Part shown: positions 1 through 64,000 of the stretch, piece by piece
Layout: the number at the start of each line of letters is the position of its first letter
Position numbering within the stretch: position 1 is the stretch's first letter
Assembly (NCBI RefSeq): GCF_054482595.1
Contig: NZ_CM137008.1
DNA length: 64,000 nucleotides
Reading direction: 5' to 3' (one strand)
The notes under the pieces: generated by a model
What the model saw: the letters and a program-made list of their open reading frames with translations, nothing else
Databases searched by the model: none
What the model was told of the DNA's origin: nothing
Position numbers and translations under genes: made by a program

Positions 1-2727
<2,727 letters not shown>

Positions 2728-3040
2728 GCTTACCTTCCCTGAACGAGCTAACATAAATGCGCCCTTTCTAGCACAGCGAAAAAATGTAAATCCTGATAGC
2801 AATATGATTGAAAATTAATAACTTTTCGTTAGGCAGTTTTGGGTGTGAGTTGCAAGAGGGGAGACTACTGAATAACTCAAGTTTTATAATCGAGGGGAAA
2901 ATGGTGATGGCGTTCATAGCAAAACGCCCTCAACCATAAAGGTCGAGGGCGCTTAAGATGTTAAAAATCCGCTATCCGTTAAAAAACAATGTTCAACTAA
3001 GGTCAGTAACATTGCGCTAAAAAAGCGAATTTTTAGAATT

Positions 3041-3116
3041 TGGCTCCTCTGACTGGACTCGAACCAGTGACATACGGATTAACAGTCCGCCGTTCTACCG
3101 ACTGAACTACAGAGGA
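3041..3116 (-). tRNA. asnT: tRNA-Asn (GUU)
   Basis: Reverse complement reads TCCTCTGTAGTTCAGTCGGTAGAACGGCGGACTGTTAATCCGTATGTCACTGGTTCGAGTCCAGTCAGAGGAGCCA, a canonical cloverleaf with GTT anticodon. Confidence 0.9.
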
Positions 3117-3216
3117 ATCGTGTGAACGGGGCGCATATTACTTAGCGGTACCTTGTCTGTCAACACTAAATTTCATAAGTCATTTCAATTGGTTAATTAA
3201 TCTGCAAAGTTGTTAA

Positions 3217-4014
3217 TTAATGAACATTCGTCGCCGAAAACGAGTCTGTATCATTAGTGCGATGCAGTCTCTGCAAAGGATCTTGTTGATAAAATTGGCA
3301 GAAACGTTGCCACAATGAAGGGAAACGAGGAGCAAAAAGTTCTGGGGCGCTAAAGAAATATTCAGAAAGTACGGCAAAACATTCAGCAGGATCACTGGCA
3401 GCATAAGCATCAATGCTCGCCGCATTCTCGCCAACCAATTCGATTTCTTCCTGAATGTTGTTCATTGCAGCATGAAGATCGTGTTCCCAGCCAGCAACCT
3501 CACGCAACGGAATAAAGGGAACTCCGCTGGCGCGATCGCCGTTACGGGTGTCCAGCTTATGAGCGACTTCATGAATAATCAGGTTAAAACCAGATGCATC
3601 AAAAGAATCTTGTATATCCAACCAGTTCAAAACGATAGGCCCTTGCTGCCAGCTCTGACCTGACTGAACAATACGTTGGTTATGCACCAGACCGATATCG
3701 TCTTCCCATTCATCATCGACCACAAATGGCGCAGGATAAATTAAGACTTCATGAAAACCATCCAGCCATTCCAGTCCTAACTCCAGAACGGGTAGGCAAA
3801 ATAGAAGTGCTATCCGGCAGCTTCTTAATGAATCCAGTTCAAAGCCCTGTAAAGGAACAAGCCGCTTTTGCTGTAAAAAACGTTCGGCAAGAGTGACTAA
3901 TTTGCTTTGTTCCTGTTCCGTCAGACCCGTTAAAAGGGGGATCGATAGTGCTTCCTGCCAGGGAAGGGCAGTTTGATATGCTGATTCTTGTACTTTCCAG
4001 GGCCACTTAATCAT
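3217..4014 (-). CDS. mtfA: Mlc titration factor A (zinc-dependent peptidase family)
   Basis: ORF 3217..4053 trimmed to internal start [20 protein letters not shown] (265 aa); HEVAH zinc motif present. Confidence 0.85.
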
Positions 4015-4106
4015 CGTTTTGCTCGCAAACTCGTCACTTGAACAAAATTGCACGGACAGGGACTGTTAAAATGCCAAATTTCCTGGCATCATGGCAACCA
4101 TCTGAA

Positions 4107-4196
4107 CGGAGAGATGCCGGAGCGGCTGAACGGACCGGTCTCGAAAACCGGAGTGGGGGCAACTCCACCGGGGGTTCAAATCCCCCTCTCTCCGCC
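4107..4196 (+). tRNA. serU: tRNA-Ser (CGA), 90 nt with long variable arm; 3' part is the phage attachment core
   Basis: GGAGAGATGCCGGAGCGGCTGAACGGACCGGTCTCGAAAACCGG...GGTTCAAATCCCCCTCTCTCCGCCA; anticodon loop CTCGAAA. Confidence 0.9.
4135..4196. repeat. attL core: 62-bp direct repeat (2 mismatches) shared with attR
   Basis: cggtctcgaaaaccggagt[g/a]ggggcaactc[c/t]accgggggttcaaatccccctctctccgcca found at 4135-4196 and 43190-43251. Confidence 0.85.
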
Positions 4197-4243
4197 AAAA
4201 TTCAATCACTTACACATCATTAAGTCAGTGACAAAAATCACAC

Positions 4244-4278
4244 TTGGAATTACTTGGAATATTTTCTTGGAATATTTT
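4244..4278. promoter_or_regulatory. Three direct copies of TTGGAAT(ATTTTC): candidate integrase arm-type binding sites (P' arm)
   Basis: Copies at 4244, 4254, 4267; same motif at 43079-43089 and inverted at 43141-43150 near attR; overlaps int 3' end. Confidence 0.4.
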
Positions 4279-5275
4279 CAGGTAACGGGACATCAAGTGT
4301 TGGTGAAACTTTAACCTTCCTGTCATAGATTAGCACTTGCCCTTCGGTTTTGTGACCAGAGAAAAGTTGCTTATCCCGGCTGCTTCCTTCATAGTCTGAA
4401 ATTCCTTTCGCCTTCAGATCATGAAAGGTGAAGTCGGTTAAAATACCTGAAATTTTTCCAGCACGATTTCTTGCATCTACCCACATTTCGTTAAAGCCTT
4501 TGTACATATATCGGTTGCCGTATTGATTGCTGATCACATAGGCAGATTTTGGTAACTGTTTTGCTTTTTCGATCGCTGCCTGTAATCGTGGACTCCATGC
4601 TTTTATCTGTTTTTTTCCGGTTTTCCCTTGCTGGATGAATATCCCGTCGTTTCCAATCTGTTCCCATTTCAGCGATAACACATCGGAAACCCTCGCTGCA
4701 CACAGATAGGCAATTTCCATTGCGATAAAAACAGGAAGAGGTGCAACGCTTAATACTGCCTGGTATTCTTTGTCGGTTACATATCGTTCGCGGTTTTTGG
4801 CCTTGAATTTACTTACACCTGCACATGGGTTAGCCTTCACGTACCCTCGCTCATACCCCCAACTGTAAACACGGGACATACTGCTTTTTTCATGGTTGGC
4901 TTGCGTTTTACTCTGCTCCCCTCTTTTGTCCATGTATCGACGGATGTGTTCTGGTTTTATGGAATCCGCTGGTACCTTACCGAATACGGCAAGCAACTTT
5001 TTTTGATGTTGCAGATAATCTTTTTGTGTTCTTGGACTAAGGTCACTGTAATAGGCGCTGGCGAGGAATTTTTCCCACAAGCGACCGAATGTCATTGCAC
5101 GATCGCGATTATTTACAGTTTCCTCATACTTTTTCCATAAAGCAGCTAAACCATCCTTGATGGCGGTTAGTGTGACAGATTCTCTGGATGTTGGTTTCCA
5201 TACATAACTATATTTATTTGGGTATACATTTGGAGGTAATTTTTCGTGTTCAGGATTTTTCCTTCGTCTTCCCAT
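4250..5275 (-). CDS. int: Tyrosine recombinase / phage integrase
   Basis: 341-aa ORF adjacent to attL; C-terminal catalytic region with R...HxLR...Y-type residues (FTFHDLKAKG...LFSGHKTEGQVLIYDRK). Confidence 0.85.
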   Translation of the reverse strand: MGRRRKNPEHEKLPPNVYPNKYSYVWKPTSRESVTLTAIKDGLAALWKKYEETVNNRDRAMTFGRLWEKFLASAYYSDLSPRTQKDYLQHQKKLLAVFGKVPADSIKPEHIRRYMDKRGEQSKTQANHEKSSMSRVYSWGYERGYVKANPCAGVSKFKAKNRERYVTDKEYQAVLSVAPLPVFIAMEIAYLCAARVSDVLSLKWEQIGNDGIFIQQGKTGKKQIKAWSPRLQAAIEKAKQLPKSAYVISNQYGNRYMYKGFNEMWVDARNRAGKISGILTDFTFHDLKAKGISDYEGSSRDKQLFSGHKTEGQVLIYDRKVKVSPTLDVPLPENIPRKYSK

Positions 5276-5478
5276 CAGATCGCACCAAAATTCGGCTCTA
5301 CCTCGCGTGGTGGTAAAGTTTTATTGCAGGTAAATAGATCCCGGCTGACAATCGGTTTGCCACTACGATTGGTATAGAACGGAAGCCCGTTTTCCATTAA
5401 CCATTTTCGCTGGTGGCTTGCATATTTGCAGCCCGTTAATATTTGCAATTCATCTTCGGTTAAAAATAAGCTGCTCAT
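5275..5478 (-). CDS. xis: Excisionase-like small DNA-binding protein
   Basis: 67-aa ORF directly upstream of int with 1-nt stop/start overlap. Confidence 0.6.
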   Translation of the reverse strand: MSSLFLTEDELQILTGCKYASHQRKWLMENGLPFYTNRSGKPIVSRDLFTCNKTLPPREVEPNFGAI

Positions 5479-5536
5479 AGCTATATCTCATAACCGCCGC
5501 TAACTATATACGGTTAGCGGCAATTAGGGTTGAACA

Positions 5537-7978
5537 TTAAAAATCAGCCTGACTCGGGATCAGTTTTTGCCAGATAGCTGAAACGTATTTTGCCTGGTAA
5601 CGAGCGTCATCAAGTGCATTATGGCGCTCACCTTCGAATGGAATAGCCGTTCTGGCATCGAAGTCTATGGCTTTCCCCAGCTCAACGATTGTGCGTACAT
5701 CGCGATCGTTGTAGTAACGCCACGGGCAGGGGATCCCCTGCCGTTCGTATGAACGGCGCAAAATCGTGTTGTCGAAGTTGGCTCCATTTCCCCAGACCTG
5801 AACAAAAAATTCACCGGAGTTTTCGTCGATAAATTCCCGCAATTGTAACAGTGCATCATCTAACGGGATTTCATCGGTCATAATGGCAGATTGCGCTTCG
5901 CGTGATTGCTTAAGCCACCATTTAATGGTGTCCCGATCAATGACTCCGCCAGCAGTTTCCAGATCGATAGTCTTACTAAATTCCGGTCCCATATCTCCGG
6001 TTTGCGGATCGAAAAATATTGCACCTATTGAGATGATCGGGGCATCAGGATTTTTTCCCATGGTTTCAAGGTCGATCATTAGATGGTCACACGTCCTGCT
6101 GGTGGATGTGATTTCGTGATGACCGTTCACCTTAATTGAGTGATCTGCCGTCTCGCCAGTTTTATTATCGCTGGCGTGATGCTGATTGCCGCCAGGGTTC
6201 TCCTTGTGTGGATGTTCAGCGCCTTCCATTTCCTCCGGATCATTTTCCTGAACTTCAACCTGATTCTCTTCATCGAATGTTTCCTGGTATGTTGCGTCGC
6301 CCATCACCGCGCCACAATCAGGGCAGTTGACGCCACCGCTCTGACCGCAGGCGGTGCAGACTTTTTCCGGTTCCTGTTGCGCTACTGATTCGGATTGTTT
6401 CGTTTCTGGCTCGTTTTGTAACGCATTTGGGCTGTTTTGTTCCGCTTTTTGGTCGTTCCGTTCCGATTCATGCTGGTTCTGGTTCACAGAATCGCGAGTC
6501 TGGATCCCCTTGACCCATTTCGGATCATTAGGGTCGCTAATCCCCTCAACAAATTCACCACGCGATACAGCAAGTAACTTATCGGCGTCAGGCTGGCTGA
6601 TATTGGCTGCCTGCATAATTTTGTTTACTTCGTCAGCGGTGACTTTTACTTGGTTAGCGGAACTCACCTGCGACTGAGCATCCAGCGACTGCGCGTTCTG
6701 GCCATGTTCAGTTGTATCCGGTTCCATTGTTTCAGTTGTTGCCTGTTCACCTGCCATTGCGTCAGATGGTTGTGGTTTTTCTTCTTCTGTTTCACGCTCA
6801 GTAACCACCTCGCGGTTAATTTCTTCCAGGATATCTTTTTCCGGCGTATGCCGGGCAGCTGTGAGAGTTTCCTTGCTGGGGTTCTCGTGATCAGTTTCCG
6901 TCAAATAGGCGTTGATATACCCCTGAAGGCGTCCCGGGTAGTGATAAAATTCAGGGTGTGCGCTTCGGATAAGTGCAAAAATAGCGGCGCGGGAATAGTC
7001 CAGAATACCCGGGGTTGCACGAAGTGCTGCGGACCATTCTTTGAACGGACTTTCTTTGTTCAGGACTACTTCTTTTGCGCGACGATAAACGCTGCCCGGA
7101 ATTTCATAAATATTAAAATCCATCGGAAGTGTGGCTGCTGCAATCTCCACATCCAGTGTGTCGAGGGTGTGTACTAAATTCGGATTGCGATCGGTTTTGT
7201 TCCCACCGCCAGCATTAGCACCGGAAGCCGTGCGGGTGATGCGTGAAACACGATTTCCTTTCATCCACTCTTTTGTCAGCAGACCCCGATCAGTGTAGTC
7301 AGCGTCCAGGTATGCTTCGAAAAAAGCAGTTATTAGTCCCAGGTCTGAATTACCAGGATTAGGGAAAACTTTGTCAGTGTCACGAACCAGTTTGTGGAGG
7401 TCGCGAATCTCCAGCGAGTCGAGCAGACTGGTTTTATGCGAAATAGCCAGGGCAGTAACAGCCGGTAGTTCTTCAGCCCGTGCAATGTGTAATGCCTGGA
7501 GTTCGTCGCGTGAAACGTGCGTTACTGGTTTTTCGCTGCCGTGTTGAGCAAGCCAACGAATGGGCAGTTCCTGACCGGAGACAGGCAGAAGCATGCTCTC
7601 CTCAATCTCAGTCATGTCTTCGCCGTTGATGTTGGTATTGTCAGTGCTGGCTGGTTTGTCCTGAACAGAGGGGGAAGGGCCGATAAATGTCATTGTGATG
7701 CCATCTTTCCCGCCTTTTTCATAGCGGTTGCAGAATTCAGTATCAAACACGCCTTCTGGCGGAAGGTCGTCAACAACGGGCAAATTGACGCGGACGGGTT
7801 TTTTAAAGTCGTCTTCATCATAATCGTTGTCATCCATTGCGGTAATGCAGCGGGAGATTGCAACAGATAATTTTTTTGCTGTAGTCCAGTAAAAACCACC
7901 TTTAATTCCCAGGCGTTTTCTTACTTTGTCATTTTTTGCTTCGCAATATAGTGCAAATTCTTCTTTATCAGTGCTCAT
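5537..7978 (-). CDS. Large phage early protein with C-terminal DEDDh (DnaQ-like) 3'-5' exonuclease domain
   Basis: 813 aa; C-terminal motifs [21 protein letters not shown]; upstream Cys4 cluster [16 protein letters not shown]; long acidic low-complexity linker. Confidence 0.6.
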
Positions 7979-8071
7979 TATTGGTAAACCTCATCACAGA
8001 TTTAAGGGTGAACAAATCTCTGCCATTGCTGACATATAAGAATGAAACTGGATATTTATTACGGTGCTGTT

Positions 8072-8263
8072 TTAAAATCCTGCCGGGATTTCGTTATTAT
8101 CCTGGTGAATAACTTTATCGACCGGATAACAGTTGCCTGGAATTTTCTGTTCGGTTGCTGCTGCCATACATTCCTGCTTTGTTCTGTGAACACTGACTGC
8201 AATATCAACTGGCTCTCCGGAAACAAGAAAAACCGTCAGAATAAGTGCAAATACTGGATTCAT
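8072..8263 (-). CDS. ydfD: Small secreted/membrane protein, YdfD-like
   Basis: 63 aa MNPVFALILTVFLVSGEPV... with N-terminal hydrophobic segment; start overlaps dicB stop (ATGA). Confidence 0.5.
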   Translation of the reverse strand: MNPVFALILTVFLVSGEPVDIAVSVHRTKQECMAAATEQKIPGNCYPVDKVIHQDNNEIPAGF

Positions 8264-8448
8264 TGTGCACATCCTTTTGGCATCATACGTAAACGGGCCA
8301 GCATTGAAACAATGCATACTTTATTTAATAACTCCCGTTCGTGTTTTCTTTTGTTAATGGCATCTTCAGTAAATACAGGATTACTGATAGTGACACCAAT
8401 TTCAAAACAACCTTCAGACGTATTAACGTTTGGTAATAACGTTTTCAT
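8260..8448 (-). CDS. dicB: Cell division inhibitor DicB
   Basis: 62 aa MKTLLPNVNTSEGCFEIGVTISNPVFTEDAINKRKHERELLNKVCIVSMLARLRMMPKGCAQ, matching my recollection of Qin DicB. Confidence 0.75.
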   Translation of the reverse strand: MKTLLPNVNTSEGCFEIGVTISNPVFTEDAINKRKHERELLNKVCIVSMLARLRMMPKGCAQ

Positions 8449-8617
8449 TATCGCGCCCTCAACAATGAGTTTTGTGATGCGGTGCCTGGTGCCTCCAGGT
8501 GACGTTAACCAGTTAACAATTAACGCCGGATACAGAGAATCCACCCATAACACTGTTTTTGGTTTTAACTGTTCCGCGTGCGCTTAGCCGCATTCACCGC
8601 ATCACAAAATTCACTTT

Positions 8618-8675
8618 AAAAAGGGCGGCAGAGCAGTCACGGAGTAAAACTGATACCGCCAAACGTCACCAGAAA
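8618..8675 (-). ncRNA. dicF: DicF small RNA (ftsZ-targeting sRNA of the dicB operon)
   Basis: Minus strand reads TTTCTGGTGACGTTTGGCGGTATCAGTTTTACTCCGTGACTGCTCTGCCGCCCTTTTT, matching remembered DicF with terminal hairpin and U-run. Confidence 0.7.
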
Positions 8676-9015
8676 ATTGATAACAGAGGGCGTTGCAGCG
8701 GGGTTGTCACTTAAGCGTATGGTCAACCTGACAACCCGGTGTCCTCAACGGGGAAGGAATAACCCCGCCATACTTACCGCCGCGCCATTTCGCGGAGTGC
8801 CACAACCGGAAGCGCACGGTCGACGAAAATTTAACGACAGGCTATCTATGAACCAGCTACCTCGCCGTGCGCTTTCGCGTTATGGTCTGACTTTTCAGGG
8901 AAATATCCTTTCAGTAAACTGTCAGTGCCGGATGCTCACCCGTGTCCGGCGCACGCACTCCACCTCACCCGTGGAGAACTCCTTAATTACCAACCTTAGC
9001 TTCGTTGGTTAGCTA

Positions 9016-9234
9016 TTAACGCGGGTATGTAATCATTCTGGCAATGCTTAATGCCGCTGCTTTTTCCAGATTGGTGATATCCTGCTCCAGAGCGGACAGA
9101 TTTTCAGCCTGCTTAGCCCTGGCTTCATTAGCCCATTTCAGATCCTGCGCTGCATTAATTTTCTGGCGCATCCACTCATAAAGTTCATCATCGGTATAGT
9201 CTGGCGCGATTATGACGGGTTCTCGTTTCTGCAT
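9016..9234 (-). CDS. ydfC: Small early-operon protein, YdfC-like
   Basis: 72 aa from MQKREPVIIAPDYTDDELYEWMRQ...; position upstream of dicF as in Qin. Confidence 0.5.
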   Translation of the reverse strand: MQKREPVIIAPDYTDDELYEWMRQKINAAQDLKWANEARAKQAENLSALEQDITNLEKAAALSIARMITYPR

Positions 9235-9326
9235 GTCAGCTCCTTGTGGTTCGCATTGCCTGCTTTTAACCACGTCAGGCGAGGTGGTATCCTCTGAGGG
9301 GTCTGTTACTCGAGAGGAAATTGGTT

Positions 9327-9527
9327 ATGAATACAATCAAGTTTTCTTGCCCAGAATGTGGTGGCGAAGTCTTTGACACATCCTTTAAGCCGCAGGGCTC
9401 TGACAGTTTCGCGGGAGCCATCTGCAAAAATTGTGGTCACCTTGTAACTGAAGATGAGTCCTCGCAGTTCGATGACGAAATCGTTGACAATATCTTCGGT
9501 GCACTCACCAGAGACTTTCTGAAATAA
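9327..9527 (+). CDS. Small zinc-ribbon protein (CxxC...CxxC)
   Basis: MNTIKFSCPECGGEVFDTSFKPQGSDSFAGAICKNCGHLV...; SD-like gagaggaaa ~7 nt upstream; antisense to leftward early operon and overlaps minus-strand ORF 9306..9662, so only one is likely real. Confidence 0.4.
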   Translation: MNTIKFSCPECGGEVFDTSFKPQGSDSFAGAICKNCGHLVTEDESSQFDDEIVDNIFGALTRDFLK

Positions 9528-9851
9528 AGACGCATACCGCTTAGTTACCGCTCTGATAACTCTTACCTGTCCGGCAATGGCGCTGATGTCAATATAAAGC
9601 GCCATTGCTGCTTCTTTGCCGATCCCGTGATGCCTTCCATTCTGATGTTTGACTTCGCCCACTGAGAAATCCTCTGTTTCCCCTTAACGCCGGGGTAGCG
9701 GAACAAAAACCTGCTGCATAGTTATTAAAGTTGGACCCTGCCGTCATGTTCTTACGCCTCGGGCTGGCTACTTAACCCCTGACCACTGCCTGGTAACTCG
9801 AAGTATTGCCCTGCATTCTGTGGGGCGGGGTGGGTTGGTATGAAAAGAAGG

Positions 9852-9889
9852 ATACCCATAGGTATTTAAAAAGTAAATACCCATGGGTA
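9852..9889. promoter_or_regulatory. Candidate OL operator pair (palindromic TACCCAyrGGTA sites) and leftward early promoter region
   Basis: atacccataggtat (9852-9865) and tacccatgggta (9878-9889); related to acctgtgggtat sites between repressor and cro. Confidence 0.45.
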
Positions 9890-9931
9890 ACTTTTTGCGG
9901 TGTCTTAACTGGTGACTAGTTGTTTGGTGAG

Positions 9932-10351
9932 CTATGATGCGTTTTGTGCTTTCTTTTTACGGATTTCTTCGTAGATCATATTGTAATACTGTTTTTTCTC
10001 TTCAAGAGTTTTTAATAAGTTATCCGCTTCACTTTCTGGCAGTTCGTCTAAGAGATCTAAAAAAATACGTTGTCGTGGCGTTAGAACCCTTGTTTCATAA
10101 CTGGAGGCTGTGTTCGTTGATGATGAAACGATACCATCCATCCATCCCCGGGGTAACCCAAAGGACTCTTCGATAATCTCCACCATATCATCAGCGATCC
10201 GTTTTTTTCCCTTTTTCCCCTCTGGGTACAACATTCTTGATACATAAGAAGGCTCGCGCCCGATCTTTCTGGCCACGTTAACCGCTTTACCATCGCATTT
10301 CTCATCACGAATTTTGATGAGTTGCTGTCGTCTAAATTCATATTTGTCCAT
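9932..10351 (-). CDS. Prophage repressor (CI-like, HTH)
   Basis: 139 aa with HTH-like GKAVNVARKIGREPSYVSRM; divergent from cro-like gene; flanked by operator-like repeats. Confidence 0.65.
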   Translation of the reverse strand: MDKYEFRRQQLIKIRDEKCDGKAVNVARKIGREPSYVSRMLYPEGKKGKKRIADDMVEIIEESFGLPRGWMDGIVSSSTNTASSYETRVLTPRQRIFLDLLDELPESEADNLLKTLEEKKQYYNMIYEEIRKKKAQNAS

Positions 10352-10387
10352 AGGTAAATAATAGATGCGATTACCGCAAGGTAAACA

Positions 10388-10423
10388 ACCTGTGGGTATT
10401 GACTTTTGTTTACCTGTGGGTAT
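10388..10423. promoter_or_regulatory. Candidate OR operators: two direct copies of ACCTGTGGGTAT in the repressor/cro divergent region
   Basis: Copies at 10388-10399 and 10412-10423. Confidence 0.5.
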
Positions 10424-10451
10424 TCTTTACTGTGTTTACTAAGGAGTAGCT

Positions 10452-10733
10452 ATGGAAGAATTAAGAATATTTCTCAATTCTCTTTCGTCAGATGAACAGC
10501 GTATGTTTGCATGCGAGTGTGGTACCAGCATCGGTTATCTAAGAAAGGCATTGAGTAAAGGTCAAGTGTTAGGGGCATCGTTATGCGTCCTTATTGAGCG
10601 AGCCAGTAATGGTGAAGTTACACGTCAGCAACTAAGGCCTTTTGATTGGATGAATATTTGGCCCGAGCTGGAAGATACCAAAACGTTAACACAACCACTT
10701 TCTAGGAGCTTGATTCATGAAAATCAAGCATGA
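10452..10733 (+). CDS. Cro/YdaS-like HTH regulator
   Basis: 93 aa; AGGAG SD; first gene of rightward operon; helix-turn-helix-like CGTSIGYLRKALSKG. Confidence 0.6.
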   Translation: MEELRIFLNSLSSDEQRMFACECGTSIGYLRKALSKGQVLGASLCVLIERASNGEVTRQQLRPFDWMNIWPELEDTKTLTQPLSRSLIHENQA

Positions 10734-11142
10734 ACACATCCGCATGGCGATGAATGCCTGGGCGCATCCGGACGGTGAAAAAGTTCCGGCAGCTGAAATA
10801 ACCAGGGCTTATTTTGAACTGGGTATGACGTTCCCAGAACTGTATGACGACAGCCATCCGGAAGCCCTGGCTCGCAATACCCAGAAAATTTTCCGCTGGG
10901 TAGAGAAAGACACCCCTGATGCAGTTGAAAAAATTCAGGCGTTGTTACCAGCGATCGAAAAGGCAATGCCACCTTTGCTGGTGGCCAGAATGCGCAGCCA
11001 CAGTTCAGCTTATTTTCGGGAGCTGGTGGAGACGCGGGAGCGACTGGTGAGAGACGCTGATGATTTTGTCGCAGTGGCAATCGCCGGTTTCAATCAGATG
11101 AACCGTGGTGGCCCGGCAGGAAATGCTGTGGCAGTACATTGA
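10717..11142 (+). CDS. YdaT/CII-like early protein
   Basis: 141 aa, starts MKIKHEHIRMAMNAWAHPDGEK; follows cro-like gene as ydaS-ydaT in Rac-type prophages. Confidence 0.45.
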   Translation: MKIKHEHIRMAMNAWAHPDGEKVPAAEITRAYFELGMTFPELYDDSHPEALARNTQKIFRWVEKDTPDAVEKIQALLPAIEKAMPPLLVARMRSHSSAYFRELVETRERLVRDADDFVAVAIAGFNQMNRGGPAGNAVAVH

Positions 11143-11213
11143 CTGACAATAGCCATATCGAATCGCTTCCGGCAACTCGTGAGTAAAAAGATTCGGTATC
11201 AGAAGAGGTGAGT

Positions 11214-12308
11214 ATGGCTAACGCCTGGCTCAGATTATGGCATGACATGCCAAATGACCCTAAGTGGCGAACAATTGCCAGGGTGTCAGGGCAGCCAATT
11301 GCAACAGTGATGGCAGTGTATATCCACCTCCTGGTGAGCGCGTCACGAAATGTCACGCGAGGTCACATTGATGTCACGACAGAAGATTTGGCAAGTGCGC
11401 TCGACGTGACAGAAGAGGTAATTGATTCAATTTTGCAGACGATGCAGGGGCGGGTACTTGATGGTGATTTAATCACTGGATGGGAAAAACGCCAGGTGCT
11501 TAAAGAGGACAACGGCAATATTTCGCAAACCGCAAAATCTCCTGCAGAGCGCAAGAGGGCGCAGCGAGAGAGGGAAAGAAAGCGGGAACAAAATGGCGAT
11601 TGTCACGGCGCGTCACGAAATGTCACGCACATGTCACGACGAGTCACGACAGATAAAGATACAGATAAAGATACAGATCAAGAAGATCAAAACACTATGG
11701 TCCATGGCGTAAAAAACGCCACGAACCAGGCAGGGGATGTTCAGACCGTCAATCTTGGTCAGCCAGCAGGCACGACACCGGAAGCCGATTCAGCGTATGC
11801 GCTGAAAGCCGATTCGGGCGCTGTGCAGCAGGTGATGACCGCAAGGCTGGAGCAATCACACCAACTGCAGCAGCCCGAAGCCGATTCCGCCATTCAGCGG
11901 GAAGCCGATTCCGCCATTCAGCGGGAAGCCGATCGGGTAGTCCCGGAAAACACCGGGCAGTCTGTGGGACGAGTGGATTATCCGGATGTGTTCGAACAGG
12001 TCTGGCGGGAGTACCCGTTGCGTGCCGGAGCAAACCCGAAGAAATCCGCTTTCAGTGCCTGGAAGGCCAGATTACGCGAGGGGGTGCCACCAGAGGCCAT
12101 GCTGGATGGCGTGAGGCGTTACGCAAGATACTTGGCGGCTACCGGGAAAACGGGAACGGAATTTGTTCAGCGAGCGACGACGTTTTTTGGACCGGACCGG
12201 AATTTTGAGAACCCCTGGTTGCTCCCGGTAAGCGGCACGAACAACCAGCGTTGTGTGAATCATATTTCTGAACCGGATAACGAAATTCCGCCGGGCTTCA
12301 GGGGGTAA
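11214..12308 (+). CDS. Putative replication initiation protein (O-like) with internal repeats
   Basis: ATG 11214 after SD agaagagg; contains two GTCACG iteron-like clusters and coding tandem repeats (DKDTDKDTD, EADSAIQR x2). Confidence 0.55.
   Translation: MANAWLRLWHDMPNDPKWRTIARVSGQPIATVMAVYIHLLVSASRNVTRGHIDVTTEDLASALDVTEEVIDSILQTMQGRVLDGDLITGWEKRQVLKEDNGNISQTAKSPAERKRAQRERERKREQNGDCHGASRNVTHMSRRVTTDKDTDKDTDQEDQNTMVHGVKNATNQAGDVQTVNLGQPAGTTPEADSAYALKADSGAVQQVMTARLEQSHQLQQPEADSAIQREADSAIQREADRVVPENTGQSVGRVDYPDVFEQVWREYPLRAGANPKKSAFSAWKARLREGVPPEAMLDGVRRYARYLAATGKTGTEFVQRATTFFGPDRNFENPWLLPVSGTNNQRCVNHISEPDNEIPPGFRG
11342..11380. repeat. Iteron-like cluster 1: four GTCAC(G/A) at ~10-11 bp spacing
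   Basis: GTCAC at 11342, 11352, 11362, 11373 inside the replication gene. Confidence 0.5.
11602..11650. repeat. Iteron-like cluster 2: five GTCACG at ~10-11 bp spacing
   Basis: GTCACG at 11602, 11612, 11622, 11633, 11643; cgtcacgaaatgtcacgc shared with cluster 1. Confidence 0.5.
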
Positions 12309-12348
12309 GTGTTAATTTCTGGTCATGAGGTAATTTTCAGGAGGGCTT

Positions 12349-12771
12349 GTGGCAAAAGTTTTTACACAAGAAGAGCGGGAAAAAATTAAAGGACAGGTTG
12401 TTGAACTCGTACGCCAGAGTGGGCGTGAGACGTTACGGCAACTGGAAGTCAAGACAGGTGCGACAAGATATCTGATGAGCGTTCTCGCAAGAGAGCTGGT
12501 TGCCAGCGGCGATGTATACAACTCTGGTTACGGGTTATTCCCGTCTGAACAGGCGCGTAAGGACTGGCAAAATGCCCGTAAAAAGCTCTCAAGGGCAAAG
12601 CTGAAGAAACCATCTGCGGTTGATCCGGACCTTATCTGGTCATTACCAGACGGAGAAATACGCCGCTACGACAGGCGCCTGAATATAATCTGTCGCGAGT
12701 GCCGGAAGAGCGAAGCTATGCAGCGTGTACTGGCTTTCTATCAGGGTAATTTTCAGGAGGCGGTACTGTAA
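12349..12771 (+). CDS. Hypothetical protein (possible winged-helix)
   Basis: 140 aa, GTG start with SD caggaggg; no confident family. Confidence 0.45.
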   Translation: MAKVFTQEEREKIKGQVVELVRQSGRETLRQLEVKTGATRYLMSVLARELVASGDVYNSGYGLFPSEQARKDWQNARKKLSRAKLKKPSAVDPDLIWSLPDGEIRRYDRRLNIICRECRKSEAMQRVLAFYQGNFQEAVL

Positions 12772-12828
12772 GTGAAATTAGCTATCAGGCTTCAATTGCC
12801 GCTGGCATTCGCATCAAAGGAGAGGAGC

Positions 12829-13185
12829 ATGGAAATAAAACCAGAAGATGAGTTAAGTAATATTGTTTTATTTCCGGTAAAAGAGGATGACCCACGTAAT
12901 CAGGTTAATTTTCTTTATGAGCCATCGGAAAGACCATACTGCCATCACGCTTCTGTCCGGGTTGACGAAAAAGAGCGTCAGGTCCGCTGTAAAATCTGCG
13001 GTGCAGTTGTGGAGCCATTTGACTGGATGCTCTCTGTGGCGAAAAGAGAAACCAGACTGGCAGATGATGTAAAACTATTGCGCCAGGAGGAACAGGAAAG
13101 GCGAAAAAATATAGAAAAGCTAATTCAGATTGAGCGTAATGCGAAAGCACGGATACGCAGGGTGACAAAATCCAGAACTGAATAA
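12829..13185 (+). CDS. Hypothetical protein with Cys/His cluster and coiled-coil-like C-terminus
   Basis: ATG 12829 after ggagaggag; CHHASVRVDEKERQVRCKICG motif. Confidence 0.45.
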   Translation: MEIKPEDELSNIVLFPVKEDDPRNQVNFLYEPSERPYCHHASVRVDEKERQVRCKICGAVVEPFDWMLSVAKRETRLADDVKLLRQEEQERRKNIEKLIQIERNAKARIRRVTKSRTE

Positions 13186-13278
13186 TTAAATTTAGCACTG
13201 TTAAAAATTTAATCCTTAACCGGAGGGATTTCTGCACCCTCAGAACAGCAGGAGGCCACCCGAAAGGGTGGTAGTGAA

Positions 13279-13461
13279 ATGCGAAAGTTCAAAATAATTA
13301 TTGAAACGGGAATAGCTGGTGGAGATTTTGAGGATGTATTCGAAGTGGACGATGACGCAACACCTGATGAAATTCATGACGAAGCAAAAGAAATTTTCTT
13401 TAACTACTGCAATTACTCATATCACGAAATAAAAGACGAAGAGGAAGAACAAAATGGCTGA
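13279..13461 (+). CDS. Small highly acidic protein
   Basis: 60 aa, about 19 Asp/Glu; stop overlaps next start. Confidence 0.4.
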   Translation: MRKFKIIIETGIAGGDFEDVFEVDDDATPDEIHDEAKEIFFNYCNYSYHEIKDEEEEQNG

Positions 13462-13630
13462 TTTTGGTTCAACTAAATACAACGTCAGTTTTGAAGAATG
13501 GCATGAACTGTTAATGGACTATGCAGAGTTACGTGGTGGAAGTGCTGCTGATGCTGAAGCCTGGCGTGATGACTACGAAGCAGGAAAAACTCCGGTCGAA
13601 GCATATTGTGATGAGTGGGGCGATGAATGA
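13454..13630 (+). CDS. Small acidic protein (58 aa)
   Basis: ORF found by hand, below the 60-aa cutoff of the ORF track; MADFGSTKYNVSFEEWHELLMDYAELRGGSAADAEAWRDDYEAGKTPVEAYCDEWGDE; ATGA overlap with next gene. Confidence 0.35.
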   Translation: MADFGSTKYNVSFEEWHELLMDYAELRGGSAADAEAWRDDYEAGKTPVEAYCDEWGDE

Positions 13631-14142
13631 GCGAGATTAATTATCAGGAAGGGCATGAAACGGCAGGGCAGGCAAAACCAGTTGCATGGCGATATCGCTA
13701 CGTGAAAAAAGGCGTTACGGACTTTCAGGAGAAGATGTGGGTTGGTGACTGGAAATATGTACCGACAAAAGAGGGGTGCAACGACAGGCCGGGCTATGAG
13801 ATTCAGGCCTTATTCACTACCCCGCCAGTCCCTGTGATATCAGAAGGACTGGTTAAAGCCGTGCGCTTTTATGAACAGGTAAAGCGTGAGAATCCACCAG
13901 TCGAAACAGGAGCATGGAAAGATGCTGTTGATTGGGTACTCAAAGAGGCCTGCTGTGCTGTCATTCTGGGTAAAGCCGACAATCCACTAGCATCCAGTAA
14001 TCAGGTTGGCGAATTAACAATGTGGGTTAAACGACTGGTCAGTCAACTGAAAAAAGCTAATCCAGACTGCAAATTACCGGAGATGGCGATGGATTACCTG
14101 AAACGAAATGGACTGATAAGCGTGGAGGATGTTTTACGATGA
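13627..14142 (+). CDS. Hypothetical protein
   Basis: 171 aa; translationally coupled to neighbours. Confidence 0.5.
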   Translation: MSEINYQEGHETAGQAKPVAWRYRYVKKGVTDFQEKMWVGDWKYVPTKEGCNDRPGYEIQALFTTPPVPVISEGLVKAVRFYEQVKRENPPVETGAWKDAVDWVLKEACCAVILGKADNPLASSNQVGELTMWVKRLVSQLKKANPDCKLPEMAMDYLKRNGLISVEDVLR

Positions 14143-14222
14143 CCTGGCCTGAGGCATTTACAACGGCAGGAATCGCAATGGCTGTGGCGCTGGTGGTGTA
14201 TTCGATTTGCCGCTGGGGATAA
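14139..14222 (+). CDS. Possible 27-aa hydrophobic peptide
   Basis: MTWPEAFTTAGIAMAVALVVYSICRWG; ATGA overlap with upstream gene; single predicted TM segment. Confidence 0.25.
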   Translation: MTWPEAFTTAGIAMAVALVVYSICRWG

Positions 14223-14376
14223 AAACGGTTTGCGGGAAAAGGAGAGTTAAGTAGAATTGCAGCGGGTGCTTGAGGCTATCTGTCTCAGGCATGAACACCA
14301 AAAGGCAGATAGAGAAAAGCCCCAGTTAACATTACGCGTCCTGCAAGACGCTTAACATTAATCTGAGGCTCAATCT

Positions 14377-14589
14377 ATGAACGGCAAATCTAGGTTAGCC
14401 TCTTACGTGCCGAAAGGCAAGGAGAAGCAGGCTATGAAGCAGCAAAAGGCGATGTTAATCGCCCTGATCGTCATCTGTTTAACCGTCATTGTGACGGCAC
14501 TGGTAACGAGGAAAGACCTCTGCGAGGTACGAATCCGAACCGGCCAGACGGAGGTCGCTGTCTTCACAGCTTACGAACCTGAGGAGTAA
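14377..14589 (+). CDS. mok: Mok-like leader ORF, in-frame N-terminal extension of hok
   Basis: 70-aa ORF MNGKSRLASYVPKGKEKQA... continuing into the Hok reading frame. Confidence 0.45.
   Translation: MNGKSRLASYVPKGKEKQAMKQQKAMLIALIVICLTVIVTALVTRKDLCEVRIRTGQTEVAVFTAYEPEE
14434..14589 (+). CDS. hok: Hok/Gef-family type I toxin
   Basis: 51 aa MKQQKAMLIALIVICLTVIVTALVTRKDLCEVRIRTGQTEVAVFTAYEPEE; complementary mRNA end elements at 14263-14276 and 14639-14653. Confidence 0.8.
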   Translation: MKQQKAMLIALIVICLTVIVTALVTRKDLCEVRIRTGQTEVAVFTAYEPEE

Positions 14590-14732
14590 GAGACCTGGCG
14601 GGGGAGAAATCCCTCGCCACCTCTGATGTGTCAGGCATCCTCAACGCACCCGCACTTAACCCGCTTCGGCGTTTTTTCCGTTGATTAACTCTAGTTATTA
14701 GAGAACCGAACTTTTATTGATGGGGCAGGGAG

Positions 14733-15125
14733 ATGAAGAAACTTGTTTTAGTCGCAGGTGTAATGATTGCAACAGTAATGTTGGGAGGGTGTGCAGCAAA
14801 GGTCGATCCAGCGTTGAAAGCAGAAGCAATGAAGCCACTAACATGTAATGATGAAAAGCAATGTGACTTTTATTGGAAACGAGCGCAATTCTGGTTGGCT
14901 AATAATTCCTCATGGAAAATTCAAACGGCGACAGACACGCTAATTTCCACTTATAATCCCTCTCCAAATAGTCCATTCCTCGCTTATCAGGTGAGTAAAA
15001 TGCCAAATGAAGATGGATCCTCAAGAATTTTCATCAAGCCTTTTTGCGATAATATGTTTGGCTGTCAACCAAACCCCTATCAGGCAGTTGTTTCCTTTAA
15101 AAACTTCGTTAAAACAGGGCAGTAG
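14733..15125 (+). CDS. Lipoprotein of unknown function
   Basis: 130 aa; signal peptide with lipobox LGGC; four further Cys; followed by terminator-like hairpin. Confidence 0.55.
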   Translation: MKKLVLVAGVMIATVMLGGCAAKVDPALKAEAMKPLTCNDEKQCDFYWKRAQFWLANNSSWKIQTATDTLISTYNPSPNSPFLAYQVSKMPNEDGSSRIFIKPFCDNMFGCQPNPYQAVVSFKNFVKTGQ

Positions 15126-15324
15126 TGTATAGCTTGGACGATAAATTATTAGTGAAAACGCCGTAAACCCTCACCCAATGTGGACTAAGTCTATCAAACA
15201 TGACTGTGATGATTAGTCCGTAGTTGTTGCCTATGAAATCTGGATTGAGTCAGGGTTTAATCCAATAATTATTCTATCGTTCCTTTACAAGTCCGGTATA
15301 TTACTTTCAGTTTGTTTTAGCATA

Positions 15325-15350
15325 CCCGCTTCGGCGGGTTTTGTTTTTTC
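15325..15350 (+). terminator. Rho-independent terminator (CCCGCTTCGGCGGG + T-run)
   Basis: GC stem with UUCG loop followed by ttttgtttttt. Confidence 0.6.
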
Positions 15351-15421
15351 CTGGCATTCTGGTTTACAATTCGCACGCCAGCCTGAACAACTGGCACCTG
15401 CTGCGCCAGCAGAGACAACCG

Positions 15422-15700
15422 ATGGCGCACGATACCAAATTACACAATTCTGATGATTCTGCCGTCTTTGCCAGCAGGCACGGGCGGCGTTCCCGCACTT
15501 TCAAATCTGACTGGTTCCAGCATGACCCATGTACTGAAGAACAGGCCGAATGGCTAATTCATAACTATCGCAGACGCGGATACGAGATTAAGAAAGCCCT
15601 CAGCCTCGATTATCGTCACTGGATAATCTATGTCAGGCTCCCTTATTCCGAACGCCCACCGCGCCCATCCCGCACATACCAGCAACGGATCTGGAGGTAA
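15422..15700 (+). CDS. Hypothetical small protein
   Basis: 92 aa from MAHDTKLHNSDDSAVF...; weak SD; overlaps start of the next ORF. Confidence 0.3.
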   Translation: MAHDTKLHNSDDSAVFASRHGRRSRTFKSDWFQHDPCTEEQAEWLIHNYRRRGYEIKKALSLDYRHWIIYVRLPYSERPPRPSRTYQQRIWR

Positions 15701-16757
15701 CGTGCGGATATTACTTCGACCTGTTCTGGTACCGGAACTCGGGCTGGTGGTCCTTAGGCCGGGCCGTGAATCCATGCAAGTATTTCATAACCCTCGAGTG
15801 CTGGTGGAGCCTGAACCGAAAAGCATGCGCGGTCTGCCGTCCGGAGTCGTCCCTGCCGTTCGCCAGCCGCTGGCGGAGGATAAATCATTACTGCCATTTT
15901 TCAGCGATGAGCGGGTGATTCGTGCTGCTGGCGGCGCTGGGGCACTGTCTGACTGGCTGTTGCGTCATGTCAAATCCTGCCAGTGGCCTCATGGTGACTA
16001 TCATCACAGTGAAATCGTCATACATCGTTACGGTACCGGCGCGATGGTGTTGTGCTGGCACTGCGACAACCAGTTGCGTGACCAGACATCCGAATCACTC
16101 GGGCAACTTGCTCATCAAAACCTGTCAGCATGGATGATTGACGTCATACGCCATGCAATGAATGGCACGCAGGAGCGGGAATTGTCGCTGGCTGAATTAT
16201 CCTGGTGGGCGGTCTGCAATCAGGTGGCGGACGCGCTTCCGGAGGCAGTATTACGTCGTTCTCTGGGGTTACGTGCGGAAAAAATCCGCTCCTTGTACCG
16301 CGAAAGCGACATCGTACCGGGAGAGCAGACCGCCACCAGCATACTGAAGCAGCGCACAAAAAATCTTGCGCCGTTGCCTCATGCCCACCAGCAAAACCCG
16401 CCACAGGAAAAGACGGTGGTCAGCATTGCCGTTGATCCGGAGTCACCGGCTCAGTATCTCCAGCGCCAGAAACCACAACAGGAAGAGATGCCTGTATACA
16501 CGCGTTGGGTAAAAACGCAGAAATGCATGACGTGCGGTAATCAGGCAGATGATCCGCATCACATCATTGGTCATGGACTGGGAGGGATGGGAACAAAGGC
16601 TGATGATTTGTTTGTTATTCCGCTGTGCCGTAAATGTCATAACGAACTGCACGCCGGGGTAAAAGATTTTGAAGAAAAACACGGCAGCCAGCTGTTGTTG
16701 CTGATTCGTTTTTTAATGCACGCGAGAAATTCGGGTGTCCTGAAGTGGAAAGCATGA
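15630..16757 (+). CDS. DUF968-like nin-region protein (YdfU-like)
   Basis: 375-aa ORF; C-terminal Cys/His cluster CMTCGNQADDPHHIIGHG...CRKCHNELH; true start may be GTG 15702 or ATG 15774. Confidence 0.55.
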   Translation: MSGSLIPNAHRAHPAHTSNGSGGNVRILLRPVLVPELGLVVLRPGRESMQVFHNPRVLVEPEPKSMRGLPSGVVPAVRQPLAEDKSLLPFFSDERVIRAAGGAGALSDWLLRHVKSCQWPHGDYHHSEIVIHRYGTGAMVLCWHCDNQLRDQTSESLGQLAHQNLSAWMIDVIRHAMNGTQERELSLAELSWWAVCNQVADALPEAVLRRSLGLRAEKIRSLYRESDIVPGEQTATSILKQRTKNLAPLPHAHQQNPPQEKTVVSIAVDPESPAQYLQRQKPQQEEMPVYTRWVKTQKCMTCGNQADDPHHIIGHGLGGMGTKADDLFVIPLCRKCHNELHAGVKDFEEKHGSQLLLLIRFLMHARNSGVLKWKA

Positions 16758-17123
16758 ATGACTGAACGCATAGAATTTGTTTTGCCTTACCCGCCGACGG
16801 TGAATACCTACTGGCGACGTCATGGCAATACGTATTTCATCTCGGAAGCCGGAAAGCGTTATCGCCGTGATGTGGCGCTAATTGTTCGCCAGCAGCGGCT
16901 GAAATTAAGCCTGTCCGGAAGGCTGGCGATAAAGATTATTGCAGAGCCACCGGATAAGCGCCGCCGCGACCTGGACAATATCCTGAAGGCACCACTGGAT
17001 GCGCTGACGCATGCCGGACTACTTATAGACGACGAGCAGTTTGATGAAATCAATATTGTGCGCGGTCAGCTCGTTCCTGGTGGGCGGCTGGGGATAAAAA
17101 TCACAGAACTGGAGTGCGCATGA
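16758..17123 (+). CDS. rusA: Holliday junction resolvase RusA
   Basis: 121 aa; LPYPPTVNTYWRRHG...RRRDLDNILKAPLDALTHAGLLIDDEQF matches RusA catalytic Asp region. Confidence 0.8.
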   Translation: MTERIEFVLPYPPTVNTYWRRHGNTYFISEAGKRYRRDVALIVRQQRLKLSLSGRLAIKIIAEPPDKRRRDLDNILKAPLDALTHAGLLIDDEQFDEINIVRGQLVPGGRLGIKITELECA

Positions 17124-17809
17124 ATAACCAGTATTTACAGTTTGTGCGTGAGCAGCTCATTATCGCCACCGCTGATTTGAGTGGGGCAACAAAAGGTCAG
17201 CTTGAAGCCTGGCAAGAGAATGCCATGTTCGATACAGGGCGTTACAGGCGAAAAAAAATCCGGTACCGCGATGAAGTGACTGGAAAAATGATAACGCGGG
17301 ATAATCCACCAATCCCGGGAAAGCAATCGCTGGCGAAGGGGACGTCAATTCCTCTGGTCAGTCCGGTTGAGTTTTCGACATCATCGTGGCGGCGGGCTGT
17401 TCTGTCTCTTGAAGAACATCATAAAGCCTGGTTGTTGTGGTGTTACAGCGGGAGTATTTGTTGGGAATATCAGATCGCGATAACACAGTGGGCGTGGAAT
17501 GAATTTAATACTCAATCCGGTACCAGAAAAATTGCAGGGAAAACGCAGGAACGCCTGAAAAAATTAATCTGGCTGGCGGCGCAGGCAGTAAAAGCAGAAC
17601 TTTTTGGTGGGGAAGGTTATGAATACCAGGAGCTGGCATTACTGGCGGGAGTGACAACTAAAAACTGGTCCAAAACATTTACTCGTCACTGGGTTGCAAT
17701 GAAACACATTTTTCACCGACTGGATAGTGAGGCTTTATTGTTTGTAATGAGAACACGTTCAAAACAAAAGACGGCATTTTCAAAGCAAAGTGTTGCAAAA
17801 GTAGATTGA
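17120..17809 (+). CDS. Putative late-gene antiterminator (Q-like)
   Basis: Position between rusA and the tR'-like terminator/lysis genes; ATG overlaps rusA stop; no motif confirmed. Confidence 0.45.
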   Translation: MNNQYLQFVREQLIIATADLSGATKGQLEAWQENAMFDTGRYRRKKIRYRDEVTGKMITRDNPPIPGKQSLAKGTSIPLVSPVEFSTSSWRRAVLSLEEHHKAWLLWCYSGSICWEYQIAITQWAWNEFNTQSGTRKIAGKTQERLKKLIWLAAQAVKAELFGGEGYEYQELALLAGVTTKNWSKTFTRHWVAMKHIFHRLDSEALLFVMRTRSKQKTAFSKQSVAKVD

Positions 17810-17873
17810 AAGGCATATATTTCATGCAAATCTGATATTTTGCCGATTTTGTACGTGATGGCAAAAGCAAACA

Positions 17874-17898
17874 AAACCCGCCCACAAGCGGGTTTTTT
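17874..17898 (+). terminator. Rho-independent terminator downstream of Q-like gene (tR'-like)
   Basis: cccgcccacaagcggg followed by ttttttg. Confidence 0.6.
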
Positions 17899-18018
17899 GT
17901 GCCACTTATCTCGGATAGGCATGGTGAATGCGCTGGTGGAGGAGATAAGGGTGATTTTTAACCAGGTGATTTTTGAATGCTTGCAACATTGATTTCGTAA
18001 CATTATTATCCTGCGCCC

Positions 18019-18094
18019 GGCCCTTTAGCTCAGTGGTGAGAGCGAGCGACTCATAATCGCCAGGTCGCTGGTTCAAATCCAGCAAGGGCCACCA
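18019..18094 (+). tRNA. tRNA with CAU anticodon (Ile2/Met-like)
   Basis: GGCCCTTTAGCTCAGTGGTGAGAGCGAGCGACTCATAATCGCCAGGTCGCTGGTTCAAATCCAGCAAGGGCCACCA. Confidence 0.8.
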
Positions 18095-18095
18095 A

Positions 18096-18172
18096 CCGCC
18101 ACTAGCTCATCAGGAAAGAGCGTCAACCCTTTAAGTTGAGTGTGCGAGGTTCGAGTCCCCGGTGGCGGTCCA
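18096..18172 (+). tRNA. tRNA, anticodon read as UUU (Lys) but loop atypical; identity provisional
   Basis: Acceptor CCGCCAC/GTGGCGG, D and T arms, encoded CCA; anticodon loop CCTTTAA with C at position 33. Confidence 0.55.
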
Positions 18173-18174
18173 GT

Positions 18175-18250
<76 letters not shown>

Positions 18251-18253
18251 TAT

Positions 18254-18328
<75 letters not shown>

Positions 18329-18536
18329 GTTAGAGTCTTTCAGTCTGCGATGATGGGAAATCCCGGAGTGACTGAAAGACGTTTAAGTTATGAATGATCG
18401 CCTTTTTTTGCAAAATTGCTGTGCAGAAATACTAACCTTCGAGCAGGCGATCATTCATAAGCACTCTGCTTTTATTCCGATTAACTGTGGGTGGTTTGTT
18501 GGATAGAGTGCTTTCCTTTCTGTATATATCGTTTCG

Positions 18537-18560
18537 CCCGCTTTTGCGGGTTTTTCTTTT
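18537..18560 (+). terminator. Terminator-like hairpin upstream of holin
   Basis: cccgcttttgcggg followed by tttttctttt. Confidence 0.5.
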
Positions 18561-18620
18561 CAAATCCCTTTCATTTCTCAGTGTAAAACTACGCCATCCG
18601 TTATTTGCGGAGGTGAGGCT

Positions 18621-18836
18621 ATGAAATCCATGGACAAAATTTCAACGGGCATTGCCTACGGCACCTCCGCAGGCAGTGCTGGCTACTGGTTTTTACAGTG
18701 GCTTGATCAGGTCAGTCCTTCACAGTGGGCTGCGATTGGTGTACTGGGGAGTCTGGTTCTGGGCTTCCTGACTTATCTGACAAATCTGTACTTCAAAATC
18801 AGAGAAGACAAGCGTAAGGCTGCACGGGGAGAGTAA
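18621..18836 (+). CDS. Class II holin (phage 21 S-type pinholin) with dual start
   Basis: 71 aa [30 protein letters not shown]...; two start codons (M1, M4). Confidence 0.85.
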
Positions 18837-18840
18837 TTCA

Positions 18841-19191
18841 ATGACTCAAAACTATGAACTGATTGTGAAAGGGATCCGCAATTTTGAGAATAAAGTTACG
18901 GTAACTTTAGCGTTACGGGACAAAAAACGCTTTGACGGCGAAATTTTTGACCTGGACATCTCGCTGGACCGTGTTGAAGGTGCCGCGCTGGAGTTTTATG
19001 AGGCAGCAGCCAGAAGGAGCATCAGACAGGTCTTCCTGGATGTTGCTGCCGGGTTATGTGAAGGGGATGAGCAGTCGCCGGAAAAGCGCCCCGTAATTTT
19101 AGAGGCGCAGAATGTGTGGATAACCTACAAAGGAAAGCTACCAGGAAGAATTACTGGTTCTCTGAAGACTCCTCCGGAATCACAACCTTAA
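18841..19191 (+). CDS. Hypothetical protein inserted between holin and endolysin
   Basis: 116-aa ORF beginning 5 nt after holin stop; no recognisable motif. Confidence 0.45.
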   Translation: MTQNYELIVKGIRNFENKVTVTLALRDKKRFDGEIFDLDISLDRVEGAALEFYEAAARRSIRQVFLDVAAGLCEGDEQSPEKRPVILEAQNVWITYKGKLPGRITGSLKTPPESQP

Positions 19192-19254
19192 GTCACTGAC
19201 CGGAACAGATAAACCTGTCCGTGGGCAGAAACCGATAAATCCTGATAAATATCC

Positions 19255-19788
19255 ATGAACGCAAAAATCAGATACGGCCTGTCGGCTGCCGTTTTGGCAC
19301 TGATTGCCGTCGGTGCGCCCGCGCCTGATATTCTCGACCAGTTTCTGGATGAAAAAGAAGGTAACCACACAACGGCATACCGCGATGGTTCCGGCATCTG
19401 GACCATCTGTCGGGGTGCCACGATGGTGGATGGAAAACCCGTTTTTCCCGGTATGAAACTGTCGAAGGAAAAATGCGACCAGGTCAACGCCATTGAGCGT
19501 GATAAGGCGCTGGCATGGGTGGAGCGCAATATTAAAGTACCACTGACCGAACCACAAAAAGCGGGTATCGCGTCATTTTGTCCCTATAACATTGGCCCCG
19601 GTAAGTGTTTTCCGTCGACGTTTTATAAGCGGCTGAATGCCGGTGATCGTAAGGGCGCATGCGAGGCGATTCGCTGGTGGATAAAAGATGGTGGGCGCGA
19701 TTGCCGCATACGTTCAAATAACTGCTATGGACAGGTTATTCGTCGTGACCAGGAAAGCGCATTAGCCTGTTGGGGGATAGATCAGTGA
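19255..19788 (+). CDS. SAR (signal-anchor-release) endolysin, lysozyme family
   Basis: 177 aa; N-terminal weakly hydrophobic Gly/Ala-rich segment then lysozyme-like domain. Confidence 0.8.
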
Positions 19789-20252
19789 GCAGAGTCGCCG
19801 CGATTATTTATGCTCTGGTTATCTGCATCATCGTCTGCCTGTCGTGGGCGGTCAATCATTACCGTGATAACGCCATCGCCTACAAAGAACAGCGTGATAA
19901 AAAAGTCAGTGAGCTGAAGCTGGCGATCGCCACCATCGCTGACATGCAGCAGCGTCAGCGTGATGTTGCTGCGCTCGATGCAAAGTACTCGAGAGAATTA
20001 GCCAATGCGCAAGCTGAAAATGAAACTCTGCGCGCTGATGTTGCCGCTGGCCGTAAGCGCCTGCGGGTCAATGCCAGTTGCTCCGCAGCCGTGCGTGAAG
20101 CCACCGGACCCACCAGCGTGGATAATGCAACCATCCCCCGACTGGCAGACACCGCTGAACGGGATTATTTCACCCTCAGAGACCGATTGATGACGATGCA
20201 GATGCAACTGGAAGGGGCGCAGGAATATATCCGCACTCAGTGCATTAAGTAG
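19785..20252 (+). CDS. Rz-like inner-membrane spanin
   Basis: GTG start overlapping endolysin stop; N-terminal TM segment then coiled-coil region. Confidence 0.7.
20005..20190 (+). CDS. Rz1-like outer-membrane lipoprotein spanin, embedded in Rz in +1 frame
   Basis: [22 protein letters not shown]... lipobox, proline-rich mature part; lies wholly within Rz. Confidence 0.7.
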
Positions 20253-20294
20253 CCTTTTTATCGTGGTAAACATTTCGCAGGGTATGAGGTATTT

Positions 20295-20645
20295 ATGCCA
20301 TCACGAATCCCACGCGCCTGCCGTAAGCGTGGATGTGCAGGTACAACCACAGACAGTTCTGGTTACTGCGATAAACATCGTGGCGAAGGATGGGTACAGC
20401 ATCAACGCGGACTGAGCCGCCACCAGCGTGGCTATGGCTCGAAATGGGATGCCATACGTGCGCGCATACTGAAGCGTGATAATCATCTGTGTCAGAACTG
20501 CCTGCGCAATGGGAGAGCCGTTGAAGCCAGAACTGTGGACCACATCATTCCGAAAGCTCATGGTGGCACGGATGCAGACAGTAACCTGCAGAGTCTGTGC
20601 TGGCCCTGTCATAAAGCAAAAACAGCGCGCGAACGCATCAATTGA
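20295..20645 (+). CDS. HNH endonuclease (packaging-associated)
   Basis: 116 aa with paired Cys motifs and HNH-like H..N..H (DHIIPKAHGGTDADSNLQSLCWPCH); immediately upstream of terminase genes. Confidence 0.75.
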   Translation: MPSRIPRACRKRGCAGTTTDSSGYCDKHRGEGWVQHQRGLSRHQRGYGSKWDAIRARILKRDNHLCQNCLRNGRAVEARTVDHIIPKAHGGTDADSNLQSLCWPCHKAKTARERIN

Positions 20646-20793
20646 TAACAGTTCCCATCTGTAGGGGAGGGGCGGGTCAAATCTCTGCAACCCTGGCTGC
20701 TCAGTACCGCCGCCTGACCCTTCCTCACATCGCCGCAGGTTCGAAAACTTTTTTTTGGAAATGTGAACAAACGATTGATAGGTAAGACCGATT

Positions 20794-21276
20794 ATGTCAG
20801 GACCTCCGAAAACCCCGCCACGCCTGCATTTGATTCGAGGCAACCCCTCAAAGCGCCCCGTTAAAGACCACAAAAAAACCGCTAAAAAGGATGAAAAAGG
20901 TCTTCCTAAAATTCCGCAGCATTTAGGGGCTCAGGGGAAGTACTGGTTCAGGCGAATGGCGGAAGAGCTGAATGCGGAAGGGATCATTTCTCAGCTTGAT
21001 GCGCGTGCGCTCGAGTTGCTGGTGGAAGCCTACACCGAATATCGGCATCACTGCGAAACACTCGATGTTGAGGGGTATACCTACCGCACGGAAACGCAGA
21101 GCGGTGATGTACTGATTAAGGCGCACCCCGCGGCGGCAATGAAAGCGGATGCCTGGAAGCGGATCCGGGCAATGCTTGCAGAGTTTGGTATGTCACCGGC
21201 AAGCCGGGCTAAAGTAAATATCGCCGGACCGGATGATGTTGATCCGCTGGCGGAGCTTTTAAAAGCGAGAGACTGA
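20794..21276 (+). CDS. Terminase small subunit
   Basis: 160-aa ORF directly upstream of and overlapping terminase large subunit. Confidence 0.65.
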   Translation: MSGPPKTPPRLHLIRGNPSKRPVKDHKKTAKKDEKGLPKIPQHLGAQGKYWFRRMAEELNAEGIISQLDARALELLVEAYTEYRHHCETLDVEGYTYRTETQSGDVLIKAHPAAAMKADAWKRIRAMLAEFGMSPASRAKVNIAGPDDVDPLAELLKARD

Positions 21277-23033
21277 TGGCAAAAGTGGCTGACGGGATCC
21301 GCTACGCCGAACGTGTTGTTGCAGGAGAAATTGTTGCTGGCGAATTTGTCCGCCTGGCCTGCCAGCGTTTTCTTGATGATCTGAAGTACGGCGAAGAGCG
21401 GGGGATTTATTTCAGTGAACCCCGTGCGCAGCACATCCTGAATTTCTACAAATTTGTGCCTCATGTAAAAGGGGCGCTGGCAGGCCAGCCCATTGAACTG
21501 ATGGACTGGCATGTATTTATCCTCATTAATATTTTTGGTTTTGTCATTCCGCTGGTGAATGAAGAGACCGGGGAAGTTGTCATGCGCAGCGATGGCAGCG
21601 GACGTCCGGTGATGGTGCGCCGGTTCCGGACGGCGTACAACGAAGTCGCCCGTAAAAACGCAAAATCAACTCTGTCATCGGGTATCGGCCTGTATATGAC
21701 GGGGGCAGATGGTGAAGGCGGTGCTGAGGTGTATTCAGCCGCCACCACGCGTGACCAGGCCAGAATTGTGTTTGAAGACGCCAAAAATATGGTCAGAAAA
21801 GCCCGGTCGACACTCGGGCGGTTGTTTGATTTCAACAAGCTGGCGATTTACCAGGAGCAGAGCGCATCAAAATTTGAACCGCTTTCCTCGGATGCAAACA
21901 ACCTGGATGGTCTGAACATCCACTGCGCCATTATTGATGAGCTGCATGCACATAAAACCCGCGACGTGTGGGACGTTCTGGAAACGGCAACCGGTGCTCG
22001 CCTGCAGTCCCTGTTATTTGGTATCACCACGGCAGGGTTTAACAAGGAAGGGATTTGTTACGAGCAGCGTGATTACGCCATCAAGGTATTGCGTGGCTAT
22101 AACAGCGATGTGGAGGGCGCTGTAAAAGACGACTCCTACTTTGCGATTATTTACACCCTCGATGAGGGAGATGATCCGTTTGATGAAACGGTCTGGCAGA
22201 AAGCGAATCCCGGCCTGGGCATCTGTAAACGCTGGGATGATCTGCGTCGCCTGGCGAAAAAAGCGAAAGAACAGGTCTCTGCGCGGGTGAATTTTTTTAC
22301 CAAACACATGAATGTGTGGGTAACAGCAGAGTCTGCCTGGATGGACATGATTAAGTGGGAGAAGTGCGAATACATTGCCCCACGACATGAGCTGAAAACG
22401 TATCCCATGTGGGTCGGCGTTGACCTTGCTCATAAGATTGATATCTGTGCGGCGGCAAAACTCTGGCGAACGGATAACGGGCATGTTCATGCCGATTTTA
22501 AATTCTGGCTTCCGGAAGGACGGCTGGAACGATGCTCGCGGCAGCAGGCAGAACTTTACCGGAAGTGGGCGGAGATGGATAAGCTGATTCTGACGGATGG
22601 TGATGTTATCGATCATGCTCAGATAAAAAGTGACTTACTGGAATGGATTGGTGGTGAAAACCTCAGGGAACTGGGATTTGACCCGTGGAGCGCGATGCAG
22701 TTCAGCCTGGCACTGGCTGAAGAAGGGATACCGCTGGTGGAGGTTCCGCAGACGGTTCGTAATCTGTCAGAGGCCATGAAGGAAACGGAATCACTGGTCT
22801 ATGCCGGGCGTTTCCATCACAGCAATCATCCGGTCATGAACTGGATGATGTCTAACGTTACGGTAAAACCGGACAAAAACGACAATATCTTCCCGAATAA
22901 ATCCACGCTGGAAGCCAAAATCGACGGCCCTGTTGCGATGTTTACAGCAATGAGCCGGATGCTGGTCAATGGTGGTGAACCGGAGCTGGATCTGTCTGAA
23001 CATCTGGTCAGCGTGGGCATCCGTTCGCTTTAA
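21276..23033 (+). CDS. Terminase large subunit
   Basis: 585 aa; position and size; ATPase then nuclease-like segments. Confidence 0.8.
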
Positions 23034-23044
23034 CCGAGGTCATT

Positions 23045-23227
23045 ATGTTTCTGATAATTCTCGCGCCACTGGTGGGCGTGCTGGGTGCGCTTTTGCTGGC
23101 GTATGGTGCCTGGCTGATTTATCCCCCGGCGGGTTTTGTTGTTGCCGGGGTGCTGTGCCTGTTCTGGTCGTGGCTGGTGGCGCGATATCTCGACCGAACA
23201 CAGCCGTCTGTCGGCGGAGGTAAATAG
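23045..23227 (+). CDS. Small hydrophobic protein between terminase and portal
   Basis: 60 aa, two predicted TM segments. Confidence 0.4.
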
Positions 23228-24468
23228 TGTTCTTTTCGGGATTATTTCAACGAAAAAGTGACGCGCCGGTGACCACGCCAGCAGAGCTGGCGGATGCCAT
23301 CGGGTTGTCTTACGACACCTATACCGGAAAGCAGATCAGCAGTCAGCGGGCCATGCGACTGACGGCGGTTTTTTCCTGCGTCAGAGTGCTGGCAGAGTCG
23401 GTCGGGATGTTGCCCTGCAATCTGTATCACCTGAACGGCAGCCTGAAACAGAGAGCCACCGGCGAACGTCTGCATAAGCTGATCTCCACGCATCCCAATG
23501 GCTATATGACGCCGCAGGAGTTCTGGGAGCTGGTGGTCACCTGTCTGTGCCTGAGGGGAAACTTTTACGCCTACAAAGTGAAAGCATTTGGCGAAGTGGC
23601 TGAACTGCTGCCCGTCGATCCCGGCTGTGTGGTACCGAAGCTTAACAGTCGCTGGGAGCCGGTCTATCAGGTCACATTCCCGGACGGTTCCACGGATGTA
23701 CTGAGCCAGGAGGATATCTGGCATGTGCGCACGCTGACGCTGGACGGTCTGGTGGGACTGAATCCCATCGCCTATGCCCGCGAGGCAATATCGCTGGCAG
23801 CAGCGACCGAAGAGCACGGGGCCAGACTGTTCAGCAATGGTGCGGTGACGTCCGGTGTGTTGCGTACAGAACAGACGCTGTCGGATCAGGCTTATGAGCG
23901 CCTGAAGAAAGATTTTGAGGAGCGTCACACCGGGCTTGGCAATGCTCACCGCCCGATGATCCTTGAGATGGGGCTGGACTGGAAGTCGATGGCGCTGAAC
24001 GCCGAGGACAGCCAGTTCCTGGAAACCCGCAAGTTTCAGCTTGAAGAAATCTGTCGTCTGTTCCGGGTGCCGTTGCACATGGTGCAGAACACCGATCGCG
24101 CCACCTTCAACAATATCGAAGAGCTGGGGCTGGGATTTATCAACTATTCACTGGTGCCGTATCTGACCCGCATCGAACAGCGGATCAACACCGGACTGGT
24201 ACGAAAAAGTAAGCAGGGCGTTTATTACGCCAAATTTAACGCCGGGGCGTTACTGCGCGGGGATATGAAGTCCCGTTTTGAAGCCTACGCCACCGGGATC
24301 AACTGGGGAATTTACTCTCCCAATGACTGCCGCGACCTGGAAGATATGAATCCGCGTCCCGGTGGTGATGTCTATCTCACACCGATGAACATGACCACGA
24401 AACCCTCCGATGGCAGTAAAGCCGGTAAGCAGAAGGATAACGCCAATGCAGACGAAACAACGTCTTGA
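23227..24468 (+). CDS. Portal protein
   Basis: 413 aa following terminase; GTG start. Confidence 0.75.
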   Translation: MFFSGLFQRKSDAPVTTPAELADAIGLSYDTYTGKQISSQRAMRLTAVFSCVRVLAESVGMLPCNLYHLNGSLKQRATGERLHKLISTHPNGYMTPQEFWELVVTCLCLRGNFYAYKVKAFGEVAELLPVDPGCVVPKLNSRWEPVYQVTFPDGSTDVLSQEDIWHVRTLTLDGLVGLNPIAYAREAISLAAATEEHGARLFSNGAVTSGVLRTEQTLSDQAYERLKKDFEERHTGLGNAHRPMILEMGLDWKSMALNAEDSQFLETRKFQLEEICRLFRVPLHMVQNTDRATFNNIEELGLGFINYSLVPYLTRIEQRINTGLVRKSKQGVYYAKFNAGALLRGDMKSRFEAYATGINWGIYSPNDCRDLEDMNPRPGGDVYLTPMNMTTKPSDGSKAGKQKDNANADETTS

Positions 24469-25096
24469 TGTACCGCTGAGTCTGAAATCTGTCAGTGACT
24501 CCGGTGAGTTTGAAGGGTATGGCTCCGTCTTTGGTGTAAAGGACAGCCACGATGATGTGGTGATGTCCGGGGCATTTGCTGCTTCCCTGCGGGCGTGGAG
24601 TGACAGAAAAGCGTTACCTGCGCTGCTCTGGCAGCACCGCATGGATGAACCCATCGGTGTTTACACCGAAATGAAGGAAGACGATGTCGGGCTTTACGTC
24701 AGGGGACGGTTGCTTATTGATGATGATCCCCTCGCAAAACGCGCACATGCACACATGAAGGCCGGTTCGTTAACCGGCCTTTCTATTGGGTACGTCCTGA
24801 AAGACTGGGAATACGACCGGAGCAAAGAAGCCTTTCTGCTGAAAGAAATCGACCTCTGGGAAGTCAGCCTGGTGACGTTCCCGTCTAACGACGAGGCGCG
24901 GATCAGCGACGTCAAGAACGCACTGGCCCGCGGGGAAATCCCCGAACAGAAAAAAATCGAAAGAGTCCTGCGTGATGTCGGACTCTCCCGTACCCAGGCC
25001 AAAGCATTCATGGCCGGGGGCTATGGCGCACTGTCCCTGCGCGACGCTGAGGATGTGGGCTCTGCACTGAATGCACTGAAAAATCTAAACTTCTAA
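24446..25096 (+). CDS. Prohead protease
   Basis: 217 aa from MQTKQRLDVPL; between portal and capsid. Confidence 0.75.
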   Translation: MQTKQRLDVPLSLKSVSDSGEFEGYGSVFGVKDSHDDVVMSGAFAASLRAWSDRKALPALLWQHRMDEPIGVYTEMKEDDVGLYVRGRLLIDDDPLAKRAHAHMKAGSLTGLSIGYVLKDWEYDRSKEAFLLKEIDLWEVSLVTFPSNDEARISDVKNALARGEIPEQKKIERVLRDVGLSRTQAKAFMAGGYGALSLRDAEDVGSALNALKNLNF

Positions 25097-25110
25097 TCAG
25101 GAGAAATACG

Positions 25111-26316
25111 ATGGCGGTTGATATTAAAGATGTCGAACAGGTCGCGCAGGAGCTGCAGCAGAAGTTTGACGACTTCAAAGCAAAGAACGACAAGCGCGTG
25201 GATGCGATTGAGCAGGAAAAAGGCAAACTTGCCGGGCAGGTGGAAACCCTGAACGGGAAACTCAGCGAGCTGGAAAACCTCAAAAGCGATCTTGAAAAAG
25301 AGCTGCTTGAGCTGAAACGTCCGGCAGGTGGTGCGCAAAATAAACTGGCCACCGAGCATAAAGAAGCGTTTGTGGGCTTCCTGCGTAAAGGCCGTGAAGA
25401 TGGTCTGCGCGATCTGGAGCGCAAGGCATTACAGGTGGGCACCGATGAAGACGGCGGCTATGCCGTGCCGGAAGCACTGGATCGCAACATTCTCACCCTG
25501 CTGAAAGATGAAGTGGTGATGCGCCAGGAAGCCACGGTGATCAGCGTTGGTGGTTCCGACTACAAAAAACTGGTGAATCTGGGCGGCACGGCTTCCGGAT
25601 GGGTTGGCGAGACTGACGCGCGCTCCCAGACTGCCACCTCAAAACTGGGCCTGATTGAACCTTTCATGGGGGAAATCTACGGTAACCCGCAGGCCACCCA
25701 GAAAATGCTGGATGATGCCTTTTTCAACGTGGAAGCATGGATCAACAGCGAGCTGGCAACCGAATTTGCCGAACAGGAAGAAATTGCCTTTACCACCGGC
25801 GATGGTACCAAGAAGCCGAAAGGGTTCCTGGCGTATGAGTCCACGGATGAAACAGACAAGGTCCGGGCGTTCGGCAAACTTCAGCATATTGTATCCGGCG
25901 AAGCGACGGCGGTGACCGCAGATGCCATTATCAAACTGATTTACACGCTGCGTAAGGCACACCGCACTGGCGCGAAGTTCATGATGAACAACAACAGTCT
26001 GTTTGCCATCCGTCTGCTGAAAGACAGTGAGGGTAACTATCTGTGGCGTCCGGGGCTGGAGCTGGGGCAGCCGTCCTCTCTGGCGGGTTACGCTATCGCT
26101 GAAAACGAACAGATGCCGGATATTGCCGCTGATGCGAAAGCCATTGCATTTGGTAACTTCAAACGGGGTTACACCATCGTTGACCGTATCGGTACCCGCA
26201 TTCTGCGTGACCCGTACACCAATAAACCGTTTGTCGGTTTTTATACCACCAAGCGCACCGGCGGCATGCTGGTCGATTCGCAGGCCATCAAACTGCTGAA
26301 GATTGCAGCGGCGTAA
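25111..26316 (+). CDS. Major capsid protein
   Basis: 401 aa with N-terminal coiled-coil delta-domain-like region followed by capsid-like body. Confidence 0.8.
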   Translation: MAVDIKDVEQVAQELQQKFDDFKAKNDKRVDAIEQEKGKLAGQVETLNGKLSELENLKSDLEKELLELKRPAGGAQNKLATEHKEAFVGFLRKGREDGLRDLERKALQVGTDEDGGYAVPEALDRNILTLLKDEVVMRQEATVISVGGSDYKKLVNLGGTASGWVGETDARSQTATSKLGLIEPFMGEIYGNPQATQKMLDDAFFNVEAWINSELATEFAEQEEIAFTTGDGTKKPKGFLAYESTDETDKVRAFGKLQHIVSGEATAVTADAIIKLIYTLRKAHRTGAKFMMNNNSLFAIRLLKDSEGNYLWRPGLELGQPSSLAGYAIAENEQMPDIAADAKAIAFGNFKRGYTIVDRIGTRILRDPYTNKPFVGFYTTKRTGGMLVDSQAIKLLKIAAA

Positions 26317-26367
26317 TCATTCAGGGGGCGCAGAAGTGCGCCCCCTGTTCTGACAGGTGAAAGAATC

Positions 26368-26556
26368 ATGATCCTGAAACAAGATCTGAAATGGTCACCG
26401 GACGGTATGCGTGTTGAGATTATTCGGGCCGGTGAGTATGAAGATAAAGAATTACCCGAACGGGTACGCGAAATTGCCACTGCAGCTGGGATTGTCTCTG
26501 ATAAGAGAACACCTGTTGCGCGGGGGGCTGATAAGTCTAAAAAACAGCATTCATAG
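26368..26556 (+). CDS. Hypothetical small protein
   Basis: 62-aa ORF after capsid gene. Confidence 0.35.
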   Translation: MILKQDLKWSPDGMRVEIIRAGEYEDKELPERVREIATAAGIVSDKRTPVARGADKSKKQHS

Positions 26557-26567
26557 AGGTTGCCCAA

Positions 26568-26873
26568 ATGATGCCCACTCTGGAAGAGCTTCGTGTTCAG
26601 TGCCGGATTGATGATGACAATGAACAGGAGAATTCTCTTCTTATGATGTATCTGGCTGCTGCCAGGGAAGAGGCTGAAAAGTTTTTAAACCGGACGCTTT
26701 ACGATGAAACTGTTTCTGAGCAGGATACGACCGGGCTTGTAATAACACCTCTGATAAAACTGCGTCTTATGCAACTGGTTGGCTACTGGTACGAGAACAG
26801 GGAAATGCAGGATGCAGTGCCTGATTTTTTCTATACCGGACTGCGGATGTATCGATTTCATCCCGGAACATAG
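26568..26873 (+). CDS. Head-tail connector protein
   Basis: 101 aa; position in head-completion block. Confidence 0.55.
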   Translation: MMPTLEELRVQCRIDDDNEQENSLLMMYLAAAREEAEKFLNRTLYDETVSEQDTTGLVITPLIKLRLMQLVGYWYENREMQDAVPDFFYTGLRMYRFHPGT

Positions 26874-26881
26874 GAGGATTC

Positions 26882-27220
26882 ATGCAGGCAGGAAGATTAC
26901 GTGATCGTGTGGTTATTCTGAATGCCACCACCGTTCGGTCTCCGTCAGGGCACCCTGTGGAAACAATGACGGAGGGGGCAACCATATGGGCAGAAGTTAA
27001 GGGGATCAGTGGCAGGGAGAGAATATCCGGAGGCGCAGAAACTGCTCAGGCTACAGTGAGGGTCTGGATGAGATTCCGGCGAGATGTAACAGCAACTTCA
27101 TGTCTGAAAGTGCTGACTGGTGCATTCAAAGGCGCGATTCTGAGTATAGACGGTCCGCCGATACCGGATGCTCGTGCCACACGGCTTGAGATACTCTGTT
27201 CTCAGAAGGGGAATGTGTGA
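26882..27220 (+). CDS. Head closure / head-tail adaptor protein
   Basis: 112 aa; position. Confidence 0.55.
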   Translation: MQAGRLRDRVVILNATTVRSPSGHPVETMTEGATIWAEVKGISGRERISGGAETAQATVRVWMRFRRDVTATSCLKVLTGAFKGAILSIDGPPIPDARATRLEILCSQKGNV

Positions 27221-27666
27221 TGGATTTCAGTCTTGATTTTTCAGGTCTGGCGGATATTGCACGGGATCTGGAGACGCTCAGCAGGGCAGAAAACAATAAG
27301 GTACTGCGCGATGCCACCCGTGCCGGTGCTGAAGTTATGCGGGATGCAGTTGTTGAACGTGCGCCGGAGCGAACCGGGAAACTGAAGAAAAATGTGGTTG
27401 TTCTCACTCAGCGTTCAAAGCGTCGGGGGGAAATTATCTCGGGTGTCCACATTCGTGGACGGAACCTGCGAACCGGAAACAGTGATAACAGCATGAAAGC
27501 CAGTGATCCCCGAAATGCGTTTTACTGGCGCTTTGTGGAGCTGGGAACGATAAACATGCCCGCGCATCCGTTCATTCGCCCGGCTTTCGATACGACAGAG
27601 GAACTGGCAGCACAGATTGCCATACAGCGAATGAATCAGGCTATTGATGAGGTCTTAAGTAAATGA
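27217..27666 (+). CDS. Head-tail joining protein
   Basis: 149 aa; overlapping start with upstream gene. Confidence 0.55.
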   Translation: MMDFSLDFSGLADIARDLETLSRAENNKVLRDATRAGAEVMRDAVVERAPERTGKLKKNVVVLTQRSKRRGEIISGVHIRGRNLRTGNSDNSMKASDPRNAFYWRFVELGTINMPAHPFIRPAFDTTEELAAQIAIQRMNQAIDEVLSK

Positions 27667-28007
27667 GAGAGACCACACTGTATTCCCTGCTGTCTCAACT
27701 GGCCGGAGGACAGGTTTATCCTTATGTGGTCCCGCTGACGGAGGGAAAGCCTGCGGTATCTCCGCCATGGCTGGTATTTTCTGTGGTGTCTGACACTGCG
27801 TCTGATGTGCTTGATGGTCAGGCTGAATCCAGAATTACCGTGCAGATCGATGTCTGGGCAACAGTACCTGATGACGCAGATGATATCCGTGAGCAGGCGC
27901 TTGATGCGGTAAGGCAACTTGCACCCTCCGTTATTTCTAAAACTCAGGGTTATGATCCTGATTCCCGTCTGAGCAGAGCCACGCTTGAATTTCAGGTAAT
28001 AGCCTGA
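27663..28007 (+). CDS. Tail completion protein
   Basis: 114 aa; precedes major tail gene. Confidence 0.5.
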   Translation: MRETTLYSLLSQLAGGQVYPYVVPLTEGKPAVSPPWLVFSVVSDTASDVLDGQAESRITVQIDVWATVPDDADDIREQALDAVRQLAPSVISKTQGYDPDSRLSRATLEFQVIA

Positions 28008-28026
28008 GGTCGTTAATGATTTTACC

Positions 28027-28049
28027 CACCCGCCGCTGGCGGGTTTTTT
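28027..28049 (+). terminator. Hairpin + T-run upstream of major tail gene (possible attenuator)
   Basis: cccgccgctggcggg followed by ttttttatttt. Confidence 0.5.
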
Positions 28050-28066
28050 ATTTTCAGGAGACGAGT

Positions 28067-28771
28067 ATGTCCTCTAATTTTGAGCGTTCGCAACTGACGA
28101 AAATTATGATTTCGTCTGCACCGGTAACAGCAGAAACCCTGGATTCTGCCAGCTATCTTGGCCTGAGCTGTACAATCAAAGAGGTGCAGTTTACCGCAGG
28201 ACAAAAGCAGGATATTGATGTCACCACGCTGTGTTCTGTTGAGCAGGAAAATATTAACGGCCTTGGTGCCGCGTCAGAGATTTCCATGTCAGGCAACTTT
28301 TACCTCAATGCTGCCCAGAACGCGTTGCGCAGTGCCTATGACAATGACACCACGTATGGCTTTAAAGTTATTTTTCCGTCAGGCAACGGATTTACCTTTA
28401 TGGCAGAGGTGCGTCAGCATACCTGGTCTGCAGGAACTAATGGTGTTGTGGCTGCAACGTTTTCCCTGCGCCTGAAAGGTAAACCTGTGCTGACGACAGA
28501 GCCGCTGAAAGTGAAGGTCGATTTAAACAGCACGCTGCAGGTTTCTGCCGGAGCGAAACTCGAAATGGTGGTTGAGGCTGCCGGTGGTGTGCCGCCTTAT
28601 TCTTATGTCTGGAAGAAAGGTAGTTCTCCTGTTTCCGGACAGACGGCGGCAACATTCAGTAAGGCATCAGCAGCATCAGGTGATGCCGGTGCGTATACCT
28701 GCGAGATTTCTGATTCAGCAAGCCCTGTTAACAAGGTGACCTCCACTTCCTGCACTGTTACCGTCAGTTAA
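28067..28771 (+). CDS. Major tail protein with C-terminal Ig-like domain
   Basis: ATG 28067 after aggag; C-terminal segment GGVPPYSYVWKKGSSPVSGQTAATF...GAYTCEISDSA. Confidence 0.7.
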   Translation: MSSNFERSQLTKIMISSAPVTAETLDSASYLGLSCTIKEVQFTAGQKQDIDVTTLCSVEQENINGLGAASEISMSGNFYLNAAQNALRSAYDNDTTYGFKVIFPSGNGFTFMAEVRQHTWSAGTNGVVAATFSLRLKGKPVLTTEPLKVKVDLNSTLQVSAGAKLEMVVEAAGGVPPYSYVWKKGSSPVSGQTAATFSKASAASGDAGAYTCEISDSASPVNKVTSTSCTVTVS

Positions 28772-29157
28772 TGAGGATAGATGTGATGACTAAAAATATC
28801 CGCAATCTGGCACTGGCAACGATGTCGGGGTTTCGCCATAAAACTGTTGATGTGCCTGAATGGGAAGGGGCAACGGTTGTATTACGGGAACCTTCTGCAG
28901 AAGCCTGGTTGCGCTGGCAGGAGATCGTTAAAGCAAAAGATGATGAGACACCGTTATCCGTTGCGGAGCGCGCCCGCCGAAATCTGGAGGCAGATGTTGA
29001 ACTGTTCATTGATGTTCTGTGTGATACCGGACTGCAACCTGTATTTTCAGAGGATGATCGTGAACAGGTGATTGCCGTGTATGGCCCGGTGCATGCGCGG
29101 CTTCTTCGGCAGTCTCTGGAACTGATCAGTGATGCCGGCGAGGTTAAAAAAAAGTAG
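28771..29157 (+). CDS. Tail assembly chaperone (lambda G-like); 3' end has slippery site
   Basis: ORF ends ...GEVKKK* on A-AAA-AAG at 29148-29154; alternative start ATG 28786. Confidence 0.65.
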   Translation: MRIDVMTKNIRNLALATMSGFRHKTVDVPEWEGATVVLREPSAEAWLRWQEIVKAKDDETPLSVAERARRNLEADVELFIDVLCDTGLQPVFSEDDREQVIAVYGPVHARLLRQSLELISDAGEVKKK

Positions 29158-29459
29158 CGCTTCCGGGGATGCGTTTTCTGATGATGCTGGCGCTCAGGAT
29201 GGGGCGCACATTGTCAGAGTTACGCCGGGAAATGTCCGCATCAGAAATCATGATGTGGGCAGAATTTGACAGGTTCAGCCCGCTGGGTGACGAGCGGGCT
29301 GATATCCGGGCTGCCCAGATAGTTTCTGCGGTTTACGGTGCGCAGGGTGTCAAAGTCCCACTGAATGATGCGCTTCTTCAGTGGGAACAAGAGCAGACAG
29401 AAGGCGTCTCAGATCCATTTGCCGGACTGGAAAACGCGCTTTTAATAGTGTCTCAGTGA
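28771..29459 (+). CDS. Tail assembly chaperone GT-like fusion made by -1 programmed frameshift
   Basis: Downstream ORF 29169..29459 is in the -1 frame relative to G and lacks its own SD. Confidence 0.55.
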
Positions 29460-29469
29460 GTCAACATAA

Positions 29470-29488
29470 CCGCTTCGGCGGTTTTTTT
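29470..29488 (+). terminator. CCGCTTCGGCGG hairpin + U-run between chaperone and tape measure genes
   Basis: ccgcttcggcgg followed by ttttttt. Confidence 0.45.
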
Positions 29489-29498
29489 CGTCCGGAGA

Positions 29499-32400
29499 AT
29501 GAGTGTGGCGACATTACGTGAACTGATTATTAAAATCTCGGCAAATTCCCGGTCATTCCAGTCAGAGATCTCCCGGGCTTCGCGTATGGGGCAGGATTAC
29601 TACCGTACCATGCAGAACGGAGGCCGGCAGTCCGCTGCTGCATCCCGTGAAATGCGGCGTGCACTGGCAGAAGTGACGGATCAGATAAATACAGCTAAAT
29701 CTTCGGCACTGAATATGGCGGGGGCATTTGCCGGAGCTTTTGCTACCGGTCATCTTATTTCTCTCGCCGATGAGTGGAATTCAGTAAATGCCCGTCTGAA
29801 GCAGGCTTCACAGTCCAGTGATGATTTTCAGGTATCACAACGTGAATTAATGGCAATCAGCCAGAGAACGGGAACGGCGTTTTCTGATAACGCCAGCCTT
29901 TTTGCCCGCTCTGCAGCTTCCATGCGGGAGTATGGCTACAGTTCTGAGGAGGTACTGAAAGTCACCGAGGCGATCTCCACGGGCCTGAAATTATCCGGTG
30001 CCAGTACAGCAGAAGCCAGTTCGGTGATCACGCAGTTCAGTCAGGCACTGGCGCAGGGAGTGCTGCGCGGTGAAGAATTTAACTCTGTGAATGAGAACGG
30101 CGATCGTGTTATTCGTGCGCTGGCTGCGGGAATGGGTGTTGCCCGTAAGGATCTGAAGGCCATGGCGGATAACGGAAAACTGACCGCCGATAAGGTTGTT
30201 CCTGCACTGATTAGTCAGCTTGGGGCGTTGCGTGATGAATATGCAGCAATGCCTGATACTGTTTCATCCTCTGCAACCAAAGTTGAAAACGCCTTTATGG
30301 CCTGGGTTGGTGGTGCGAACGAGGCAAGCGGAGTGACAAAGACACTCACCGGGGTGTTGAATGGTGTTGCAGACAATATGGATACCGTGGCTGCTGCAGC
30401 TGGCGCACTGGTTGCCGTCGGGGTAGCCCGATATTTTGGCAATATGGCGTCGTCTGCTGGATCTGCAACTGCCGGATTAATTACTGCAGCCAGAAACGAA
30501 GTGGCTCTTGCTGAAGCGCAACTTCGGGGGACACAGATAGCAACCGCCAGGGCGCGTGCGGCGGTTTATCGTGCGCAACAGGCGGTTGTTGCTGCTCGCG
30601 GTACCGAAAGGCAGGCCGCAGCAGAAGCGAAGCTGACAGCTGCCCAGGCGTCACTTACCCGTAATATTGCGGCCAGAACAGCGGCACAGACAACGCTGAA
30701 TACTGTCACGTCAGTGGGGAGTCGTCTGTTAAGTGGTGCGCTGGGGTTGGTTGGTGGTGTGCCGGGACTCGTCATGCTGGGGGCGACGGCCTGGTACACG
30801 ATGTATCAGAATCAGGAGCAGGCCAGAGAATCTGCACGCCAGTATGCCGCAACAATCGACGAAATTCGCCAGAAAACGTCGGCAATGTCGCTTCCTGAAG
30901 CGTCAGATAATGAGGAAAAGACGCGGCAGGCACTTGATGAGCAAAATAGGTTAATTGACGAGCAGAAAAGTAAGATTAAATCCTTACAGGAAAAAATTGC
31001 TGGCTATCAGTATGTGCTGGCAAACCCGGGCTGGACAACCGATAACGGTTTTATGATTAACCACATGATGTCGGTAAAAACTGTCACAGAAGGGCTTGCA
31101 GAAGCAACAAATCAACTGGCAGTTGAACAGTCCCGTCTCACACAAATGCAGGGCAAAGCGCAATCCATTCAGGATGTGCTTGCCGGGCTGGAGGAGCGAC
31201 GGGTGGCGTTGATCCGTCAACAGGCCGCGGAACAAAACAAAGCGTATCAGTCCCTGTTGATCATGAATGGGCAGCATACCGAGTTTAATCGCCTTCTCGG
31301 GCTCGGTAATGAATTACTTCAGCAGCGACAGGGGCTGGTGAATGTACCGTTACGGCTACCACAGGCAACCTTGGATGATAAACAGCAGACCGCACTGAAT
31401 AACAGTGAGCGCGAACTGGCTCTGTCCCGCCTGAAGGGGGAAGCCCGTGAGCGTGCCCGCCTGGGTTATGCTGCGGATGATCTCGGCTTTGTGGGAGAGG
31501 CGTATCAGACAGCCAGACAGAATTATATCAATAACTCACTGGATGCCTGGCGAAATAACCAGGCAAATAAACCCAAAGCGCATAAAAAGACCGAAGCGGA
31601 AAAAACAGAAGATATTTATAAACGGCTGATTAAACAGCAAAAAGAACAAATAGCACTGGCAGGTCAGAATACTGAACTGGCTAAGATGAAATATCAGGTC
31701 AGTCAGGGCGAATTATCAACCCTGTCAGAAGCGCAGAAAAAAACGCTTTTACAGAATGCGGCACTCATCGACCAGAAAAAGATTCGTGAGCAGCTTGCCG
31801 CGTATGAAAGCAGTCTGGCGGACAGTAATGCCAGCGCCCGGGCATCTGACGACGCGCAGTTGCTGGGATATGGTGAAGGCTCACGGATGCGTGAACGACT
31901 CCAGGAAATGTGGAGTATCCGGCAGGCGTTTGAGCAGAAAAATAACGAGCTGCTGAGACAGTATCAGGCCGGAGAAATTGAAGAAGCCCTGTGGAAACAG
32001 GAGAAAGAACTGAATAAAAAATATCTGGAAGAGCGTCTCAGCGATCAGCAGGATTATTATGCAAAGGCTGATGCTTTACGCAGTAACTGGAATGCCGGAC
32101 TCCAGGAGGGGCTGACGAACTGGGCAGACAGTGCCACTGATTATGCTTCGCAGGCGGCAGATGCTGTCGTTTCCACTATGGACGGGCTGGTATCAAATAT
32201 TTCCGATGCACTGGCCGGAAATGTTGTGGACTGGAGAAACTGGGGGAGTTCAATTCTCCAGGAAGTTTCAAAAATTCTGATGAACGCTGCCATCGTTAAC
32301 GGGCTGAAGTCACTTTCCAAAAGCATGTCCGGTGCCGGAGGATGGCTTGGTACAGTCGGCGACTGGCTGTCCGGTGCAGTGGCAAACGCAAAAGGTGGTG

Positions 32401-32744
32401 TTTATACATCGGCAAATCTGAGTGCTTACAGTAACACTATTGTGGATACACCGACGTATTTTGCTTTTGCGAAAGGTGCCGGGTTGATGGGCGAGGCCGG
32501 GCCTGAAGCAATCATGCCACTGACACGGGCAGCGGACGGCTCTCTTGGGGTCAGGGCCATTGGAAATGTGAATGGTGGCGGTGGATTTGTTTATTCTCCC
32601 GTGTATCACATCAGCATTCAGAATCAAGGGAGCAATGGCGAGATAGATGCGCGCTCAGCCAGGGGACTGGTGGATCTGATCGACAGCAGGGTTGTGTCAA
32701 TTATGCAGTCATCACGTCGGGACGGAGGATTATGCAGTGCCTGA
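29499..32744 (+). CDS. Tail tape measure protein
   Basis: 1081 aa, Ala/Gln-rich coiled-coil-like; position after G/GT. Confidence 0.85.
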   Translation: MSVATLRELIIKISANSRSFQSEISRASRMGQDYYRTMQNGGRQSAAASREMRRALAEVTDQINTAKSSALNMAGAFAGAFATGHLISLADEWNSVNARLKQASQSSDDFQVSQRELMAISQRTGTAFSDNASLFARSAASMREYGYSSEEVLKVTEAISTGLKLSGASTAEASSVITQFSQALAQGVLRGEEFNSVNENGDRVIRALAAGMGVARKDLKAMADNGKLTADKVVPALISQLGALRDEYAAMPDTVSSSATKVENAFMAWVGGANEASGVTKTLTGVLNGVADNMDTVAAAAGALVAVGVARYFGNMASSAGSATAGLITAARNEVALAEAQLRGTQIATARARAAVYRAQQAVVAARGTERQAAAEAKLTAAQASLTRNIAARTAAQTTLNTVTSVGSRLLSGALGLVGGVPGLVMLGATAWYTMYQNQEQARESARQYAATIDEIRQKTSAMSLPEASDNEEKTRQALDEQNRLIDEQKSKIKSLQEKIAGYQYVLANPGWTTDNGFMINHMMSVKTVTEGLAEATNQLAVEQSRLTQMQGKAQSIQDVLAGLEERRVALIRQQAAEQNKAYQSLLIMNGQHTEFNRLLGLGNELLQQRQGLVNVPLRLPQATLDDKQQTALNNSERELALSRLKGEARERARLGYAADDLGFVGEAYQTARQNYINNSLDAWRNNQANKPKAHKKTEAEKTEDIYKRLIKQQKEQIALAGQNTELAKMKYQVSQGELSTLSEAQKKTLLQNAALIDQKKIREQLAAYESSLADSNASARASDDAQLLGYGEGSRMRERLQEMWSIRQAFEQKNNELLRQYQAGEIEEALWKQEKELNKKYLEERLSDQQDYYAKADALRSNWNAGLQEGLTNWADSATDYASQAADAVVSTMDGLVSNISDALAGNVVDWRNWGSSILQEVSKILMNAAIVNGLKSLSKSMSGAGGWLGTVGDWLSGAVANAKGGVYTSANLSAYSNTIVDTPTYFAFAKGAGLMGEAGPEAIMPLTRAADGSLGVRAIGNVNGGGGFVYSPVYHISIQNQGSNGEIDARSARGLVDLIDSRVVSIMQSSRRDGGLCSA

Positions 32745-33078
32745 GTCTGAAGTTTTTAACTGGATCCCCCGCGAGGGGATGGAGACGACACGAAAGCCAT
32801 CTGTTATTACGGTAAAGTTCGGTGACGGATATGAACAGCGACGGGCTGGTGGTCTGAATGCAGATCTGAAAACGTTTAAACCGGTATTTCGTGTCACGGA
32901 TGAATATTCCCGTGCCGCGCTGGACAGTTTTTTATCCCGTCATGCCGGGGTTCGTGCTTTTTTGTGGCGTCCGCCAAAACACAACAGGACTGTCCGGGTT
33001 GTCTGCAGGGAGTGGAGCATTTCGGATAATGCCATGTATACCGATTTTAACTGTACCTTTGAAGAGGTCACTCACTGA
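32737..33078 (+). CDS. Minor tail protein M (lambda gpM-like)
   Basis: GTG start overlapping tape measure stop; ...KPSVITVKFGDGYEQRRAGGLNADLKTF... resembles lambda M. Confidence 0.7.
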   Translation: MPESEVFNWIPREGMETTRKPSVITVKFGDGYEQRRAGGLNADLKTFKPVFRVTDEYSRAALDSFLSRHAGVRAFLWRPPKHNRTVRVVCREWSISDNAMYTDFNCTFEEVTH

Positions 33079-33776
33079 TGCAGGATATACAGCAGGAAAC
33101 ACTCAATGAGTGCACTAAAACGGAGCAATCCGCGCTGGTCGTGCTCTGGGAAATTGATCTGACAGAGGTCGGCGGAGATCGTTATTTCTTCTGTAATGAG
33201 CAGAACGAAAAAGGTGAACCAGTCACCTGGCAGGGGCGGCAGTATCAGGCCTATCCCATTCAGGGAAGTGGATTTGAGATGAACGGCAAAGGAGCCAGTG
33301 CAAGGCCAACGCTGAAAGTCTCTAATCTGCACGGCATGGTCACCGGGATGGCGGAAGACCTGCAGAGTCTGGTCGGCGGAACGGTGGTCAGGCGTAAGGT
33401 TTACGCCCGTTTTCTGGATGTGGTGAACTTCGTCAACGGAAACAGCGAAGCCGATCCGGAGCAGGAGGTGATCAGCCGCTGGCGCATCGAGCAGTGCAGC
33501 GAACTGAGCGCGGTGAGTGCCTCTTTTGTACTGTCCACGCCGACGGAAACGGATGGTGCTGTTTTTCCGGGACGTACCATGCTGGCCAACACCTGCACCT
33601 GGACCTATCGCGGTGATGAGTGCGGTTATCACGGTCCGGCGGTTGCGGATGAATATGACCAGCCGACGTCCGATATCACGAAGGATAAATGCAGCAAATG
33701 CCTGAGTGGTTGTAAGTTCCGCAATAACGTCGGCAACTTTGGCGGCTTCCTTTCCATTAACAAACTTTCGCAGTAA
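33078..33776 (+). CDS. Minor tail protein L (lambda gpL-like)
   Basis: 232 aa with C-terminal Cys cluster CTWTYRGDECGY...CSKCLSGC. Confidence 0.8.
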   Translation: MQDIQQETLNECTKTEQSALVVLWEIDLTEVGGDRYFFCNEQNEKGEPVTWQGRQYQAYPIQGSGFEMNGKGASARPTLKVSNLHGMVTGMAEDLQSLVGGTVVRRKVYARFLDVVNFVNGNSEADPEQEVISRWRIEQCSELSAVSASFVLSTPTETDGAVFPGRTMLANTCTWTYRGDECGYHGPAVADEYDQPTSDITKDKCSKCLSGCKFRNNVGNFGGFLSINKLSQ

Positions 33777-33781
33777 ATCCC

Positions 33782-34525
33782 ATGACAGAGACAGAATCAG
33801 CGATTCTGGCGCACGCCCGGCGATGTGCGCCAGCGGAGTCGTGCGGCTTCGTGGTGAGAACGCCGGAGGGGGAAAGATATTTTCCCTGCGTGAATATCTC
33901 CGGTGAGCCGGAGGATTATTTCCGGATGTCGCCTGAGGACTGGCTGCAGGCAGAGATGCAGGGTGAGATTGTGGCGCTGGTCCACAGCCACCCCGGTGGT
34001 CTGCCCTGGCTGAGTGAGGCTGACCGGCGGCTGCAGGTGCAGAGTGATTTGCCGTGGTGGCTGGTCTGCCGGGGTGAGATTCATAAATTCCGCTGTGTGC
34101 CGCATCTCACCGGGCGGCGCTTTGAGCACGGGGTGACGGACTGTTACACGCTGTTCCGGGATGCTTACCATCTGGCGGGGATTGAGATGCCGGATTTTCA
34201 TCGTGAGGATGACTGGTGGCGTAACGGCCAGAATCTCTATCTTGACAATATGGAGGCGACTGGTTTTTACCGTGTCGCACTGACAGAGGCGCAGCCGGGC
34301 GATGTGCTGCTGTGCTGTTTTGGTTCATCGGTGCCGAATCATGCCGCCATTTACTGCGGCGACGGCGAGCTGCTGCACCATATTCCTGAACAACTGAGCA
34401 AACGAGAGAGGTATACCGACAAATGGCAGCGACGCACACACTCCCTCTGGCGTCACCGGGCATGGCACGCATCTGCCTTTACGGGAATTTACAACGATTT
34501 GGCCGCCGCATCGACCTTCGTGTGA
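33782..34525 (+). CDS. Tail tip assembly protein K (lambda gpK-like)
   Basis: 247 aa; MTETESAILAHARRCAPAESCGFVV...HSHPGG; close to remembered lambda K. Confidence 0.8.
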   Translation: MTETESAILAHARRCAPAESCGFVVRTPEGERYFPCVNISGEPEDYFRMSPEDWLQAEMQGEIVALVHSHPGGLPWLSEADRRLQVQSDLPWWLVCRGEIHKFRCVPHLTGRRFEHGVTDCYTLFRDAYHLAGIEMPDFHREDDWWRNGQNLYLDNMEATGFYRVALTEAQPGDVLLCCFGSSVPNHAAIYCGDGELLHHIPEQLSKRERYTDKWQRRTHSLWRHRAWHASAFTGIYNDLAAASTFV

Positions 34526-35070
34526 AAACGGGGGCCGAAGCCATCCGGGCGCTGGCCATGCAGATCCCGGCGTTTCGTCAGAAACTGAGTGACGGCTGGT
34601 ATCAGGTACGGATTGCCGGGCGTGATGCAGGTGAAACCGAATTGTCTGCCCGTCTTAATGAGCCGCTGGCAAATGGTGCCGTGATCCACATCGTTCCGCG
34701 TCTGGAGGGGGCCAAAAGTGGCGGTGTGTTTCAGGCGGTGCTGGGTGCGGCGCTGATTGCGGTGGCATGGTGGAACCCTGTGGGCTGGCTGGGGGCCGCG
34801 GCTGTATCGGGTATGTATGCAGCAGGGGCCAGTATGATCCTGGGTGGTGTGGCGCAGATGCTGGCACCGAAAGCCAGGACGCCCACGGCAGCCAGTACAG
34901 ATAACGGCAAACAGAACACGTATTTCTCGTCACTGGATAACATGGTTGCCCAGGGCAATGTTCTGCCCGTTCTGTACGGTGAAATGCGTGTGGGGTCGCG
35001 GGTGGTATCTCAGGAGATCAGCACGGCAGATGAAGGTGATGGTGGTCAGGTTGTGGTGATTGGTCGCTGA
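34423..35070 (+). CDS. Tail assembly protein I (lambda gpI-like)
   Basis: 215 aa MAATHTLPLASPGMARICLYG...; overlaps 3' end of K. Confidence 0.7.
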   Translation: MAATHTLPLASPGMARICLYGNLQRFGRRIDLRVKTGAEAIRALAMQIPAFRQKLSDGWYQVRIAGRDAGETELSARLNEPLANGAVIHIVPRLEGAKSGGVFQAVLGAALIAVAWWNPVGWLGAAAVSGMYAAGASMILGGVAQMLAPKARTPTAASTDNGKQNTYFSSLDNMVAQGNVLPVLYGEMRVGSRVVSQEISTADEGDGGQVVVIGR

Positions 35071-35130
35071 TGAAAAATGTTTTATGTGAAACCGCCTCCG
35101 GGCGGTTTTGTCGTTTATGGAGCGTGAGGA

Positions 35131-38100
35131 ATGGGTAAAGGCAGCAGTAAGGGGCATACCCCGCGCGAAGCGAAGGACAACCTGAAGTCCACGCAGTTGC
35201 TGAGTGTGATTGATGCCATCAGCGAAGGTCCGGTTGAAGGTCCGGTGGATGGATTAAAAAGCGTGCTGCTGAACAGTACGCCGGTGCTGGACAGCGAGGG
35301 GAATACCAATATCTCCGGCGTCACGGTGGTGTTCCGGGCAGGCGAGCAGGAGCAGACACCGCCGGAGGGATTTGAATCCTCCGGCTCCGAGACGGTGCTG
35401 GGTACGGAAGTGAAATATGACACGCCGATCACCCGGACCATCACGTCTGCAAACATCGACCGTCTGCGTTTTACCTTCGGCGTGCAGGCACTGGTGGAAA
35501 CCACCTCAAAGGGGGACAGGAATCCGTCGGAAGTCCGCCTGCTGGTTCAGATCCAGCGTAATGGTGGCTGGGTGACGGAAAAAGACATCACCATTAAGGG
35601 CAAAACCACCTCGCAGTATCTGGCCTCGGTGGTGGTGGGTAACCTGCCGCCGCGCCCGTTTAATATCCGGATGCGCAGGATGACGCCGGACAGCACCACA
35701 GACCAGCTGCAGAACAAAACGCTCTGGTCGTCATACACCGAAATCATCGATGTGAAACAGTGCTACCCGAACACGGCACTGGTCGGCGTGCAGGTGGATT
35801 CGGAGCAGTTCGGCAGCCAGCAGGTGAGCCGTAATTATCATCTTCGCGGGCGCATTCTGCAGGTGCCGTCGAACTATAACCCGCAGACGCGGCAATACAG
35901 CGGTATCTGGGACGGAACGTTAAAACCGGCATACAGCAACAACATGGCCTGGTGTCTGTGGGATATGCTGACCCACCCGCGCTACGGCATGGGGAAACGT
36001 CTTGGTGCGGCGGATGTGGATAAATGGGCGCTGTATGTCATCGGCCAGTACTGCGACCAGTCAGTGCCGGACGGCTTTGGCGGCACGGAGCCGCGCATCA
36101 CCTGTAATGCGTACCTGACCACACAGCGCAAGGCGTGGGATGTGCTCAGTGATTTCTGCTCGGCGATGCGCTGTATGCCGGTATGGAACGGGCAGACGCT
36201 GACGTTCGTGCAGGACCGACCGTCGGATAAGGTGTGGACCTATAACCGCAGTAATGTGGTGATGCCGGATGATGGCGCGCCGTTCCGCTACAGCTTCAGC
36301 GCCCTGAAGGACCGCCATAATGCCGTTGAGGTGAACTGGATTGACCCGGACAACGGTTGGGAGACAGCGACAGAGCTTGTGGAGGACACACAGGCCATTG
36401 CCCGTTACGGTCGTAACGTCACGAAGATGGATGCCTTTGGCTGTACCAGCCGTGGGCAGGCGCACCGCGCCGGGCTGTGGCTGATTAAAACGGAACTGCT
36501 GGAGACGCAGACCGTGGATTTCAGCGTGGGTGCTGAAGGGCTTCGCCATGTACCGGGCGATGTCATTGAAATCTGCGATGATGACTATGCCGGTATCAGC
36601 ACCGGTGGTCGCGTGCTGGCGGTGAACAGCCAGACCCGGACGCTGACGCTCGACCGTGAAATCACGCTGCCATCCTCCGGTACCACGCTGATAAGCCTGG
36701 TTGACGGAAGTGGTAATCCGGTCAGCGTGGAGGTCCAGTCCGTCACCGACGGCGTGAAGGTGAAAGTGAGCCGGGTTCCTGACGGCGTTGCCGAATACAG
36801 CGTGTGGGGACTGAAGCTGCCGACGCTGCGCCAGCGCCTGTTCCGCTGTGTGAGTATCCGTGAGAATGACGACGGTACGTATGCCATCACCGCCGTGCAG
36901 CATGTACCGGCAAAAGAGGCCATCGTGGATAACGGGGCGCACTTTGACGGCGACCAGAGCGGAACGGTAAACGGTGTCACGCCGCCAGCAGTACAGCACC
37001 TGACCGCAGAAGTCACCACAGACAGCGGGGAATATCAGGTGCTGGCGCGCTGGGACACGCCGAAGGTGGTGAAGGGCGTGAGCTTCCTGCTTCGCCTGAC
37101 CGTGGCAGCGGATGACGGCAGTGAGCGGCTGGTCAGCACGGCCCGGACGACGGAAACCACATACCGCTTCACGCAGCTGGCGCTGGGGAATTACAGGCTG
37201 ACAGTCCGGGCGGTAAATGCGTGGGGACAGCAGGGCGATCCGGCATCGGTATCGTTCCGGATTGCCGCACCGGCAGCACCGTCGCGGATTGAGCTGACGC
37301 CGGGCTATTTTCAGATAACCGCCACGCCGCATCTTGCGGTTTATGATCCGACGGTACAGTTTGAGTTCTGGTTCTCGGAAAAACGGATTGCTGATATCAG
37401 GCAGGTTGAAACCAGCGCGCGTTATCTTGGTACGGCGCTGTACTGGATAGCCGCCAGTATCAATATCAAACCGGGCCATGATTATTATTTTTACGTTCGC
37501 AGTGTGAACACCGTTGGCAAATCGCCATTCGTGGAGGCTGTTGGTCAGCCGAGTGATGATGCGTCCGGCTATCTGGATTTTTTCAAAGGAGAGATAGGGA
37601 AAACCCATCTGGCTCAGGAGCTGTGGACGCAGATTGATAACGGTCAGCTTGCGCCTGACCTGACTGAAATCAGGACGTCCATAACGGATGTCAGCAATGA
37701 AATCACCCAGACCGTTAACAAGAAACTGGAAGACCAGAGTGCAGCGATCCAGCAGATACAGAAGGTTCAGGTTGATACAAATAATAACCTGAACAGCATG
37801 TGGGCAGTGAAGCTGCAGCAGATGCAGGACGGACGCCTTTATATTGCGGGTATCGGTGCCGGTATTGAGAACACCCCCGACGGCATGCAGAGTCAGGTGC
37901 TGCTGGCTGCAGACCGGGTGGCATTTATTAACCCGGCGAATGGTAACACCACTCCTGCACTGGTCACACAGGGCGGACAGACGTTTATTAATGAGGCGCT
38001 GATCAAGTTCCTTATTGCTCCCACGATTACCAGTGGTGGCAATCCTCCGGCATTCTCCCTGACACCTGACGGAAAGCTGACTGCTAAAAATGCGGATATC

Positions 38101-38607
38101 AGTGGCAGTGTGAATGCGAACGCCGGGGCGCTCAACAACGTCACGATTAATGAGAGCTGTACTATTAAGGGGATGCTTGATGCTAACCAGGTGCGTGGTG
38201 ATTTTGTAAAAACGACAGGGCATCGATTTCCGCACCCCGGAGAATACCCACAGGGTTCACTTACCGTTCATATTAAGGACGATCATGCCTTTGACAGGCA
38301 GATTATAATTCAACCAATCATGTACGGTGCACCACCATATTTTAGTAAAAATGATGGCGCTAATATCTACGATACCTGCAGATTAATTGTGCGCAAAAAT
38401 GGCAATGTAATCTATGACAAATCCACTAGTGGTTCGAAAAGGACAACAGTCGTGTACAGCAATATCATTGATATGCCAGTGGGGGACGGAGATGTAATAT
38501 TAACATTTGAAGTTCAGTCGAGCGGCAGTGGAGATCCCAGAACATGGATCAGTGATTTAATGGTCTCGGTAACGAAAAAAGCCGCATCCGGTATCAGTAT
38601 CAGTTGA
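35131..38607 (+). CDS. Host specificity / central tail fibre protein J
   Basis: 1158 aa; position after I; lambda J-like N-terminal and central regions. Confidence 0.85.
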
Positions 38608-38627
38608 AATTTTTATAACCCCAATAC

Positions 38628-38653
38628 GGGCGCCAGAAATGGCGCCTTTTTTA
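38628..38653 (+). terminator. Rho-independent terminator after J
   Basis: gggcgccagaaatggcgcc followed by ttttttatt. Confidence 0.7.
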
Positions 38654-38676
38654 TTGCAGAAAAGCGAGAGGTAATT

Positions 38677-39276
38677 ATGCGTAAAGTTTGTGCAGCCATT
38701 TTTTCCGCAGCCATCTGTCTGGCCGTATCCGGTGCGCCTGCATGGGCGTCTGAACATCAGTCCACACTGAGCGCAGGGTATCTTCATGCCCGTACGAACG
38801 CACCCGGCAGCGATAATCTGAACGGGATTAACGTGAAATACCGTTATGAGTTTACGGACACACTGGGGCTGGTGACGTCATTCAGCTATGCAGGAGACAA
38901 GAATCGCCAGCTTACCCGTTACAGCGATACCCGCTGGCATGAAGATTCAGTGCGTAACCGCTGGTTCAGCGTGATGGCGGGGCCCTCTGTGCGCGTGAAT
39001 GAATGGTTCAGTGCGTATGCGATGGCGGGCGTGGCTTACAGCCGTGTGTCGACTTTTTCCGGGGATTATCTGCAGGTGACCGACAGCAAGGGGAAAACGC
39101 ACGATGTGCTGACCGGCAGTGATGACGGTCGCCACAGCAACACGTCTCTGGCGTGGGGGGCTGGCGTGCAGTTTAACCCGACCGAATCCGTGGCCATTGA
39201 TATTGCTTATGAAGGCTCCGGCAGTGGCGACTGGCGCACTGACGGTTTCATCGTGGGCGTCGGTTATAAGTTCTGA
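38677..39276 (+). CDS. lom: Lom-like outer membrane beta-barrel protein (Ail/Lom family)
   Basis: 199 aa with signal peptide and C-terminal ...GVGYKF. Confidence 0.8.
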
Positions 39277-39334
39277 TTAGCCAGGTAACACAGTGTTATG
39301 ACAGCCCGCCGGTTCAGGCGGGCTTTTTTGTGGG

Positions 39335-42259
39335 GTGAATATGGCAGTAAAGATTTCAGGTGTACTGAAAGACGGCACAGGAAAACCGGTTCAGAACTGC
39401 ACAATCCAGCTGAAAGCAAAACGTAACAGCACCACGGTGGTGGTGAACACGCTGGCCTCAGAAAATCCGGATGAAGCCGGGCGTTACAGCATGGACGTTG
39501 AGTACGGTCAGTACAGCGTTATTCTGTTGGTGGAAGGATTCCCGCCGTCACATGCCGGGACCATCACCGTGTATGAAGATTCCCAACCCGGTACGCTGAA
39601 TGATTTTCTCGGTGCCATGACGGAGGATGATGCCCGTCCGGAGGCTCTGCGCCGTTTTGAACTGATGGTGGAAGAGGTGACGCGTAACGCGTCCGCGGTG
39701 GCACAGAACACGGCAGCCGCGAAGAAGTCAGCCAGTGATGCCGGCACATCTGCCCGTGAGGCGGCAACCCATGCGACTGATGCTGCAGGCTCAGCGCGTG
39801 CAGCCAGCACGTCAGCCGGACAGGCCGCGACTTCGGCTCAGGAGGCGTCTTCCAGCGCAGGAACGGCATCAACAAAGGCCACTGAAGCATCAAAAAGTGC
39901 TGCCGCTGCAGAGTCCTCAAAAAGCGCGGCGGCCACCAGTGCCGGTGCGGCGAAAACGTCAGAAACGAATGCTGCAGCGTCACAAAAATCAGCAGCCACT
40001 TCTGCATCCACTGCGACGACGAAAGCGTCAGAAGCCGCCACTTCAGCCAGAGATGCGGCGGCCTCCAAAGAGGCGGCAAAATCATCAGAAACGAACGCCT
40101 CCACAAGCGCCAGCAGTGCAGCCTCCTCGGCAACGGCGGCAGGAAATTCCGTGAAGGCGGCAAAAACGTCCGAGACGAATGCCAGGTCTTCTGAAACGGC
40201 AGCGGAACAGAGCGCCTCAGCTGCGGCAGACTCTGAGACAGCAGCTGCATCATCGGCCCGTGAGGCGTCCATTAAGGCAGAGGAGGCAGCAGTCAGTGCC
40301 ACCGCCGCCGGAAAATCGGCAGAAAGCGCCGCATCATCCGCTTCAACAGCCACAACGAAGGCTGGCGAAGCCACTGAACAGGCCAGCGCAGCAGCGAGGT
40401 CTGCTTCCGCAGCGAAGACATCCGAAACGAACGCGAAAGCGTCGGAAACCAGCGCAGAATCCTCAAAAACGGCTGCCGCATCGTCCGCCAGTTCGGCGGC
40501 GTCATCGGCATCATCTGCGTCTGCTTCAAAAGATGAGGCGACCAGACAGGCGTCAGCAGCGAGGGGCAGCGCCACGACGGCATCCACGAAGGCGACAGAG
40601 GCTGCTGGCAGTGCGGCAGCGGCAGCACAGAGCAAAAGTACGGCGGAATCCGCGGCAACGCGCGCCGAGACAGCAGCAAAACGGGCAGAGGATATTGCAT
40701 CCGCCGTGGCGCTTGAGGATGCGAGCACGACGAAAAAGGGGATAGTACAGCTCAGCAGTGCGACCAACAGCACTTCCGAGTCACAGGCGGCAACGCCAAA
40801 AGCCGTTAAGGCCGCGTATGACCTGGCTAACGGGAAATACACCGCACAGGATGCAACGACAGCACAGAAAGGGATAGTTCAGCTCAGCAGTGCGACTAAC
40901 AGCACTTCCGAGTCACAGGCGGCAACGCCAAAAGCCGTTAAGGCCGCGTATGACCTGGCTAACGGGAAATACACCGCACAGGACGCTACGACAGCACAAA
41001 AAGGAATTGTCCAGCTCAGTAGTGCAACCAACAGCACATCTGAAACGCTTGCTGCGACACCGAAAGCAGTGAAAGCAGCTAATGACAATGCGAATGGTCG
41101 GGTACCTTCTGCCCGTAAGGTGAATGGTAAGGCGCTTTCAGCGGATATAACACTGACGCCGAAAGATATTGGTACGCTTAACTCAACAACAATGTCATTC
41201 AGCGGTGGTGCTGGTTGGTTCAAATTAGCAACGGTAACCATGCCACAGGCGAGTTCTGTTGTTTCAATTACGTTGATTGGTGGCGCTGGATTTAACGTGG
41301 GGTCACCTCAACAGGCAGGTATATCTGAACTTGTTTTACGTGCAGGTAATGGTAATCCGAAGGGGATTACTGGTGCTTTATGGCAGCGCACATCGACAGG
41401 GTTTACAAATTTTGCCTGGGTCAATACATCTGGTGATACTTACGATATTTACGTTGCAATCGGAAATTATGCGACTGGTGTAAATATTCAATGGGATTAT
41501 ACCAGTAATGCCAGCGTGACGATTCATACGTCACCAGCATATTCTGCTAATAAGCCGGAAGGGTTAACGGACGGTACAGTTTATTCACTCTATACGCCAT
41601 CAGAGCAGTTTTATCCGCCTGGCGCACCAATCCCGTGGCCATCAGATACCGTTCCGTCTGGCTATGCCCTGATGCAGGGGCAGACTTTTGACAAATCTGC
41701 CTACCCGAAACTTGCAGCCGCTTATCCGTCAGGCGTGATCCCTGATATGCGTGGCTGGACGATTAAGGGCAAGCCCGCCAGTGGTCGTGCCGTATTATCT
41801 CAGGAACAGGACGGCATTAAATCGCATACCCACAGTGCCAGTGCATCCAGTACGGATTTGGGGACGAAAACCACATCGTCGTTTGATTACGGCACTAAAT
41901 CCACGAATAACACCGGAGCGCACACCCATAGTGTCAGTGGTACGGCTGCTTCTGCAGGGGCACATACACACACGGTTGCCTGTTACCCATCTGGCAATAC
42001 CGAGCAGGGCGATAAAGCCCTCAAAGGTGCGTCTCGTGCAGGCTCGAGTACTGGCACATCGTCAGCCGGAGCGCATACCCACCCGGTGTCAGGTACTGCT
42101 GCAAGTGCAGGTGCACACGCGCATACTGTCGGTATTGGTGCTCATACGCACTCCGTTGCGATTGGCTCACACGGACACACCATCACCGTTAACGCTGCTG
42201 GTAACGCGGAAAACACCGTCAAAAACATCGCATTTAACTATATTGTGAGGCTTGCATAA
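39335..42259 (+). CDS. stf: Side tail fibre protein with long Ala/Ser/Thr-rich repeat region, three tandem ~41-aa repeats and His-rich C-terminus
   Basis: 974 aa; repeats [25 protein letters not shown]; C-terminal [18 protein letters not shown] repeats. Confidence 0.75.
40735..41100 (+). repeat. Three tandem ~123-bp coding repeats inside stf
   Basis: Units at ~40735, ~40858, ~40981; first two near-identical. Confidence 0.7.
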
Positions 42260-42843
42260 TGGCATTCAGAATGAGTGAACAACCACGGACCATAACAATT
42301 TATAATCTGCTGGCCGGAACTAATGAATTTATTGGTGAAGGTGACGCATACATTCCGCCTCATACAGGTCTGCCAGCAAACAGTACCGATATTGCACCGC
42401 CAGATATTCCGGCTGGCTTCGTGGCTGTTTTCAACAGTGATGAGGCATCGTGGCATCTTGTTGAAGACCATCGGGGTAAAACAGTTTATGACGTGGCATC
42501 AGGGAACGCGTTATTTATTTCTGAACTCGGCTCATTACCGGAAAATGTTACCTGGTTATCCCCGGCAGGGGAGTTTCAGAAGTGGAACGGCACAGCCTGG
42601 GTGAAGGATACGGAAGCAGAAAAACTGTTCCGGATCCGGGAGGCGGAAGAAACAAAAAACAGCCTGATGCAGGTAGCCAGTGAGCATATAGCGCCGCTTC
42701 AGGATGCTGTAGATCTGGAGATCGCAACGGAGGAAGAAAACTCGTTGCTGGAAGCCTGGAAAAAGTATCGGGTGTTGCTGAACCGTGTTGACACATCAAC
42801 TGCACCTGATATTGAGTGGCCGGAAGAACCAGACACAATGTAA
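42259..42843 (+). CDS. tfa: Tail fibre assembly protein
   Basis: 194 aa; start overlaps stf stop (ATAATGG). Confidence 0.7.
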
Positions 42844-43189
42844 GCGAAAAAGAAAAACCGCAGACACGACGTATGCAGGACGTGCTGCGGTTGGCTGGTG
42901 AACTTTCGATAGTGCGAGTATTGAATGATTTCCAGCCGTTACCGATTTTATATAACTGCAGTGGAATTATTCAACACACAGGCAAAACGGAATAAGCTGA
43001 GAAAAAAGCGTGCTTTCCCAATCTGGGGCAAATCACGTCTGAATGACACCTGAAAACAGGTGGTGGACTCAAGACGGCTTGGAATATTCTTCTTTAATGT
43101 TATGTAATTCATTGATTTTTCGTGTACGATTTTAAGACATTTATTCCAAGAAAAATTTTTAACTCTTTGATTTTTCGACTCTGTATCAT

Positions 43190-43251
43190 CGGTCTCGAAA
43201 ACCGGAGTAGGGGCAACTCTACCGGGGGTTCAAATCCCCCTCTCTCCGCCA
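43190..43251. repeat. attR core: partial serU 3' end (62 bp)
   Basis: Direct repeat of 4135-4196 with 2 paired differences. Confidence 0.85.
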
Positions 43252-43820
43252 CTTTATCAATGACTTATCTCCCGACTTCCCGCCTTGCTTTTCCTAAACA
43301 GAACAATCGTAGAATATTCTTGAAGGGTTAGATCGTCACTGTTTTCTGTTCGATACTGTGACATTCAGCACTTGATTCGCTATGGATCTGACAGGAAGCT
43401 TTCGAGCGAAAATGTGCAGTTATTCAGTCGTTTTCTTATCGCTCACCATTATTCTTTTAGACATTCATCCTATGAAACTGCCGCAAAGTTGGTGGTGGGA
43501 ACTGAAGTTGCGTAGAGAAGGGTTCAATAATTGAGTCAAAAAAGGAACGCGGCCGTCAGATTAAAGCCGCGGGACAAAGTCCATAATTTCCAAGAGTTGT
43601 TGAATTTCCCAGCTTTTTTGAAAGCCTTTGTATCATACTAACAAGTAAAAAAGGTTTAAATACCAAAATTAACCTGTATTTTTGATAAGTCTTACCATTG
43701 TACGATTTACACAGTTTCTGCTCCTCCTTGTTGATAGTGGAAAGGGTGCATTGTGCACTTGCGTAAACATTTATGACGCGTTGATGTCCATGGTTCACAT
43801 TTCCTTGTCAGGGGATCGAC

Positions 43821-44351
43821 TTATTTGCGGCGAGGCATCATTCGTAACAGAGTATTATCTTTCTGAATGTAGTGATGAAAGAGTGCTGCGCCAGCGTGAG
43901 CTGCGATTAAAAAGTAACCTATATTTGCCCAGGTTTCGTGAATATTTTTTATCAGTGCTTTAATTTCGCTGTTTGGGGTAACAAAGGGAGACACATTGAA
44001 ACCAAGGAAACTCCACGATTTTCCACTGTAAGCCATCAAAGCAATCCCCAGCAGAGGAAGTGCAAGGAAGGTTATATAAAGCATGATGTGCATTAGCGAA
44101 GCCGCTTTCATTTGCCAGGCAGGTGGCGGTGGCACAATAGAAGGATCACTATAACGGTGTTTTATAATCAGGCGTGAAAACATTAACACCCAAACGAATA
44201 TACCCGCATTGTAATGTGTTTCTCGCATCAGCAGATAAGTACTACTACCTTTAGGAAACCAGCCACGGAGTTCCATCGCGGCATAGGTTATTGCAACGAA
44301 AAGCAGCGTTATCCAATGTAAATAAATTTGAGTTTTTGAGAATCGGTTCAT
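43821..44351 (-). CDS. yodB: Cytochrome b561-family membrane protein
   Basis: 176 aa from MNRFSKTQIYLHWITLLFVAI...; multiple TM segments. Confidence 0.8.
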   Translation of the reverse strand: MNRFSKTQIYLHWITLLFVAITYAAMELRGWFPKGSSTYLLMRETHYNAGIFVWVLMFSRLIIKHRYSDPSIVPPPPAWQMKAASLMHIMLYITFLALPLLGIALMAYSGKSWSFLGFNVSPFVTPNSEIKALIKNIHETWANIGYFLIAAHAGAALFHHYIQKDNTLLRMMPRRK

Positions 44352-44693
44352 TTTTGTAGCTCCTGTAATTTTTACAGTCAAGCTATCCCACGAACCTTAA
44401 AAATTCCTTATACAGATGTGGTTTTAAGAATTTGTTATTTAAAAAATTGATAGTGCACATTGTAACCAGCCAATATAAGCAATGGCGTGAGCACAGGTAT
44501 CTTTCTCTGTTGGCCGTATTGTGTATGGAATCCGTTATTGGTTAACTCAATGCGGGTTAGCTTATTAATATACAGACACGTCATAGTGATGAGCGTGTCT
44601 GTAGCTAGCTTGCGTTCAGTGGCGTTTGTGGATGGACCAGTGGCAGTTATGATGACTTACTAAAGCGGCATCGAGGCGTTATCATGAGAATAC

Positions 44694-45365
44694 TCAATGA
44701 GACATCATTTCCTCGACCACTTCTTCGCTACTCAACTGATATGGATAATACGTTGGCCAGTTTTCCATTTCATTTAATAAAGATTGCTGTGAATCATTAC
44801 CCATAAAAATGTGAAAATGAGATGATTTTCGTGGTGCAATTATATGATCGCTAAATTGTATATATTTAGGGGCTTTGCTTTCAGGATCTTTACATTCGAA
44901 TAAGTAACGAACGCCTTTCTTGCCTGATTTATAGGTGAGTATTTTGTATCCATCGTAATCATATTTACAGGATGTTGTTTCATTATTTCTATGGAATTCA
45001 ACAATGCCGTCCTCAATGCCAATCATCTCGATATCTGTTGCATAACCTTTGTGATAATAATCTTTAATTTCAGCAAATGTTTTAGTTTTATCTGCATCCG
45101 CTTTCTTCTGAAAGACGGGGTCAAGTTTGCCACTTTGCAGTAAAGGATAAACGGATTGCCAGACTCCATCCCAGTCACTGAGCGTTCGGTTTTGTACATT
45201 GGCATCATCAAAAACACCATTAGCAGCTTTTTGTTCGACCTCTGTTAAGGGTTTGCCGTGTGAGTGATGACCATGCGAAAAGGCAGGAGCGCTAACAATA
45301 AAGACACCTAAAGCAACAGCCAGTTTGTGAAGACGAATCGCCAAAACAGTTTCCTCCAGAGTCAT
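44694..45365 (-). CDS. zinT: Zinc/cadmium-binding periplasmic protein ZinT (YodA)
   Basis: ...[30 protein letters not shown]...; start ambiguous (ATG 45365 or TTG 45344). Confidence 0.85.
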
Positions 45366-45531
45366 TGTATATGATGTGTAATGTTATATTGTAACATATG
45401 GCAAAATGCAACAACTCTTAGGAGATGAGAGCATAGTTTTCTCAGGTGTACTTATCTATCTTATTGAAATAAAATGAATTATATTGATAATTTGAGGTTG
45501 ATGACAAACGAAACATAATCTGATGTGATCT

Positions 45532-45568
45532 GCGTAGGCCGGATAGGGCGCTCGCGCCGCATCCGGCA
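45532..45568. repeat. REP (repetitive extragenic palindromic) element
   Basis: gcgtaggccggatagggcgctcgcgccgcatccggca. Confidence 0.7.
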
Positions 45569-45600
45569 GGGATAACGCGTACTTTGTCGGCAATATGAAG

Positions 45601-46236
45601 TTATACAGATAATTTGTTGTGAACCTGCTTGCGTAACCGGTTAAAAAGGGAACGCAACTTCTTATACCGTAAGGCTAAAAGCAGTACAGCCAGCCCAGCG
45701 TAGATGAGCGGCTGCGGTGAAATAATCTTCACTGACCACAGATAATGTATTGGGGCCAGGATCGCGACAAGATAGACGAAATTATGCAACTGTTGCCAGT
45801 GCTTGCCGAGTTTTCGCTGCATCGCCTGGGTTGAAGTAAACGCTAAAGCAAGCAAAATAACCCAGCTGATAATTCCTAACGTTAAATAAGGCCGGGTAAT
45901 TAACTCCTTGCCTAATAACGCCAGATTATTCACGCCCAGCTCCAGCAATGCGTAACTGGTTAAATGCAGTGTCGCCCAGGCAAAGCACCATAAGCCTAAC
46001 AGGCGGCGAGTGCGTATCAATAACGGCTGTTTTGCGTAGCGTGCCAGAGGTGTGATTAACAAGGTCGCCAGCAAAAATTTCAGTGCAGTGCGACCGGTAA
46101 AATGCTGAATATCTTTCACCGGATCGGCACCCAGTCCACCGTGATTGATCGCCCAGACCAGCCAGAGAAACGGCAACAATCCGGCAAGATGCAGGCTAAC
46201 TTTCAGCCATGTCACCTGTTTTGCTGTCAGACGCAT
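45601..46236 (-). CDS. msrQ: Methionine sulfoxide reductase heme-binding subunit MsrQ (YedZ)
   Basis: 211-aa membrane protein directly downstream of msrP. Confidence 0.85.
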
Positions 46237-47247
<1,011 letters not shown>

Positions 47248-47349
47248 TCACACTTTTTTGTCGTTAGCCAGCAAGAGCCGTTTACTGTTAATCTGTCAGG
47301 GAGTGTCCTCCCTAACAGTAGCAGAGATCTGCTTTTACATATTTATGCA

Positions 47350-47763
47350 TTAACTGCCACGATAGGTTGAATACCCATATTGGCTAAGTAATAAAGGCAC
47401 ATGATAATGCTCGTTCACTTTATTAATATGAAATTCAACGGGGATCTCAGGGAAGAAACTTTCAAGATTTTGTTTCTTGAAATAGTCCCCGGTTTTAAAT
47501 ACGACACGGTAATCGCCCGTAGTTGCAGTTTGCTCGGGCCACAGTGCCTTAATTCGTCCATCCTTATCTGTTTTGGCGGTATTAAGTTGTAACCAGCCGT
47601 TGTCCGCTTTCTTTTCAAGAGTGACTGTCACGTCGGCAGCGGGTTTTCCTGTTTGCTGGTTCAAAATGTGCACACTAAGAATGTTTTGTTGTGCAGCATA
47701 GACCAAAGAAGGTAATGAAAATGCAGCCGTTACTACGGAGAGTACTAAATAACGCTTTAACAT
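47350..47763 (-). CDS. hiuH: 5-hydroxyisourate hydrolase (transthyretin-like), HiuH/YedX
   Basis: 137 aa with signal peptide; C-terminal ...YRGS. Confidence 0.8.
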
Positions 47764-47895
47764 GTTTATATCCTTGTCATGTGAATGAGTTTTGAGGATA
47801 GCGAAAAAGCGTCCACGGTAACCTTACAGCAGCATTACAATTTTGTAATGAACCAGGTTGTTTCTATAACATATGATTTATGGCATATTATTTTC

Positions 47896-48567
47896 ATGAA
47901 GATTTTACTTATTGAAGATAATCAAAGGACCCAGGAGTGGGTAACGCAGGGGCTTTCCGAAGCGGGTTATGTCATTGATGCCGTTTCTGATGGCAGAGAT
48001 GGGCTCTATCTTGCGCTTAAGGATGATTATGCATTGATCATTCTGGATATTATGCTTCCGGGTATGGATGGCTGGCAGATCTTACAAACGTTAAGAACAG
48101 CAAAGCAAACTCCTGTTATTTGCCTTACTGCAAGAGATTCTGTCGATGACAGAGTCAGAGGGCTGGACAGTGGGGCAAATGATTATCTGGTAAAACCTTT
48201 TTCATTTTCTGAGTTGCTGGCAAGGGTTCGGGCACAATTAAGGCAACATCACGCTTTGAATTCAACATTAGAAATCAGTGGCTTAAGAATGGACTCTGTT
48301 AGTCAAAGTGTGAGCAGGGACAATATCAGTATTACACTGACGCGCAAGGAGTTTCAGTTACTTTGGCTACTGGCCTCCAGAGCTGGCGAGATTATCCCCA
48401 GAACGGTTATTGCGAGTGAAATTTGGGGAATCAACTTTGATAGTGATACCAATACGGTGGACGTCGCCATTCGCAGGCTCCGCGCAAAAGTTGATGATCC
48501 TTTTCCTGAAAAGCTAATCGCCACAATCCGGGGGATGGGCTATTCATTCGTAACGGTAAAAAAATAA
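47896..48567 (+). CDS. hprR: Two-component response regulator HprR (YedW)
   Basis: 223 aa from MKILLIEDN...; receiver plus winged-helix output domain. Confidence 0.8.
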   Translation: MKILLIEDNQRTQEWVTQGLSEAGYVIDAVSDGRDGLYLALKDDYALIILDIMLPGMDGWQILQTLRTAKQTPVICLTARDSVDDRVRGLDSGANDYLVKPFSFSELLARVRAQLRQHHALNSTLEISGLRMDSVSQSVSRDNISITLTRKEFQLLWLLASRAGEIIPRTVIASEIWGINFDSDTNTVDVAIRRLRAKVDDPFPEKLIATIRGMGYSFVTVKK

Positions 48568-49925
48568 TGAAAAGATTATCTATAACCGTCCGTTTAACCT
48601 TGCTTTTTATATTGCTGCTGTCTGTTGCTGGCGTTGGAATTGTATGGACTCTCTATAATGGCTTGGCAAGTGAGTTGAAATGGCGCGATGATACAACACT
48701 CATTAACCGGACAGCGCAGATCAAGCAGTTGTTAATTGATGGGGTAAATCCAGATACGTTACCTGTGTACTTTAACCGGATGATGGATGTTAGTCAGGAT
48801 ATCTTGATCATTCATGGTGATAGCATCAACAAAATTGTTAACCGGACGAATGTCAGTGATGACATGTTAAATAACATACCTGCTACTGAGACAATCAGCG
48901 CAGCTGGCATTTACAGAAGCATTATTAATGATACAGAGATAGATGCTTTACGAATTAATATTGATGAAGTTTCGCCATCATTAACGGTTACTGTGGCTAA
49001 ATTGGCTTCAGCCAGACATAACATGCTTGAACAGTATAAAATTAATAGCATTATAATTTGCATTGTCGCCATTGTACTTTGCTCAGTATTAAGTCCGCTG
49101 TTAATCAGAACGGGATTACGAGAGATCAAAAAGTTGAGTGGTGTAACGGAAGCGCTGAATTATAACGATAGCCGGGAGCCTGTTGAGGTTAGCGCATTAC
49201 CGAGAGAACTAAAACCTCTTGGGCAGGCGTTGAATAAAATGCATCATGCTTTAGTCAAAGATTTTGAGCGTCTAAGTCAGTTTGCTGACGATCTCGCTCA
49301 TGAACTTAGAACGCCCATTAATGCATTACTGGGTCAGAATCAGGTTACGCTCAGTCAAACCAGAAGTATCGCTGAATATAAAAAAACAATTGCCGGTAAC
49401 ATTGAAGAGCTGGAAAATATTTCGCGGTTAACAGAGAACATACTGTTTCTTGCCCGGGCAGATAAAAACAATGTTTTGGTGAAACTGGACTCACTTTTTC
49501 TCAATAAGGAAGTCGAAAATTTGTTGGATTATCTTGAATACCTTTCAGACGAGAAAGAGATTTGCTTTAAGGTCGAGTGCAATCAGCAAATCTTTGCGGA
49601 TAAAATTTTACTGCAACGAATGTTATCGAATCTTATTGTTAATGCCATTAGATATTCACCAGAAAAATCGCGCATTCATATAACCAGTTTTCTTGATACC
49701 AACGGCTATCTTAATATTGATATCGCCAGTCCTGGAACGAAAATTAATGAGCCTGAAAAACTCTTCCGTAGATTTTGGCGGGGAGATAATTCGCGTCATT
49801 CCGAAGGTCAGGGACTTGGTCTTTCTTTAGTCAAAGCGATTGCCGAATTGCATGGGGGAAGTGCTACGTATCACTATTTTAATAAGCATAATGTGTTCCG
49901 AATTACGTTACCGCAAAGAAATTAA
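48567..49925 (+). CDS. hprS: Sensor histidine kinase HprS (YedV)
   Basis: 452 aa; two TM segments; H-box LAHELRTPIN. Confidence 0.8.
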   Translation: MKRLSITVRLTLLFILLLSVAGVGIVWTLYNGLASELKWRDDTTLINRTAQIKQLLIDGVNPDTLPVYFNRMMDVSQDILIIHGDSINKIVNRTNVSDDMLNNIPATETISAAGIYRSIINDTEIDALRINIDEVSPSLTVTVAKLASARHNMLEQYKINSIIICIVAIVLCSVLSPLLIRTGLREIKKLSGVTEALNYNDSREPVEVSALPRELKPLGQALNKMHHALVKDFERLSQFADDLAHELRTPINALLGQNQVTLSQTRSIAEYKKTIAGNIEELENISRLTENILFLARADKNNVLVKLDSLFLNKEVENLLDYLEYLSDEKEICFKVECNQQIFADKILLQRMLSNLIVNAIRYSPEKSRIHITSFLDTNGYLNIDIASPGTKINEPEKLFRRFWRGDNSRHSEGQGLGLSLVKAIAELHGGSATYHYFNKHNVFRITLPQRN

Positions 49926-50032
49926 CATAGGGCTTCAGTACGCCATAAATCAACCATGAAAAAACGCAGCCACGTCGTGAGTATTAACGTGGCTGCGATT
50001 GATTATGCGCTTACATTCATACGTAACAGGGA

Positions 50033-50884
50033 TTAACCCGCATAAGCTGCCAGCATTTCCTGCGCCGCCAGTTTACCCAACGCAATCGCTGCGAAAGGAC
50101 TGTCGCCGGTGAGAACTTTACGGTCCTTATGTACTCGCCCGGTGATGTCGTCATTAATAATGTTCATGCCCATTTTCTTCAGCTCTTCGCCGAAGTACCA
50201 GGTGAGATGACCCGGCATATAGCCTATCTCTGGCGTTTGTTTGTCTGCGGCGTCTGGGAATGCGCAAATGGAATAACCATTCAGTGGGTTATCGCCGTGG
50301 CGAAGCGCCAGAAAAGCCGCCGGGCCGTGGCAAAGGGAGATAACAAAACGGTCATTTTTGATTGCCCACTGTAAAGCGGCAGCTACGTCCTGGCTTTCTG
50401 GTAAACCAATAAGTGCGCCATGACCACCAGGAACAAAGATTGCTGCATATTCGCTATCAGCGTTGAGGCTGGCAACAACATCCGCGAGTTTCTTCGGATT
50501 GCGGAACAACGATTTATGCTGCTCAAAGAATGGCATTACTTTTTCATCTTTGTGCGGCATAGCCCAGTATTCAAACTTGGTCATCAGACCGGAAATGGTC
50601 GCCACTTCGAATTCGAAACCTGCAGCATGGAGATGATACAACGGCAGCAACGTTTCAATCGGATGGTTACCGGTCGAGAACAGTTTTCCGTTATCGGTCG
50701 GCAAATAACGTTCGTCCGCGGCGATCACCAGAATTTTATGTTTACCGCGATAAGGTTTTGGATAGTCCACGCCATCAAGATCAGAGACAGGACTGGTATA
50801 TTGGCTAAGCGAATATTCTGAAGGGAAGAATGCATTATCTTCAGCAATATCGACCTGCGGATTTTTACTTGTTTGAACAGTCAT
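50033..50884 (-). CDS. hchA: Hsp31 glyoxalase/chaperone HchA
   Basis: 283 aa MTVQTSKNPQVDIAEDNAFFPSEYSLSQYTSP...; DJ-1/PfpI-like with catalytic Cys in ISLCHGP. Confidence 0.85.
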   Translation of the reverse strand: MTVQTSKNPQVDIAEDNAFFPSEYSLSQYTSPVSDLDGVDYPKPYRGKHKILVIAADERYLPTDNGKLFSTGNHPIETLLPLYHLHAAGFEFEVATISGLMTKFEYWAMPHKDEKVMPFFEQHKSLFRNPKKLADVVASLNADSEYAAIFVPGGHGALIGLPESQDVAAALQWAIKNDRFVISLCHGPAAFLALRHGDNPLNGYSICAFPDAADKQTPEIGYMPGHLTWYFGEELKKMGMNIINDDITGRVHKDRKVLTGDSPFAAIALGKLAAQEMLAAYAG

Positions 50885-51475
50885 AGTGTATTCCTTATTG
50901 TTGCTTAGTTAGGGTAGTCACTATATTTGCGACTGAGCTGGTCGCTATTTTTAACCAGGCTGGAAAATTGAGTCAATATATCGAAAGCGGTAGTCGGCGG
51001 GTGTAAGTATGTAATGATGATGCTGCACTGGTGTTGAATATTATTCACGCCAAATTTTCCTTATTGAGTAACGTCGTCGCAAGTGGCCTCAATGATTTTA
51101 GACCATTATCAGAGGTACGGGGTGGCTGGGAGAGATTTAGTGCTGTGGAATATTGTGGTGCTGATGAATATTTATATCGCGGATTGGTAGAGAAAAATCT
51201 TATTTCATGCACTATTTTTGCAAATATTTCTATATGGGAAGCGTGTTTGTTATGGATTAATTCATAAAGAAATGCATTTGGGTGTTGGCTTGAAGAGTCG
51301 CTGGTTGATGTTGTTGTGCCAGGAGGGGCAGGGTAAGGTGCTGTATCGATATGCTTCGGCAATTGCGTGTGCCGCAGATGGAGATGAAATGTCAATAAAA
51401 AAGCCTGAGTTCGATGAGGGACGAACTCAGGCTAGTGTTCAGTTTTACAGTAACACGCCGCGGCGCGTTGGCTGA

Positions 51476-52663
51476 TTAGAACTGGTAGACTAAGCCCACA
51501 GCCACGATATCATCGGTAGCGATGCCGTTTTCTTTGTAGAAGTCGTCGTCGTTGTCCAGCAGGTTGATTTTGTAATCAACATAAGTGGACATGTTTTTGT
51601 TGAAGTAGTAGGTCATACCAATATCAACATATTTAACCAGATCTTTGTTGGTGTAATGATGATTACCCTGGCTGTCGAAGTTATCACTATTTACACCGCC
51701 TAAATCCTTACCTTTAGATTGCAGGTAAGCGATGGACGGGCGCAGGCCAAAGTCGAACTGATACTGAGCAACAACTTCAAAGTTTTGGGTTTTGTTAGCG
51801 ATGGCATCAGCATCACCGTAACCAGTCATGTTACGGGTTTCAGCATACATAGCTGCTAAGTAAACGTTATTAGCGTCATATTTAGCACCAACGGTCCATG
51901 CTTCTGCTGTTTCACCGCCAGCAGTTGCATCGAAGCGATCTCCATAACGAATGTTATGCAAACCTTTGTGAACCTGATTGTCAGTACGGTCAGAATTAGA
52001 ATATGCAGCACCCAGACTTAAACCGAAGTCGAAGTCATAGGAAGTGGACATACCGAAGCCGTCGCCGTTCTCTTTAGCTAACTTACGGCCATTACCGTTA
52101 CCAGAACCTTCCTGACCGAATAATCCATCATCTTCATTATTACCCTGATATTGCAAAGCAAAGTTCAAGCCATCGACCTGACCAAAGAAGCCATTGTTAC
52201 GGTAGGTTGCAACACCATTAGCACGACCGTTCATGAAGTTGTCAGCGCCAGCATAGGTATCGCCACCAAATTCTGGCAGCATATCGGTCCATGCTTCTAC
52301 GTCATATACGACACCGTAGTTACGACCATAGTCGAAAGTACCATTCTGACCAAAGCCTAAACCTGCAAATGCCAGACGCGTTGCGGTATTACCCTTGTCG
52401 CTTTCAGGACCGTTTGCGCCAATGTTAAATTCCCACTGACCATAACCAGTGAATTGATCAGCGATCTGAGTTTCACCTTTGAAACCGATACGGGCATATG
52501 ACATGTCGCCATCGCTGCCAGAATCATCAGAGAAGTAGTGCAGACCCACTACTTTTCCGTACAAATCCAGTTTATTACCATCTTTATTATAGACTTCAGC
52601 CGCATTTGCTGCGCCAGCAACTAATAATGCCGGGACCAGCATTGCCAGAACTTTTCTTTTCAT
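51476..52663 (-). CDS. yedS: OmpC/OmpF-family general porin, apparently intact
   Basis: 395 aa from [21 protein letters not shown]; porin-like, C-terminal ...VGLVYQF. Confidence 0.75.
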
Positions 52664-53292
52664 TATGTATTCCCTTGTGATTATAATCTTCATGAATATA
52701 TCAATAAGTGCCGTTATCCAAAAAAAAGCACATTTGGATACTATTCTATGAAGTTCATTTTATTTTAAAGATTACATGTAACAAATGTATTTAAAAGATT
52801 TCAAAATGTTTCTAATCTATTTAATATAATTTAGAATTATGAATTCTAAATATAAATATTCATGAAAATTATAAATGTATATCAATATGTTATGAGTTGA
52901 GCGGAAGCATAGGGGGTATCAATGATTGTTGCGCCAAACGGCTGGTGTGATCACGCGCACATTAATGAAGGCATAAAAAAAAGCCGGCATCATGCCGGCC
53001 CAAAAAATATAAACAAGACGATAAAAGGCTAATAACGGAGGCATCATGACACAGAAAAATAAAAAGGTATAATTGTATTCAGTGCTAATATATTGATTAA
53101 ATGAATTAATAAAGCCGATCTCAAAGATAAATAAAATCGCTCAAAACGATTTTTCCTGTATTCACTGCCGTTGCGCAAAAATTATCTATTTGTTCAAAAA
53201 ATGAGTGAGTCTTGACTGGCTCATCCAATGTGGAAAAATGTGACTTTTATCACATAATAGTACTAAGTCTGAATTTTCCGGGTTATCTCAAA

Positions 53293-53616
53293 ATGGAATA
53301 CGGTTCGACAAAGATGGAAGAGAGACTCTCTCGCAGCCCTGGTGGCAAACTGGCTTTGTGGGCTTTCTATACATGGTGTGGCTATTTCGTCTGGGCAATG
53401 GCGCGTTACATCTGGGCAATGGCGCGTTACATCTGGGTGATGAGCCGGATCCCCGATGCCCCCGTGTCGGGATTTGAAAGCGATTTAGGCTCTACCGCGG
53501 GAAAGTGGTTAGGGGCACTGGTCGGATTTTTATTTATGGCTCTGGTCGGGGCATTGTTAGGCAGCATTGCCTGGTACACCCGACCTCGTCCCGCACGTAG
53601 CAGACGCTATGAATAA
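53293..53616 (+). CDS. yedR: Inner membrane protein YedR-like; start uncertain; contains 21-bp tandem duplication
   Basis: ORF 53212..53616; tctgggcaatggcgcgttaca repeated at 53390-53431 (WAMARYI x2). Confidence 0.5.
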   Translation: MEYGSTKMEERLSRSPGGKLALWAFYTWCGYFVWAMARYIWAMARYIWVMSRIPDAPVSGFESDLGSTAGKWLGALVGFLFMALVGALLGSIAWYTRPRPARSRRYE

Positions 53617-53655
53617 AAACTGCTAAGGTGGCGACTCTTTGGCAACGGAGCGCGT

Positions 53656-54351
53656 ATGGACTTACAACACTGGCAGGCACAGTTCGAAAACTGGTTGAAA
53701 AACCATCATCAGCACCAGGACGCGGCCCATGACGTGTGTCATTTTCGCCGCGTCTGGGCTACGGCACAGAAGCTGGCGGCAGATGACGATGTCGATATGC
53801 TGGTGATTTTAACCGCCTGTTATTTTCACGATATTGTGAGCCTGGCGAAAAATCATCCGCAAAGGCAGCGTTCTTCAATCCTGGCGGCAGAAGAGACGCG
53901 TCGCCTGCTCCGTGAAGAGTTCGAGCAATTTCCGGCGGAGAAAATCGAGGCCGTTTGTCATGCCATTGCCGCTCACAGTTTCAGCGCGCAAATCGCCCCC
54001 TTAACAACGGAAGCTAAAATTGTCCAGGATGCGGATCGGCTGGAAGCCCTGGGGGCGATTGGCCTGGCGCGCGTGTTTGCCGTTTCAGGGGCATTGGGCG
54101 TGGCGCTGTTTGATGGTGAAGATCCGTTCGCACAGCATCGCCCGCTTGATGATAAACGCTACGCGCTGGATCATTTCCAGACTAAGTTGCTGAAGCTACC
54201 GCAAACCATGCAAACCGCAAGAGGCAAGCAGCTGGCGCAGCACAACGCGCATTTTTTAGTCGAGTTTATGGCGAAGCTCAGTGCCGAACTGGCGGGGGAG
54301 AATGAAGGTGTCGATCACAAGGTGATAGATGCGTTTTCACCCGCGGGATAA
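53656..54351 (+). CDS. yedJ: HD-domain phosphohydrolase YedJ
   Basis: 231 aa; HD motif HFRRV...CYFHDI. Confidence 0.8.
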
Positions 54352-54417
54352 GCGCGTGGCCCTAAATGGCTGTAATTATGTTAACCTGTCGGCCATCTCA
54401 GATGGCCGGTTAAATCT

Positions 54418-55836
54418 ATGCAGGAAAATATATCAGTAACCGATTCATACAGCACCGGGAATGCCGCACAGGCAATGCTGGAGAAACTGCTGCAAATTTA
54501 TGATGTTAAAACGCTGGTGGCGCAGCTTAATGGTGTGGGTGAGAATCACTGGAGCGCGGCAATTTTAAAACGTGCGCTGGCGAATGACTCGGCATGGCAC
54601 CGTTTAAGTGAGAAAGAGTTCGCCCATCTGCAAACGTTGTTACCCAAACCACCGGCACATCATCCGCATTATGCGTTTCGCTTTATCGATCTATTTGCCG
54701 GAATTGGCGGCATCCGTCGCGGTTTTGAATCGATTGGCGGACAATGCGTGTTTACCAGCGAATGGAACAAACATGCGGTACGCACTTATAAAGCCAACCA
54801 TTATTGCGATCCGGCGACGCATCATTTTAATGAAGATATCCGCGACATCACCCTCAGCCATAAAGAAGGCGTGAGTGATGAGGCGGCGGCGGAACATATT
54901 CGTAAACACATTCCTGAACACGATGTTTTACTGGCCGGTTTCCCTTGTCAGCCATTTTCGCTGGCTGGCGTATCGAAAAAGAACTCGCTCGGGCGGGCGC
55001 ACGGTTTTGCCTGCGATACCCAGGGCACGCTGTTTTTTGATGTGGTACGCATTATCGACGCGCGTCGTCCGGCGATGTTTGTGCTCGAAAACGTCAAAAA
55101 CCTGAAAAGTCACGACCAGGGTAAAACGTTCCGCATCATCATGCAGACGCTGGACGAACTGGGCTATGACGTGGCTGATGCAGAAGATAATGGGCCAGAC
55201 GATCCGAAAATCATCGACGGTAAACATTTTCTGCCGCAGCACCGTGAACGCATCGTGCTGGTGGGTTTTCGTCGCGATCTGAATCTGAAAGCCGATTTTA
55301 CCCTGCGTGAGATCAGCGAATGTTTCCCTTCACAGCGAGTGACACTGGCGCAGTTACTGGACCCGATGGTCGAGGCGAAATATATCCTGACGCCGGTGCT
55401 GTGGAAGTACCTCTATCGTTATGCGAAAAAACATCAGGCGCGCGGTAACGGCTTCGGTTATGGAATGGTTTATCCGAACAATCCGCAAAGCGTCACGCGT
55501 ACGCTGTCTGCGCGTTATTACAAAGATGGCGCGGAAATTTTAATCGATCGCGGCTGGGATATGGCCAAAGGTGAGAAAGACTTTGACGATCCGCAGAATC
55601 AGCAACATCGTCCACGTCGGTTAACGCCTCGTGAATGCGCGCGCTTAATGGGTTTTGAAGCGCCGGGAGAAGCGAAATTCCGCATTCCGGTTTCGGACAC
55701 TCAGGCCTATCGCCAGTTCGGTAACTCGGTGGTCGTGCCGGTCTTTGCCGCGGTGGCAAAACTGCTTGAGCCAAAAATCAAACAGGCGGTGGCGTTGCGT
55801 CAGCAAGAGGCACAACATGGCCGACGTTCACGATAA
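54418..55836 (+). CDS. dcm: DNA-cytosine methyltransferase Dcm
   Basis: 472 aa; FAGIGG and PCQPFS motifs; ENVKNL. Confidence 0.9.
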
Positions 55837-56287
55837 GGCCACTCGCAGCAAAAATATGCGCGCGATTGCCACGCGTGATACGGCGATTGAGAAGCGCCTC
55901 GCCAGTCTGTTAACCGGGCAGGGCCTGGCGTTTCGCGTTCAGGACGCCAGTCTGCCCGGTCGCCCGGATTTTGTCGTTGATGAATATCGTTGCGTGATAT
56001 TTACCCACGGCTGCTTCTGGCACCATCATCACTGCTATCTGTTTAAAGTGCCTGCGACTCGAACCGAGTTCTGGCTGGAGAAGATAGGTAAAAATGTTGA
56101 GCGCGATCGCCGCGATATCAGTCGCTTGCAGGAGCTTGGCTGGCGCGTACTGATTGTCTGGGAGTGTGCGTTACGCGGGCGCGAAAAATTGACGGATGCG
56201 GCACTTACCGAGCGTCTGGAAGAGTGGATCTGCGGCGAAGGTGCCAGCGCGCAGATCGACACGCAGGGGATTCATTTACTCGCTTGA
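55817..56287 (+). CDS. vsr: Very-short-patch repair endonuclease Vsr
   Basis: 156 aa from [17 protein letters not shown]...; start overlaps dcm 3' end. Confidence 0.85.
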
Positions 56288-57196
56288 TGCGTCCTGAATA
56301 ACTGGCGCAATAACGGGTTTTGCCGGGAAAAGATATTTTCCTAACGTGACCAGTACCACCGCGAAGACAATCACGCCGAGCGCCAGCCATTCAATCTTAG
56401 ACAGCGTCTCTCCGCCCACTCCCGTACCCAGCAAGACCGCGACCACCGGGTTAACGTAGGCGTAGCTGGTGGCGAGAGCCGGACTGACGTTGCGGATTAA
56501 ATACATATAAGCGTTAATGGCGATAATCGAACCAAACAGCGCCAGATAGCCGACCGCAAGGAAGCCTGAAAGGGAAGGGATCGCCGTCAGTTTTTCACCT
56601 GCAATCATCGACGCGATAATTAACACCACGCCTGCCGCCAGCATCTCAATCGCACCCGCCATCATTCCTACAGGTAAGGTAATGCGCGAGCCATAAACCG
56701 AGCCAAACGCCCAGCTAATCGAGCCGATTAAAATAAGAATCGCGCCCCACGGATTGCCGCTTAAATTTCCACCGCTATTGAGCATGATGATTCCGGCAAG
56801 CCCAATGGCGATACCCACCCATTCCAGTTTGCGCGTTTTAATGCCAAACAGGCGGCTGAAGCACAGGGTAAAGAGGGGCACGGTTGCAACCACAACGGCG
56901 GCGATGCCGGAAGGAACATTTTGATGCTCGGCAACCGTCACCATGCCATTACCGACAGCCAGCAATAACAGGCCAATCAGCGCGGCATTGAGCAGCGGAC
57001 GTAGCGGGGGGAGTTTGTGTCCGCGCAGTAGCAAAAATGCCAGCAATAAAATACCGGCTGCCAGGAATCGAACGCCCGCCATCATTAACGGAGGCCAGCT
57101 TTCCACGCCAATCCGAATGACAAAATAGGTTGAGCCCCAAATGATATACAACGCAAACAGCGCGCCAAAAAGCGGTAACAACTGGCGGAAACGCAT
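56276..57196 (-). CDS. yedA: EamA-family (drug/metabolite) transporter YedA
   Basis: 306 aa, ~10 TM segments. Confidence 0.8.
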   Translation of the reverse strand: MRFRQLLPLFGALFALYIIWGSTYFVIRIGVESWPPLMMAGVRFLAAGILLLAFLLLRGHKLPPLRPLLNAALIGLLLLAVGNGMVTVAEHQNVPSGIAAVVVATVPLFTLCFSRLFGIKTRKLEWVGIAIGLAGIIMLNSGGNLSGNPWGAILILIGSISWAFGSVYGSRITLPVGMMAGAIEMLAAGVVLIIASMIAGEKLTAIPSLSGFLAVGYLALFGSIIAINAYMYLIRNVSPALATSYAYVNPVVAVLLGTGVGGETLSKIEWLALGVIVFAVVLVTLGKYLFPAKPVIAPVIQDASSE

Positions 57197-57368
57197 AATC
57201 CCTCACGGTGGAAATAAAAAGGTGGTTCATAGTAAACGTGAAAATCATTCTGCTGGCGAGAGATATAATTGCACTTGATTGTTAAAAAAATGTTGACCTG
57301 TGAAGCAAGTATCAGAGCTGCCGTTTTTGCTTCATACTTACACCCTTCAACAATAAAAATGAGAGGGA

Positions 57369-58286
57369 ATGCTTTTGGCCGGGAGTAGTTTACTGACGTT
57401 GCTCGATGATATCGCCACACTGCTGGACGATATCTCCGTGATGGGCAAACTGGCGGCGAAGAAAACCGCCGGTGTATTAGGGGATGACTTATCGCTCAAT
57501 GCGCAACAAGTTTCAGGCGTGCGGGCCAACCGGGAACTTCCCGTGGTCTGGGGCGTGGCGAAAGGATCGCTGATTAATAAAGTGATTCTGGTGCCGCTGG
57601 CGCTGATCATCAGTGCGTTTATCCCGTGGGCGATTACGCCTCTGTTGATGATTGGTGGCGCGTTTCTCTGCTTTGAAGGAGTAGAGAAAGTGCTGCATAT
57701 GCTGGAGGCGCGTAAACATAAAGAAGATCCGGCGCAGAGCCAGCAGCGTCTGGAGAAGCTGGCGGCGCAGGATCCGCTGAAGTTTGAAAAGGACAAAATA
57801 AAAGGGGCGATTCGTACCGATTTTATATTGTCTGCCGAAATCGTCGCCATCACGCTGGGGATTGTGGCCGAAGCGCCGTTGCTTAATCAGGTGCTGGTGC
57901 TTTCAGGCATCGCGCTGGTAGTGACCGTGGGCGTCTACGGTCTGGTAGGGGTTATCGTTAAGATTGATGACCTGGGGTATTGGCTGGCGGAAAAATCCAG
58001 CGCGCTGATGCAGGCATTAGGTAAAGGGTTATTGATCATTGCGCCCTGGTTGATGAAGGCGTTATCGATTGTCGGCACGCTGGCGATGTTCCTCGTCGGC
58101 GGCGGGATTGTGGTACATGGTATTGCGCCGCTGCATCACGCCATTGAACATTTCGCCGGGCAGCAAAGTGCAGTGGTGGCGATGATATTACCGACTGTTT
58201 TAAATCTGATTCTTGGATTTATCATCGGCGGCATCGTGGTGCTGGGAGTGAAAGCCGTAGCGAAAATACGCGGTCAGGCACATTAA
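57369..58286 (+). CDS. yedI: DUF808 inner membrane protein YedI
   Basis: 305 aa from [22 protein letters not shown]. Confidence 0.8.
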
Positions 58287-58364
58287 TACTCGCACAGGCT
58301 ATTATGCAAAATTCGCCATCTTCAACTAAGGTGAACAAGTTTCACTCGAAAAAAGGAGGCGAGT

Positions 58365-58547
58365 ATGAGCTTTATGGTTAGTGAGGAAGTTACGGTTAAA
58401 GAGGGCGGCCCGCGGATGATTGTCACCGGATACTCCAGCGGTATGGTTGAGTGTCGTTGGTATGACGGTTACGGGGTCAAGCGGGAAGCTTTTCATGAAA
58501 CCGAGCTTGTTCCGGGGGAGGGGAGTCGTCCTGCGGAAGAAGTTTGA
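58365..58547 (+). CDS. yodC: Small protein YodC
   Basis: 60 aa MSFMVSEEVTVKEGGPRMIVTGY... Confidence 0.75.
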   Translation: MSFMVSEEVTVKEGGPRMIVTGYSSGMVECRWYDGYGVKREAFHETELVPGEGSRPAEEV

Positions 58548-58717
58548 AAGAGTATCATTAACATCAGGCCGGATCACATCCGGCCTGATGTGCTAATGCC
58601 TGCAATGAATGATAGTCGCGTCTTATCATGCCACCATTATAAAATTATCGCTGTTTTGCGGTACGCTATCGCCAGGTTATGCCAGAATCATAAAAAAGCA
58701 GGTTGGGAGTCGTCAGG

Positions 58718-61241
<2,524 letters not shown>

Positions 61242-61420
61242 TTACCAGGATGTTTCTCAAAACAGCACAAATAATCAAAGATGATTTTTTCGGGAGCGAT
61301 CCCGTTGACGTCAGAGCCACCAAGGGGTGACGCGCGTCACATTTCTATTCATAAGTAGCGTTAATCATTCATATCACGAATATTTTCTTGTCAGCGAAAA
61401 AAATTGCGGATAAGGTGATG

Positions 61421-61507
61421 AACACATCAGATTTCCTGGTGTAACGAATTTTTTAAGTGCTTCTTGCTTAAGCAAGTTTAATCCCGACCCCCTCAGGGTC
61501 GGGATTT
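61421..61507 (+). ncRNA. dsrA: DsrA small regulatory RNA
   Basis: AACACATCAGATTTCCTGGTGTAACGAATTTTTTAAGTGCTTCTTGCTTAAGCAAGTTTAATCCCGACCCCCTCAGGGTCGGGATTT matches remembered DsrA including terminator. Confidence 0.85.
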
Positions 61508-61520
61508 TTTTATTGTGCAT

Positions 61521-61748
61521 TCAACGATTCACTTCAGAGACGCTGAAGTCATGAATATCCAGTTCGAAGGCATCCGCCAATTCACGCCATGTATGATATT
61601 CACGTCCATCGACACTAACGTGTTCAGGATCGTGCTGGCTGCGATGAACTTCGCTTTCGCTAATTTCATTGATCGCCGCCAGCAGGGCATCGACATCGAC
61701 ACTGACCTCACGTTTTGCGGTATCGCTGTACTCTTTTGCGGTTTTCAT
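61521..61748 (-). CDS. yodD: Stress-induced small protein YodD
   Basis: 75 aa from MKTAKEYSDTAKREVSVDVDALLAAINE... Confidence 0.7.
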   Translation of the reverse strand: MKTAKEYSDTAKREVSVDVDALLAAINEISESEVHRSQHDPEHVSVDGREYHTWRELADAFELDIHDFSVSEVNR

Positions 61749-61819
61749 CATCTTTCCTCGCAACCGTTACTCTGTTGTTGCCGCCAGTCGTTAAGTCCGC
61801 TGGCATCTCTTAAGTATAG

Positions 61820-62098
<279 letters not shown>

Positions 62099-62141
62099 TC
62101 TAATTCAGCCTGACTGGTGGGAAACCACCAGTCAGAATGTG

Positions 62142-62765
62142 TTAGCGCATGTTGACAAAAATACCATTAGTCACATTATCCGTCAGTCGGACGACATGGT
62201 AGATAACCTGTTTATTATGCGTTTTGATCTTACGTTTAATATTACCTTTATGCGATGAAACGGTCTTGGCTTTGATATTCATTTGGTCGGAGATTTGAAT
62301 GGTTCCCTGACCTGCCATCCACATTCGCAACATACTCGATTCGGTTCGGCTCAATGATAACGTCGGCATATTTAAAAACGAGGTTATCGTTGTCTCTTTT
62401 TTCAGAATATCGCCAAGGATATCGTCGAGAGATTCCGGTTTAATCGATTTAGAACTGATCAATAAATTTTTTCTGACCAATAGATATTCATCAAAATGAA
62501 CATTGGCAATTGCCATAAAAACGATAAATAACGTATTGGGATGTTGATTAATGATGAGCTTGATACGCTGACTGTTAGAAGCATCGTGGATGAAACAGTC
62601 CTCATTAATAAACACCACTGAAGGGCGCTGTGAATCACAAGCTATGGCAAGGTCATCAACGGTTTCAATGTCGTTGATTTCTCTTTTTTTAACCCCTCTG
62701 CTCAACAGATACCCGGTTAAACCTAGTCGGGTGTAACTACATAAATCCATAATAATCGTTGACAT
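62142..62765 (-). CDS. rcsA: Colanic acid capsule regulator RcsA (LuxR-type)
   Basis: 207 aa [30 protein letters not shown]...; C-terminal HTH. Confidence 0.85.
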
Positions 62766-63054
62766 GGCATACCCTCACTCAATGCGTAACGATAATTCCC
62801 CTTACCTGAATATTTCATCATGACTAAACGGAACAACATGGGTCACCTAATGCGCCACTCTCGCGATTTTTCAGGCGGACTTACTATCCCGTAAAGTGTT
62901 GTATAATTTGCCTGGAATTGTCTTAAAGTAAAGTAAATGTTGCGATATGTGAGTGAGGTTAAAACAAATATTTCGCCACAGGAGTATCCTGGAAGATGTT
63001 CGTGGGTATTATTTTTCAGATAATCCTTAGGATAACAAGATAAACATTAGGGAA

Positions 63055-63840
63055 TCATATTACAGGTAATTCGCTGATAATATCTGCCAGCAAATTAAAA
63101 ATTTCACTGAATAAATGTTCGCAAAAAGGAGCAATTAACGGCATTAATGCCGCCATTAATGAGATACCGACAGTCAGAGTTAATGGAAATCCAATAACAA
63201 AAATGGATAATTGCGGGGCCATACGATTCAGTAAACCTAATGCCAGATTCAGTGTCAGCAGCAGAGTAATGAGCGGTAACGCCAGCATCAGTCCATTGAG
63301 GAAAATCAAACTCCCTGCTTTGGTGAGTGCCAGAAACGCATTGCTATTTAGCGGCTCGCCACCAATAGGCAGGGTGTGAAAGGTATCCACCAGCAGTGAA
63401 ATCAGCCATAAATGACCGTTAAATGTCAGGAACAGCAGTAACGCCAGCATATCCATGATGCGCGCTAAAACGGGCATATTGAGATGGCTGCCCGGATCGA
63501 CAAACGTCGCAAATGACAGTCCCATTTGCAGACCGATAATTTCGCCAGCGGTTCGCACAGCGGCAAAAGCAAACTGCATGGTAAAACCAAGCGCAATGCC
63601 GATCAGGATCTGCTGCACGGCCAGCCACAGAGCAAAGAACGAAAAAACAGGAACATCGTTGGCAGGTAAGGATGGGGCAATGGCGAACGTGATCATCATT
63701 GCCAGACCCAGTTTGACCCGTTTCGGCACGCTACGTTCGCTCAGAATTGGCGCGGTAGAAATGAGCGCCAGCACGCGCAGTAACGGCCAGAAGTACAGGC
63801 TCAACCAAGAAAGCCATTGATCGCTTGTCACCTGCAACAT
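63055..63840 (-). CDS. fliR: Flagellar export apparatus protein FliR
   Basis: 261-aa polytopic membrane protein upstream-adjacent to fliQ. Confidence 0.85.
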
Positions 63841-63848
63841 TATACGGG

Positions 63849-64000
63849 CTACCCGATGATATACGGCAGGTTAGTGAACAAGGTACGGACGTAATCCAGC
63901 AACAGATTGAGCATCCACGGTCCGGCAATAATAATGGCGATAAATACGGCGATGATTTTCGGAATAAACGACAGCGTCATTTCATTAATCTGCGTGGCGG
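63849..64000 (-). CDS. fliQ: Flagellar export apparatus protein FliQ, C-terminal part; continues beyond window end
   Basis: Minus-strand frame ending ...[10 protein letters not shown] with stop at 63849-63851. Confidence 0.7.

Follow-up and report, generated by a model that had tools for sequence, protein, structure and literature searches.

A two-sided base-pair difference in the variable arm of serU and the probable crossover site of a lambdoid prophage in Escherichia coli

Introduction

Anticodon-centred integration sites in tRNA genes were reportedly named class ‘A’ by Williams in 2002. The logic of such sites, with a regenerated target gene and a displaced fragment, has been described (PMC4383910), and in the class ‘A’ sites of the Islander database (PMC4383910) the integrase gene sits beside the rebuilt 3’ end of the tRNA gene, the displaced fragment is found at the opposite end of the element, an identity block extends from the anticodon stem as far as CCA, and tandem arrays can occupy the same tRNA gene. 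The serine tRNA gene serU is known to host lambdoid prophages in STEC O145:H28 and O121:H19 (PMC7067040, PMC8767318) as well as PAI-serU in UPEC 536 and CFT073 (PMC7545054). Integration of this kind into serU is therefore already known: the hot spot is documented and the anticodon-centred mechanism is textbook.

The 64-kb stretch of DNA analysed here, which we call the window, is E. coli chromosome with a 39-kb lambda-like prophage inside serU. All of the class ‘A’ features listed above are shared by this locus, with no difference in kind, except that its identity block is imperfect at one two-sided pair of the variable arm, which is G-C in the left copy (attL) and A-T in the right copy (attR). 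The STEC serU prophages, PAI-serU and phage SerU-LTIIb (KU052038) use the same chromosomal site, and SerU-LTIIb has the same kind of attR, with an A-T core and the same host flank; compared with the window, the described serU prophages are mosaic and carry other right arms and cargo. Further afield, the cores of Citrobacter phage Chris1 (ON041214) and of the Klebsiella serU prophage ST101-KPC2phi6.3 start at the same base and are followed by a similar P’ arm (xTATTCAAxCACTTA), and the Chris1 integrase is 58% identical to that of the window and shares its HDLK motif. Both of these cores carry A-T, so that the G-C pair is not universal among phages that target serU.

With the lambda Int/Xis/attP system, which has a heterobivalent integrase, arm-type and core-type sites and a 7-bp overlap, the window shares a near-full-length Int alignment, an MGRRR N-terminus, a small excisionase gene upstream of int, repeated short motifs in both arms, and the order attL-int-xis...tail fibres-attR. 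It differs from lambda in that its target is a tRNA gene whereas lambda uses the gal-bio intergenic site, in that its excisionase is of the DUF4224 type, in that a Lys stands in place of Arg311, and in that its arm sites and overlap region are predicted.

Results

The serU gene and its 62-nt repeat

Positions 3000-5200 of the window match strain KV7 at 100%, and the same stretch was found in 1138 of 5426 complete genomes. A repeat finder reported a single long-range direct repeat in the window, of 62 nt and with an offset of 39054, which pairs 4136-4197 with 43190-43251. Base-by-base comparison of the two copies gave 60 identical positions out of 62 (97%), the only mismatches being 4155 G against 43209 A and 4166 C against 43220 T. 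On the left the repeat is limited by a C at 4135 against a T at 43189, and on the right by the CCA end, where 4197 and 43251 are both A. The preliminary description had placed the mismatches of the right copy correctly at 43209 and 43220; its bounds for the left copy (4135-4196) and its left mismatch positions (4154 and 4165) were each one base too low. The features of this region are as follows.

4108-4197, + strand: serU, tRNA-Ser(CGA), intact, 90 nt (ARAGORN; cloverleaf fold; tRNA-Ser annotated in matching genomes)
4135-4151, + strand: anticodon stem-loop with stem CCGGT/ACCGG, 7-nt loop CTCGAAA at 4140-4146 and anticodon CGA at 4142-4144 (fold)
4136-4197, + strand: attL core (BOP’), starting at base 2 of the anticodon stem and ending with CCA (direct repeat, its register and mismatches)
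4153-4168, + strand: variable arm, 6-bp stem 4153-4158/4163-4168 with loop GCAA, polymorphic pair 4155 G : 4166 C (cloverleaf fold)
4198-43189: lambdoid prophage body, about 39 kb (ORF lists; annotated KV7 relative, aligned to the window)
43190-43251, + strand: attR core (POB’), 3’ serU fragment with 43209 A : 43220 T, taken to be the host version (repeat comparison)
43252-44381: downstream host flank of serU, ending with yodB (ORF 43821-44381, - strand) (attB reconstruction; yodB/zinT annotation; ORFs)

The serU gene is made up of 28 nt of host DNA at its 5’ end and the 62-nt att core at its 3’ end, and the part 3’ of the crossover (variable arm, T arm and 3’ strand of the acceptor) was probably supplied by the phage. 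ARAGORN and the fold showed the class II features expected of tRNA-Ser: a cloverleaf, a paired extra arm, the anticodon CGA and an encoded CCA end. At the attR core no tRNA was called by ARAGORN and no Rfam tRNA match was obtained, hence it is not a tRNA gene; promoter, terminator and Rfam scans around both cores returned nothing informative.

The host flank 43252-44381 is contiguous with serU in prophage-free genomes. Over its first ~15 bases this native flank (43252-43267, CTTTATCAATGACTTA) resembles the start of the P’ arm (4198-4212, AAATTCAATCACTTA), and BLAST carries attL-to-attR alignments out to 77 nt. An ancient prophage remnant could explain this likeness, as could chance or a common signal for Int binding or processing. 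On the other side of the locus, asnT (tRNA-Asn, 3041-3116, - strand) lies 1 kb from serU and is unoccupied, with yeeJ (1-2727) directly adjoining; in other strains asnT is occupied by an integrase, and one record has a salicylate synthetase gene nearby.

The prophage and its recombination genes

The prophage encodes int-xis, a RecE-like exonuclease, dicB/ydfABC, an immunity region, replication functions, Q, a tRNA cluster, lysis, terminase, an HK97-type head, a lambda-type tail and tail fibres, and the prophage of strain KV7 is a mosaic relative of it. The tRNA cluster (18019-18328, + strand), downstream of the Q antiterminator region, comprises a tRNA with anticodon CAT (tRNA-Ile in KV7), Lys-TTT, Thr-TGT and Gly-TCC. 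A tail-fibre ORF at 39335-42259 contains three tandem 132-nt units (40716-41111) with 100%, 92% and 64% identity to the first. The genes and candidate sites next to the attachment cores are these.

4243-4274, + strand: P’ arm, 46-77 bp past the core, three direct CTTGGAATW repeats that run into the 3’ end of int, candidate arm-type Int sites
4250-5275, - strand: integrase, 341 aa, lambda-Int-like tyrosine recombinase (PF00589, PF22022, PF14659; phrog_1; lambda Int alignment)
5275-5478, - strand: excisionase candidate, 67 aa, DUF4224 (PF13986; PHROG phrog_1266, 4764 and 8896)
43078-43086, + strand, and 43142-43150, - strand: two CTTGGAATA copies in the P arm, candidate arm-type sites (motif scan of the window)

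The int gene lies 52 bp from the 3’ end of serU, and its product matches the Pfam models Phage_integrase, Phage_int_M and a SAM-like N-terminal domain. It aligns with the lambda Int structures 1z1b and 5j0n from residue 1 (MGRRRK) to residue 313, with weak similarity (E ~1e-12), such that its N-terminal MGRRRK region, a predicted arm-binding segment, is aligned with residue 1 of lambda Int. Among the catalytic residues, Arg, Lys, His and His are aligned with those of lambda Int, and a Lys stands in place of the conserved second Arg (Arg311). The catalytic Tyr can be placed by position in LIYDRK, just beyond the aligned stretch and nine residues after the second His, a gap which we take to equal the spacing of Tyr342 in lambda Int. 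The substituted Lys is residue 288 (HDLK, where lambda has HELR), and as the same Lys is present in the 58%-identical Chris1 Int, it looks like a family trait, not damage. In several genomes, int (window 4225-5275) is labelled ‘frameshifted’ by the NCBI annotation even though the ORF is a full 341 aa; this is probably an annotation artefact at the C-terminus. Aligned with the DEC5B Int, annotated as intact, the window Int shows 95% identity and no gaps. The wide spread of the element together with its tandem arrays suggest that the integrase is active.

The excisionase candidate overlaps the start of int by a single base (5275), and its PHROG matches, at E = 5e-22, are to excisionase families. 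The window holds five occurrences of CTTGGAATW, all within ~115 bp of the cores, against 1.1 expected by chance, and these repeats are plausible candidates for arm-type Int sites. The inverted P-arm copy (+ strand TTATTCCAAG) was seen in every attP-type junction whose P arm was read, in stretches that exclude the region of the direct P-arm copy.

The differing positions form a compensated pair

The preliminary description had proposed that the two differing positions face each other in the variable arm and that pairing is kept in both versions, and the minimum-free-energy cloverleaf bears this out. The differing sites are tRNA positions 48 and 59, which pair with one another as the third pair of the 6-bp variable stem GUGGGG/CUCCAC, and the fold is unchanged when the attR core is substituted into serU. 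With G-C at 48:59 (the attL version) the fold energy is -42.6 kcal/mol, with A-U (the attR version) -40.6 kcal/mol, and with G-U -40.3 kcal/mol in the same fold, while A-C alters the minimum-energy fold (-38.4 kcal/mol; -39.5 in the cloverleaf). The core offers 1891 possible position pairs, of which only 15 are base pairs with both partners inside it, so that two random differences would be partners with a probability of ~0.008, a figure (0.8%) that refers to partnering only and does not yet require compensation. None of the ~45 sequences that we read directly had a mixed allele (G...T or A...C).

For recognition by seryl-tRNA synthetase, what chiefly counts in the long variable arm is its length and orientation, not its sequence, and a swap of G-C for A-U is therefore expected to be tolerated. 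The chimeric tRNA presumably functions normally. In Salmonella, serU was among twelve tRNA genes that were deleted and is described as nonessential (bioRxiv 10.1101/2024.04.04.588050). Our limited literature search found no mention of the variable-arm polymorphism, and the compensated pair itself may be an unpublished detail of a known system.

Empty serU sites carry mostly A-T

An empty site was reconstructed from the left flank of the window, the attR core and the right flank; over 1147 bp it is 100% identical to the sequence of many E. coli genomes, and in the matching genomes mtfA and tRNA-Ser are contiguous with the downstream host DNA. Our allele counts rest on the exact-match bands of BLAST searches across 5426 complete E. 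coli genomes, made with 99-nt queries and an E-value limit that admits only near-full-length matches (the band of at least 99% identity being an exact match). Empty serU sites were present in 3885 of these genomes, with an exact A-T match in 3716 and an exact G-C match in 76. By this comparison, the host allele is shown to be the attR version, A-T. An empty site with the attL version had been named beforehand as the observation that would speak against this assignment; about 96% of empty sites have the other version, and about 2% have the attL version.

We read three of the G-C empty sites (KBN10P04869, 90-9281 and E7476). They are identical to each other over 3.1 kb, and therefore at least these three represent one haplotype and not independent events; with respect to the window flanks they are 97.5% identical and have no yodB between serU and zinT. 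The haplotype, which runs asnT-mtfA-serU-zinT with an integrase gene adjoining asnT, occurs in strains from different countries. It may be a horizontally spread block, possibly one that travelled together with the HPI island, or it may be a scar of prophage loss, for example by homologous deletion of a prophage; alternatively, the phage allele may have come from it.

Junctions with phage DNA on both sides carry mostly G-C

Writing out both crossover positions showed that a junction with phage DNA on both sides always carries the phage-derived allele, wherever the crossover lies, so such junctions provide an independent test of the phage allele. Free attP sites and the middle junctions of tandem prophages were taken together as this class. 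Overall, 17 of 19 both-arm junctions had G-C: 11 of 11 in complete E. coli genomes (where the query mismatches sit in the P arm), 2 of 2 in IMG/VR contigs, and 4 of 6 in metagenome contigs, the other 2 of 6 being A-T. On this evidence the phage allele is shown to be the attL version, G-C. The segregation of the alleles at empty and both-arm sites agrees with the earlier proposal that the 3’ part at attL comes from the phage and that the copy at attR is the displaced host segment. At the same time, neither allele is strictly phage-only or host-only, and the assignment for a single genome is a strong likelihood rather than a proof.

Several candidates for a free-phage attP were rejected. The only close matches in the GenBank phage collection, ON470583 and ON470580, are prophage predictions that include host mtfA and tRNA-Asn, and their junctions are attL; the lambda-like phages ev099, mEp332 and PhiR70_1 have a fossil attR with host flank, and a different int elsewhere. 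Outside E. coli, a scan of 100,044 species-representative genomes found the G-C variable arm in only three other Enterobacterales, each time followed by a P’-arm-like flank, and these arms look prophage-associated too.

Attachment junctions in the population, tandem arrays and fossil sites

An attL junction with this P’ arm is present in 1148 of 5426 genomes, and in 798 of them it matches exactly with G-C and a C at 4213. Both of the one-mismatch examples that we read had G-C with a C/T difference at 4213, and in a ranked sample of attL matches this class makes up most of the 350 non-exact ones. A-T at attL was seen in 2 genomes with 4213C and in 30 with 4213T, that is, in at least 32 of 1148 (~3%). 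The two A-T both-arm junctions (of 19) and the A-T attL sites mostly have the 4213T arm variant, which would fit either a minority phage lineage or gene conversion.

The combination of P arm and core, a class that pools true attR, tandem middle and fossil junctions, was found in 749 genomes, with an exact A-T match in 567 and an exact G-C match in 16. The latter 16 looked like counter-examples. Of five inspected, four (Z1323CEC0012, DEC5B, 2013C-4991 and BA92) are the middle junctions of tandem prophages, with a second int after them, and the fifth (ETEC6333) is a fossil site with host flank inside another prophage.

Tandem double prophages do occur at serU. In Z1323CEC0012 (7927-7988 and 35327-35388 of locus L013) attL has A-T and the middle junction has G-C, and therefore two phages with different attP alleles integrated in succession; the second int of this array is broken by an IS66-family element.

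Fossil serU attR sites in free lambda-like phages consist of the P arm, the 62-nt core and ~280 bp of the E. coli DNA found downstream of serU. Those that we located are homologous to window 42995-43529.

ev099, locus L008, 3806-4340: fossil attR
PhiR70_1, locus L009, 3806-4340: fossil attR
mEp332, locus L004, 1304-1838: fossil attR
ETEC6333 prophage, locus L025, ~1465-1660: fossil attR

They are set between a tail-fibre assembly gene and an AraC-family gene, among IS remnants, in phages that have their own int. The core allele is A-T in ev099, PhiR70_1 and mEp332, and G-C in the ETEC6333 prophage. The fossil attR looks like an old product of aberrant excision that was later spread by recombination.

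Position of the crossover

Considering that the host allele is A-T and the phage allele G-C, and that the window has G-C at attL and A-T at attR, strand exchange can be mapped to within 4136-4154. This interval of 19 bp consists of the CGGT-CTCGAAA-ACCGG anticodon stem-loop and three further bases. A crossover 5’ of the variable arm had been anticipated in the preliminary description, and it is the linked differences, with the phage version at attL, that narrow the exchange to these positions. The 7-nt anticodon loop, flanked by a 5-bp stem, is identical in attL and attR. In lambda-type systems a 7-bp overlap, which has to be the same in both partners, is flanked by inverted core-type sites; by analogy with lambda Int, the loop may well be the overlap region, with the stem halves as inverted core-type sites.

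Discussion

Our comparisons indicate that a lambdoid phage very probably integrated into serU with a crossover in 4136-4154, leaving its own G-C 3’ part at attL and the host A-T part at attR. According to this model, Int of a lambdoid temperate phage would recombine its attP with the host attB in serU. The attP would contain the final 62 nt of the tRNA gene in copy, with exchange taking place in the anticodon stem-loop, where this block begins on its 5’ side, so the working serU at attL would receive the variable arm, T arm and acceptor 3’ strand of the phage, while the original 3’ part of the host would stay at attR as a non-functional fragment. The phage copy would be one variable-stem pair off the E. 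coli copy, G-C for A-U, with both sides changed and the fold of the chimeric tRNA kept. Precise excision by Int/Xis would then re-sort the alleles, G-C back to the phage and A-T back to the host, and because each allele is in this way returned to its own lineage, the two would remain largely lineage-specific through cycles of lysogeny. Points against the model are the incomplete partition of the alleles among empty sites, attL and attP-type junctions, the Lys at the position of Arg311, and the ‘frameshifted’ label given to int in several genomes.

The opposite assignment would make G-C the host allele and A-T that of the phage, and would move the crossover to the 3’ side of the variable arm (4167-4197, in the T arm or acceptor). 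The 76 complete genomes with a G-C empty serU site could be read in this way, and T-arm and acceptor sites are a common class of tRNA integration site (PMC4383910). However, this assignment predicts A-T at both-arm junctions, where G-C was found in 17 of 19; the empty sites whose flanks are 100% identical to the window are A-T, whereas the three G-C empty sites that were read are a single haplotype with only 97.5% identity to the window flanks and without yodB; and an identity block that begins at the anticodon stem is the signature of anticodon-centred sites. We therefore consider the opposite assignment very unlikely. Even harder to credit, and in our judgement extremely improbable, is an origin of both differences after integration, through compensating mutations at attL or decay of attR, and not from attP. 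An attR fragment free of selection as a tRNA could drift, and compensation by way of a G-U intermediate would be energetically mild (-40.3 kcal/mol), but the attR version is the empty-site allele of 3716 genomes, and so has not decayed, and the attL version, found in at least 798 lysogens and at attP-type junctions, must be older than this integration.

The pattern might also have been set by homologous recombination or gene conversion, whether of the 62-nt repeats with each other or with DNA from outside, in which case the Int crossover could not be read from it. Such events probably do occur: A-T is found at attL, or at both ends, in at least 32 lysogens, G-C empty sites exist, and so does a fossil attR with G-C and host flank. 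These exceptions are nevertheless minorities of ~2-3%, and the dominant pattern (G-C at attL and attP, A-T at attR and at empty sites) is that of a fixed crossover 5’ of the variable arm. The window itself combines this dominant pattern with the 4213C arm variant, which has A-T at attL in only 2 genomes, and for this locus such an explanation is highly improbable. Int-mediated integration with exchange in the anticodon stem-loop thus remains our preferred reading.

We also considered whether the phage G-C pair is kept by selection and is not a neutral marker, which seems very unlikely to us. With two mismatches in it, the 62-bp homology of attL and attR consists of perfect runs of 19, 10 and 31 bp, and if selection were indeed acting, this interruption should lower RecA-dependent loss of the prophage while leaving a working tRNA. 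In a related reading, a tRNA-Ser(CGA) modified by the phage, its variable stem strengthened, would be expressed from about one E. coli genome in five, and a phenotype is possible.

Our results leave the understanding of integration at tRNA sites unchanged and do not point to a new mechanism. What the compensated pair offers is a natural marker that, from the sequence alone, places the Int crossover within 19 bp. As a marker, the pair could tell host from phage ancestry of a tRNA 3’ part and the order of events in tandem prophages, and it may separate precise excision from homologous deletion: precise excision restores A-T, whereas homologous deletion within the 31-bp right-hand run would leave G-C, and in that event the G-C empty sites could mark places where a prophage was lost by homologous recombination. 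With the attL junction present in 1148 of 5426 genomes, about one in five complete E. coli genomes has a serU with a phage-type 3’ part.

Follow-up and report, generated by a model that had tools for sequence, protein, structure and literature searches.

Predicted lambda-style arm-type integrase sites in a common lambdoid prophage of Escherichia coli integrated at serU

Background

The closest described counterparts of the attachment site studied here are those of phage lambda and of the E. coli prophage KplE1 (CPS-53). We read lambda attP from its own sequence with the annotated Int binding sites, judging P1 and P'3 by eye. In this reading, with distances taken from the core centre, P'1 (+59), P'2 (+69) and the weaker P1 have the direct orientation and P2 (-106) the inverted one, and the int stop codon falls within P'3. 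In the IntS/TorI system of KplE1, integrated at the tRNA gene argW, the P' arm sites by the int gene have been mapped experimentally (PMC2951348); they overlap the intS promoter and mediate autorepression (PMC2951348).

We studied a stretch of 64,000 nucleotides (hereafter the window) that carries a lambdoid prophage at the tRNA gene serU. Read in the P-O-P' sense, its predicted arm sites have the same order and orientation as those of lambda, with P1 direct, P2 inverted and P'1 to P'3 direct. Both systems have the int stop codon within a P' site (P'3 in lambda, P'1 in the window), P' sites about a helical turn apart, xis upstream of int, an attP of about 250 bp and sites of the IHF type, by consensus match only, between P1 and P2 and between P2 and the core, and the two Int proteins are full-length homologues. 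Unlike lambda, the window has as its core the anticodon stem-loop of a tRNA-Ser, and its attP carries about 50 bp of the tRNA 3' end, for which reason the P' sites lie farther out (+104 to +127, against +59 to +80 in lambda). P2 lies at -51 instead of -106, the arm word is CTTGGAATWW instead of C/AAGTCACTAT, Int shares only about 20% identity with its lambda counterpart and has a Lys where lambda has R311, and Xis is a DUF4224 protein, unlike that of lambda. Like KplE1, the prophage lies at a tRNA gene of E. coli and has a heterobivalent Int, with IHF and RDF involvement (PMC2951348), here as predicted; the predicted sites overlap the 3' end of int, whereas those of KplE1 overlap its promoter. 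The int gene of the window is transcribed towards attL, as in lambda, and the consensus words and the RDF family differ from those of KplE1.

The serU prophage and its attachment core

The window is E. coli chromosome, in which asnT is followed by mtfA and then serU; Rfam places DsrA and RseX downstream of the serU region. A direct repeat of 62 nt (repeat family D2, 97% identity) flanks the lambdoid prophage of about 39 kb (Table 1). At attL the gene for tRNA-Ser(CGA) is rebuilt, and the phage-derived part of it is the 3' portion, from 4155 on. Unoccupied K-12-type genomes match the query only in the tRNA part of attR.

Table 1. Genes, attachment sites and predicted protein binding sites of the serU prophage in the 64-kb window. 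Distances are from the centre of the anticodon loop in the P-O-P' sense.
Feature	Position	Strand	Remarks
asnT	3041-3116	-	followed by mtfA, then serU
serU, tRNA-Ser(CGA), rebuilt at attL	4108-4197	+	ARAGORN; Rfam tRNA
attL copy of the 62-nt att repeat	4136-4197	+	first mismatch to the attR copy at 4155
Candidate H' (IHF) site, ATTCAATCACTTA	4200-4212	+	one mismatch to WATCAANNNNTTR; about 63 bp from the loop centre
P'1, predicted arm-type site, CTTGGAATTA	4243-4252	+	centre at +104; overlaps the int stop codon (4250-4252)
P'2, predicted arm-type site, CTTGGAATAT	4253-4262	+	centre at +114; within the last int codons
P'3, predicted arm-type site, CTTGGAATAT	4266-4275	+	centre at +127; within the last int codons
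int, lambda-type tyrosine integrase, 341 aa	4250-5275	-	ORF; Pfam PF00589, E 1.7e-11
xis-like gene, DUF4224, 67 aa	5275-5478	-	overlaps the int start; Pfam PF13986, E 1.5e-16; PHROG 1266 'excisionase', E 5e-22
P1, predicted arm-type site, CTTGGAATAT	43078-43087	+	at -115 (loop centre 43197); oriented like the P' sites
H1-like site, exact IHF consensus, AATCAATGAATTA	43105-43117	-	between P1 and P2
P2, predicted arm-type site, CTTGGAATAA	43141-43150	-	-51; inverted
H2-like site, exact IHF consensus, AATCAAAGAGTTA	43160-43172	-	between P2 and the core
attR copy of the att repeat	43190-43251	+	core and original bacterial serU 3' part

The two copies of the att repeat differ at just two positions (4155 and 4167 against 43209 and 43221), which form a compensated pair in the variable arm of the tRNA-Ser, G-C in the phage-borne copy at attL and A-T in the chromosomal, K-12-type copy at attR. 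Because these mismatches compensate each other, the reconstituted serU should stay functional. The same two mismatches place strand exchange within the first 19 bp of the repeat, 4136-4154 (CGGTCTCGAAAACCGGAGT). This segment is the anticodon stem-loop, CCGGT-CTCGAAA-ACCGG, whose loop CTCGAAA (4140-4146) we presume to be the 7-bp overlap, with the stem halves CCGGT and ACCGG as the core-type sites.

A repeated word in both prophage arms

The first-pass annotation had pointed to TTGGAAT near both prophage ends, in three direct copies inside attL overlapping the 3' end of int and in a direct and an inverted copy inside attR, and had read it as a candidate arm-type site of Int. Exact copies stand in all of these places (4244, 4254, 4267 and 43079 on the plus strand, 43143 on the minus strand), and the repeated unit is longer than first described: CTTGGAAT, extended CTTGGAATWW, occurs exactly five times in the 64 kb, always in the prophage arms (4243, 4253, 4266 and 43078 on the plus strand, 43143 on the minus strand). 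Further copies of CTTGGAAT with up to two mismatches were sought in both arms and none was found. The distance of the words from the att repeats, on the prophage side, is 46-76 bp at attL and 40-47 and 104-111 bp at attR. Copies 4254 and 4267 encode the last residues of Int (..ENIPRKYSK*), and copy 4244 touches the stop codon. The placement had also been called symmetric, which is wrong, as one arm has three direct copies and the other one direct and one inverted copy.

The objection that the word might be common elsewhere in AT-rich phage DNA was tested and fails. TTGGAAT is under-represented, with 6 copies in the 64 kb against 12.6 expected from shuffles; the sole copy outside the arms (48634, plus strand) lies beyond the prophage, and the rest of the 39-kb prophage is free of it. 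Chance occurrence of a common AT-rich word is ruled out by this under-representation and by the absence from the remaining prophage. When the word was defined from the triple repeat at attL alone, the finding of two further copies within 150 bp inside attR had P = 5e-4 in composition-matched shuffles, and none of 6287 other 150-bp windows contained two copies.

The five CTTGGAATWW words are thus, very probably, the arm-type sites P1, P2 and P'1 to P'3 of the lambda-type integrase of the prophage. This prediction, made by comparison, agrees with the first reading of the motif and draws on the rarity of the word, the homology to lambda Int, the lambda layout, the kept positions and the footprinting (see below). 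The predicted arm sites of the serU prophage are lambda-style and ordinary in kind, and were previously undescribed for this common prophage family; our literature search, which covered serU prophages and their arm-type sites as well as TTGGAAT in connection with an integrase, found nothing specific.

The IHF consensus WATCAANNNNTTR has 7 exact matches in the 64 kb against 2.7 expected, among them the H1-like and H2-like sites of the P arm. The candidate H' site in the P' arm is situated roughly midway between the core and P'3, and relatives with other arm words (see below) retain GTAAGTGNTTGAA at this position beside the tRNA end; we name it H' tentatively. An 11-bp repeat, TTGATTTTTCG, has two copies in the P arm, and a diverged O157 variant keeps just its IHF-like part, TGATTTT; for this reason we assign the repeat to IHF and not to Xis. 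A third exact IHF consensus, TATCAATGACTTA (43255-43267), belongs to the B' side of attB, where it lies in bacterial DNA directly past the 3' end of serU.

With these elements, excision would join both arms around the anticodon-stem-loop core of tRNA-Ser(CGA), and the resulting attP would measure about 250 bp. In Int, the N-terminal domain (about residues 1-62) would be the part that binds the words, and the C-terminal domains would bind and cut the core. Bends of the IHF type, at the two exact consensus sites of the P arm and the near-consensus site of the P' arm, would fold the arms back, such that one Int molecule could bridge an arm site and a core site; a sharp bend at 4200-4212 could, by the geometry we infer, return the P' sites over the core. 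By analogy with lambda, differing subsets of the five sites, together with the DUF4224 Xis, would direct integration or excision.

Integrase and excisionase

A profile of Int and five relatives matched full-length lambda Int in the PDB (1Z1B, 1Z1G and 5J0N) from residue 1, with E 1e-20. With a profile of the N-terminal 67 residues only, the best PDB match was 1KJK, the arm-binding domain of lambda Int (E 0.024), and the Pfam family Arm-DNA-bind_1 (PF09003) matched the N-domain with E 0.016, below the Pfam cut-off; as both values are near 0.02, sequence comparison would assign the N-domain to arm binding only tentatively. The AF2 model of Int (pLDDT 84.5, about 86 in the N-domain) has strands at 17-19, 23-26 and 34-38 followed by a helix at 39-59, and three strands and a helix, as modelled, is the topology of the lambda arm-binding domain. 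The top Foldseek matches of the model were full-length lambda Int (1Z1B_A, E 5e-15, 364 columns); against the lambda Int constructs of residues 75-356 about 300 columns were aligned. Being of the three-domain, lambda-type (heterobivalent) class, Int should therefore need arm-type sites.

The inferred catalytic residues of Int are R195, K218, H285, K288, H308 and Y317, of which R195, K218, H285, H308 and Y317 are invariant in 20 relatives in the alignment to lambda Int. Lys288 (motif FHDLKAKG, window positions 4412-4414) aligns with lambda R311, the second catalytic Arg, and is likewise invariant in 20 of 20 relatives. The family with this Lys is clearly active, since the attL and attR junctions were produced and an intact attP is present in the locus L032.

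Conservation of the arms in E. coli

The int/P' arm was found in 1147 of 5426 complete E. coli genomes, about a fifth, including O157:H7, O55:H7, O111 and O103, and the attR arm in 892 of the 5426. We used for footprinting an alignment (A2) of 8 P arms, one of them a strongly diverged O157:H7 copy. The invariant blocks of these 8 arms include GCTTGGAATATTCT (P1), TGATTTTTC (the H1-like site), ATTTATTCCAA (P2), TTGATTTT (H2-like) and the core. The O157 variant also has an exact IHF consensus in TTGATTTT, though its spacer bases differ. Homology of the P arms ends just outside P1, which is the outer limit of the conserved attP.

On the other side, in the P' arms of Int variants with DNA identity as low as 82%, the flanking int codons change but the words are retained. 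The words are coding DNA in the window and stand after the stop codon in most relatives, and the C-terminal tail of Int that they encode is unconserved and of low model confidence. Words kept in both coding and non-coding DNA, with an unconserved encoded tail, indicate therefore selection on the DNA and not on the protein. The conservation of the motif among prophages sharing this integrase, proposed earlier as a check, was in this way examined with a positive outcome.

The number of P' copies varies: four in O157:H7 EC4115 (L094), with an extra 13-bp unit, and two in strain 131 (L095) and in L021. Alleles with two copies arise by deletion of 13 bp or 10 bp, and each change of copy number shifts the C-terminal reading frame of Int.

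Two other arrangements of the P arm were observed. In E. coli O111:H11 88.0502 (L089/L099) a prophage ends beside uspF-ompN and not serU, with a P arm that is almost identical and includes P1, P2 and the two IHF-like sites; the sequence follows the core through CGGTCTCGAAA and then diverges (CCCGTAGCC...). This junction may have arisen at a secondary attachment site or by mosaicism; its point of departure would put the crossover in or beside the anticodon-loop overlap. In E. coli AR_0017 a phage-type core follows the P arm, with other sequence past the tRNA end (CCAATCATTCAACAAAATCAA), which points to tandem or hybrid prophages at serU.

Related integrases keep the positions and change the word

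Phages whose Int is 48-68% identical to that of the window have 3-4 direct repeats at the int 3' end and further copies beyond the tRNA-derived core. These relatives (118970_sal3, Kp4885-3, ST101-KPC2phi6.3, vB_SmeS_BUCT709, mEp390 and Evi) share the Int family and the DUF4224 Xis. Several of these tRNA-integrating phages use the same serU site as the window, but each lineage has its own arm word, and the N-domains have diverged. The word is ATTCTAAG in BUCT709, TTTTCTCA in Salmonella phage 118970_sal3 and Klebsiella phages Kp4885-3 and ST101-KPC2phi6.3, TATACCAAG/C in Escherichia phage Evi and the IMG/VR loci L068 and L056, and ATGGCGAA in mEp390.

For the relatives, positions refer to the int-sense orientation, with the anticodon-loop centre as zero. 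In this frame the sites of the window are at -127/-114/-104/+51/+115, and the same five values were obtained for L032, which has a 99% identical Int and an intact attP. The corresponding positions are -127/-114/-104/+50/+114 in 118970_sal3 (TTTCTCA) and -128/-115/-104/+50/+114 in BUCT709 (ATTCTAA); mEp390 (TGGCGAA) has +49/+115 plus four P' copies. The copy near +50 is inverted and that near +115 direct in every one of these five. Positions held to 1-2 bp with the word replaced on both arms are what one would expect of sites that a co-evolving protein reads. The P-arm copies of BUCT709 are degenerate (ATTCTAT and ATTCTTT). Evi is an exception: its attP has the opposite orientation with respect to int, and a copy at +50 is lacking.

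The sequence of many IMG/VR loci goes no further than the int stop codon and so does not include the arms. In seven relatives (L050, L057, L061, L063, L064, L065 and L067, of four distinct sequence types) other sequence follows int, and no att site, repeated word or tRNA fragment was found within 700 bp of it. The records examined for the related phages annotate no individual Int-binding sites; that of mEp390 has a putative attP only.

Which protein reads the word

We compared the identity of the Int N-domain (residues 1-62) with that of the rest of Int. The window and L051, which have the same word, are 77% identical in the N-domain and 67% in the rest. With different words, the values are 53% and 76% for L051 and BUCT709 (L002), and about 35% and about 65% for the window and the TTTTCTCA group. 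The arm word appears thus to track the N-domain and not the catalytic domain of Int, which fits recognition by the N-domain. It could instead be the DUF4224 Xis, as recombination directionality factor, that binds the words, since Xis co-varies with them too: its identity is 54% for window/L051, 79% for L003/L004 and 51% for L060/L005, all pairs with the same word, and roughly 20-48% for pairs with different words. Covariation was consequently discarded as a discriminator, as alone it cannot assign the words to Int rather than Xis, and co-inheritance is expected anyway from the position of xis next to the 5' end of int. Direct repeats about a helical turn apart are also typical of Xis sites; the lambda Xis sites X1 and X2 are direct repeats with about this spacing. 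To our knowledge, however, the Xis sites of characterised lambda-type systems are confined to one arm, while the word is found in both arms, with 39 kb of prophage in between, in the exact order and orientation of the lambda Int sites P1, P2 and P'1 to P'3. We consider it improbable, then, that Xis and not Int is the protein that reads the words.

Two readings without a recombination protein have to be weighed against the same layout. The triple repeat might be a functionless by-product of replication slippage at the int 3' end, with the copies at attR coincidental. The variation of the P' copy number to four or two through changes by 13- or 10-bp units speaks for slippage, but the shuffle probability of the attR pair (see above), the invariance of the words within diverged arms and the five other lineages with their own word at the same positions in both arms speak against it, and we give this reading hardly any credence. 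Equally far-fetched, in our judgement, is a role of the repeats in transcriptional or post-transcriptional control of int, as a terminator, an operator of a different regulator or a retroregulator similar to sib, which in lambda is in the region beyond attP. Their location at the very 3' end of int would suit such an element; an RNA element at a 3' end, however, would have no need of the other arm's inverted and direct copies at a distance of 39 kb. A search of 4100-4500 gave no terminator-like or promoter-like site, and no Rfam family overlaps either arm.

Implications

Given the presence of the int/P' arm in about a fifth of the complete E. coli genomes, the anatomy of the predicted att site, with Int arm-type sites on both sides of the core, is of consequence for how stable and how mobile a very common family of lambdoid prophages is. 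The mechanism is textbook lambda biology, so that the annotation is refined and the concepts are unchanged. The conserved geometry, the exchanged words and the matching changes of the N-domain make up a natural data set on how arm domains read DNA, useful also for designing orthogonal integrase/attP pairs.

A more speculative proposal, which we regard as rather unlikely, is that a specificity cassette made up of the word, the N-domain of Int and Xis can be swapped on a rigid scaffold of positions (about -127/-114/-104/+50/+115 from the anticodon loop), and that slippage of the P' repeats by 10 or 13 bp (2, 3 or 4 copies among E. coli strains in nature) could serve as a heritable tuner of the frequency of integration and excision. 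If it held, the natural words, at least five, would be a ready-made series of orthogonal integrases, and P' slippage would alter the number of arm sites and the C-terminal tail of Int together.

Other features of the prophage

A cluster of TGTCACG/GTCACGA repeats is located at 11338-11651, with 11-12 copies in the window and at least three within 40 bp. Two exact 21-mers, GCGCGTCACGAAATGTCACGC, also occur there, separated by 270 bp. These repeats resemble iterons or operators and are perhaps a replication origin or a regulator array. Near the right end of the prophage (40716-41111) a unit of 132 nt is repeated three times in tandem, the copies being 100%, 92% and 64% identical to the reference one. 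At 18019-18328 the phage carries four tRNA genes side by side, for Met(CAT), Lys(TTT), Thr(TGT) and Gly(TCC). Rfam matches within the prophage were DicF antisense RNA (8623-8674), sok antitoxin RNA (14264-14439) and 'IS009' RNA (42602-42800), the last of which ends about 280 bp from P1.

Follow-up and report, generated by a model that had tools for sequence, protein, structure and literature searches.

A RecE-type front part joined to a predicted DexA-like DEDDh exonuclease head in a lambdoid prophage of Escherichia coli

We found that the last gene of the early-left operon of an Escherichia coli prophage encodes a protein of 813 amino acids which, judged by its sequence, is a head-swapped relative of RecE, in which a DEDDh domain replaces the PD-(D/E)XK 5'-3' nuclease. 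The protein is modular and consists of a folded RecE-type N-terminal region, a long acidic tether with a Cys4 motif and a C-terminal head with an intact catalytic pentad, and it is encoded without an annealing protein. Its most likely activity, to which we assign a probability of roughly 55%, would be that of a tethered 3'-5' DNA exonuclease that is made upon induction and acts without an annealase. The coding sequence is complete and intact (5537..7978 of the window, by which we mean the whole 64-kb stretch of DNA that was analysed; minus strand, ATG start, stop codon 5537-5539), and an earlier note on this DNA had correctly read it as an early protein of 813 residues. Exactly this protein is encoded on 511 public contigs (100% identical), and 118 of the 120 best near-identical matches are also 813 aa long. 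The sequence and both domains of the protein have been catalogued before, under several public product names ('exonuclease', '3'-5' exoribonuclease' and 'exodeoxyribonuclease VIII'), the last of which is unjustified for this protein; our literature searches found no paper that describes the head-swapped RecE architecture or its function.

The front part of the protein carries a clear RecE signature. Its folded N-terminal region (aa 1-397; 6788..7978, minus strand) corresponds to positions 1-429 of the NCBIfam RecE model and is predicted by AF2 with a mean pLDDT of 86 as three confident sub-domains of about residues 5-100, 125-250 and 258-397, for which the PDB and BFVD hold no informative match in fold or sequence. 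Within this region, residues 57-189 match Pfam PF06630 Exonuc_VIII (7412..7810, minus strand; E 1.7e-35). The similarity to RecE extends well beyond the folded region: residues 1-615 align to positions 1-602 of the 877 positions of the NCBIfam RecE equivalog NF007259, with a score of 935.9 bits that lies below the curated cut-off of 1269, and BLASTP against K-12 RecE gives 58% identity over 558 residues (query 58-615, RecE 50-591) and nothing beyond. According to a 2023 review, the RecE nuclease domain comprises residues 564-866 (PMC11611040). The homology ends at RecE residue 591, at the start of the nuclease domain, and the swap point therefore is a domain boundary. That the gene could simply encode a plain RecE was ruled out, as its product lacks the catalytic domain and scores under the curated cut-off. 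A Pfam PDDEXK domain is absent from the 813-aa protein, and a tblastn search with the RecE nuclease domain (residues 588-866) gave no match within the 64-kb window.

The folded region is followed by an acidic, Gln/Asn-rich tether (aa 399-626; 6101..6784, minus strand), which the alignment with RecE shows to be shared with that protein. Its 228 residues include 45 D/E against 15 K/R as well as 41 Q/N, and AF2 predicts it as disordered (pLDDT <50 over most of its length) except for a short island at about residues 464-491 with moderate pLDDT. This island belongs to a conserved stretch that is kept in RecE (aa 444-495; 6494..6649, minus strand), and its left edge marks the mosaic junction to alleles of the Tritos/mEp460 type. 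Further downstream lies a Cys4 zinc-ribbon-like motif together with a conserved stretch after it (aa 541-568; 6275..6358, minus strand). The motif, C541-x2-C544-x7-C552-x2-C555, is kept in DEDDh-type, RecE-type and other relatives, and its RecE counterpart reads CNACGQTGGDNCPDC; the AF2 model of the zinc-ribbon region is of low confidence, and the Pfam zinc-ribbon matches are weak. Since the RecE homology spans both the Cys4 motif and the acidic linker, both are inherited RecE features and not novelties of this protein. The earlier note, which had described a Cys4 cluster and a long acidic linker, was right about the presence of both, but missed their derivation from RecE and the RecE N-terminal homology of residues 58-615; it also estimated the Glu/Gln/Asp-rich stretch at about 250 residues, whereas the acidic stretch that is indeed present measures 228 (399-626).

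The head, a predicted DexA-like DEDDh 3'-5' exonuclease domain (aa 630-808; 5555..6091, minus strand), is assigned from concordant Pfam, profile, Foldseek and conservation evidence. Residues 632-803 match Pfam PF16473 ('Rv2179c-like 3'-5' exoribonuclease domain') over its full length (model positions 2-177 of 177, E 3.3e-67), and the three Exo motifs are DLETMG (aa 636-641), WGNGANFD (729-736) and HNALDDA (786-792). The catalytic residues D636, E638, D736, H786 and D791, whose codons lie on the minus strand at 6071-6073, 6065-6067, 5771-5773, 5621-5623 and 5606-5608, respectively, are each conserved in at least 96% of 75 cluster representatives. The three DnaQ-like motifs that had been noticed at the C-terminus from the letters alone are thus borne out by the full-length domain match, which answers the domain search that the earlier note proposed, and by the conserved residues. 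The head is modelled by AF2 with pLDDT >90 in a DnaQ-like fold, and its top Foldseek matches are DexA, RNase T and Orn. Its closest solved relative, by profile and by fold, is the 3'-5' DNA exonuclease DexA of phage T4: a single-sequence search finds T4 DexA at E 2e-6, the family-profile search finds the DexA structure 8KEL at E 6e-21 with an alignment over DexA residues 3-196, and Foldseek with the head model gives E 9e-9 and a TM score of about 0.66-0.73. The stand-alone members of the family (180-195 aa) have the MxDxET motif only a few residues from their N-terminus, which means that the head corresponds to a complete free-living protein. No convincing Shine-Dalgarno sequence was seen for an internal start at M634 that would yield the head on its own.

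Both the heads and the front parts vary among the relatives. These were collected by a 50%-cluster search, because near-identical proteins had swamped a word-indexed search, which showed no diversity. The cluster search returned 11,733 relatives, most of which are stand-alone heads. Among the proteins that share the N-terminal modules, some carry a DEDDh C-terminus (e.g. P0121, P0126 and P0131-P0135) and others a PDDEXK C-terminus of the RecE type (e.g. P0163, P0165 and P0173), while a third kind of C-terminus is unassigned (e.g. in P0138, where a Sipho_Gp157 gene comes next). The architecture is kept at 40-60% identity in other genomes, and the gene is also found in isolated phages (Tritos, mEp460 and the vB_Eco series). 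In Tritos, mEp460, PPompW and other phages, the similarity is confined to the 3'-terminal 46% of the gene (nt 1330-2442), at 94-97% nucleotide identity (95-97% for the Tritos allele); at the protein level, the 823-aa Tritos allele shares residues 271-812 at 71% identity, and its first ~260 residues differ. K-12 ydfE corresponds to the first 256 aa of this Tritos allele at 99% identity and is therefore what truncation by IS2 has left of a sister allele, a pseudogene in K-12 Qin. The idea that ydfE is an N-terminal remnant of exactly the 813-aa allele was rejected, as the two show no similarity.

The gene ranks among the most frequent prophage genes of E. coli. In 5426 complete E. coli genomes, searched by megablast and thus counting only sequences of ~85% identity or more, the DEDDh head is present in 4053 genomes (about 75%, cryptic prophages included) at 8110 places, with up to 7 per genome. 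The nuclease head of Rac RecE was found in 1730 genomes (1827 places), so that the DEDDh-headed version is commoner in this species than RecE itself. The N-terminal allele of the 813-aa protein, covered to at least 80%, occurs in 1282 of the genomes.

The genomic setting is that of an early operon in a lambdoid prophage of the E. coli chromosome, inserted at tRNA-Ser. The 3' part of this tRNA gene contains attL (4136..4197, plus strand), one copy of a 62-nt direct repeat, and with the other copy, attR at 43190-43251, it delimits a prophage of ~39 kb. Leftward from the repressor, the gene order is ydfA, ydfB, ydfC, DicF, dicB, ydfD, the exonuclease gene, a DUF4224 excisionase-like gene and the integrase gene. 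The exonuclease gene thus closes the early-left operon ydfABC-DicF-dicB-ydfD, with the small RNA DicF (8623..8674, minus strand; Rfam RF00039, 76.7 bits) and dicB together with ydfD (8072..8448, minus strand) upstream of it in the same operon, and it lies directly upstream of the excisionase-like gene (5275..5478, minus strand) and the tyrosine integrase gene (4250..5275, minus strand). The slot next to xis, which the earlier note had pointed out, is accordingly the early operon position in which Rac carries recE and recT. We saw no terminator-like site between ydfD and the exonuclease gene. In K-12 Qin, ydfABC-dicF-dicB-ydfDE is transcribed as one polycistronic, DicA-repressed message, of which ydfE was left uncharacterised in the study of this operon (PMC10448788). 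By analogy, the exonuclease would be expected only upon derepression of the prophage.

An annealing partner is lacking at this locus. A tblastn search with RecT gave no match in the 64-kb window, a PHROGs scan of ten early genes found no annealase, and no annealing protein is annotated in near-identical genomes, which agrees with what had been suspected from the letters. Three divergent DEDDh-type relatives from other genomes (40-46% identity) likewise lie directly upstream of xis-int and have no annealase, whereas a RecE-type relative is followed by RecT and the Rac-type recE places overlap recT. A two-component recombinase combines a 5'-3' exonuclease with an annealase; the head described here belongs to the class of opposite polarity, and neither the window nor the three divergent loci encode an annealase. 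The suggestion of a nuclease distinct from the characterised recombination exonucleases consequently holds, as the RecE match stops before the nuclease domain, excludes the catalytic part and comes with no partner nearby; recombination and anti-defence, the two roles suggested in that note, are candidates for its function.

These observations lead us to propose the following mode of action. The protein would be made only after release from the prophage repressor, its gene being the last of the early-left operon. Its DEDDh head would then take nucleotides off the 3' ends of DNA with the help of two metal ions, in the manner of DexA, while the RecE-type N-terminal region and the tether would bring the head to its substrate, for which DNA ends or a partner protein are the probable candidates. 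The protein would act without an annealase of the RecT/Bet type and would therefore not carry out classical exonuclease-plus-annealase recombination. Its likeliest roles may be the trimming or degradation of 3'-ended DNA in lytic growth, either to process ends for replication or annealing or to destroy host or competing DNA. Counting against this proposal, a 3'-5' polarity has, to our knowledge, no established part in the recombination of lambdoid phages.

A rather unlikely alternative is that the protein is a HREX-type nuclease that serves phage exclusion or defence and whose head digests incoming phage DNA containing 5-hydroxymethylcytosine and spares the host DNA. Such a function has been proposed for EcD ('HREX'), a stand-alone E. 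coli homologue of DexA that was reported to guard against T4 by digesting hmC DNA (NAR 2025, PMC12153337). The head of the 813-aa protein falls within the same DexA-related family, and the ends of EcD that can be derived from its primers (MIDTET.../...IPETYD) correspond to the bounds of the C-terminal domain (MIDLET.../...LIPSQADF). The retention of the gene in 75% of E. coli genomes, even in cryptic prophages, and the operon shared with dicB, a known phage-resistance factor, would also fit a defensive role. Yet the operon is repressed in lysogens, as described for its K-12 homologue (PMC10448788), PADLOC defence models give no match, and a defence function of the head leaves the 630-residue RecE-type front part unexplained. 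Moreover, of the DexA residues proposed for the recognition of 5hmC, W152 corresponds to Y756 and D169 to A770, so that the Asp is not conserved, although the register of the loop alignment is uncertain. For the DexA tetramer residues, whose loss goes with the HREX type, the profile alignment places S87 at P705 and D90 at D708, with the family-conserved Ala709 one position off. The EcD primer sequence itself matched nothing in viral contigs or E. coli genomes, the gene used probably being synthetic and codon-optimised, and none of 150 representatives is a 'MIDTET' protein.

It is also unlikely that the protein acts as a recombination exonuclease in the manner of RecE or lambda Exo. It would then depend on an annealing protein that has escaped recognition or on functions of the host; a 3'-5' resection, for instance, would uncover 5' tails, and the DNA ends could anneal independently of RecA. 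The operon slot, which is the recET slot in Rac, and the N-terminal scaffold shared with RecE would both suit such a role, and the host offers a precedent in its 3'-5' exonuclease III, which drives in vivo cloning via short homologies. However, all exonuclease-plus-annealase systems known to us resect in the 5'-3' direction, and this prophage has no annealase, just as the divergent loci have none, whereas RecE-type heads keep their RecT. A further point in favour of recombination comes from the RecE N-terminal part, which has no known function; full-length RecE nevertheless improves linear-linear recombination (PMC11611040).

The substrate could, in principle, be RNA instead of DNA. PF16473 takes its name from an exoribonuclease, and 3'-5' exoribonuclease is a frequent PGAP product name for the protein, both of which speak for RNA, and the structural neighbours of the head include oligoribonuclease, REXO2, RNase T and the CBASS-associated exonuclease Cap18. 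On these grounds, the protein might be a 3'-5' exoribonuclease like Rv2179c/RNase AS, or a degrader of small nucleic-acid products, for instance the signalling oligonucleotides of defence systems or the cDNA of retrons or DRTs. We regard this as improbable, because the profile search places a DNA exonuclease, DexA, far closer than any other solved relative, at E 6e-21, while oligoribonucleases (1e-3 or weaker), RNase T and DnaQ all score far more weakly; in addition, the PDB profile matches, taken to an E value of 1, included DexA but no Rv2179c structure. Finally, a decaying, functionless remnant that arose by accidental fusion in a defective prophage, as the IS2-disrupted K-12 allele ydfE and the often cryptic state of the host prophages might suggest, is very improbable in view of the intact and length-conserved reading frame, the conserved catalytic residues, the persistence of the architecture at 40-60% identity in other genomes and the presence of the gene in isolated phages.

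A tethered 3'-5' DNA exonuclease acting without an annealase would bear on RecE itself. RecE/RecT is a workhorse of recombineering, and the occurrence of the RecE scaffold on a nuclease of opposite polarity, and without RecT, implies that the job of this scaffold is independent both of RecT and of 5'-3' resection. The gene therefore provides a handle on the role of the ~600-residue RecE N-terminal part. We tentatively suggest, as a somewhat unlikely but far-reaching extension, that the RecE N-terminal region and the tether constitute an autonomous targeting or end-holding platform, into which lambdoid phages plug heads of opposite polarity, and that the DEDDh version feeds an annealase-independent pathway. 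If this were true, the pathway could be an end joining driven by 3'-5' resection, a priming of replication or a selective destruction of foreign DNA, and it would be previously undescribed. As the protein is frequently mislabelled 'exodeoxyribonuclease VIII', a corrected name together with a role would alter the reading of many genomes, including those of Shiga-toxin phages.

Set against known systems, the 813-aa protein combines features that are otherwise found apart. With Rv2179c and RNase AS, the founders of PF16473, it shares this Pfam domain over its full length; those enzymes, however, are stand-alone mycobacterial exoribonucleases. EcD, compared by its primer-derived ends alone, belongs to the same DexA-related DEDDh family and probably to the same clade, but it stands alone, whereas the protein described here is an 813-aa fusion within a repressed prophage operon. 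T4 DexA (exodeoxyribonuclease A; 8KEL/8KEN) has the same fold and the same catalytic set of D, E, D, H and D, and differs as a stand-alone protein of 227 aa from a virulent phage, with extra loops and an identity of about 21-23%. The 823-aa 'exonuclease' of Tritos and mEp460 and YdfE occupy the same slot in the order dicB-ydfD-gene-xis-int, and their first ~260 residues are non-homologous, being of the YdfE type instead of the PF06630 type. RecE (exodeoxyribonuclease VIII of Rac, K-12) has a PD-(D/E)XK 5'-3' nuclease and a neighbouring recT, in place of which the protein of this prophage has a DEDDh head and no recT; both proteins share some 600 N-terminal residues, including PF06630, the tether, its island and the Cys4 motif, and both are encoded late in the early-left operon, close to xis/int.

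Many phage and genome records name the protein encoded at window 5537-7978 'exodeoxyribonuclease VIII', and this protein lacks the RecE catalytic domain. The label is a systematic misannotation, which is caused by the N-terminal region that the protein has in common with RecE.

Among its relatives, we found further C-termini joined to the RecE-type scaffold. The 814-aa protein P0138 (L013:4001-6996, a comparison locus) combines an Exonuc_VIII N-terminal region with a C-terminal part of about 380 aa, for which a Pfam scan returned no match, and its gene is followed by a Sipho_Gp157 gene. The C-terminus of P0138 may represent a third kind of head on this scaffold. In the 703-aa relative P0127, a RecT segment with 97% identity to residues 84-269 of K-12 RecT is fused directly to the RecE-type N-terminal region, and the nuclease domain therefore appears to have been deleted.

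The prophage that carries the 813-aa exonuclease gene is bounded by direct repeats of 62 nt with 97% identity (window 4136-4197, within tRNA-Ser, and 43190-43251), which are its attachment sites and adjoin mtfA and yeeJ. The DicF sRNA (window 8623-8674, minus strand) is encoded in the same operon as the exonuclease gene. The early-right region holds a hok/sok type I toxin-antitoxin locus (window 14264-14439, plus strand), with hokD at ~14377-14589. Four clustered tRNA genes of the prophage (window 18019-18325, plus strand) lie downstream of the gene for the Q antiterminator; the annotation of a near-identical genome assigns them to Ile, Lys, Thr and Gly. The tail-fibre region contains a 132-nt unit in three tandem copies (window 40716-41111) with identities of 100%, 92% and 64%; in this region, too, the sequence of the window departs from that of its closest genome.

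Phage Tritos encodes an intact 823-aa 'exonuclease' (L006:4641-7112), and sequence comparison showed that its first 256 aa are 99% identical to ydfE, a pseudogene in the Qin prophage of E. coli K-12 (L005:7079-7999). On the strength of this match, K-12 ydfE is the remnant, cut by IS2, of a DEDDh-headed fusion bearing an alternative N-terminal module.

Follow-up and report, generated by a model that had tools for sequence, protein, structure and literature searches.

A dicF-dicB-ydfD block nearly identical to that of Qin in the putative early-left operon of an apparently complete lambdoid prophage at serU

Within the window, by which we mean the complete stretch of 64,000 nucleotides from contig NZ_CM137008.1 (RefSeq assembly GCF_054482595.1), a group of small genes on the minus strand resembles the ydfC-to-ydfD part of the cryptic Qin prophage of E. 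coli K-12. An earlier note had placed the sequence of the DicF small RNA, a 62-aa DicB and a YdfD-like protein at 8072-8675, and all three were located there by means of Rfam, NCBIfam and alignment to K-12. Together with their upstream neighbours, the features of this locus are as follows.

8072-8263, minus strand: ydfD, for a DUF1482 lysis protein of 63 aa whose N-terminus is hydrophobic (full-length phrog_1092 match)
8260-8448, minus strand: dicB, encoding the 62-aa cell-division inhibition protein (NCBIfam NF049927)
8449-8622, minus strand: the 174-nt dicF-dicB spacer, containing a conserved structured leader (core 8471-8611), putatively STnc100-related
8623-8674, minus strand: gene of the DicF small RNA, including an intrinsic terminator of its own (hairpin plus T-run; Rfam RF00039 match)
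8675-9015, minus strand: the ydfC-dicF interval, ~340 nt and highly structured, with only 9 differences from K-12
9016-9234, minus strand: ydfC, encoding 72 aa, function unknown (phrog_1744 match; PGAP name 'protein YdfC')

The dicF gene was matched by RF00039 at 76.7 bits, compared with a gathering threshold of 48 (E = 3.6e-15), over positions 1-52 of the 52 in the model, and DNA alignment found it 100% identical to K-12 dicF at each base, terminator hairpin and T-run included. NF049927 likewise covered residues 1-62 of the 62 in DicB at 134.1 bits (cut-off 100), and 59 of these 62 residues (95%) are those of K-12 DicB, the substitutions being Q36H, I44V and L55M. A search of a large protein collection returned 144 relatives of DicB, with Pfam PF05358 present in all 120 of those listed. 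When 24 full-length representatives with identities down to 58% were aligned, the DicB of the window was found to keep all of the 26 invariant columns, and the three substitutions fell in columns that vary within the family (H/Q/Y, I/V/N and L/P/M, respectively). Alignment to K-12 dicB and dicF, which had been proposed in the earlier note as a check, hence gave an undiverged DicF and a DicB with all of its conserved residues kept. The YdfD protein could be aligned without gaps to its K-12 counterpart, with 87% amino acid identity and with C32 and C45 kept, and ydfD overlaps the stop codon of dicB by 4 nt, as it does in K-12. No NCBIfam model matched YdfD in our search, and the PGAP name for its gene, taken from DNA 100% identical to window positions 8000-9320, is 'DUF1482 family protein'. 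Judged from these alignments, dicF, dicB and ydfD are orthologous, and nearly identical, to their counterparts in K-12 Qin.

Comparing window positions 8050-9290 with Qin, we found the two to be collinear from the start codon of ydfC to just beyond ydfD, with 96% mean column identity over this 1.2-kb block and with one base different from K-12 in the coding part of ydfC. To judge from the alignment, such a match lies far beyond chance. In the cryptic Qin prophage, where the genes run as ydfABC-dicF-dicB-ydfDE under DicA/DicC, the order, spacing and overlap of ydfC-dicF-dicB-ydfD are the same as in the window, and the likeness includes the 340-nt precursor region as well as the 174-nt spacer between dicF and dicB. 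The earlier statement that the arrangement is that of Qin holds for this gene order but does not extend to the flanks. In the window prophage ydfA and ydfB are absent, with similarity to K-12 stopping at the ydfC ribosome-binding site, and the PGAP annotation of a near-identical genome holds neither ydfA nor ydfB. Unlike in Qin, a zinc-ribbon gene is located on the opposite strand upstream of ydfC, and the repressor and cro genes differ in type from the DicA/DicC pair; the repressor gave only a weak match to the DicA model, confined to its last 50 aa (23.9 bits, cut-off 101). Downstream of ydfD an 813-aa exonuclease is found, whereas Qin has ydfE in that position. The possibility that this exonuclease represents an undisrupted version of ydfE, a pseudogene in K-12, was considered and discarded, as BLASTP against translated ydfE gave a best E-value of 4.3, and because the exonuclease has no similarity to YdfE the collinearity with Qin ends just beyond ydfD. 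Further differences from Qin are that the window prophage has no IS2 and that its int/xis and late genes are present.

The RNA reaching from ydfC to dicB (567 nt) was predicted to fold at -225 kcal/mol, with z = -4.9 compared with shuffles, and such a strong predicted structure fits the processing pathway known from K-12. On the plus strand, an antisense ORF of 111 aa at 8677-9012 fills the gap between ydfC and dicF and is open in K-12 too; we judged it to be non-coding on account of its TTG start, the 6 amino acid changes that arise from ~9 nucleotide differences and its lack of a PHROG match.

Within the spacer between dicF and dicB, the core was matched by the Rfam model of STnc100 (RF02076) at 38.8 bits, which is below the gathering threshold of 47 (E = 2e-6), and the same model gave 33.5-43.8 bits at six related loci. 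By these scores the core would be a relative of STnc100, not a certified member of that family. Elsewhere, the same near-invariant core was found upstream of unrelated genes, at 42-58 nt from their start codons, namely the kil genes of Stx phages and of PhiR5_2, Rac-SA53 kilR, and terB/tciA from the P7 and D6 ban operon; among Rac-SA53 and the Stx phages examined, a sub-threshold DicF-like match upstream of the leader was seen in Rac-SA53 only. In a survey using an exact 20-nt seed, 120 viral contigs were found, which together with the reference loci gave 91 distinct element sequences. The gene after the leader encoded DicB in 52 of these, Kil in 21, a Rha-type regulator in 10, TciA/TerB in 5 and a few other products in the rest.

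Using RNAalifold with 23 diverse copies of the leader, we obtained a predicted fold with a closing helix around three further helices and with 98% of cells paired. Double changes were found at 5 of the 32 pairs; shuffles gave 1.0 +/- 0.8, with none of the 500 attaining that number, and slid controls gave 0-3. The support that covariation would lend to this predicted fold is modest, because most columns are invariant, few lineages contribute the compensatory changes and the seed biases the sample. STnc100 and PasD have reportedly been linked as related prophage sRNAs in a 2026 preprint. As a tentative proposal, which we hold with more doubt than confidence, the ~140-nt core at 8471-8611 could be a portable structured RNA leader that follows a DicF-type terminator and gates the next host-takeover gene, within a unit composed of sRNA, leader and exchangeable toxic ORF, whereby the STnc100 and PasD 'sRNAs' would be versions of the leader. 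The gene gated in this manner may be that of DicB here, and other lambdoid and P1-like phages may have Kil, TciA/TerB, Rha-type regulators or small membrane proteins in its place. The element may be a separate sRNA, a cis-acting leader of toxic early genes or a recombination linker. The leader upstream of dicB is the sole element of this locus that is possibly worth a study of its own.

The block lies within a lambdoid prophage of ~39.1 kb, bounded by direct repeats of 62 nt that are 97% identical (2 mismatches). Its bounds, and the early and control genes that surround the block, are given here.

4108-4197, plus strand: tRNA-Ser(CGA) gene serU (ARAGORN)
4136-4197, plus strand: attL, the 3' part of tRNA-Ser(CGA), direct repeat
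4250-5275, minus strand: integrase, 341 aa (phrog_1)
5275-5478, minus strand: excisionase (phrog_1266)
5537-7978, minus strand: exonuclease, 813 aa, the next gene after ydfD in the putative early-left operon (PRK09709, phrog_607, phrog_20376)
9327-9527, plus strand: small zinc-ribbon gene, between predicted PL and ydfC
9848-9894, minus strand: predicted OL/PL, with two operator copies (ACCCATGGGTA, ACCTATGGGTA) interleaved with TTTACT-17-TATCCT
9932-10351, minus strand: prophage repressor, 139 aa (full-length match to phrog_5736, transcriptional regulator)
10388-10430, plus strand: predicted OR/PR, with two ACCTGTGGGTATT operators and TTGACT-16-TATTCT
10452-10733, plus strand: cro-like regulator (phrog_35 / phrog_163 matches for this gene and the CII/YdaT-like gene as a pair; PGAP names)
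10717-11142: CII/YdaT-like gene, following the cro-like regulator
43190-43251, plus strand: attR, a 62-nt direct repeat copying the tRNA-Ser 3' end

Along the minus strand the gene order is repressor, ydfC, dicF, dicB, ydfD, exo, xis and int. The exonuclease was matched in its N-terminal part by NCBIfam PRK09709 (exodeoxyribonuclease VIII) at 935.9 bits, which is below the cut-off of 1269. Beyond the CII/YdaT-like gene we found a replication initiator, a Ren-like gene, hok/sok, a RusA-type resolvase and a Q antiterminator, then four tRNA genes and the holin, lysozyme and spanin genes, followed by HNH endonuclease, terminase, portal, protease and HK97-type capsid genes. The right part of the prophage holds connector and tail genes, J, Lom, a tail-fibre gene and a tail-fibre assembly gene. 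As assessed by ORF lengths, PGAP annotation of relatives and PHROG matches, the int, xis, immunity, replication, Q, lysis, packaging, head and tail genes are all open.

Two strains carry close relatives of this DNA, namely Ecol_881 (99.5% identity to window 3037-29319) and SM107 (99.8% identity to window 28800-47199). PGAP has all prophage genes of both as intact, except for the integrase of Ecol_881, which is flagged 'frameshifted' and to which the integrase gene of the window is identical. The flag derives from a perfect 13-nt tandem duplication (AAAATATTCCAAG) located ~20 codons past the catalytic Tyr, which swaps the last nine residues of the integrase for five. Searching with a synthetic single-copy version, we found the two-copy form, as present here, in ~1050 genomes and the single-copy form in ~66, making the former ~16-fold commoner. 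With the duplication placed after the catalytic Tyr and the two-copy form being the commoner one, we rejected the 'frameshift' as a sign of decay, and on these counts the two-copy integrase would seem to be a common allele and not an obvious lesion. The description of the prophage as complete in appearance, given before on the sequence alone, was borne out by the 62-nt att repeats and the uninterrupted gene set, and is justified at the level of sequence.

The control region showed a symmetrical layout around the repressor gene. Motifs of 11-13 nt at 9852-9864 and 9877-9889 (ATACCCATAGGTA, ATACCCATGGGTA) are reverse-complement relatives of those at 10388-10400 and 10412-10424 (ACCTGTGGGTATT), the latter sitting in the gap between the repressor and cro genes, and the repeat families D6, I1, I3, I6 and I9 connect 9852-9889 with 10388-10424. 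As the promoter architecture is also alike at both operator sites, we infer that the two operator pairs are OL/PL and OR/PR. The operator sequences appear to be this prophage's own, unlike the control by DicA/DicC in Qin. The hairpin at 9853-9889, which had come up as a terminator call and as a 'mir-2041' match, was reinterpreted as the OL operator pair. The candidate PL has 8 of 12 consensus matches and was not listed by the promoter scan. The arrangement of the early-left operon is that of lambda PL, and the K-12 dicB promoter has been described likewise, as PL-like (PMC6832061).

With regard to induction, no match to a self-cleavage domain was found in the repressor using NCBIfam or PHROGs, a protein which with only 139 aa has no room for such a domain, and no LexA box (TACTGT-N8-ACAG, one mismatch allowed) was found in the early region. 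Between PL and ydfC there was no N-like antiterminator gene, the small ORFs in that interval matching only PHROGs of unknown function. The PL-proximal RNA had no unusual structure (z = 0.06). Since the zinc-ribbon gene at 9327-9527 is on the plus strand, transcription between PL and ydfC would be convergent.

Taking these observations together, we consider it probable, at roughly 0.85, that dicF, dicB and ydfD at 8072-8675 belong to a PL-type, early-left operon in a lambdoid prophage that has integrated at serU, working in the manner outlined here. In the lysogen, the 139-aa repressor would bind the two operators at 9852-9889 and keep the PL-like promoter off. Derepression would give a leftward transcript starting at ~9840, passing through ydfC and the structured 340-nt region and continuing on through the exonuclease, xis and int. 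Cuts made by RNase III and by RNase E would free DicF from this transcript, with the 3' end set by DicF's own terminator, and DicF together with Hfq would then repress ftsZ and other mRNAs. Read-through past the DicF terminator would yield transcripts holding the conserved leader, dicB and ydfD. DicB would bind MinC and bring it to ZipA at the division ring, giving filaments, and should in addition stop the ManYZ-dependent entry of phage DNA. YdfD would act as a lysis protein that inhibits IspG, the effect being masked during the division block. The whole would do the same job as kil in lambda and Rac, i.e. an early and transient arrest of host division.

The steps of this scheme follow those described for the orthologues in K-12. 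There, the transcript is processed by RNase III as well as RNase E, with a main species of 1,146 nt that ends at dicF and another of 1,608 nt that reaches ydfD (PMC10448788). Induction of the K-12 operon results in filamentation that is mostly DicB-dependent, while DicF alone, expressed from the intact operon, gives little filamentation; DicF represses the translation of ftsZ and also represses xylR and pykA (PMC5069750). DicB works through MinC and ZipA, not directly on FtsZ, and blocks ManYZ-dependent phage entry (PMC6832061). The earlier wording, by which both DicB and DicF inhibit assembly of the FtsZ ring, is correct as to inhibition of division and loose as to the means, for DicF acts at ftsZ translation and DicB via MinC/ZipA (PMC5069750, PMC6832061). 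The ftsZ gene of the present host lies beyond the window. YdfD, counted in the earlier note as part of a division-inhibition module, is a lysis protein and no division inhibitor; it brings about the lysis of dividing cells, an effect that DicB masks, and it binds IspG (PMC8835842). In the uropathogenic strain UTI89, a screen for filamentation picked out the exoO-dicB-dicF-ydfC region (PMC6206680). That induction of the present prophage would block division is a reasonable inference from these K-12 and UTI89 data, and the interpretation given in the earlier note appears essentially right, with its observation confirmed.

A different view of the cassette is that it mainly serves the lysogen, with DicB guarding the host against superinfection by phages that use ManYZ for entry, and DicF retuning metabolism and virulence genes, expression of DicB being low-level or restricted to a subpopulation and division arrest being a side effect of over-expression. 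DicB expression does cut the plating of lambda to 1.6-4% via ManYZ (PMC6832061), dicBp is spontaneously on in a subpopulation and DicF builds up in stationary phase (PMC10448788), and the block is kept in 4755 of 5426 genomes, often in multiple copies. Against this, the cassette is part of a repressed early-left operon with no lysogeny-active promoter ahead of it, and the genes of phage Tritos that were expressed above background in strain LF82 did not include dicB or ydfD (PMC9928086). We find a primary role in the lysogen possible but doubtful; such a role would also be compatible with transcription from PL upon induction, as we propose here.

It could also be argued that the prophage is intact in looks only, being not inducible or not excisable, so that the cassette would be a domesticated, host-controlled toxic operon as in cryptic Qin. 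The PGAP frameshift flag on the identical integrase of Ecol_881 would point in that direction, as would the fact that no SOS box, cleavable repressor or antirepressor was found and the fact that the closest 'phage' records (ON470xxx) are PHASTER predictions with no virions. The integrase evidence loses force with the two-copy form occurring in ~1050 genomes versus ~66 and altering only the last residues, past the catalytic Tyr; the att repeats are moreover nearly perfect, and the structural, lysis and replication genes are all open and match intact annotated relatives at 99.5-99.8%. We regard loss of inducibility or of excision as rather unlikely on this evidence. Very improbable, in our judgement, is an inert passenger in which the DicF terminator stops transcription, leaving dicB and ydfD silent and DicF as the sole product. 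That terminator is intact, an antiterminator gene was not found near PL and the terminated 1,146-nt transcript is dominant in K-12, but the 1,608-nt read-through transcript is known from the same strain (PMC10448788), and the reading frames of dicB and ydfD, the ribosome-binding region and the overlap are all preserved. Many diverged copies of DicB furthermore keep its invariant residues, which speaks for selection at the protein level. An operon that is repressed in the lysogen and transcribed from PL upon derepression is the reading that we retain.

With respect to distribution, a 1.3-kb block from this locus was matched in 4755 of 5426 complete E. coli genomes, at least 80% of its length being present in 2674 of those 4755, the median being 2 places per genome and the maximum 10. 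The presence of the dicBF cassette in many E. coli prophages has already been published (PMC5069750), and dicB was also found by us in phage mEp460_ev081, an infant-gut phage (Ev081) according to the LF82 paper (PMC9928086). The ON470xxx records named 'Escherichia phage vB_Eco...' were not accepted as proof of viable phages, as they are PHASTER genome predictions per their source paper and one of the records has host flanks. The contrast implied in the earlier note, between a defective prophage in K-12 and an intact one here, is not unusual, given that the block is present in most E. coli genomes and in the plaque-forming Tritos; its occurrence in an intact or active phage has been recorded before, and the finding is ordinary and already known. 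The effects of the dicBF cassette on division, metabolism and phage entry have all been published, which leaves little weight as a discovery. Even so, the window shows cleanly how the decayed Qin locus once looked inside a complete phage. To our knowledge, the effects of DicB, DicF and YdfD have so far been studied mainly through artificial expression in K-12, and a host with this prophage would be a reasonable system for the roles of the three in a real lytic cycle.

Among known systems, the prophages of EHEC O157:H7 have the same block in several lambdoid prophages per genome (PMC5069750), at 5-6 places in two O157:H7 records listed in our search, whereas the window has one copy, carried by a non-Stx prophage that lies at serU and whose head genes are HK97-type. 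The temperate Escherichia phage Tritos (OV696610) of strain LF82, for which plaques and virions have been demonstrated (PMC9928086), shares the early-left layout int-xis-exo-ydfD-dicB-dicF-ydfC, with 96.9% identity over 93% of the 1.3-kb query and with DicF annotated in its record. Unlike the window, Tritos continues as ydfC-ydfB-ydfA-cI and has thus kept ydfA- and ydfB-like genes; its cI/cro pair and integrase are others, and it shares only ~29% of the left half of the window prophage. Finally, kil of lambda and kilR of Rac have the same place in the PL operon as proposed for dicB, with the same outcome on induction, FtsZ-ring function being blocked (PMC3961180). Kil and DicB are unrelated as proteins (phrog_294 versus phrog_1251), and the lambda Kil protein is reported to inhibit FtsZ assembly in a ZipA-dependent manner, whereas DicB acts via MinC.

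The spacer between dicF and dicB (8449-8622, minus strand) harbors a near-invariant structured element with its core at 8471-8611, which resembles the Rfam family STnc100 at a sub-threshold score. In other lambdoid phages, as well as in P1-like phages, the genes found downstream of this element include kil, kilR, tciA/terB, a gene for a Rha-type regulator or a gene for a small membrane protein. The gap between ydfC and dicF was in turn found to be filled exactly by a 111-aa ORF with a TTG start (8677-9012, plus strand), running antisense to the operon, and this reading frame is open also in E. coli K-12. Because most of the differences between the window and the K-12 copy alter amino acids, and because a search of the ORF against PHROG gave no match, we consider it to be probably non-coding.

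At 9306-9662, two fully overlapping ORFs are found on opposite strands and the coding strand is ambiguous. The plus-strand ORF would encode a CxxC zinc-ribbon protein of the ECs_2282 family (NCBIfam 57.3 bits, cut-off 37); the minus-strand ORF gives a full-length match to phrog_21318 (218.6 bits) and is the only one of the two that is co-directional with the early-left operon. At the 3′ end of the integrase gene (4250-4290, minus strand), a 13-nt unit, AAAATATTCCAAG, differs in copy number among genomes, being present in one, two or possibly three copies, and the integrase C-terminus is altered by this copy number. The form having two copies is the common one, and in one genome it was labelled 'frameshifted' by PGAP.

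Additional genes, RNAs and repeats, within the prophage except for the last two, were as follows.

14264-14590, plus strand: hok/sok type I toxin-antitoxin locus (Rfam sok, 112.4 bits)
18019-18328, plus strand: four phage tRNA genes (CAT, Lys-TTT, Thr-TGT, Gly-TCC) between Q and the holin gene
40716-41111, plus strand: three tandem 132-nt repeats (100%, 92% and 64% identity) within the gene for a 974-aa tail fibre
42602-42800, plus strand: full-length match to Rfam IS009 (222 bits) within the tail-fibre assembly gene (42259-42843)
52976-53065, minus strand: host sRNA gene rseX, in the flanking region
61421-61507, plus strand: host sRNA gene dsrA, in the flanking region

In Ecol_881, the strain with 99.5% identity to this part of the window, hokD is annotated at the position matching the hok/sok locus. 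The CAT tRNA was assigned as Met by ARAGORN but as Ile by PGAP. With IS009 matching inside the tail-fibre assembly gene, this 'sRNA' family overlaps coding sequence in the window. It is at the 974-aa tail-fibre gene that the window diverges from Ecol_881 and instead agrees with SM107, a strain 99.8% identical over 28800-47199.

The interval between attR and yodB (43252-43820, ≈570 nt) is devoid of ORFs of at least 100 aa, and a 25-nt stretch within it (43608-43632) matches a segment of the prophage's int gene at 80% identity; a previous integration event at serU may have left this sequence behind.

The GenBank 'phage' record of vB_EcoM-606R7 (ON470580.1) includes host genes at 31711-38458, namely tRNA-Ser, mtfA, tRNA-Asn and yersiniabactin genes. 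The records of this series originate from PHASTER prediction, and they should not be taken for virion genomes. The flanking rseX and dsrA genes locate the window to the serU-dsrA region of the chromosome of E. coli. The yersiniabactin island adjoins tRNA-Asn in Ecol_881, whereas the window has other sequence at that place.

Follow-up and report, generated by a model that had tools for sequence, protein, structure and literature searches.

Do two protein genes occupy the same DNA, on opposite strands, at the head of the leftward early operon of an Escherichia coli prophage, or is one of the two open reading frames (ORFs) merely the shadow of the other? The question is raised by positions 9306-9662 of the 64,000-nucleotide stretch of DNA analysed here (hereafter, the window), where a plus-strand ORF for a zinc-ribbon-like protein lies inside an open minus-strand frame. 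In bacteria and their phages, antisense overlaps of protein-coding genes with good support are scarce and contested, and most of the cases reported are recent ORFs whose support comes from expression data and not from conservation. The present pair provides evidence of a complementary kind, namely, joint occurrence in at least 5 enterobacterial genera, conserved initiation signals and slowed synonymous sites. It also exposes a concrete annotation problem, in that near-identical DNA has received differing gene calls. The value of the pair, which heads the well-studied dicF/dicB operon, lies in the depth of its co-conservation, in its experimental accessibility and in this annotation conflict. 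Having weighed the comparative evidence described below, we favour, with reasonable though not high confidence, the reading that two protein genes are nested here in antisense, the minus-strand one replacing ydfA/ydfB at the head of the ydfC-dicF-dicB operon and not being N-like.

Genomic setting of the ORF pair

The window represents a lambdoid prophage that resides in E. coli and is of the Qin/dicB type. The 1.1 kb surrounding the ORF pair are 100% identical to the corresponding region of several complete E. coli chromosomes, including that of strain Ecol_881, and partial or full matches are found in 4,369 of the 5,426 complete E. coli genomes, with 816 of them carrying most of the 1.1 kb; the pair also occurs in 14 deposited phage records. 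Read leftward along the minus strand, the region consists of a repressor gene, an operator palindrome with a promoter-like sequence, a leader of ~180 nt, the minus-strand ORF, ydfC, DicF, dicB, a DUF1482 gene and the gene for an 813-aa exonuclease. The repressor gene (9932-10351, minus strand; 139 aa) is annotated as encoding a hypothetical protein and stands beside a divergent pair of the YdaS/YdaT type; the C-terminal part of its product is DicA-like, with residues 86-136 giving a weak match to NCBIfam PRK09706 (DicA).

The OL-like sites that the first-pass annotation had placed upstream of the minus-strand ORF are real. Two 12-bp palindromic operators, TACCCATAGGTA (9853-9864) and TACCCATGGGTA (9878-9889), bracket the promoter-like sequence TTTACT-17-TATCCT (−35 at 9877..9872 and −10 at 9854..9849), which agrees with the consensus at 8 of 12 positions. 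The whole element (9849-9889, minus strand), with its 37-bp palindrome, is the candidate PL/dicBp-like leftward early promoter, the assignment being made by sequence only. The operator motif, ACCYRTGGGTA, recurs in two further copies around the divergent rightward promoter TTGACT-16-TATTCT (10389-10426). In the other direction, ydfC (9016-9234, minus strand), identified from the annotation of Ecol_881 and by alignment with K-12, is the next cistron after the minus-strand ORF; it is followed in the same operon by the DicF sRNA gene (8623-8674, minus strand; Rfam RF00039, 76.7 bits, E = 1.5e-16) and then by dicB, which carries that annotation at the equivalent position in Ecol_881, where the sequence is 100% identical. 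The operon is thus of the dicBF (Qin-like) type in having ydfC, DicF and dicB downstream of an operator-flanked promoter-like site, but it does not have ydfA and ydfB as its leading cistrons.

Two ORFs in a shared codon register

The plus-strand ORF extends from ATG 9327 to the TAA at 9525-9527 (66 codons and a stop) and is preceded by a Shine-Dalgarno sequence (SD), GAGAGGAA (9312-9319), located 7 nt before the ATG. Its product combines a CxxC...CxxC zinc-ribbon-like head (CPEC...CKNC) with an acidic tail. The minus-strand ORF (9306-9662), the candidate first cistron of the leftward operon, encodes 118 aa when read from GTG 9662 and 99 aa when read from the internal ATG 9605. An SD, AGAGGA (9675-9670), is found 7 nt upstream of the GTG, and a leader hairpin, CCCCGGCGTTAAGGGG (9680-9695, minus strand), recognized in the alignment with K-12 (NC_000913.3), stands just upstream of this first cistron. 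Both ORFs had been noticed in the first-pass annotation, the plus-strand one with its SD at 9327-9527 and the minus-strand one at 9306-9605 from the internal ATG; the coordinates hold, with the plus-strand product being 66 rather than 67 aa long.

The plus-strand ORF is contained entirely within the minus-strand ORF, residues 46-112 of which are encoded antisense to it. The two share a codon register, such that plus-strand codon positions 1, 2 and 3 coincide with minus-strand positions 3, 2 and 1; TTA, CTA and TCA are accordingly the only plus-strand codons that can give rise to a stop in the antisense frame. These three codons together account for 2.8% of the codons in 35 long ORFs of the window, and in the real genes of the 64-kb window the codon-aligned antisense frame is open in 31% of 66-codon windows. 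With such a base rate, an open antisense frame in a single sequence is not beyond chance. What is beyond chance, judging from the sequence comparisons presented below, is that both ORFs have been kept across diverged relatives. A clean test of minus-strand coding is offered by the 26 codons of the minus-strand ORF at 9528-9605, which are free of the plus-strand ORF (hereafter, region B).

Homologues, gene calls and predicted folds

The plus-strand protein matches NCBIfam NF047912, "ECs_2282 family putative zinc-binding protein," with 57.3 bits against a cutoff of 37 (E = 1e-15), the alignment covering profile positions 1-56 of 60. PGAP names the identical protein WP_001092153.1 as a member of the ECs_2282 family, and the ORF is annotated in most assemblies. 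The minus-strand protein matches the PHROG profile phrog_21318 (E = 1.4e-65), with its residues 20-118 aligned to profile positions 1-99 of 99. Database homologues thus exist for both translations rather than for one strand only, and because different gene callers choose different strands, the homology check does not discriminate between the ORFs. Indeed, at near-identical loci, RefSeq names the plus-strand ORF in some assemblies and the minus-strand ORF in others. In strain STE15, the latter is annotated as a 99-aa hypothetical protein despite an intact plus-strand ORF, and in the phage GenBank records only the 118-aa minus-strand ORF is annotated. None of the records examined names both ORFs together, and a literature search for the locus tag, the protein accessions and the family identifiers returned no mention.

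None of the cysteines C8, C11, C33 and C36 of the plus-strand protein varies among 9 aligned homologues with identities as low as 45%; the four form two CxxC pairs that are putatively able to bind zinc. The AF2 model of this protein is zinc-ribbon-like (pLDDT 63.8) and is less confident than that of the minus-strand protein, which was predicted with moderate confidence, from 9 sequences only, to fold as helix-helix-helix-strand-strand-helix (mean pLDDT 73.5, pTM 0.53). Searches against Pfam yielded only generic zinc ribbons, all below cutoff, for the plus-strand protein, and neither Pfam nor NCBIfam matched the minus-strand protein; PDB sequence profiles matched neither of the two. In Foldseek comparisons with the PDB and BFVD, the minus-strand model had no match with an E-value below 0.08, the weak matches obtained being winged-helix-like with TM scores of 0.2-0.3. 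PADLOC gave nothing significant (the best match of the plus-strand protein was the candidate model PDC-M14A, E = 0.0019, and the minus-strand proteins had no match), and a search with the plus-strand profile of a contig collection holding one genome per species recovered three unrelated CxxC proteins only.

Two functional assignments were considered and rejected. The plus-strand protein as a Lar-like restriction alleviation protein scored 15.7 bits against a cutoff of 39.6 for TIGR03655 (E = 0.014), and the PHROG Lar-like family matched it with an E-value of only 0.0098. The minus-strand protein as a lambda N-type antiterminator found no match among N families, and its N-terminus, MGEVKHQNGRHHGIGKEAA, is not arginine-rich.

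Retention of both ORFs in diverged relatives

Searches of IMG/VR and genome assemblies yielded 94 related loci, corresponding to 63 unique locus sequences, 38 of which remain distinct over the 279-nt core from which substitutions were counted. The sample represents about 10 deep lineages, including those from Escherichia, Klebsiella, Citrobacter, Enterobacter and Serratia, across which protein identity falls to about 45% for the plus-strand and about 36% for the minus-strand product. Both ORFs are present in every lineage examined (~10 lineages from 5 genera), and no frame-breaking indels were found among them. The plus-strand ORF has 66 codons everywhere except in Serratia, where an in-frame deletion of 12 nt leaves both frames intact; the lineages of equal length all terminate it at one codon position, with either TAA or TAG. 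Nonsense alleles of the plus-strand ORF occur in two E. coli lineages (about 15 of the 94 loci), in which the minus-strand ORF is intact, indicating that the former is dispensable in at least some prophages. A naturally occurring change of this kind, GAA to TAA at plus-strand E14, alters the minus-strand protein by an F to L replacement. The minus-strand ORF is open in all 63 unique variants, those with the plus-strand nonsense codons included, and is intact in all 34 unique sequences of the E. coli type. It is always co-directional with the early operon, in three contexts, the cassette mostly following the repressor gene and, in two, cro.

For the openness figures, we counted only lineages found through the opposite protein. 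The minus-strand ORF is open in the lineages found via the plus-strand protein (L086-L092, L103 and L104), and the plus-strand ORF is intact in L099 and L100, which were found via the minus-strand protein and were accordingly left out of the test of minus-strand openness. When synonymous codons are freely chosen, the chance that the other frame stays open is 0.07-0.32 per lineage. Treating lineages as independent, which near-saturated neutral sites support only approximately, the combined chance is ~1e-4 for the minus-strand frame, or ~3e-3 with the empirical base rate of 0.31, and ~5e-4 for the plus-strand frame.

Tree simulations of ORF openness with uniform codon frequencies gave a very small P but overstated the rate at which stops arise. 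With the codon usage of the window, openness of the minus-strand frame under selection on the plus strand only had a P of 0.003-0.06 (~0.02-0.06 for the 38 sequences), whereas openness of the plus-strand frame under selection on the minus strand only had an uninformative P of 0.3-0.56. Retention of the plus-strand stop under minus-only coding was not significant on the 38-sequence tree (P = 0.33-0.57) and is suggestive only if the lineages are taken to be independent. Given these modest or uninformative results, we relied on site-class substitution rates and on the added distant lineages.

Selection on the two frames

In region B, parsimony changes at minus-strand codon positions 1, 2 and 3 number 33, 26 and 60, respectively, and transversions per opportunity amount to 0.124 at nonsynonymous versus 0.79 at synonymous sites; omega(minus) is 0.54, with a bootstrap interval of 0.41-0.73 on a 42-sequence tree. 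As a sequence pattern, this is a signature of minus-strand coding that lies beyond explanation by any plus-strand ORF. Within the overlap, the phase is opposite to that in region B, with 63, 28 and 106 changes at plus-strand positions 1, 2 and 3. There, omega(plus) is 0.37 (0.25-0.55) when NN and SN sites are compared and 0.44 against the neutral reference, and it is significant within the E. coli clade as well (0.29). The positional pattern and the omega(plus) of 0.37 together rule out coding by the minus strand only.

Inside the overlap, synonymous sites have evolved more slowly in either frame, which reveals mutual constraint. Compared with 4.25 changes per 4-fold site of the minus-strand frame in region B, 4-fold sites in the overlap have accumulated 2.33 changes per site in the plus-strand frame (p = 0.012) and 1.26 in the minus-strand frame (p = 0.0007). 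For the deep branches, the overlap yields an omega(minus) of 0.75 (p = 0.027) and an NN to NS ratio of 0.58 (p = 0.005), the latter contrast being confounded with the way in which codon positions 2 and 1 ordinarily differ. The comparison of SN sites with the neutral reference gives a modest 0.76 (0.56-1.05) for the minus-strand frame in the overlap, and SS sites are too few for the SN versus SS contrast to inform.

The signal of minus-strand selection stems from the deep branches, where omega for region B is 0.53. Selection on this frame was not detectable inside the E. coli clade to which the window belongs, the estimates of 0.73 for region B, 0.90 for the overlap and 1.27 for NN/NS being based on few substitutions and having wide intervals that all span 1. 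The 19 codons between GTG 9662 and ATG 9605 display no codon periodicity (12/10/12).

These results bear on how the locus was initially read. The first-pass annotation had offered a choice between an antisense gene inside the early operon and an unusual N-like first gene; the former part is supported by the NF047912 match, by purifying selection and by conserved signals of the gene's own, and the latter has been abandoned. Its preference for the plus-strand product as the more convincing protein agrees with the recognized family and the selection on that frame, but does not extend to dismissing the minus-strand ORF, which has a PHROG family, periodicity in region B, an SD with an ATG, and a frame that is open in each of the relatives examined.

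Candidate expression signals on each strand

A promoter-like element precedes the plus-strand ORF (9266-9293, plus strand) and consists, as judged from its motifs, of a −35 hexamer TTAACC (9266-9271) and an extended −10, TGgTATCCT (9285-9293). The motif TGnTATCYT is kept in 9 of the 10 lineages, and an SD of the form AAGGA/GAGGA in all lineages but one; in most lineages, both the promoter-like element and the SD fall outside the minus-strand ORF. A further plus-strand match from the promoter scan (9310-9337) spans the SD and the start codon and was set aside, the conserved upstream extended −10 being preferred. Downstream of the plus-strand ORF, 47 nt after its stop, lies a hairpin, GCAATGGCGCT/AGCGCCATTGC, with a 13-nt loop and a T-rich tail (9574-9617, plus strand; stem-loop at 9574-9608), the probable terminator of the plus-strand transcript. 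Over the 10 lineages, the hairpin has a consensus stem of 8 bp, with 3 pairs kept through double changes, and in one relative the stem is followed by a run of 8 T.

In the minus-strand mRNA, ATG 9605 falls within this hairpin. At the homologous N-terminus of the minus-strand ORF, 8 of the 10 lineages have an ATG preceded by a good SD. In the window, the SD of ATG 9605 is weak (AAGAAG); that of GTG 9662 is good, and this GTG stands where ydfA starts in K-12.

Alternative readings of the locus

The evidence was weighed against three readings with fewer functional genes at this place. If the plus-strand gene alone were real, the minus-strand ORF would be a shadow, and the leftward transcript would cross it as an untranslated or incidentally translated leader. 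Such a reading, which we regard as unlikely, would suit the preference of PGAP for the plus-strand ORF in most genomes, the 31% of 66-codon windows in which a shadow frame is open by chance, and a minus-strand protein that matches no known domain or fold; it would also accommodate the borderline constraint on the minus-strand frame in the overlap, its undetectable selection in the E. coli clade and the aperiodic stretch 9606-9662. It does not, however, account for region B, where minus-strand periodicity and an omega of 0.54 (0.41-0.73) are found on DNA free of the plus-strand ORF, nor for the good SD and ATG at the minus-strand N-terminus in 8 of 10 lineages. The minus-strand frame is, moreover, open in all lineages ascertained through the plus-strand protein (~1e-4 to 3e-3) and in alleles with a broken plus-strand ORF, and always points in the direction of the host operon; the plus-strand 4-fold sites evolve more slowly than neutral sites, and the AF2 model of the minus-strand protein reaches a pLDDT of 73.5.

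A related reading, to which we assign a still smaller probability, holds that both genes are ancestral and functional in phages of Klebsiella, Citrobacter, Enterobacter and Serratia, and that the minus-strand gene has been relaxed in E. coli dicB-type prophages, where it is becoming a relic leader ORF. In its favour are the deep-branch origin of the minus-strand signal (0.53 in region B, compared with non-significant values of 0.73-1.27 inside E. coli), the weak AAGAAG in front of ATG 9605 and the lineage-specific extension of 19 non-periodic codons from GTG 9662. Yet substitutions in the E. coli partition are few, and the deep-branch values fall within its intervals; none of the 34 unique E. 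coli-type sequences has a disrupted minus-strand ORF, and GTG 9662 is preceded, at 7 nt, by a good SD within a leader that is shared with the ydfA start region of K-12. The converse reading, in which the minus strand carries the sole real gene and the zinc-ribbon ORF is its shadow, appears very improbable, even though the phage GenBank records and RefSeq STE15 annotate the minus-strand ORF alone, plus-strand nonsense alleles exist and the plus-openness test is weak under minus-only simulation (P of about 0.3-0.56). The fastest position in the overlap is plus-strand position 3, i.e., minus-strand position 1, which is impossible under minus-only coding, and omega(plus) is significant at both 0.37 and 0.29. 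The four cysteines are invariant and NF047912 is matched above its cutoff; the extended −10, SD, ATG and stop are conserved and lie outside the minus-strand ORF in most lineages, and the plus-strand ORF is intact in L099 and L100, both ascertained through the minus-strand protein. A nested pair in which both genes are functional remains our preferred reading.

Proposed mode of expression

Under the preferred reading of a nested antisense pair, the two genes would travel as a single mobile cassette, placed in the immunity-proximal part of the early region in lambdoid prophages. The minus-strand gene, of about 93-118 aa, would be the first cistron of a repressor-controlled operon comprising the minus-strand ORF, ydfC, dicF, dicB and the exonuclease gene. 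The plus-strand gene would be nested within it as a self-contained transcription unit, which would be read from an extended −10 promoter just past the end of the minus-strand frame, use an SD and ATG of its own, and end at a hairpin terminator situated among the initial codons of the minus-strand gene. In the lysogen, where the early promoter would be repressed, the plus-strand gene alone would be expressed, in a moron-like manner. Loss of the repressor would lead to leftward transcription and production of the minus-strand protein, and this transcription may suppress the plus-strand gene through polymerase collision and through a sense/antisense RNA duplex of more than 200 bp. In K-12, the transcript of the corresponding operon is processed by RNase III. 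The two proteins would then be made in alternative states of the prophage.

A further-reaching and distinctly speculative possibility is that the two proteins have long co-evolved as a functional pair and that the cassette acts as a toggle. The plus-strand protein would then be made, from its own promoter, solely during repression of the prophage and the minus-strand protein solely after the early promoter has fired, with polymerase collision and the RNA duplex imposing mutual exclusion on products that may have related or opposing roles. Such roles might include exclusion, defence or control of the downstream toxic dicF/dicB, in a manner that could be likened to the proposal made for olg1 and gene 10 of phage Fc02.

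Comparison with known systems

Shadow ORFs stand in the same codon-aligned antisense relation to a gene as the two ORFs studied here, and about 15-31% of genes of such size are expected to have an open frame of this kind. Shadow ORFs are, however, not expected to possess a conserved SD and ATG of their own, to show periodicity beyond the real gene or to remain open through saturating synonymous divergence. Among antisense overlapping genes (OLGs) proposed to be functional are ano (PMC5960689), three OLGs in E. coli O157:H7 EDL933 (PMC9927249) and two long OLGs in Pseudomonas aeruginosa (PMC8850804). They resemble our pair in that a coding ORF is embedded antisense in another one and is usually discarded by annotation pipelines. 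They differ in that, as reported, they involve an evolutionarily novel or newly found ORF within an established annotated gene, supported mainly by RNA-seq and ribosome profiling (PMC5960689, PMC9927249, PMC8850804). In the present pair, neither partner has an established function, co-conservation extends over at least 5 genera and to identities of about 40-50%, and the support is comparative.

The closest relative of the operon itself is the dicBF head of the K-12 prophage Qin, where transcription of dicBF begins at dicBp, which precedes ydfA, and a promoter internal to the operon was looked for in vain (PMC10448788). By homology with K-12, the leftward transcript of the window must cross the ORF pair to reach ydfC, dicF and dicB. 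The two loci share a repressor, an operator-flanked promoter, a leader, a small first cistron and near-identical ydfC, DicF and dicB (PMC10448788). They also share, with 1 mismatch, a 28-nt leader block, GTTCCGCTACCCCGGCGTTAAGGGGAAA, which contains a hairpin, is located upstream of ydfA in K-12 and in both loci immediately precedes the SD of the leading cistron. The cistrons that follow are different, with ydfA/ydfB in K-12 and an unrelated cassette in the window, and identity begins exactly at the ydfC start codon; upstream of that codon, alignment with NC_000913.3 revealed no similarity apart from the short leader block. K-12 Qin also differs in having no antisense gene at that place.

An arrangement of two opposite-strand genes next to a repressor has been described in the Pseudomonas phage Fc02, in which olg1, on the lysogenic strand, overlaps gene 10, on the early lytic strand, in antisense, and both confer exclusion (Ramirez-Sanchez et al. 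2023, PMC9936078). As in our prophage, olg1/olg2 and gene 10 are protein genes encoded on opposite strands of the same DNA, adjoining the phage repressor gene (PMC9936078). Unlike our prophage, Fc02 is a Mu-like transposable phage of Pseudomonas, and the proteins are unrelated (PMC9936078). Its lysogenic-strand genes are co-transcribed with the repressor gene, whereas the plus-strand gene described here is nested and has an apparent promoter and terminator of its own (PMC9936078). Expression and exclusion have been shown experimentally for Fc02, and the present pair is known from sequence but is conserved across genera (PMC9936078). By analogy, Fc02 appears to be the nearest earlier case in which expression alternates between the strands at the immunity region of a phage.

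Natural variants and annotation of the antisense cassette

RefSeq names opposite strands of the antisense cassette, in which the plus ORF (9327-9527, +) is nested within the minus ORF (9306-9662, −), at near-identical loci, as seen in NZ_CP095823.1 (L105) versus NZ_CP019029.1 (L001) and NZ_CP138412.1 (L106). The 99-aa minus ORF is annotated in one assembly and the 66-aa plus ORF in others, with no record among those examined annotating both together. In some related loci, the plus ORF has naturally occurring nonsense alleles: codon 14 is changed from GAA to TAA in approximately 15 of them (IMG/VR L057, L059, L064, L065, L069, L070, and L072, plus copies), and codon 44 is a stop in one (IMG/VR L074). 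In the minus ORF, each of these changes is either missense or silent and leaves the reading frame open. The alleles represent ready-made single-frame knockouts.

The minus gene itself takes variant forms in relatives. In Citrobacter freundii (L088/L089; 2995-3519, −), it is fused in frame with the upstream gene, phrog_23433, yielding a 174-aa ORF. In Enterobacter (L077; 2259-2654), its N-terminus is extended by a segment that includes CKSCG, and the usual SD and ATG are missing.

Surroundings of the cassette

The slot separating the cassette from the repressor gene is filled in relatives (L095-L098, L091, L104, L100, and L102) by variable accessory genes: a PaaA2-ParE toxin-antitoxin pair, a gene with an HSDR_N domain and a YedD-like gene. 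The pattern points to a hot spot at which accessory or defence-type genes insert. In the DicF-dicB interval (8471-8611, −), there is an Rfam match to STnc100 (38.8 bits, E = 2.8e-6), below the gathering score of 47.

Upstream of the plus ORF, conservation extends well past the promoter hexamers, over a block at 9263-9298 (GCCTGYCTTTTMACCACRTCAGGC..GGTGGTAT) that can form 2 alternative short hairpins. The block may also serve another function, for instance within the leftward transcript in the stretch from the minus ORF stop codon to ydfC.

In the leader of the leftward operon, a 52-aa ORF (9589-9747, −; protein P0018) lies in a different frame. In some assemblies it is joined to the minus ORF, giving a 146-aa product, probably a frameshift or gene-calling artefact. 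The leader also includes a 28-nt block, GTTCCGCTACCCCGGCGTTAAGGGGAAA (9680-9707, −), which contains a 4-bp GC hairpin. In leaders of dicBF-type operons, this block may act as an element in processing, stability or translation. It has a single mismatch to the sequence upstream of ydfA in K-12 Qin (L002). The leader block is common to K-12 Qin and the prophage studied here; it is followed in each by a first cistron unrelated to that of the other.

Follow-up and report, generated by a model that had tools for sequence, protein, structure and literature searches.

A short repressor gene, divergent from a cro-like gene, is flanked on both sides by copies of related motifs, and the question raised by this locus is whether these copies are operators through which a single repressor controls both early promoters. 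The window referred to below is the whole stretch of DNA that was analysed, 64,000 nucleotides in length. The initial annotation had pointed to two palindromic sites just beyond the 3′ end of the repressor gene, likened to OL, and to two direct copies between repressor and cro, likened to OR, and had proposed that one repressor specificity acts at both. Our reading, the best explanation of the locus as a whole, is that a lambdoid E. coli prophage resembling Qin very probably has its immunity cassette at positions 9836-10704, in which the repressor would act on five operators. The segment and the neighbouring genes are the following.

9836-10704, no strand: immunity-specific cassette of 869 bp, comprising OL, PL, the repressor gene, OR, PR, PRM and most of cro
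9932-10351, minus strand: repressor gene, 139 aa; PHROG 5736 (phrog_5736, 'transcriptional regulator') over the full length, E 4e-70
10452-10733, plus strand: Cro-like gene, 93 aa, with a YdaS-like helix-turn-helix; phrog_35, and Pfam YdaS at E 9e-6, below the curated cut-off
10717-11142, plus strand: CII-like gene of the YdaT family, next in the PR operon and outside the immunity cassette
11208-12308, plus strand: replication initiator, by PHROG match
9016-9234, minus strand: ydfC, with which the recognisable genes of the PL operon begin; RefSeq at the identical E. coli locus, phrog_1744
8623-8674, minus strand: DicF small RNA, which inhibits ftsZ translation; Rfam RF00039 at 76.7 bits (gathering score 48)
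8260-8448, minus strand: dicB, a cell-division inhibitor in the PL operon; Pfam DicB at E 7.9e-39 and RefSeq annotation

The repressor and cro genes are separated by 100 bp, and the Cro-like protein shares 73% identity with Cro of phage mEp043.

Probable operator sites and early promoters

The motif counts were obtained over the 64-kb window. With ATACCCAYRGGT and at most one mismatch, seven matches were found against 0.63 expected, and none of 100 shuffles reached seven; six of the seven correspond to the four sites of the initial annotation, both palindromic sites being counted on two strands. The exact pattern TACC-N4-GGTA is matched four times in 64 kb against 0.33 expected, and all four matches fall within the operator region. 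An unbiased repeat finder returned a 13-nt exact direct repeat on the right with 24-bp spacing, a 13-nt repeat on the left with 25-bp spacing, and inverted repeats of 20-24 nt that link the left and right blocks, which makes the PL and PR promoter-operator blocks mirror images of each other.

The four sites first described were recovered as ATACCCATAGGT at 9852-9863 (plus strand), ATACCCATGGGT at 9877-9888 (plus strand) and ACCTGTGGGTAT at both 10388-10399 and 10412-10423, and the left and right motifs are related by reverse complementarity, as had been suggested, ACCTGTGGGTAT being the reverse complement of ATACCCACAGGT. Two corrections are needed. Both left sites are present, but only the core at 9878-9889 is a perfect palindrome (12/12 self-complementary positions), while that at 9853-9864 reaches 10/12; the corresponding values for OR1 and OR2 are 8/12 and 6/12. 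Likewise, both OR copies were found, but OR contains three sites, and the one at 10371-10384 (TTACCGCAAGGTAA), itself among the four exact TACC-N4-GGTA matches, had been overlooked. Altogether five 14-bp sites of the form WTACC-N4-GGTAW lie around the repressor gene; the scores given with them are those of the weight matrix described in the next section.

9852-9865, no strand: OL1, ATACCCATAGGTAT, an exact motif match; weight-matrix score 19.7, third in the window
9877-9890, no strand: OL2, ATACCCATGGGTAA, with a perfectly palindromic core; weight-matrix score 19.8
10371-10384, no strand: OR3, TTACCGCAAGGTAA; weight-matrix score 11.2, weak alone
10386-10399, no strand: OR2, CAACCTGTGGGTAT; weight-matrix score 12.1
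10410-10423, no strand: OR1, TTACCTGTGGGTAT; weight-matrix score 19.9, top of the window

From centre to centre, OR1 and OR2 are 24 bp apart, OR2 and OR3 15 bp, and OL1 and OL2 25 bp. The left sites start 41 bp past the repressor stop codon.

Promoters were sought by a scan for the sigma-70 consensus over 9500-10600 with a threshold of 9 out of 12 positions. The scan returned two promoters, PR and a PRM-like one. A third, PL-like promoter was read from the sequence; it matches the consensus at 8/12 positions and is missing from the scan list because it falls under the threshold.

10399-10426, plus strand: PR, with TTGACT (10399-10404), a 16-nt spacer and TATTCT (10421-10426); from the promoter scan
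10358-10385, minus strand: PRM-like promoter, with TTTACC (10385-10380), a 16-nt spacer and TATTAT (10363-10358); from the promoter scan
9849-9877, minus strand: PL-like promoter, with TTTACT (9877-9872), a 17-nt spacer and TATCCT (9854-9849); read from the sequence

Transcription from PR is expected to start near 10433 and that from the PL-like promoter near 9842 on the minus strand, the operon downstream of the latter being ydfC-dicF-dicB. The operators and the promoter hexamers overlap. At the right, OR1 covers the PR spacer and the first bases of its −10 hexamer, OR2 abuts the −35 hexamer of PR, and OR3 lies within the −35 hexamer and spacer of PRM. At the left, the operator pair overlaps TTTACT-17-TATCCT, itself a weak match to the consensus; OL1 overlaps the PL spacer together with the start of the −10 hexamer, and the last base of OL2 is the first base of the −35 hexamer. 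PL and PR stand in the same register with respect to their two sites: at both promoters, the −35 hexamer begins with the T that ends the distal site, and the −10 hexamer begins with the TAT that closes the proximal site. The PRM −10 hexamer lies only 6 nt ahead of the repressor ATG, so the repressor mRNA would be nearly leaderless. The cI mRNA made from PRM of phage lambda is also leaderless or nearly so.

For repressor binding and its cooperativity, for the activation of PRM and for the way in which induction occurs, we infer the following scheme. A dimer of the 139-aa repressor would bind the 14-bp pseudo-palindromic operators WTACC-N4-GGTAW. Bound to the strong OR1 and the weaker OR2, it would cover the spacer, the −10 hexamer and the edge of the −35 hexamer of PR and keep cro and cII off; bound to OL1 and OL2, both of them strong sites, it would cover the −10 and −35 hexamers of PL and keep ydfC-dicF-dicB silent. 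By analogy with lambda, repressor at OR2 may stimulate PRM, since the centre of OR2 lies ~41.5 bp upstream of where PRM transcription is predicted to start. OR3, a weak site in the −35 hexamer and spacer of PRM, could provide negative autoregulation or allow Cro to shut off the repressor gene, and the Cro-like protein presumably acts at the same operators. In Qin, DicA represses dicBp and dicCp via operators at equivalent positions (PMC10448788). The release of the repressor is taken up with the protein itself below.

The motif among relatives and in a heteroimmune phage

A database search that used the repressor's N-terminal domain gave 70 relatives, mostly of 131-150 aa. The comparison set of 12 consists of the contigs of ten relatives together with phages mEp043 and CharmingMan, and the relative loci come from E. 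coli, Salmonella, Serratia, Yersinia and Chromobacterium hosts as well as from metagenomes. The DNA-binding domains of these 12 relatives are 54-89% identical, and three OR sites of the TACC-N4-GGTA type are present in all of them. In ten relatives, as in the window, the upstream distance from the repressor ATG to the start of the site is 71-74 nt for OR1 and 32-34 nt for OR3; CharmingMan (L084), for which a different start codon is annotated, and L093, itself near-identical to the window, are not among these ten. The relatives keep the operator arms and the PRM −35 hexamer TTTACC but differ in the central 4 bp and in the spacers. In the six loci that have a left operon close by, hexamers again follow an OL pair, and the register is unchanged; the same −35/−10 register at the left promoter was seen in L085, L086, L089, L084 (CharmingMan) and L002.

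A weight matrix was built from 43 operator sites of the relatives only, with the window excluded. OR1, OL2 and OL1 are the top three of ~64,000 window positions, at 19.7-19.9 bits, against a mean best score of 13.5 in shuffles. OR2 (12.1) and OR3 (11.2) are no better than the best chance matches when taken singly, and their support comes from positional conservation and not from the matrix score. The OR sites of lambda have graded affinities, which the one strong and two weaker sites found here resemble. The weaker matrix matches at 38244-39079 were rejected as operators, as they lie within tail-protein and Lom-like coding sequence and have chance-level scores.

The contrast with phage Tritos (L003) separates the motif from the surrounding backbone. 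By blastn and alignment, Tritos and the window share 96-99% identity in both flanks, the left one running up to 9835 and the right one starting at 10705. Inside 9836-10704 the two are unrelated except for 76% identity over the part coding for the repressor tail, and all five operator sites lie inside this 869-bp segment in which the window differs from the heteroimmune phage. The DNA-binding domain of the Tritos repressor is of HTH_3 type and differs from that of the 139-aa repressor, its Cro shows no similarity to the Cro-like protein of the window, and in Tritos the places that correspond to OL and OR are taken by another repeated motif, AGTACAT/ATGTACT. As Tritos shares the flanks yet has the motif, the domain and Cro exchanged, the motif follows the DNA-binding domain and Cro and not the backbone. 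The segment 9836-10704 is an ordinary lambdoid (Qin/DicA-like) immunity region. Taken together, the promoter register, the 12 relatives, the weight matrix and the Tritos contrast agree with the proposal that a single repressor specificity would govern both early promoters, as far as can be judged from DNA and protein sequences.

A 671-bp immunity segment is 100% identical in many E. coli chromosomes, and 821 of 5426 complete E. coli genomes (~15%) contain at least 80% of its length. Among sequenced-phage records, near-identical DNA is limited to the flanks and the immunity cassette occurs in none. A scan of IMG/VR gave only copies of 99-100% identity, which are useless for covariation. The leader of PL (9680-9843) was considered as a structured put-like RNA and rejected, with no Rfam match and a fold no better than shuffles (z +1.2).

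The left sites admit of other readings. The pair (9853-9889) might have the added role of an intrinsic terminator of the repressor transcript on the minus-strand RNA, which would keep read-through from PRM out of the toxic dicF/dicB operon. In the terminator scan the stem has 16 pairs and the loop 5 nt, with TCCTTCTTTT after the stem, and the hairpin on the minus-strand RNA, followed by UCCUUCUUUU, comes to −24.1 kcal/mol with a z-score of −4.9; there is no other terminator-like hairpin between the repressor stop codon (9932) and PL, and PRM transcripts must be stopped somewhere ahead of the PL operon. Nevertheless, such a hairpin needs no separate selection, since tandem near-palindromes of one sequence pair automatically, and its stem has just 5 G-C pairs. 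Close relatives lack the T-run (the sequence is TCCTACATTCC in L085 and CACTAGCCAC in L086), the same motif stands at OR, where a terminator is not expected, and in mEp043 and CharmingMan the OL pair is preceded by a distinct G+C-rich terminator. We therefore consider the added role unlikely; termination as the sole function of the pair is very unlikely, given that the T-run is not conserved and that the motif is also present at OR.

It is quite improbable that the left sites are relics, or auxiliary sites looping to OR, with the dicB operon driven from elsewhere. The hexamer register at the left sites is common to the window, L085, L086, L089, L084 and L002 and matches that of PR, and the leader downstream of PL is conserved across immunity types; these observations outweigh, in our view, the 8/12 match of PL, its absence from the scan list and an OL to OR distance of ~500-560 bp that is compatible with looping. 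As for the motif itself, chance is excluded by the motif counts and the independent weight matrix. Binding by a protein other than the 139-aa product, whether Cro alone or a host factor, might be entertained in view of the label of hypothetical protein that RefSeq gives to this product at the identical E. coli locus, but the motif goes with the DNA-binding domain of the repressor in different hosts and with either of two C-terminal domains, it is replaced where this domain is replaced (Tritos), and the domain is 65% identical to that of the annotated mEp043 cI. Chance or another binding protein is accordingly an extremely improbable explanation. The preferred reading remains that of operators for the 139-aa repressor at PL, PR and PRM.

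The repressor and its possible route of induction

By sequence, the repressor is a hybrid of a probable N-terminal helix-turn-helix domain of mEp043 CI type and a DicA-like C-terminal tail. Residues 1-86 share 65% identity with the N-terminal part of mEp043 CI. Residues 89-134 are 33% identical to the tail of K-12 DicA over 46 aa (E 1e-7), and the BLASTP similarity to DicA is confined to this tail. The NCBIfam DicA model NF007257 matches residues 86-136 only, with 23.9 bits against a curated cut-off of 101; such a partial match below the cut-off means that the 139-aa repressor is not a member of the DicA family. The sequence matches no Pfam family, hence no Pfam helix-turn-helix and no S24 peptidase domain, and there is no Ala-Gly dipeptide anywhere in its 139 aa. 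The lack of both the S24 domain and Ala-Gly makes RecA-stimulated self-cleavage unlikely. The lambda-like reading of the locus is to be refined in this respect: the layout holds, but the repressor is probably a short, non-cleavable, DicA-like protein and not a lambda-type CI, and the left promoter would lead to dicF/dicB and not to N.

The AlphaFold model of the repressor, computed with a 35-sequence alignment, has a mean pLDDT of 83. Four helices are predicted in the N-terminal part, of which those at 23-30 and 34-41 probably form a helix-turn-helix (23-41), followed by a disordered linker at 77-86 and by two C-terminal helices, 92-102 and a long one at 106-138. The best PDB match by Foldseek was the antirepressor-controlled Rep of Salmonella phage SPC32H (5d50), with a weak E-value of 2.9e-3 and a TM-score of 0.47. 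Foldseek also aligned XRE-type helix-turn-helix proteins (controller proteins, SinR) over ~70 residues with 2.7-3.1 Å rmsd, again with weak E-values of at least 0.003. A sequence search of the PDB with the repressor gave chance-level matches only, for example ADAR Z-alpha at E 0.08. The putative recognition helix is SYVSRMLYPEGK, and among 35 homologues the segment SYVSRMLYPEGK-GKKRIADD varies little or not at all, which fits the conserved operator arms. With 139 aa, no cleavage motif and a DicA-like C-terminal helix, the repressor fits the short DicA/Gifsy-like class (~135-150 aa).

Release by an antirepressor, as for DicA with Rem and for the Gifsy repressors, would be more likely than RecA-stimulated self-cleavage, given a repressor that has neither an S24 domain nor an Ala-Gly dipeptide. 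Too short for self-cleavage, DicA is reported to be released by the antirepressor Rem, which derepressed dicBp 165-fold (PMC10448788). The Gifsy repressors GfoR and GtgR are short and non-cleavable, and their antirepressors are LexA-controlled (PMC3121763). Neither a Rem homologue nor an exact LexA box (CTGT-N8-ACAG) was found in the window, and a relaxed search gave no good box there. No DinI homologue was found in the window with an approximate query sequence, and no antirepressor PHROG was assigned to any of the 10 proteins whose genes lie between the replication gene and Q. The inducer may act in trans from elsewhere in the host genome.

The same DNA-binding module is attached to an S24 domain in mEp043 and CharmingMan, and to non-cleavable tails in the prophage of the window and in most relatives. 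It is possible, though somewhat less likely than not, that one specificity, made up of the DNA-binding domain, Cro and the TACC-N4-GGTA operators, has been joined in nature to two different induction modules. The modularity as such, one DNA-binding domain, Cro and operator set with differing tails, is a mildly interesting point.

Comparison with known switches and significance

The architecture is that of a classical lambdoid switch in its Qin/DicA-like form, and the understanding of lambdoid switches is unchanged by it. With lambda it has in common the divergent repressor and cro genes, the tripartite OR on PR and PRM, sites of the same motif on the leftward early promoter, a spacing of ~24-25 bp in the promoter-proximal pair, an OR2 near −42 of PRM and a nearly leaderless repressor mRNA. 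It differs from lambda in that two OL sites are recognisable here and three in lambda, that the operators are 14 bp and not 17 bp long, and that OR2 and OR3 are adjacent, 15 bp from centre to centre. The repressor has no S24 domain, and PL leads to ydfC-dicF-dicB, there being no N gene.

Qin of E. coli K-12, whose gene order is dicC, dicA, ydfABC, dicF, dicB, shows the same succession of cro-like gene, short repressor, promoter with operators, ydfC, dicF and dicB. The left operon is 96% identical, and the repressor of the window is, like DicA, short and without Ala-Gly, with a tail homologous to that of DicA. In contrast, the DNA-binding domain of DicA is unrelated, as DicA has an HTH_3 match whereas the repressor of the window matches no Pfam model; the operator repeat read by eye in the Qin sequence, TGTTAG(C/T)(T/C)A, and Cro differ too, and the window has a 442-bp insert (9235-9676) in place of ydfA and ydfB.

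For the operators, close counterparts are mEp043 and CharmingMan, which have the same TACC-N4-GGTA layout with three OR and two OL sites. In mEp043 these are TTACCTGTAGGTAA, ATACCCATAGGTTA and TTACCGGCAGGTAA at OR and TTACCTATAGGTAT and TTACCTGTAGGTAT at OL, and the putative recognition helix is identical. In contrast to the window, mEp043 encodes a CI of 228 aa with Peptidase_S24 (PF00717) and an Ala-Gly site and has an N gene to the left, CharmingMan encodes a CI of 222 aa with Peptidase_S24 (PF00717), and neither record shows the dicB operon. A literature search on the operator strings and on the mEp043 operators found no published description. GfoR and GtgR (PMC3121763) and the Rep-Ant pair of SPC32H (5d50) resemble the window in having a ~140-aa, presumably non-cleavable repressor, and SPC32H Rep is also the best structural match of the repressor model, albeit with a weak E-value. 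The Gifsy and SPC32H systems differ in that neither an antirepressor gene, a dinI homologue nor a LexA box was found in the window.

The value of these results lies in annotation: operators, promoters and boundaries can be assigned for an immunity type that ~15% of complete E. coli genomes carry and whose switch governs DicF and DicB, toxic regulators of cell division. The TACC-N4-GGTA layout moreover gives a recognition rule for a repressor family that is not covered by Pfam. The natural exchange between S24 and DicA-like tails offers a clean system for a change of induction signal under constant immunity. If one specificity is indeed joined to two induction modules, phages of both kinds would be cross-immune yet answer different inducing signals, and a resident prophage could block an SOS-inducible superinfecting relative without being SOS-inducible itself.

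Repressor family and further operator-like sites

The DNA-binding domain of the repressor family, which includes the CI proteins of the phages mEp043 and CharmingMan, is covered by no Pfam model. A basic loop, YPEGK-GKKRIADD, located after the putative recognition helix, is nearly invariant in the family, and pLDDT drops to 66 at this loop in the structure model of the repressor. The C-terminal tails of the homologues are of several types, unrelated to one another.

A half-site-like copy at 10344-10361 (CCATAGGTAAATAA; repeat D3 of the unbiased repeat search) shares 86% identity with the right half of the predicted left operator OL1, overlaps the start codon of the repressor gene and scores 9.5 with the weight matrix built from operators of relatives. 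This copy may be a very weak fourth site or have arisen by chance. Four weak matrix matches (9.2-10.7 bits) were also observed inside 835 bp at 38244-39079, within the 3′ end of the gene for a 1158-aa tail protein and the gene for a Lom-like outer-membrane protein; their scores are at chance level, yet the clustering is odd.

With respect to induction, the whole window was found to contain no exact LexA box, no homologue of DinI or of Rem, the antirepressor of DicA, and no annotated antirepressor. The prophage type is common in E. coli.

Replication gene and hok-like ORF

Two 46-nt segments of the replication-initiator gene, 11338-11383 and 11608-11653, each match the Tritos counterpart of the other with 85% identity, and this cross-matching suggests that they are internal repeats, possibly origin iterons. 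The initiator protein itself contains a tandem EADSAIQR repeat. Further downstream lies an ORF, at the position of which hokD is annotated in an identical E. coli locus:

14377-14589 (+), ORF with Hok-like toxin sequence (MKQQKAMLIALIVICLTVIVTALVTRKDLCEVRIRTGQTEVAVFTAYEPEE)

Leader and left operon

The leader directly downstream of the putative PL start, 9677-9835 (-), shares 98.7% identity with its counterpart in Tritos, a heteroimmune phage; the distal 28 nt of this leader are present in Qin too. An N gene is absent. The leader matches no Rfam family, and its fold is not better than those of shuffled sequences (z +1.2). The adjoining 442 bp (9235-9676) are missing from Qin and Tritos, which have ydfA and ydfB there, and hold two overlapping ORFs on opposite strands:

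9321-9527 (+), candidate ORF for an ECs_2282-family zinc-ribbon protein (RefSeq annotation)
9306-9662 (-), candidate ORF matching phrog_21318 (E 1e-65)

If the former is a real gene, its transcription would oppose PL.

The left operon that follows is 96% identical to that of K-12 Qin and likewise 96% identical to that of Tritos:

8260-9234 (-), left operon content: ydfC, DicF small RNA and dicB
8623-8674 (-), DicF small RNA (Rfam, 76.7 bits)
8260-8448 (-), dicB

An STnc100 match directly upstream of dicB (8471-8611) reaches 38.8 bits, below the gathering score of 47. Because the left operon carries ydfC, DicF and dicB, two cell-division inhibitors would be under the control of the immunity switch via the predicted operators.
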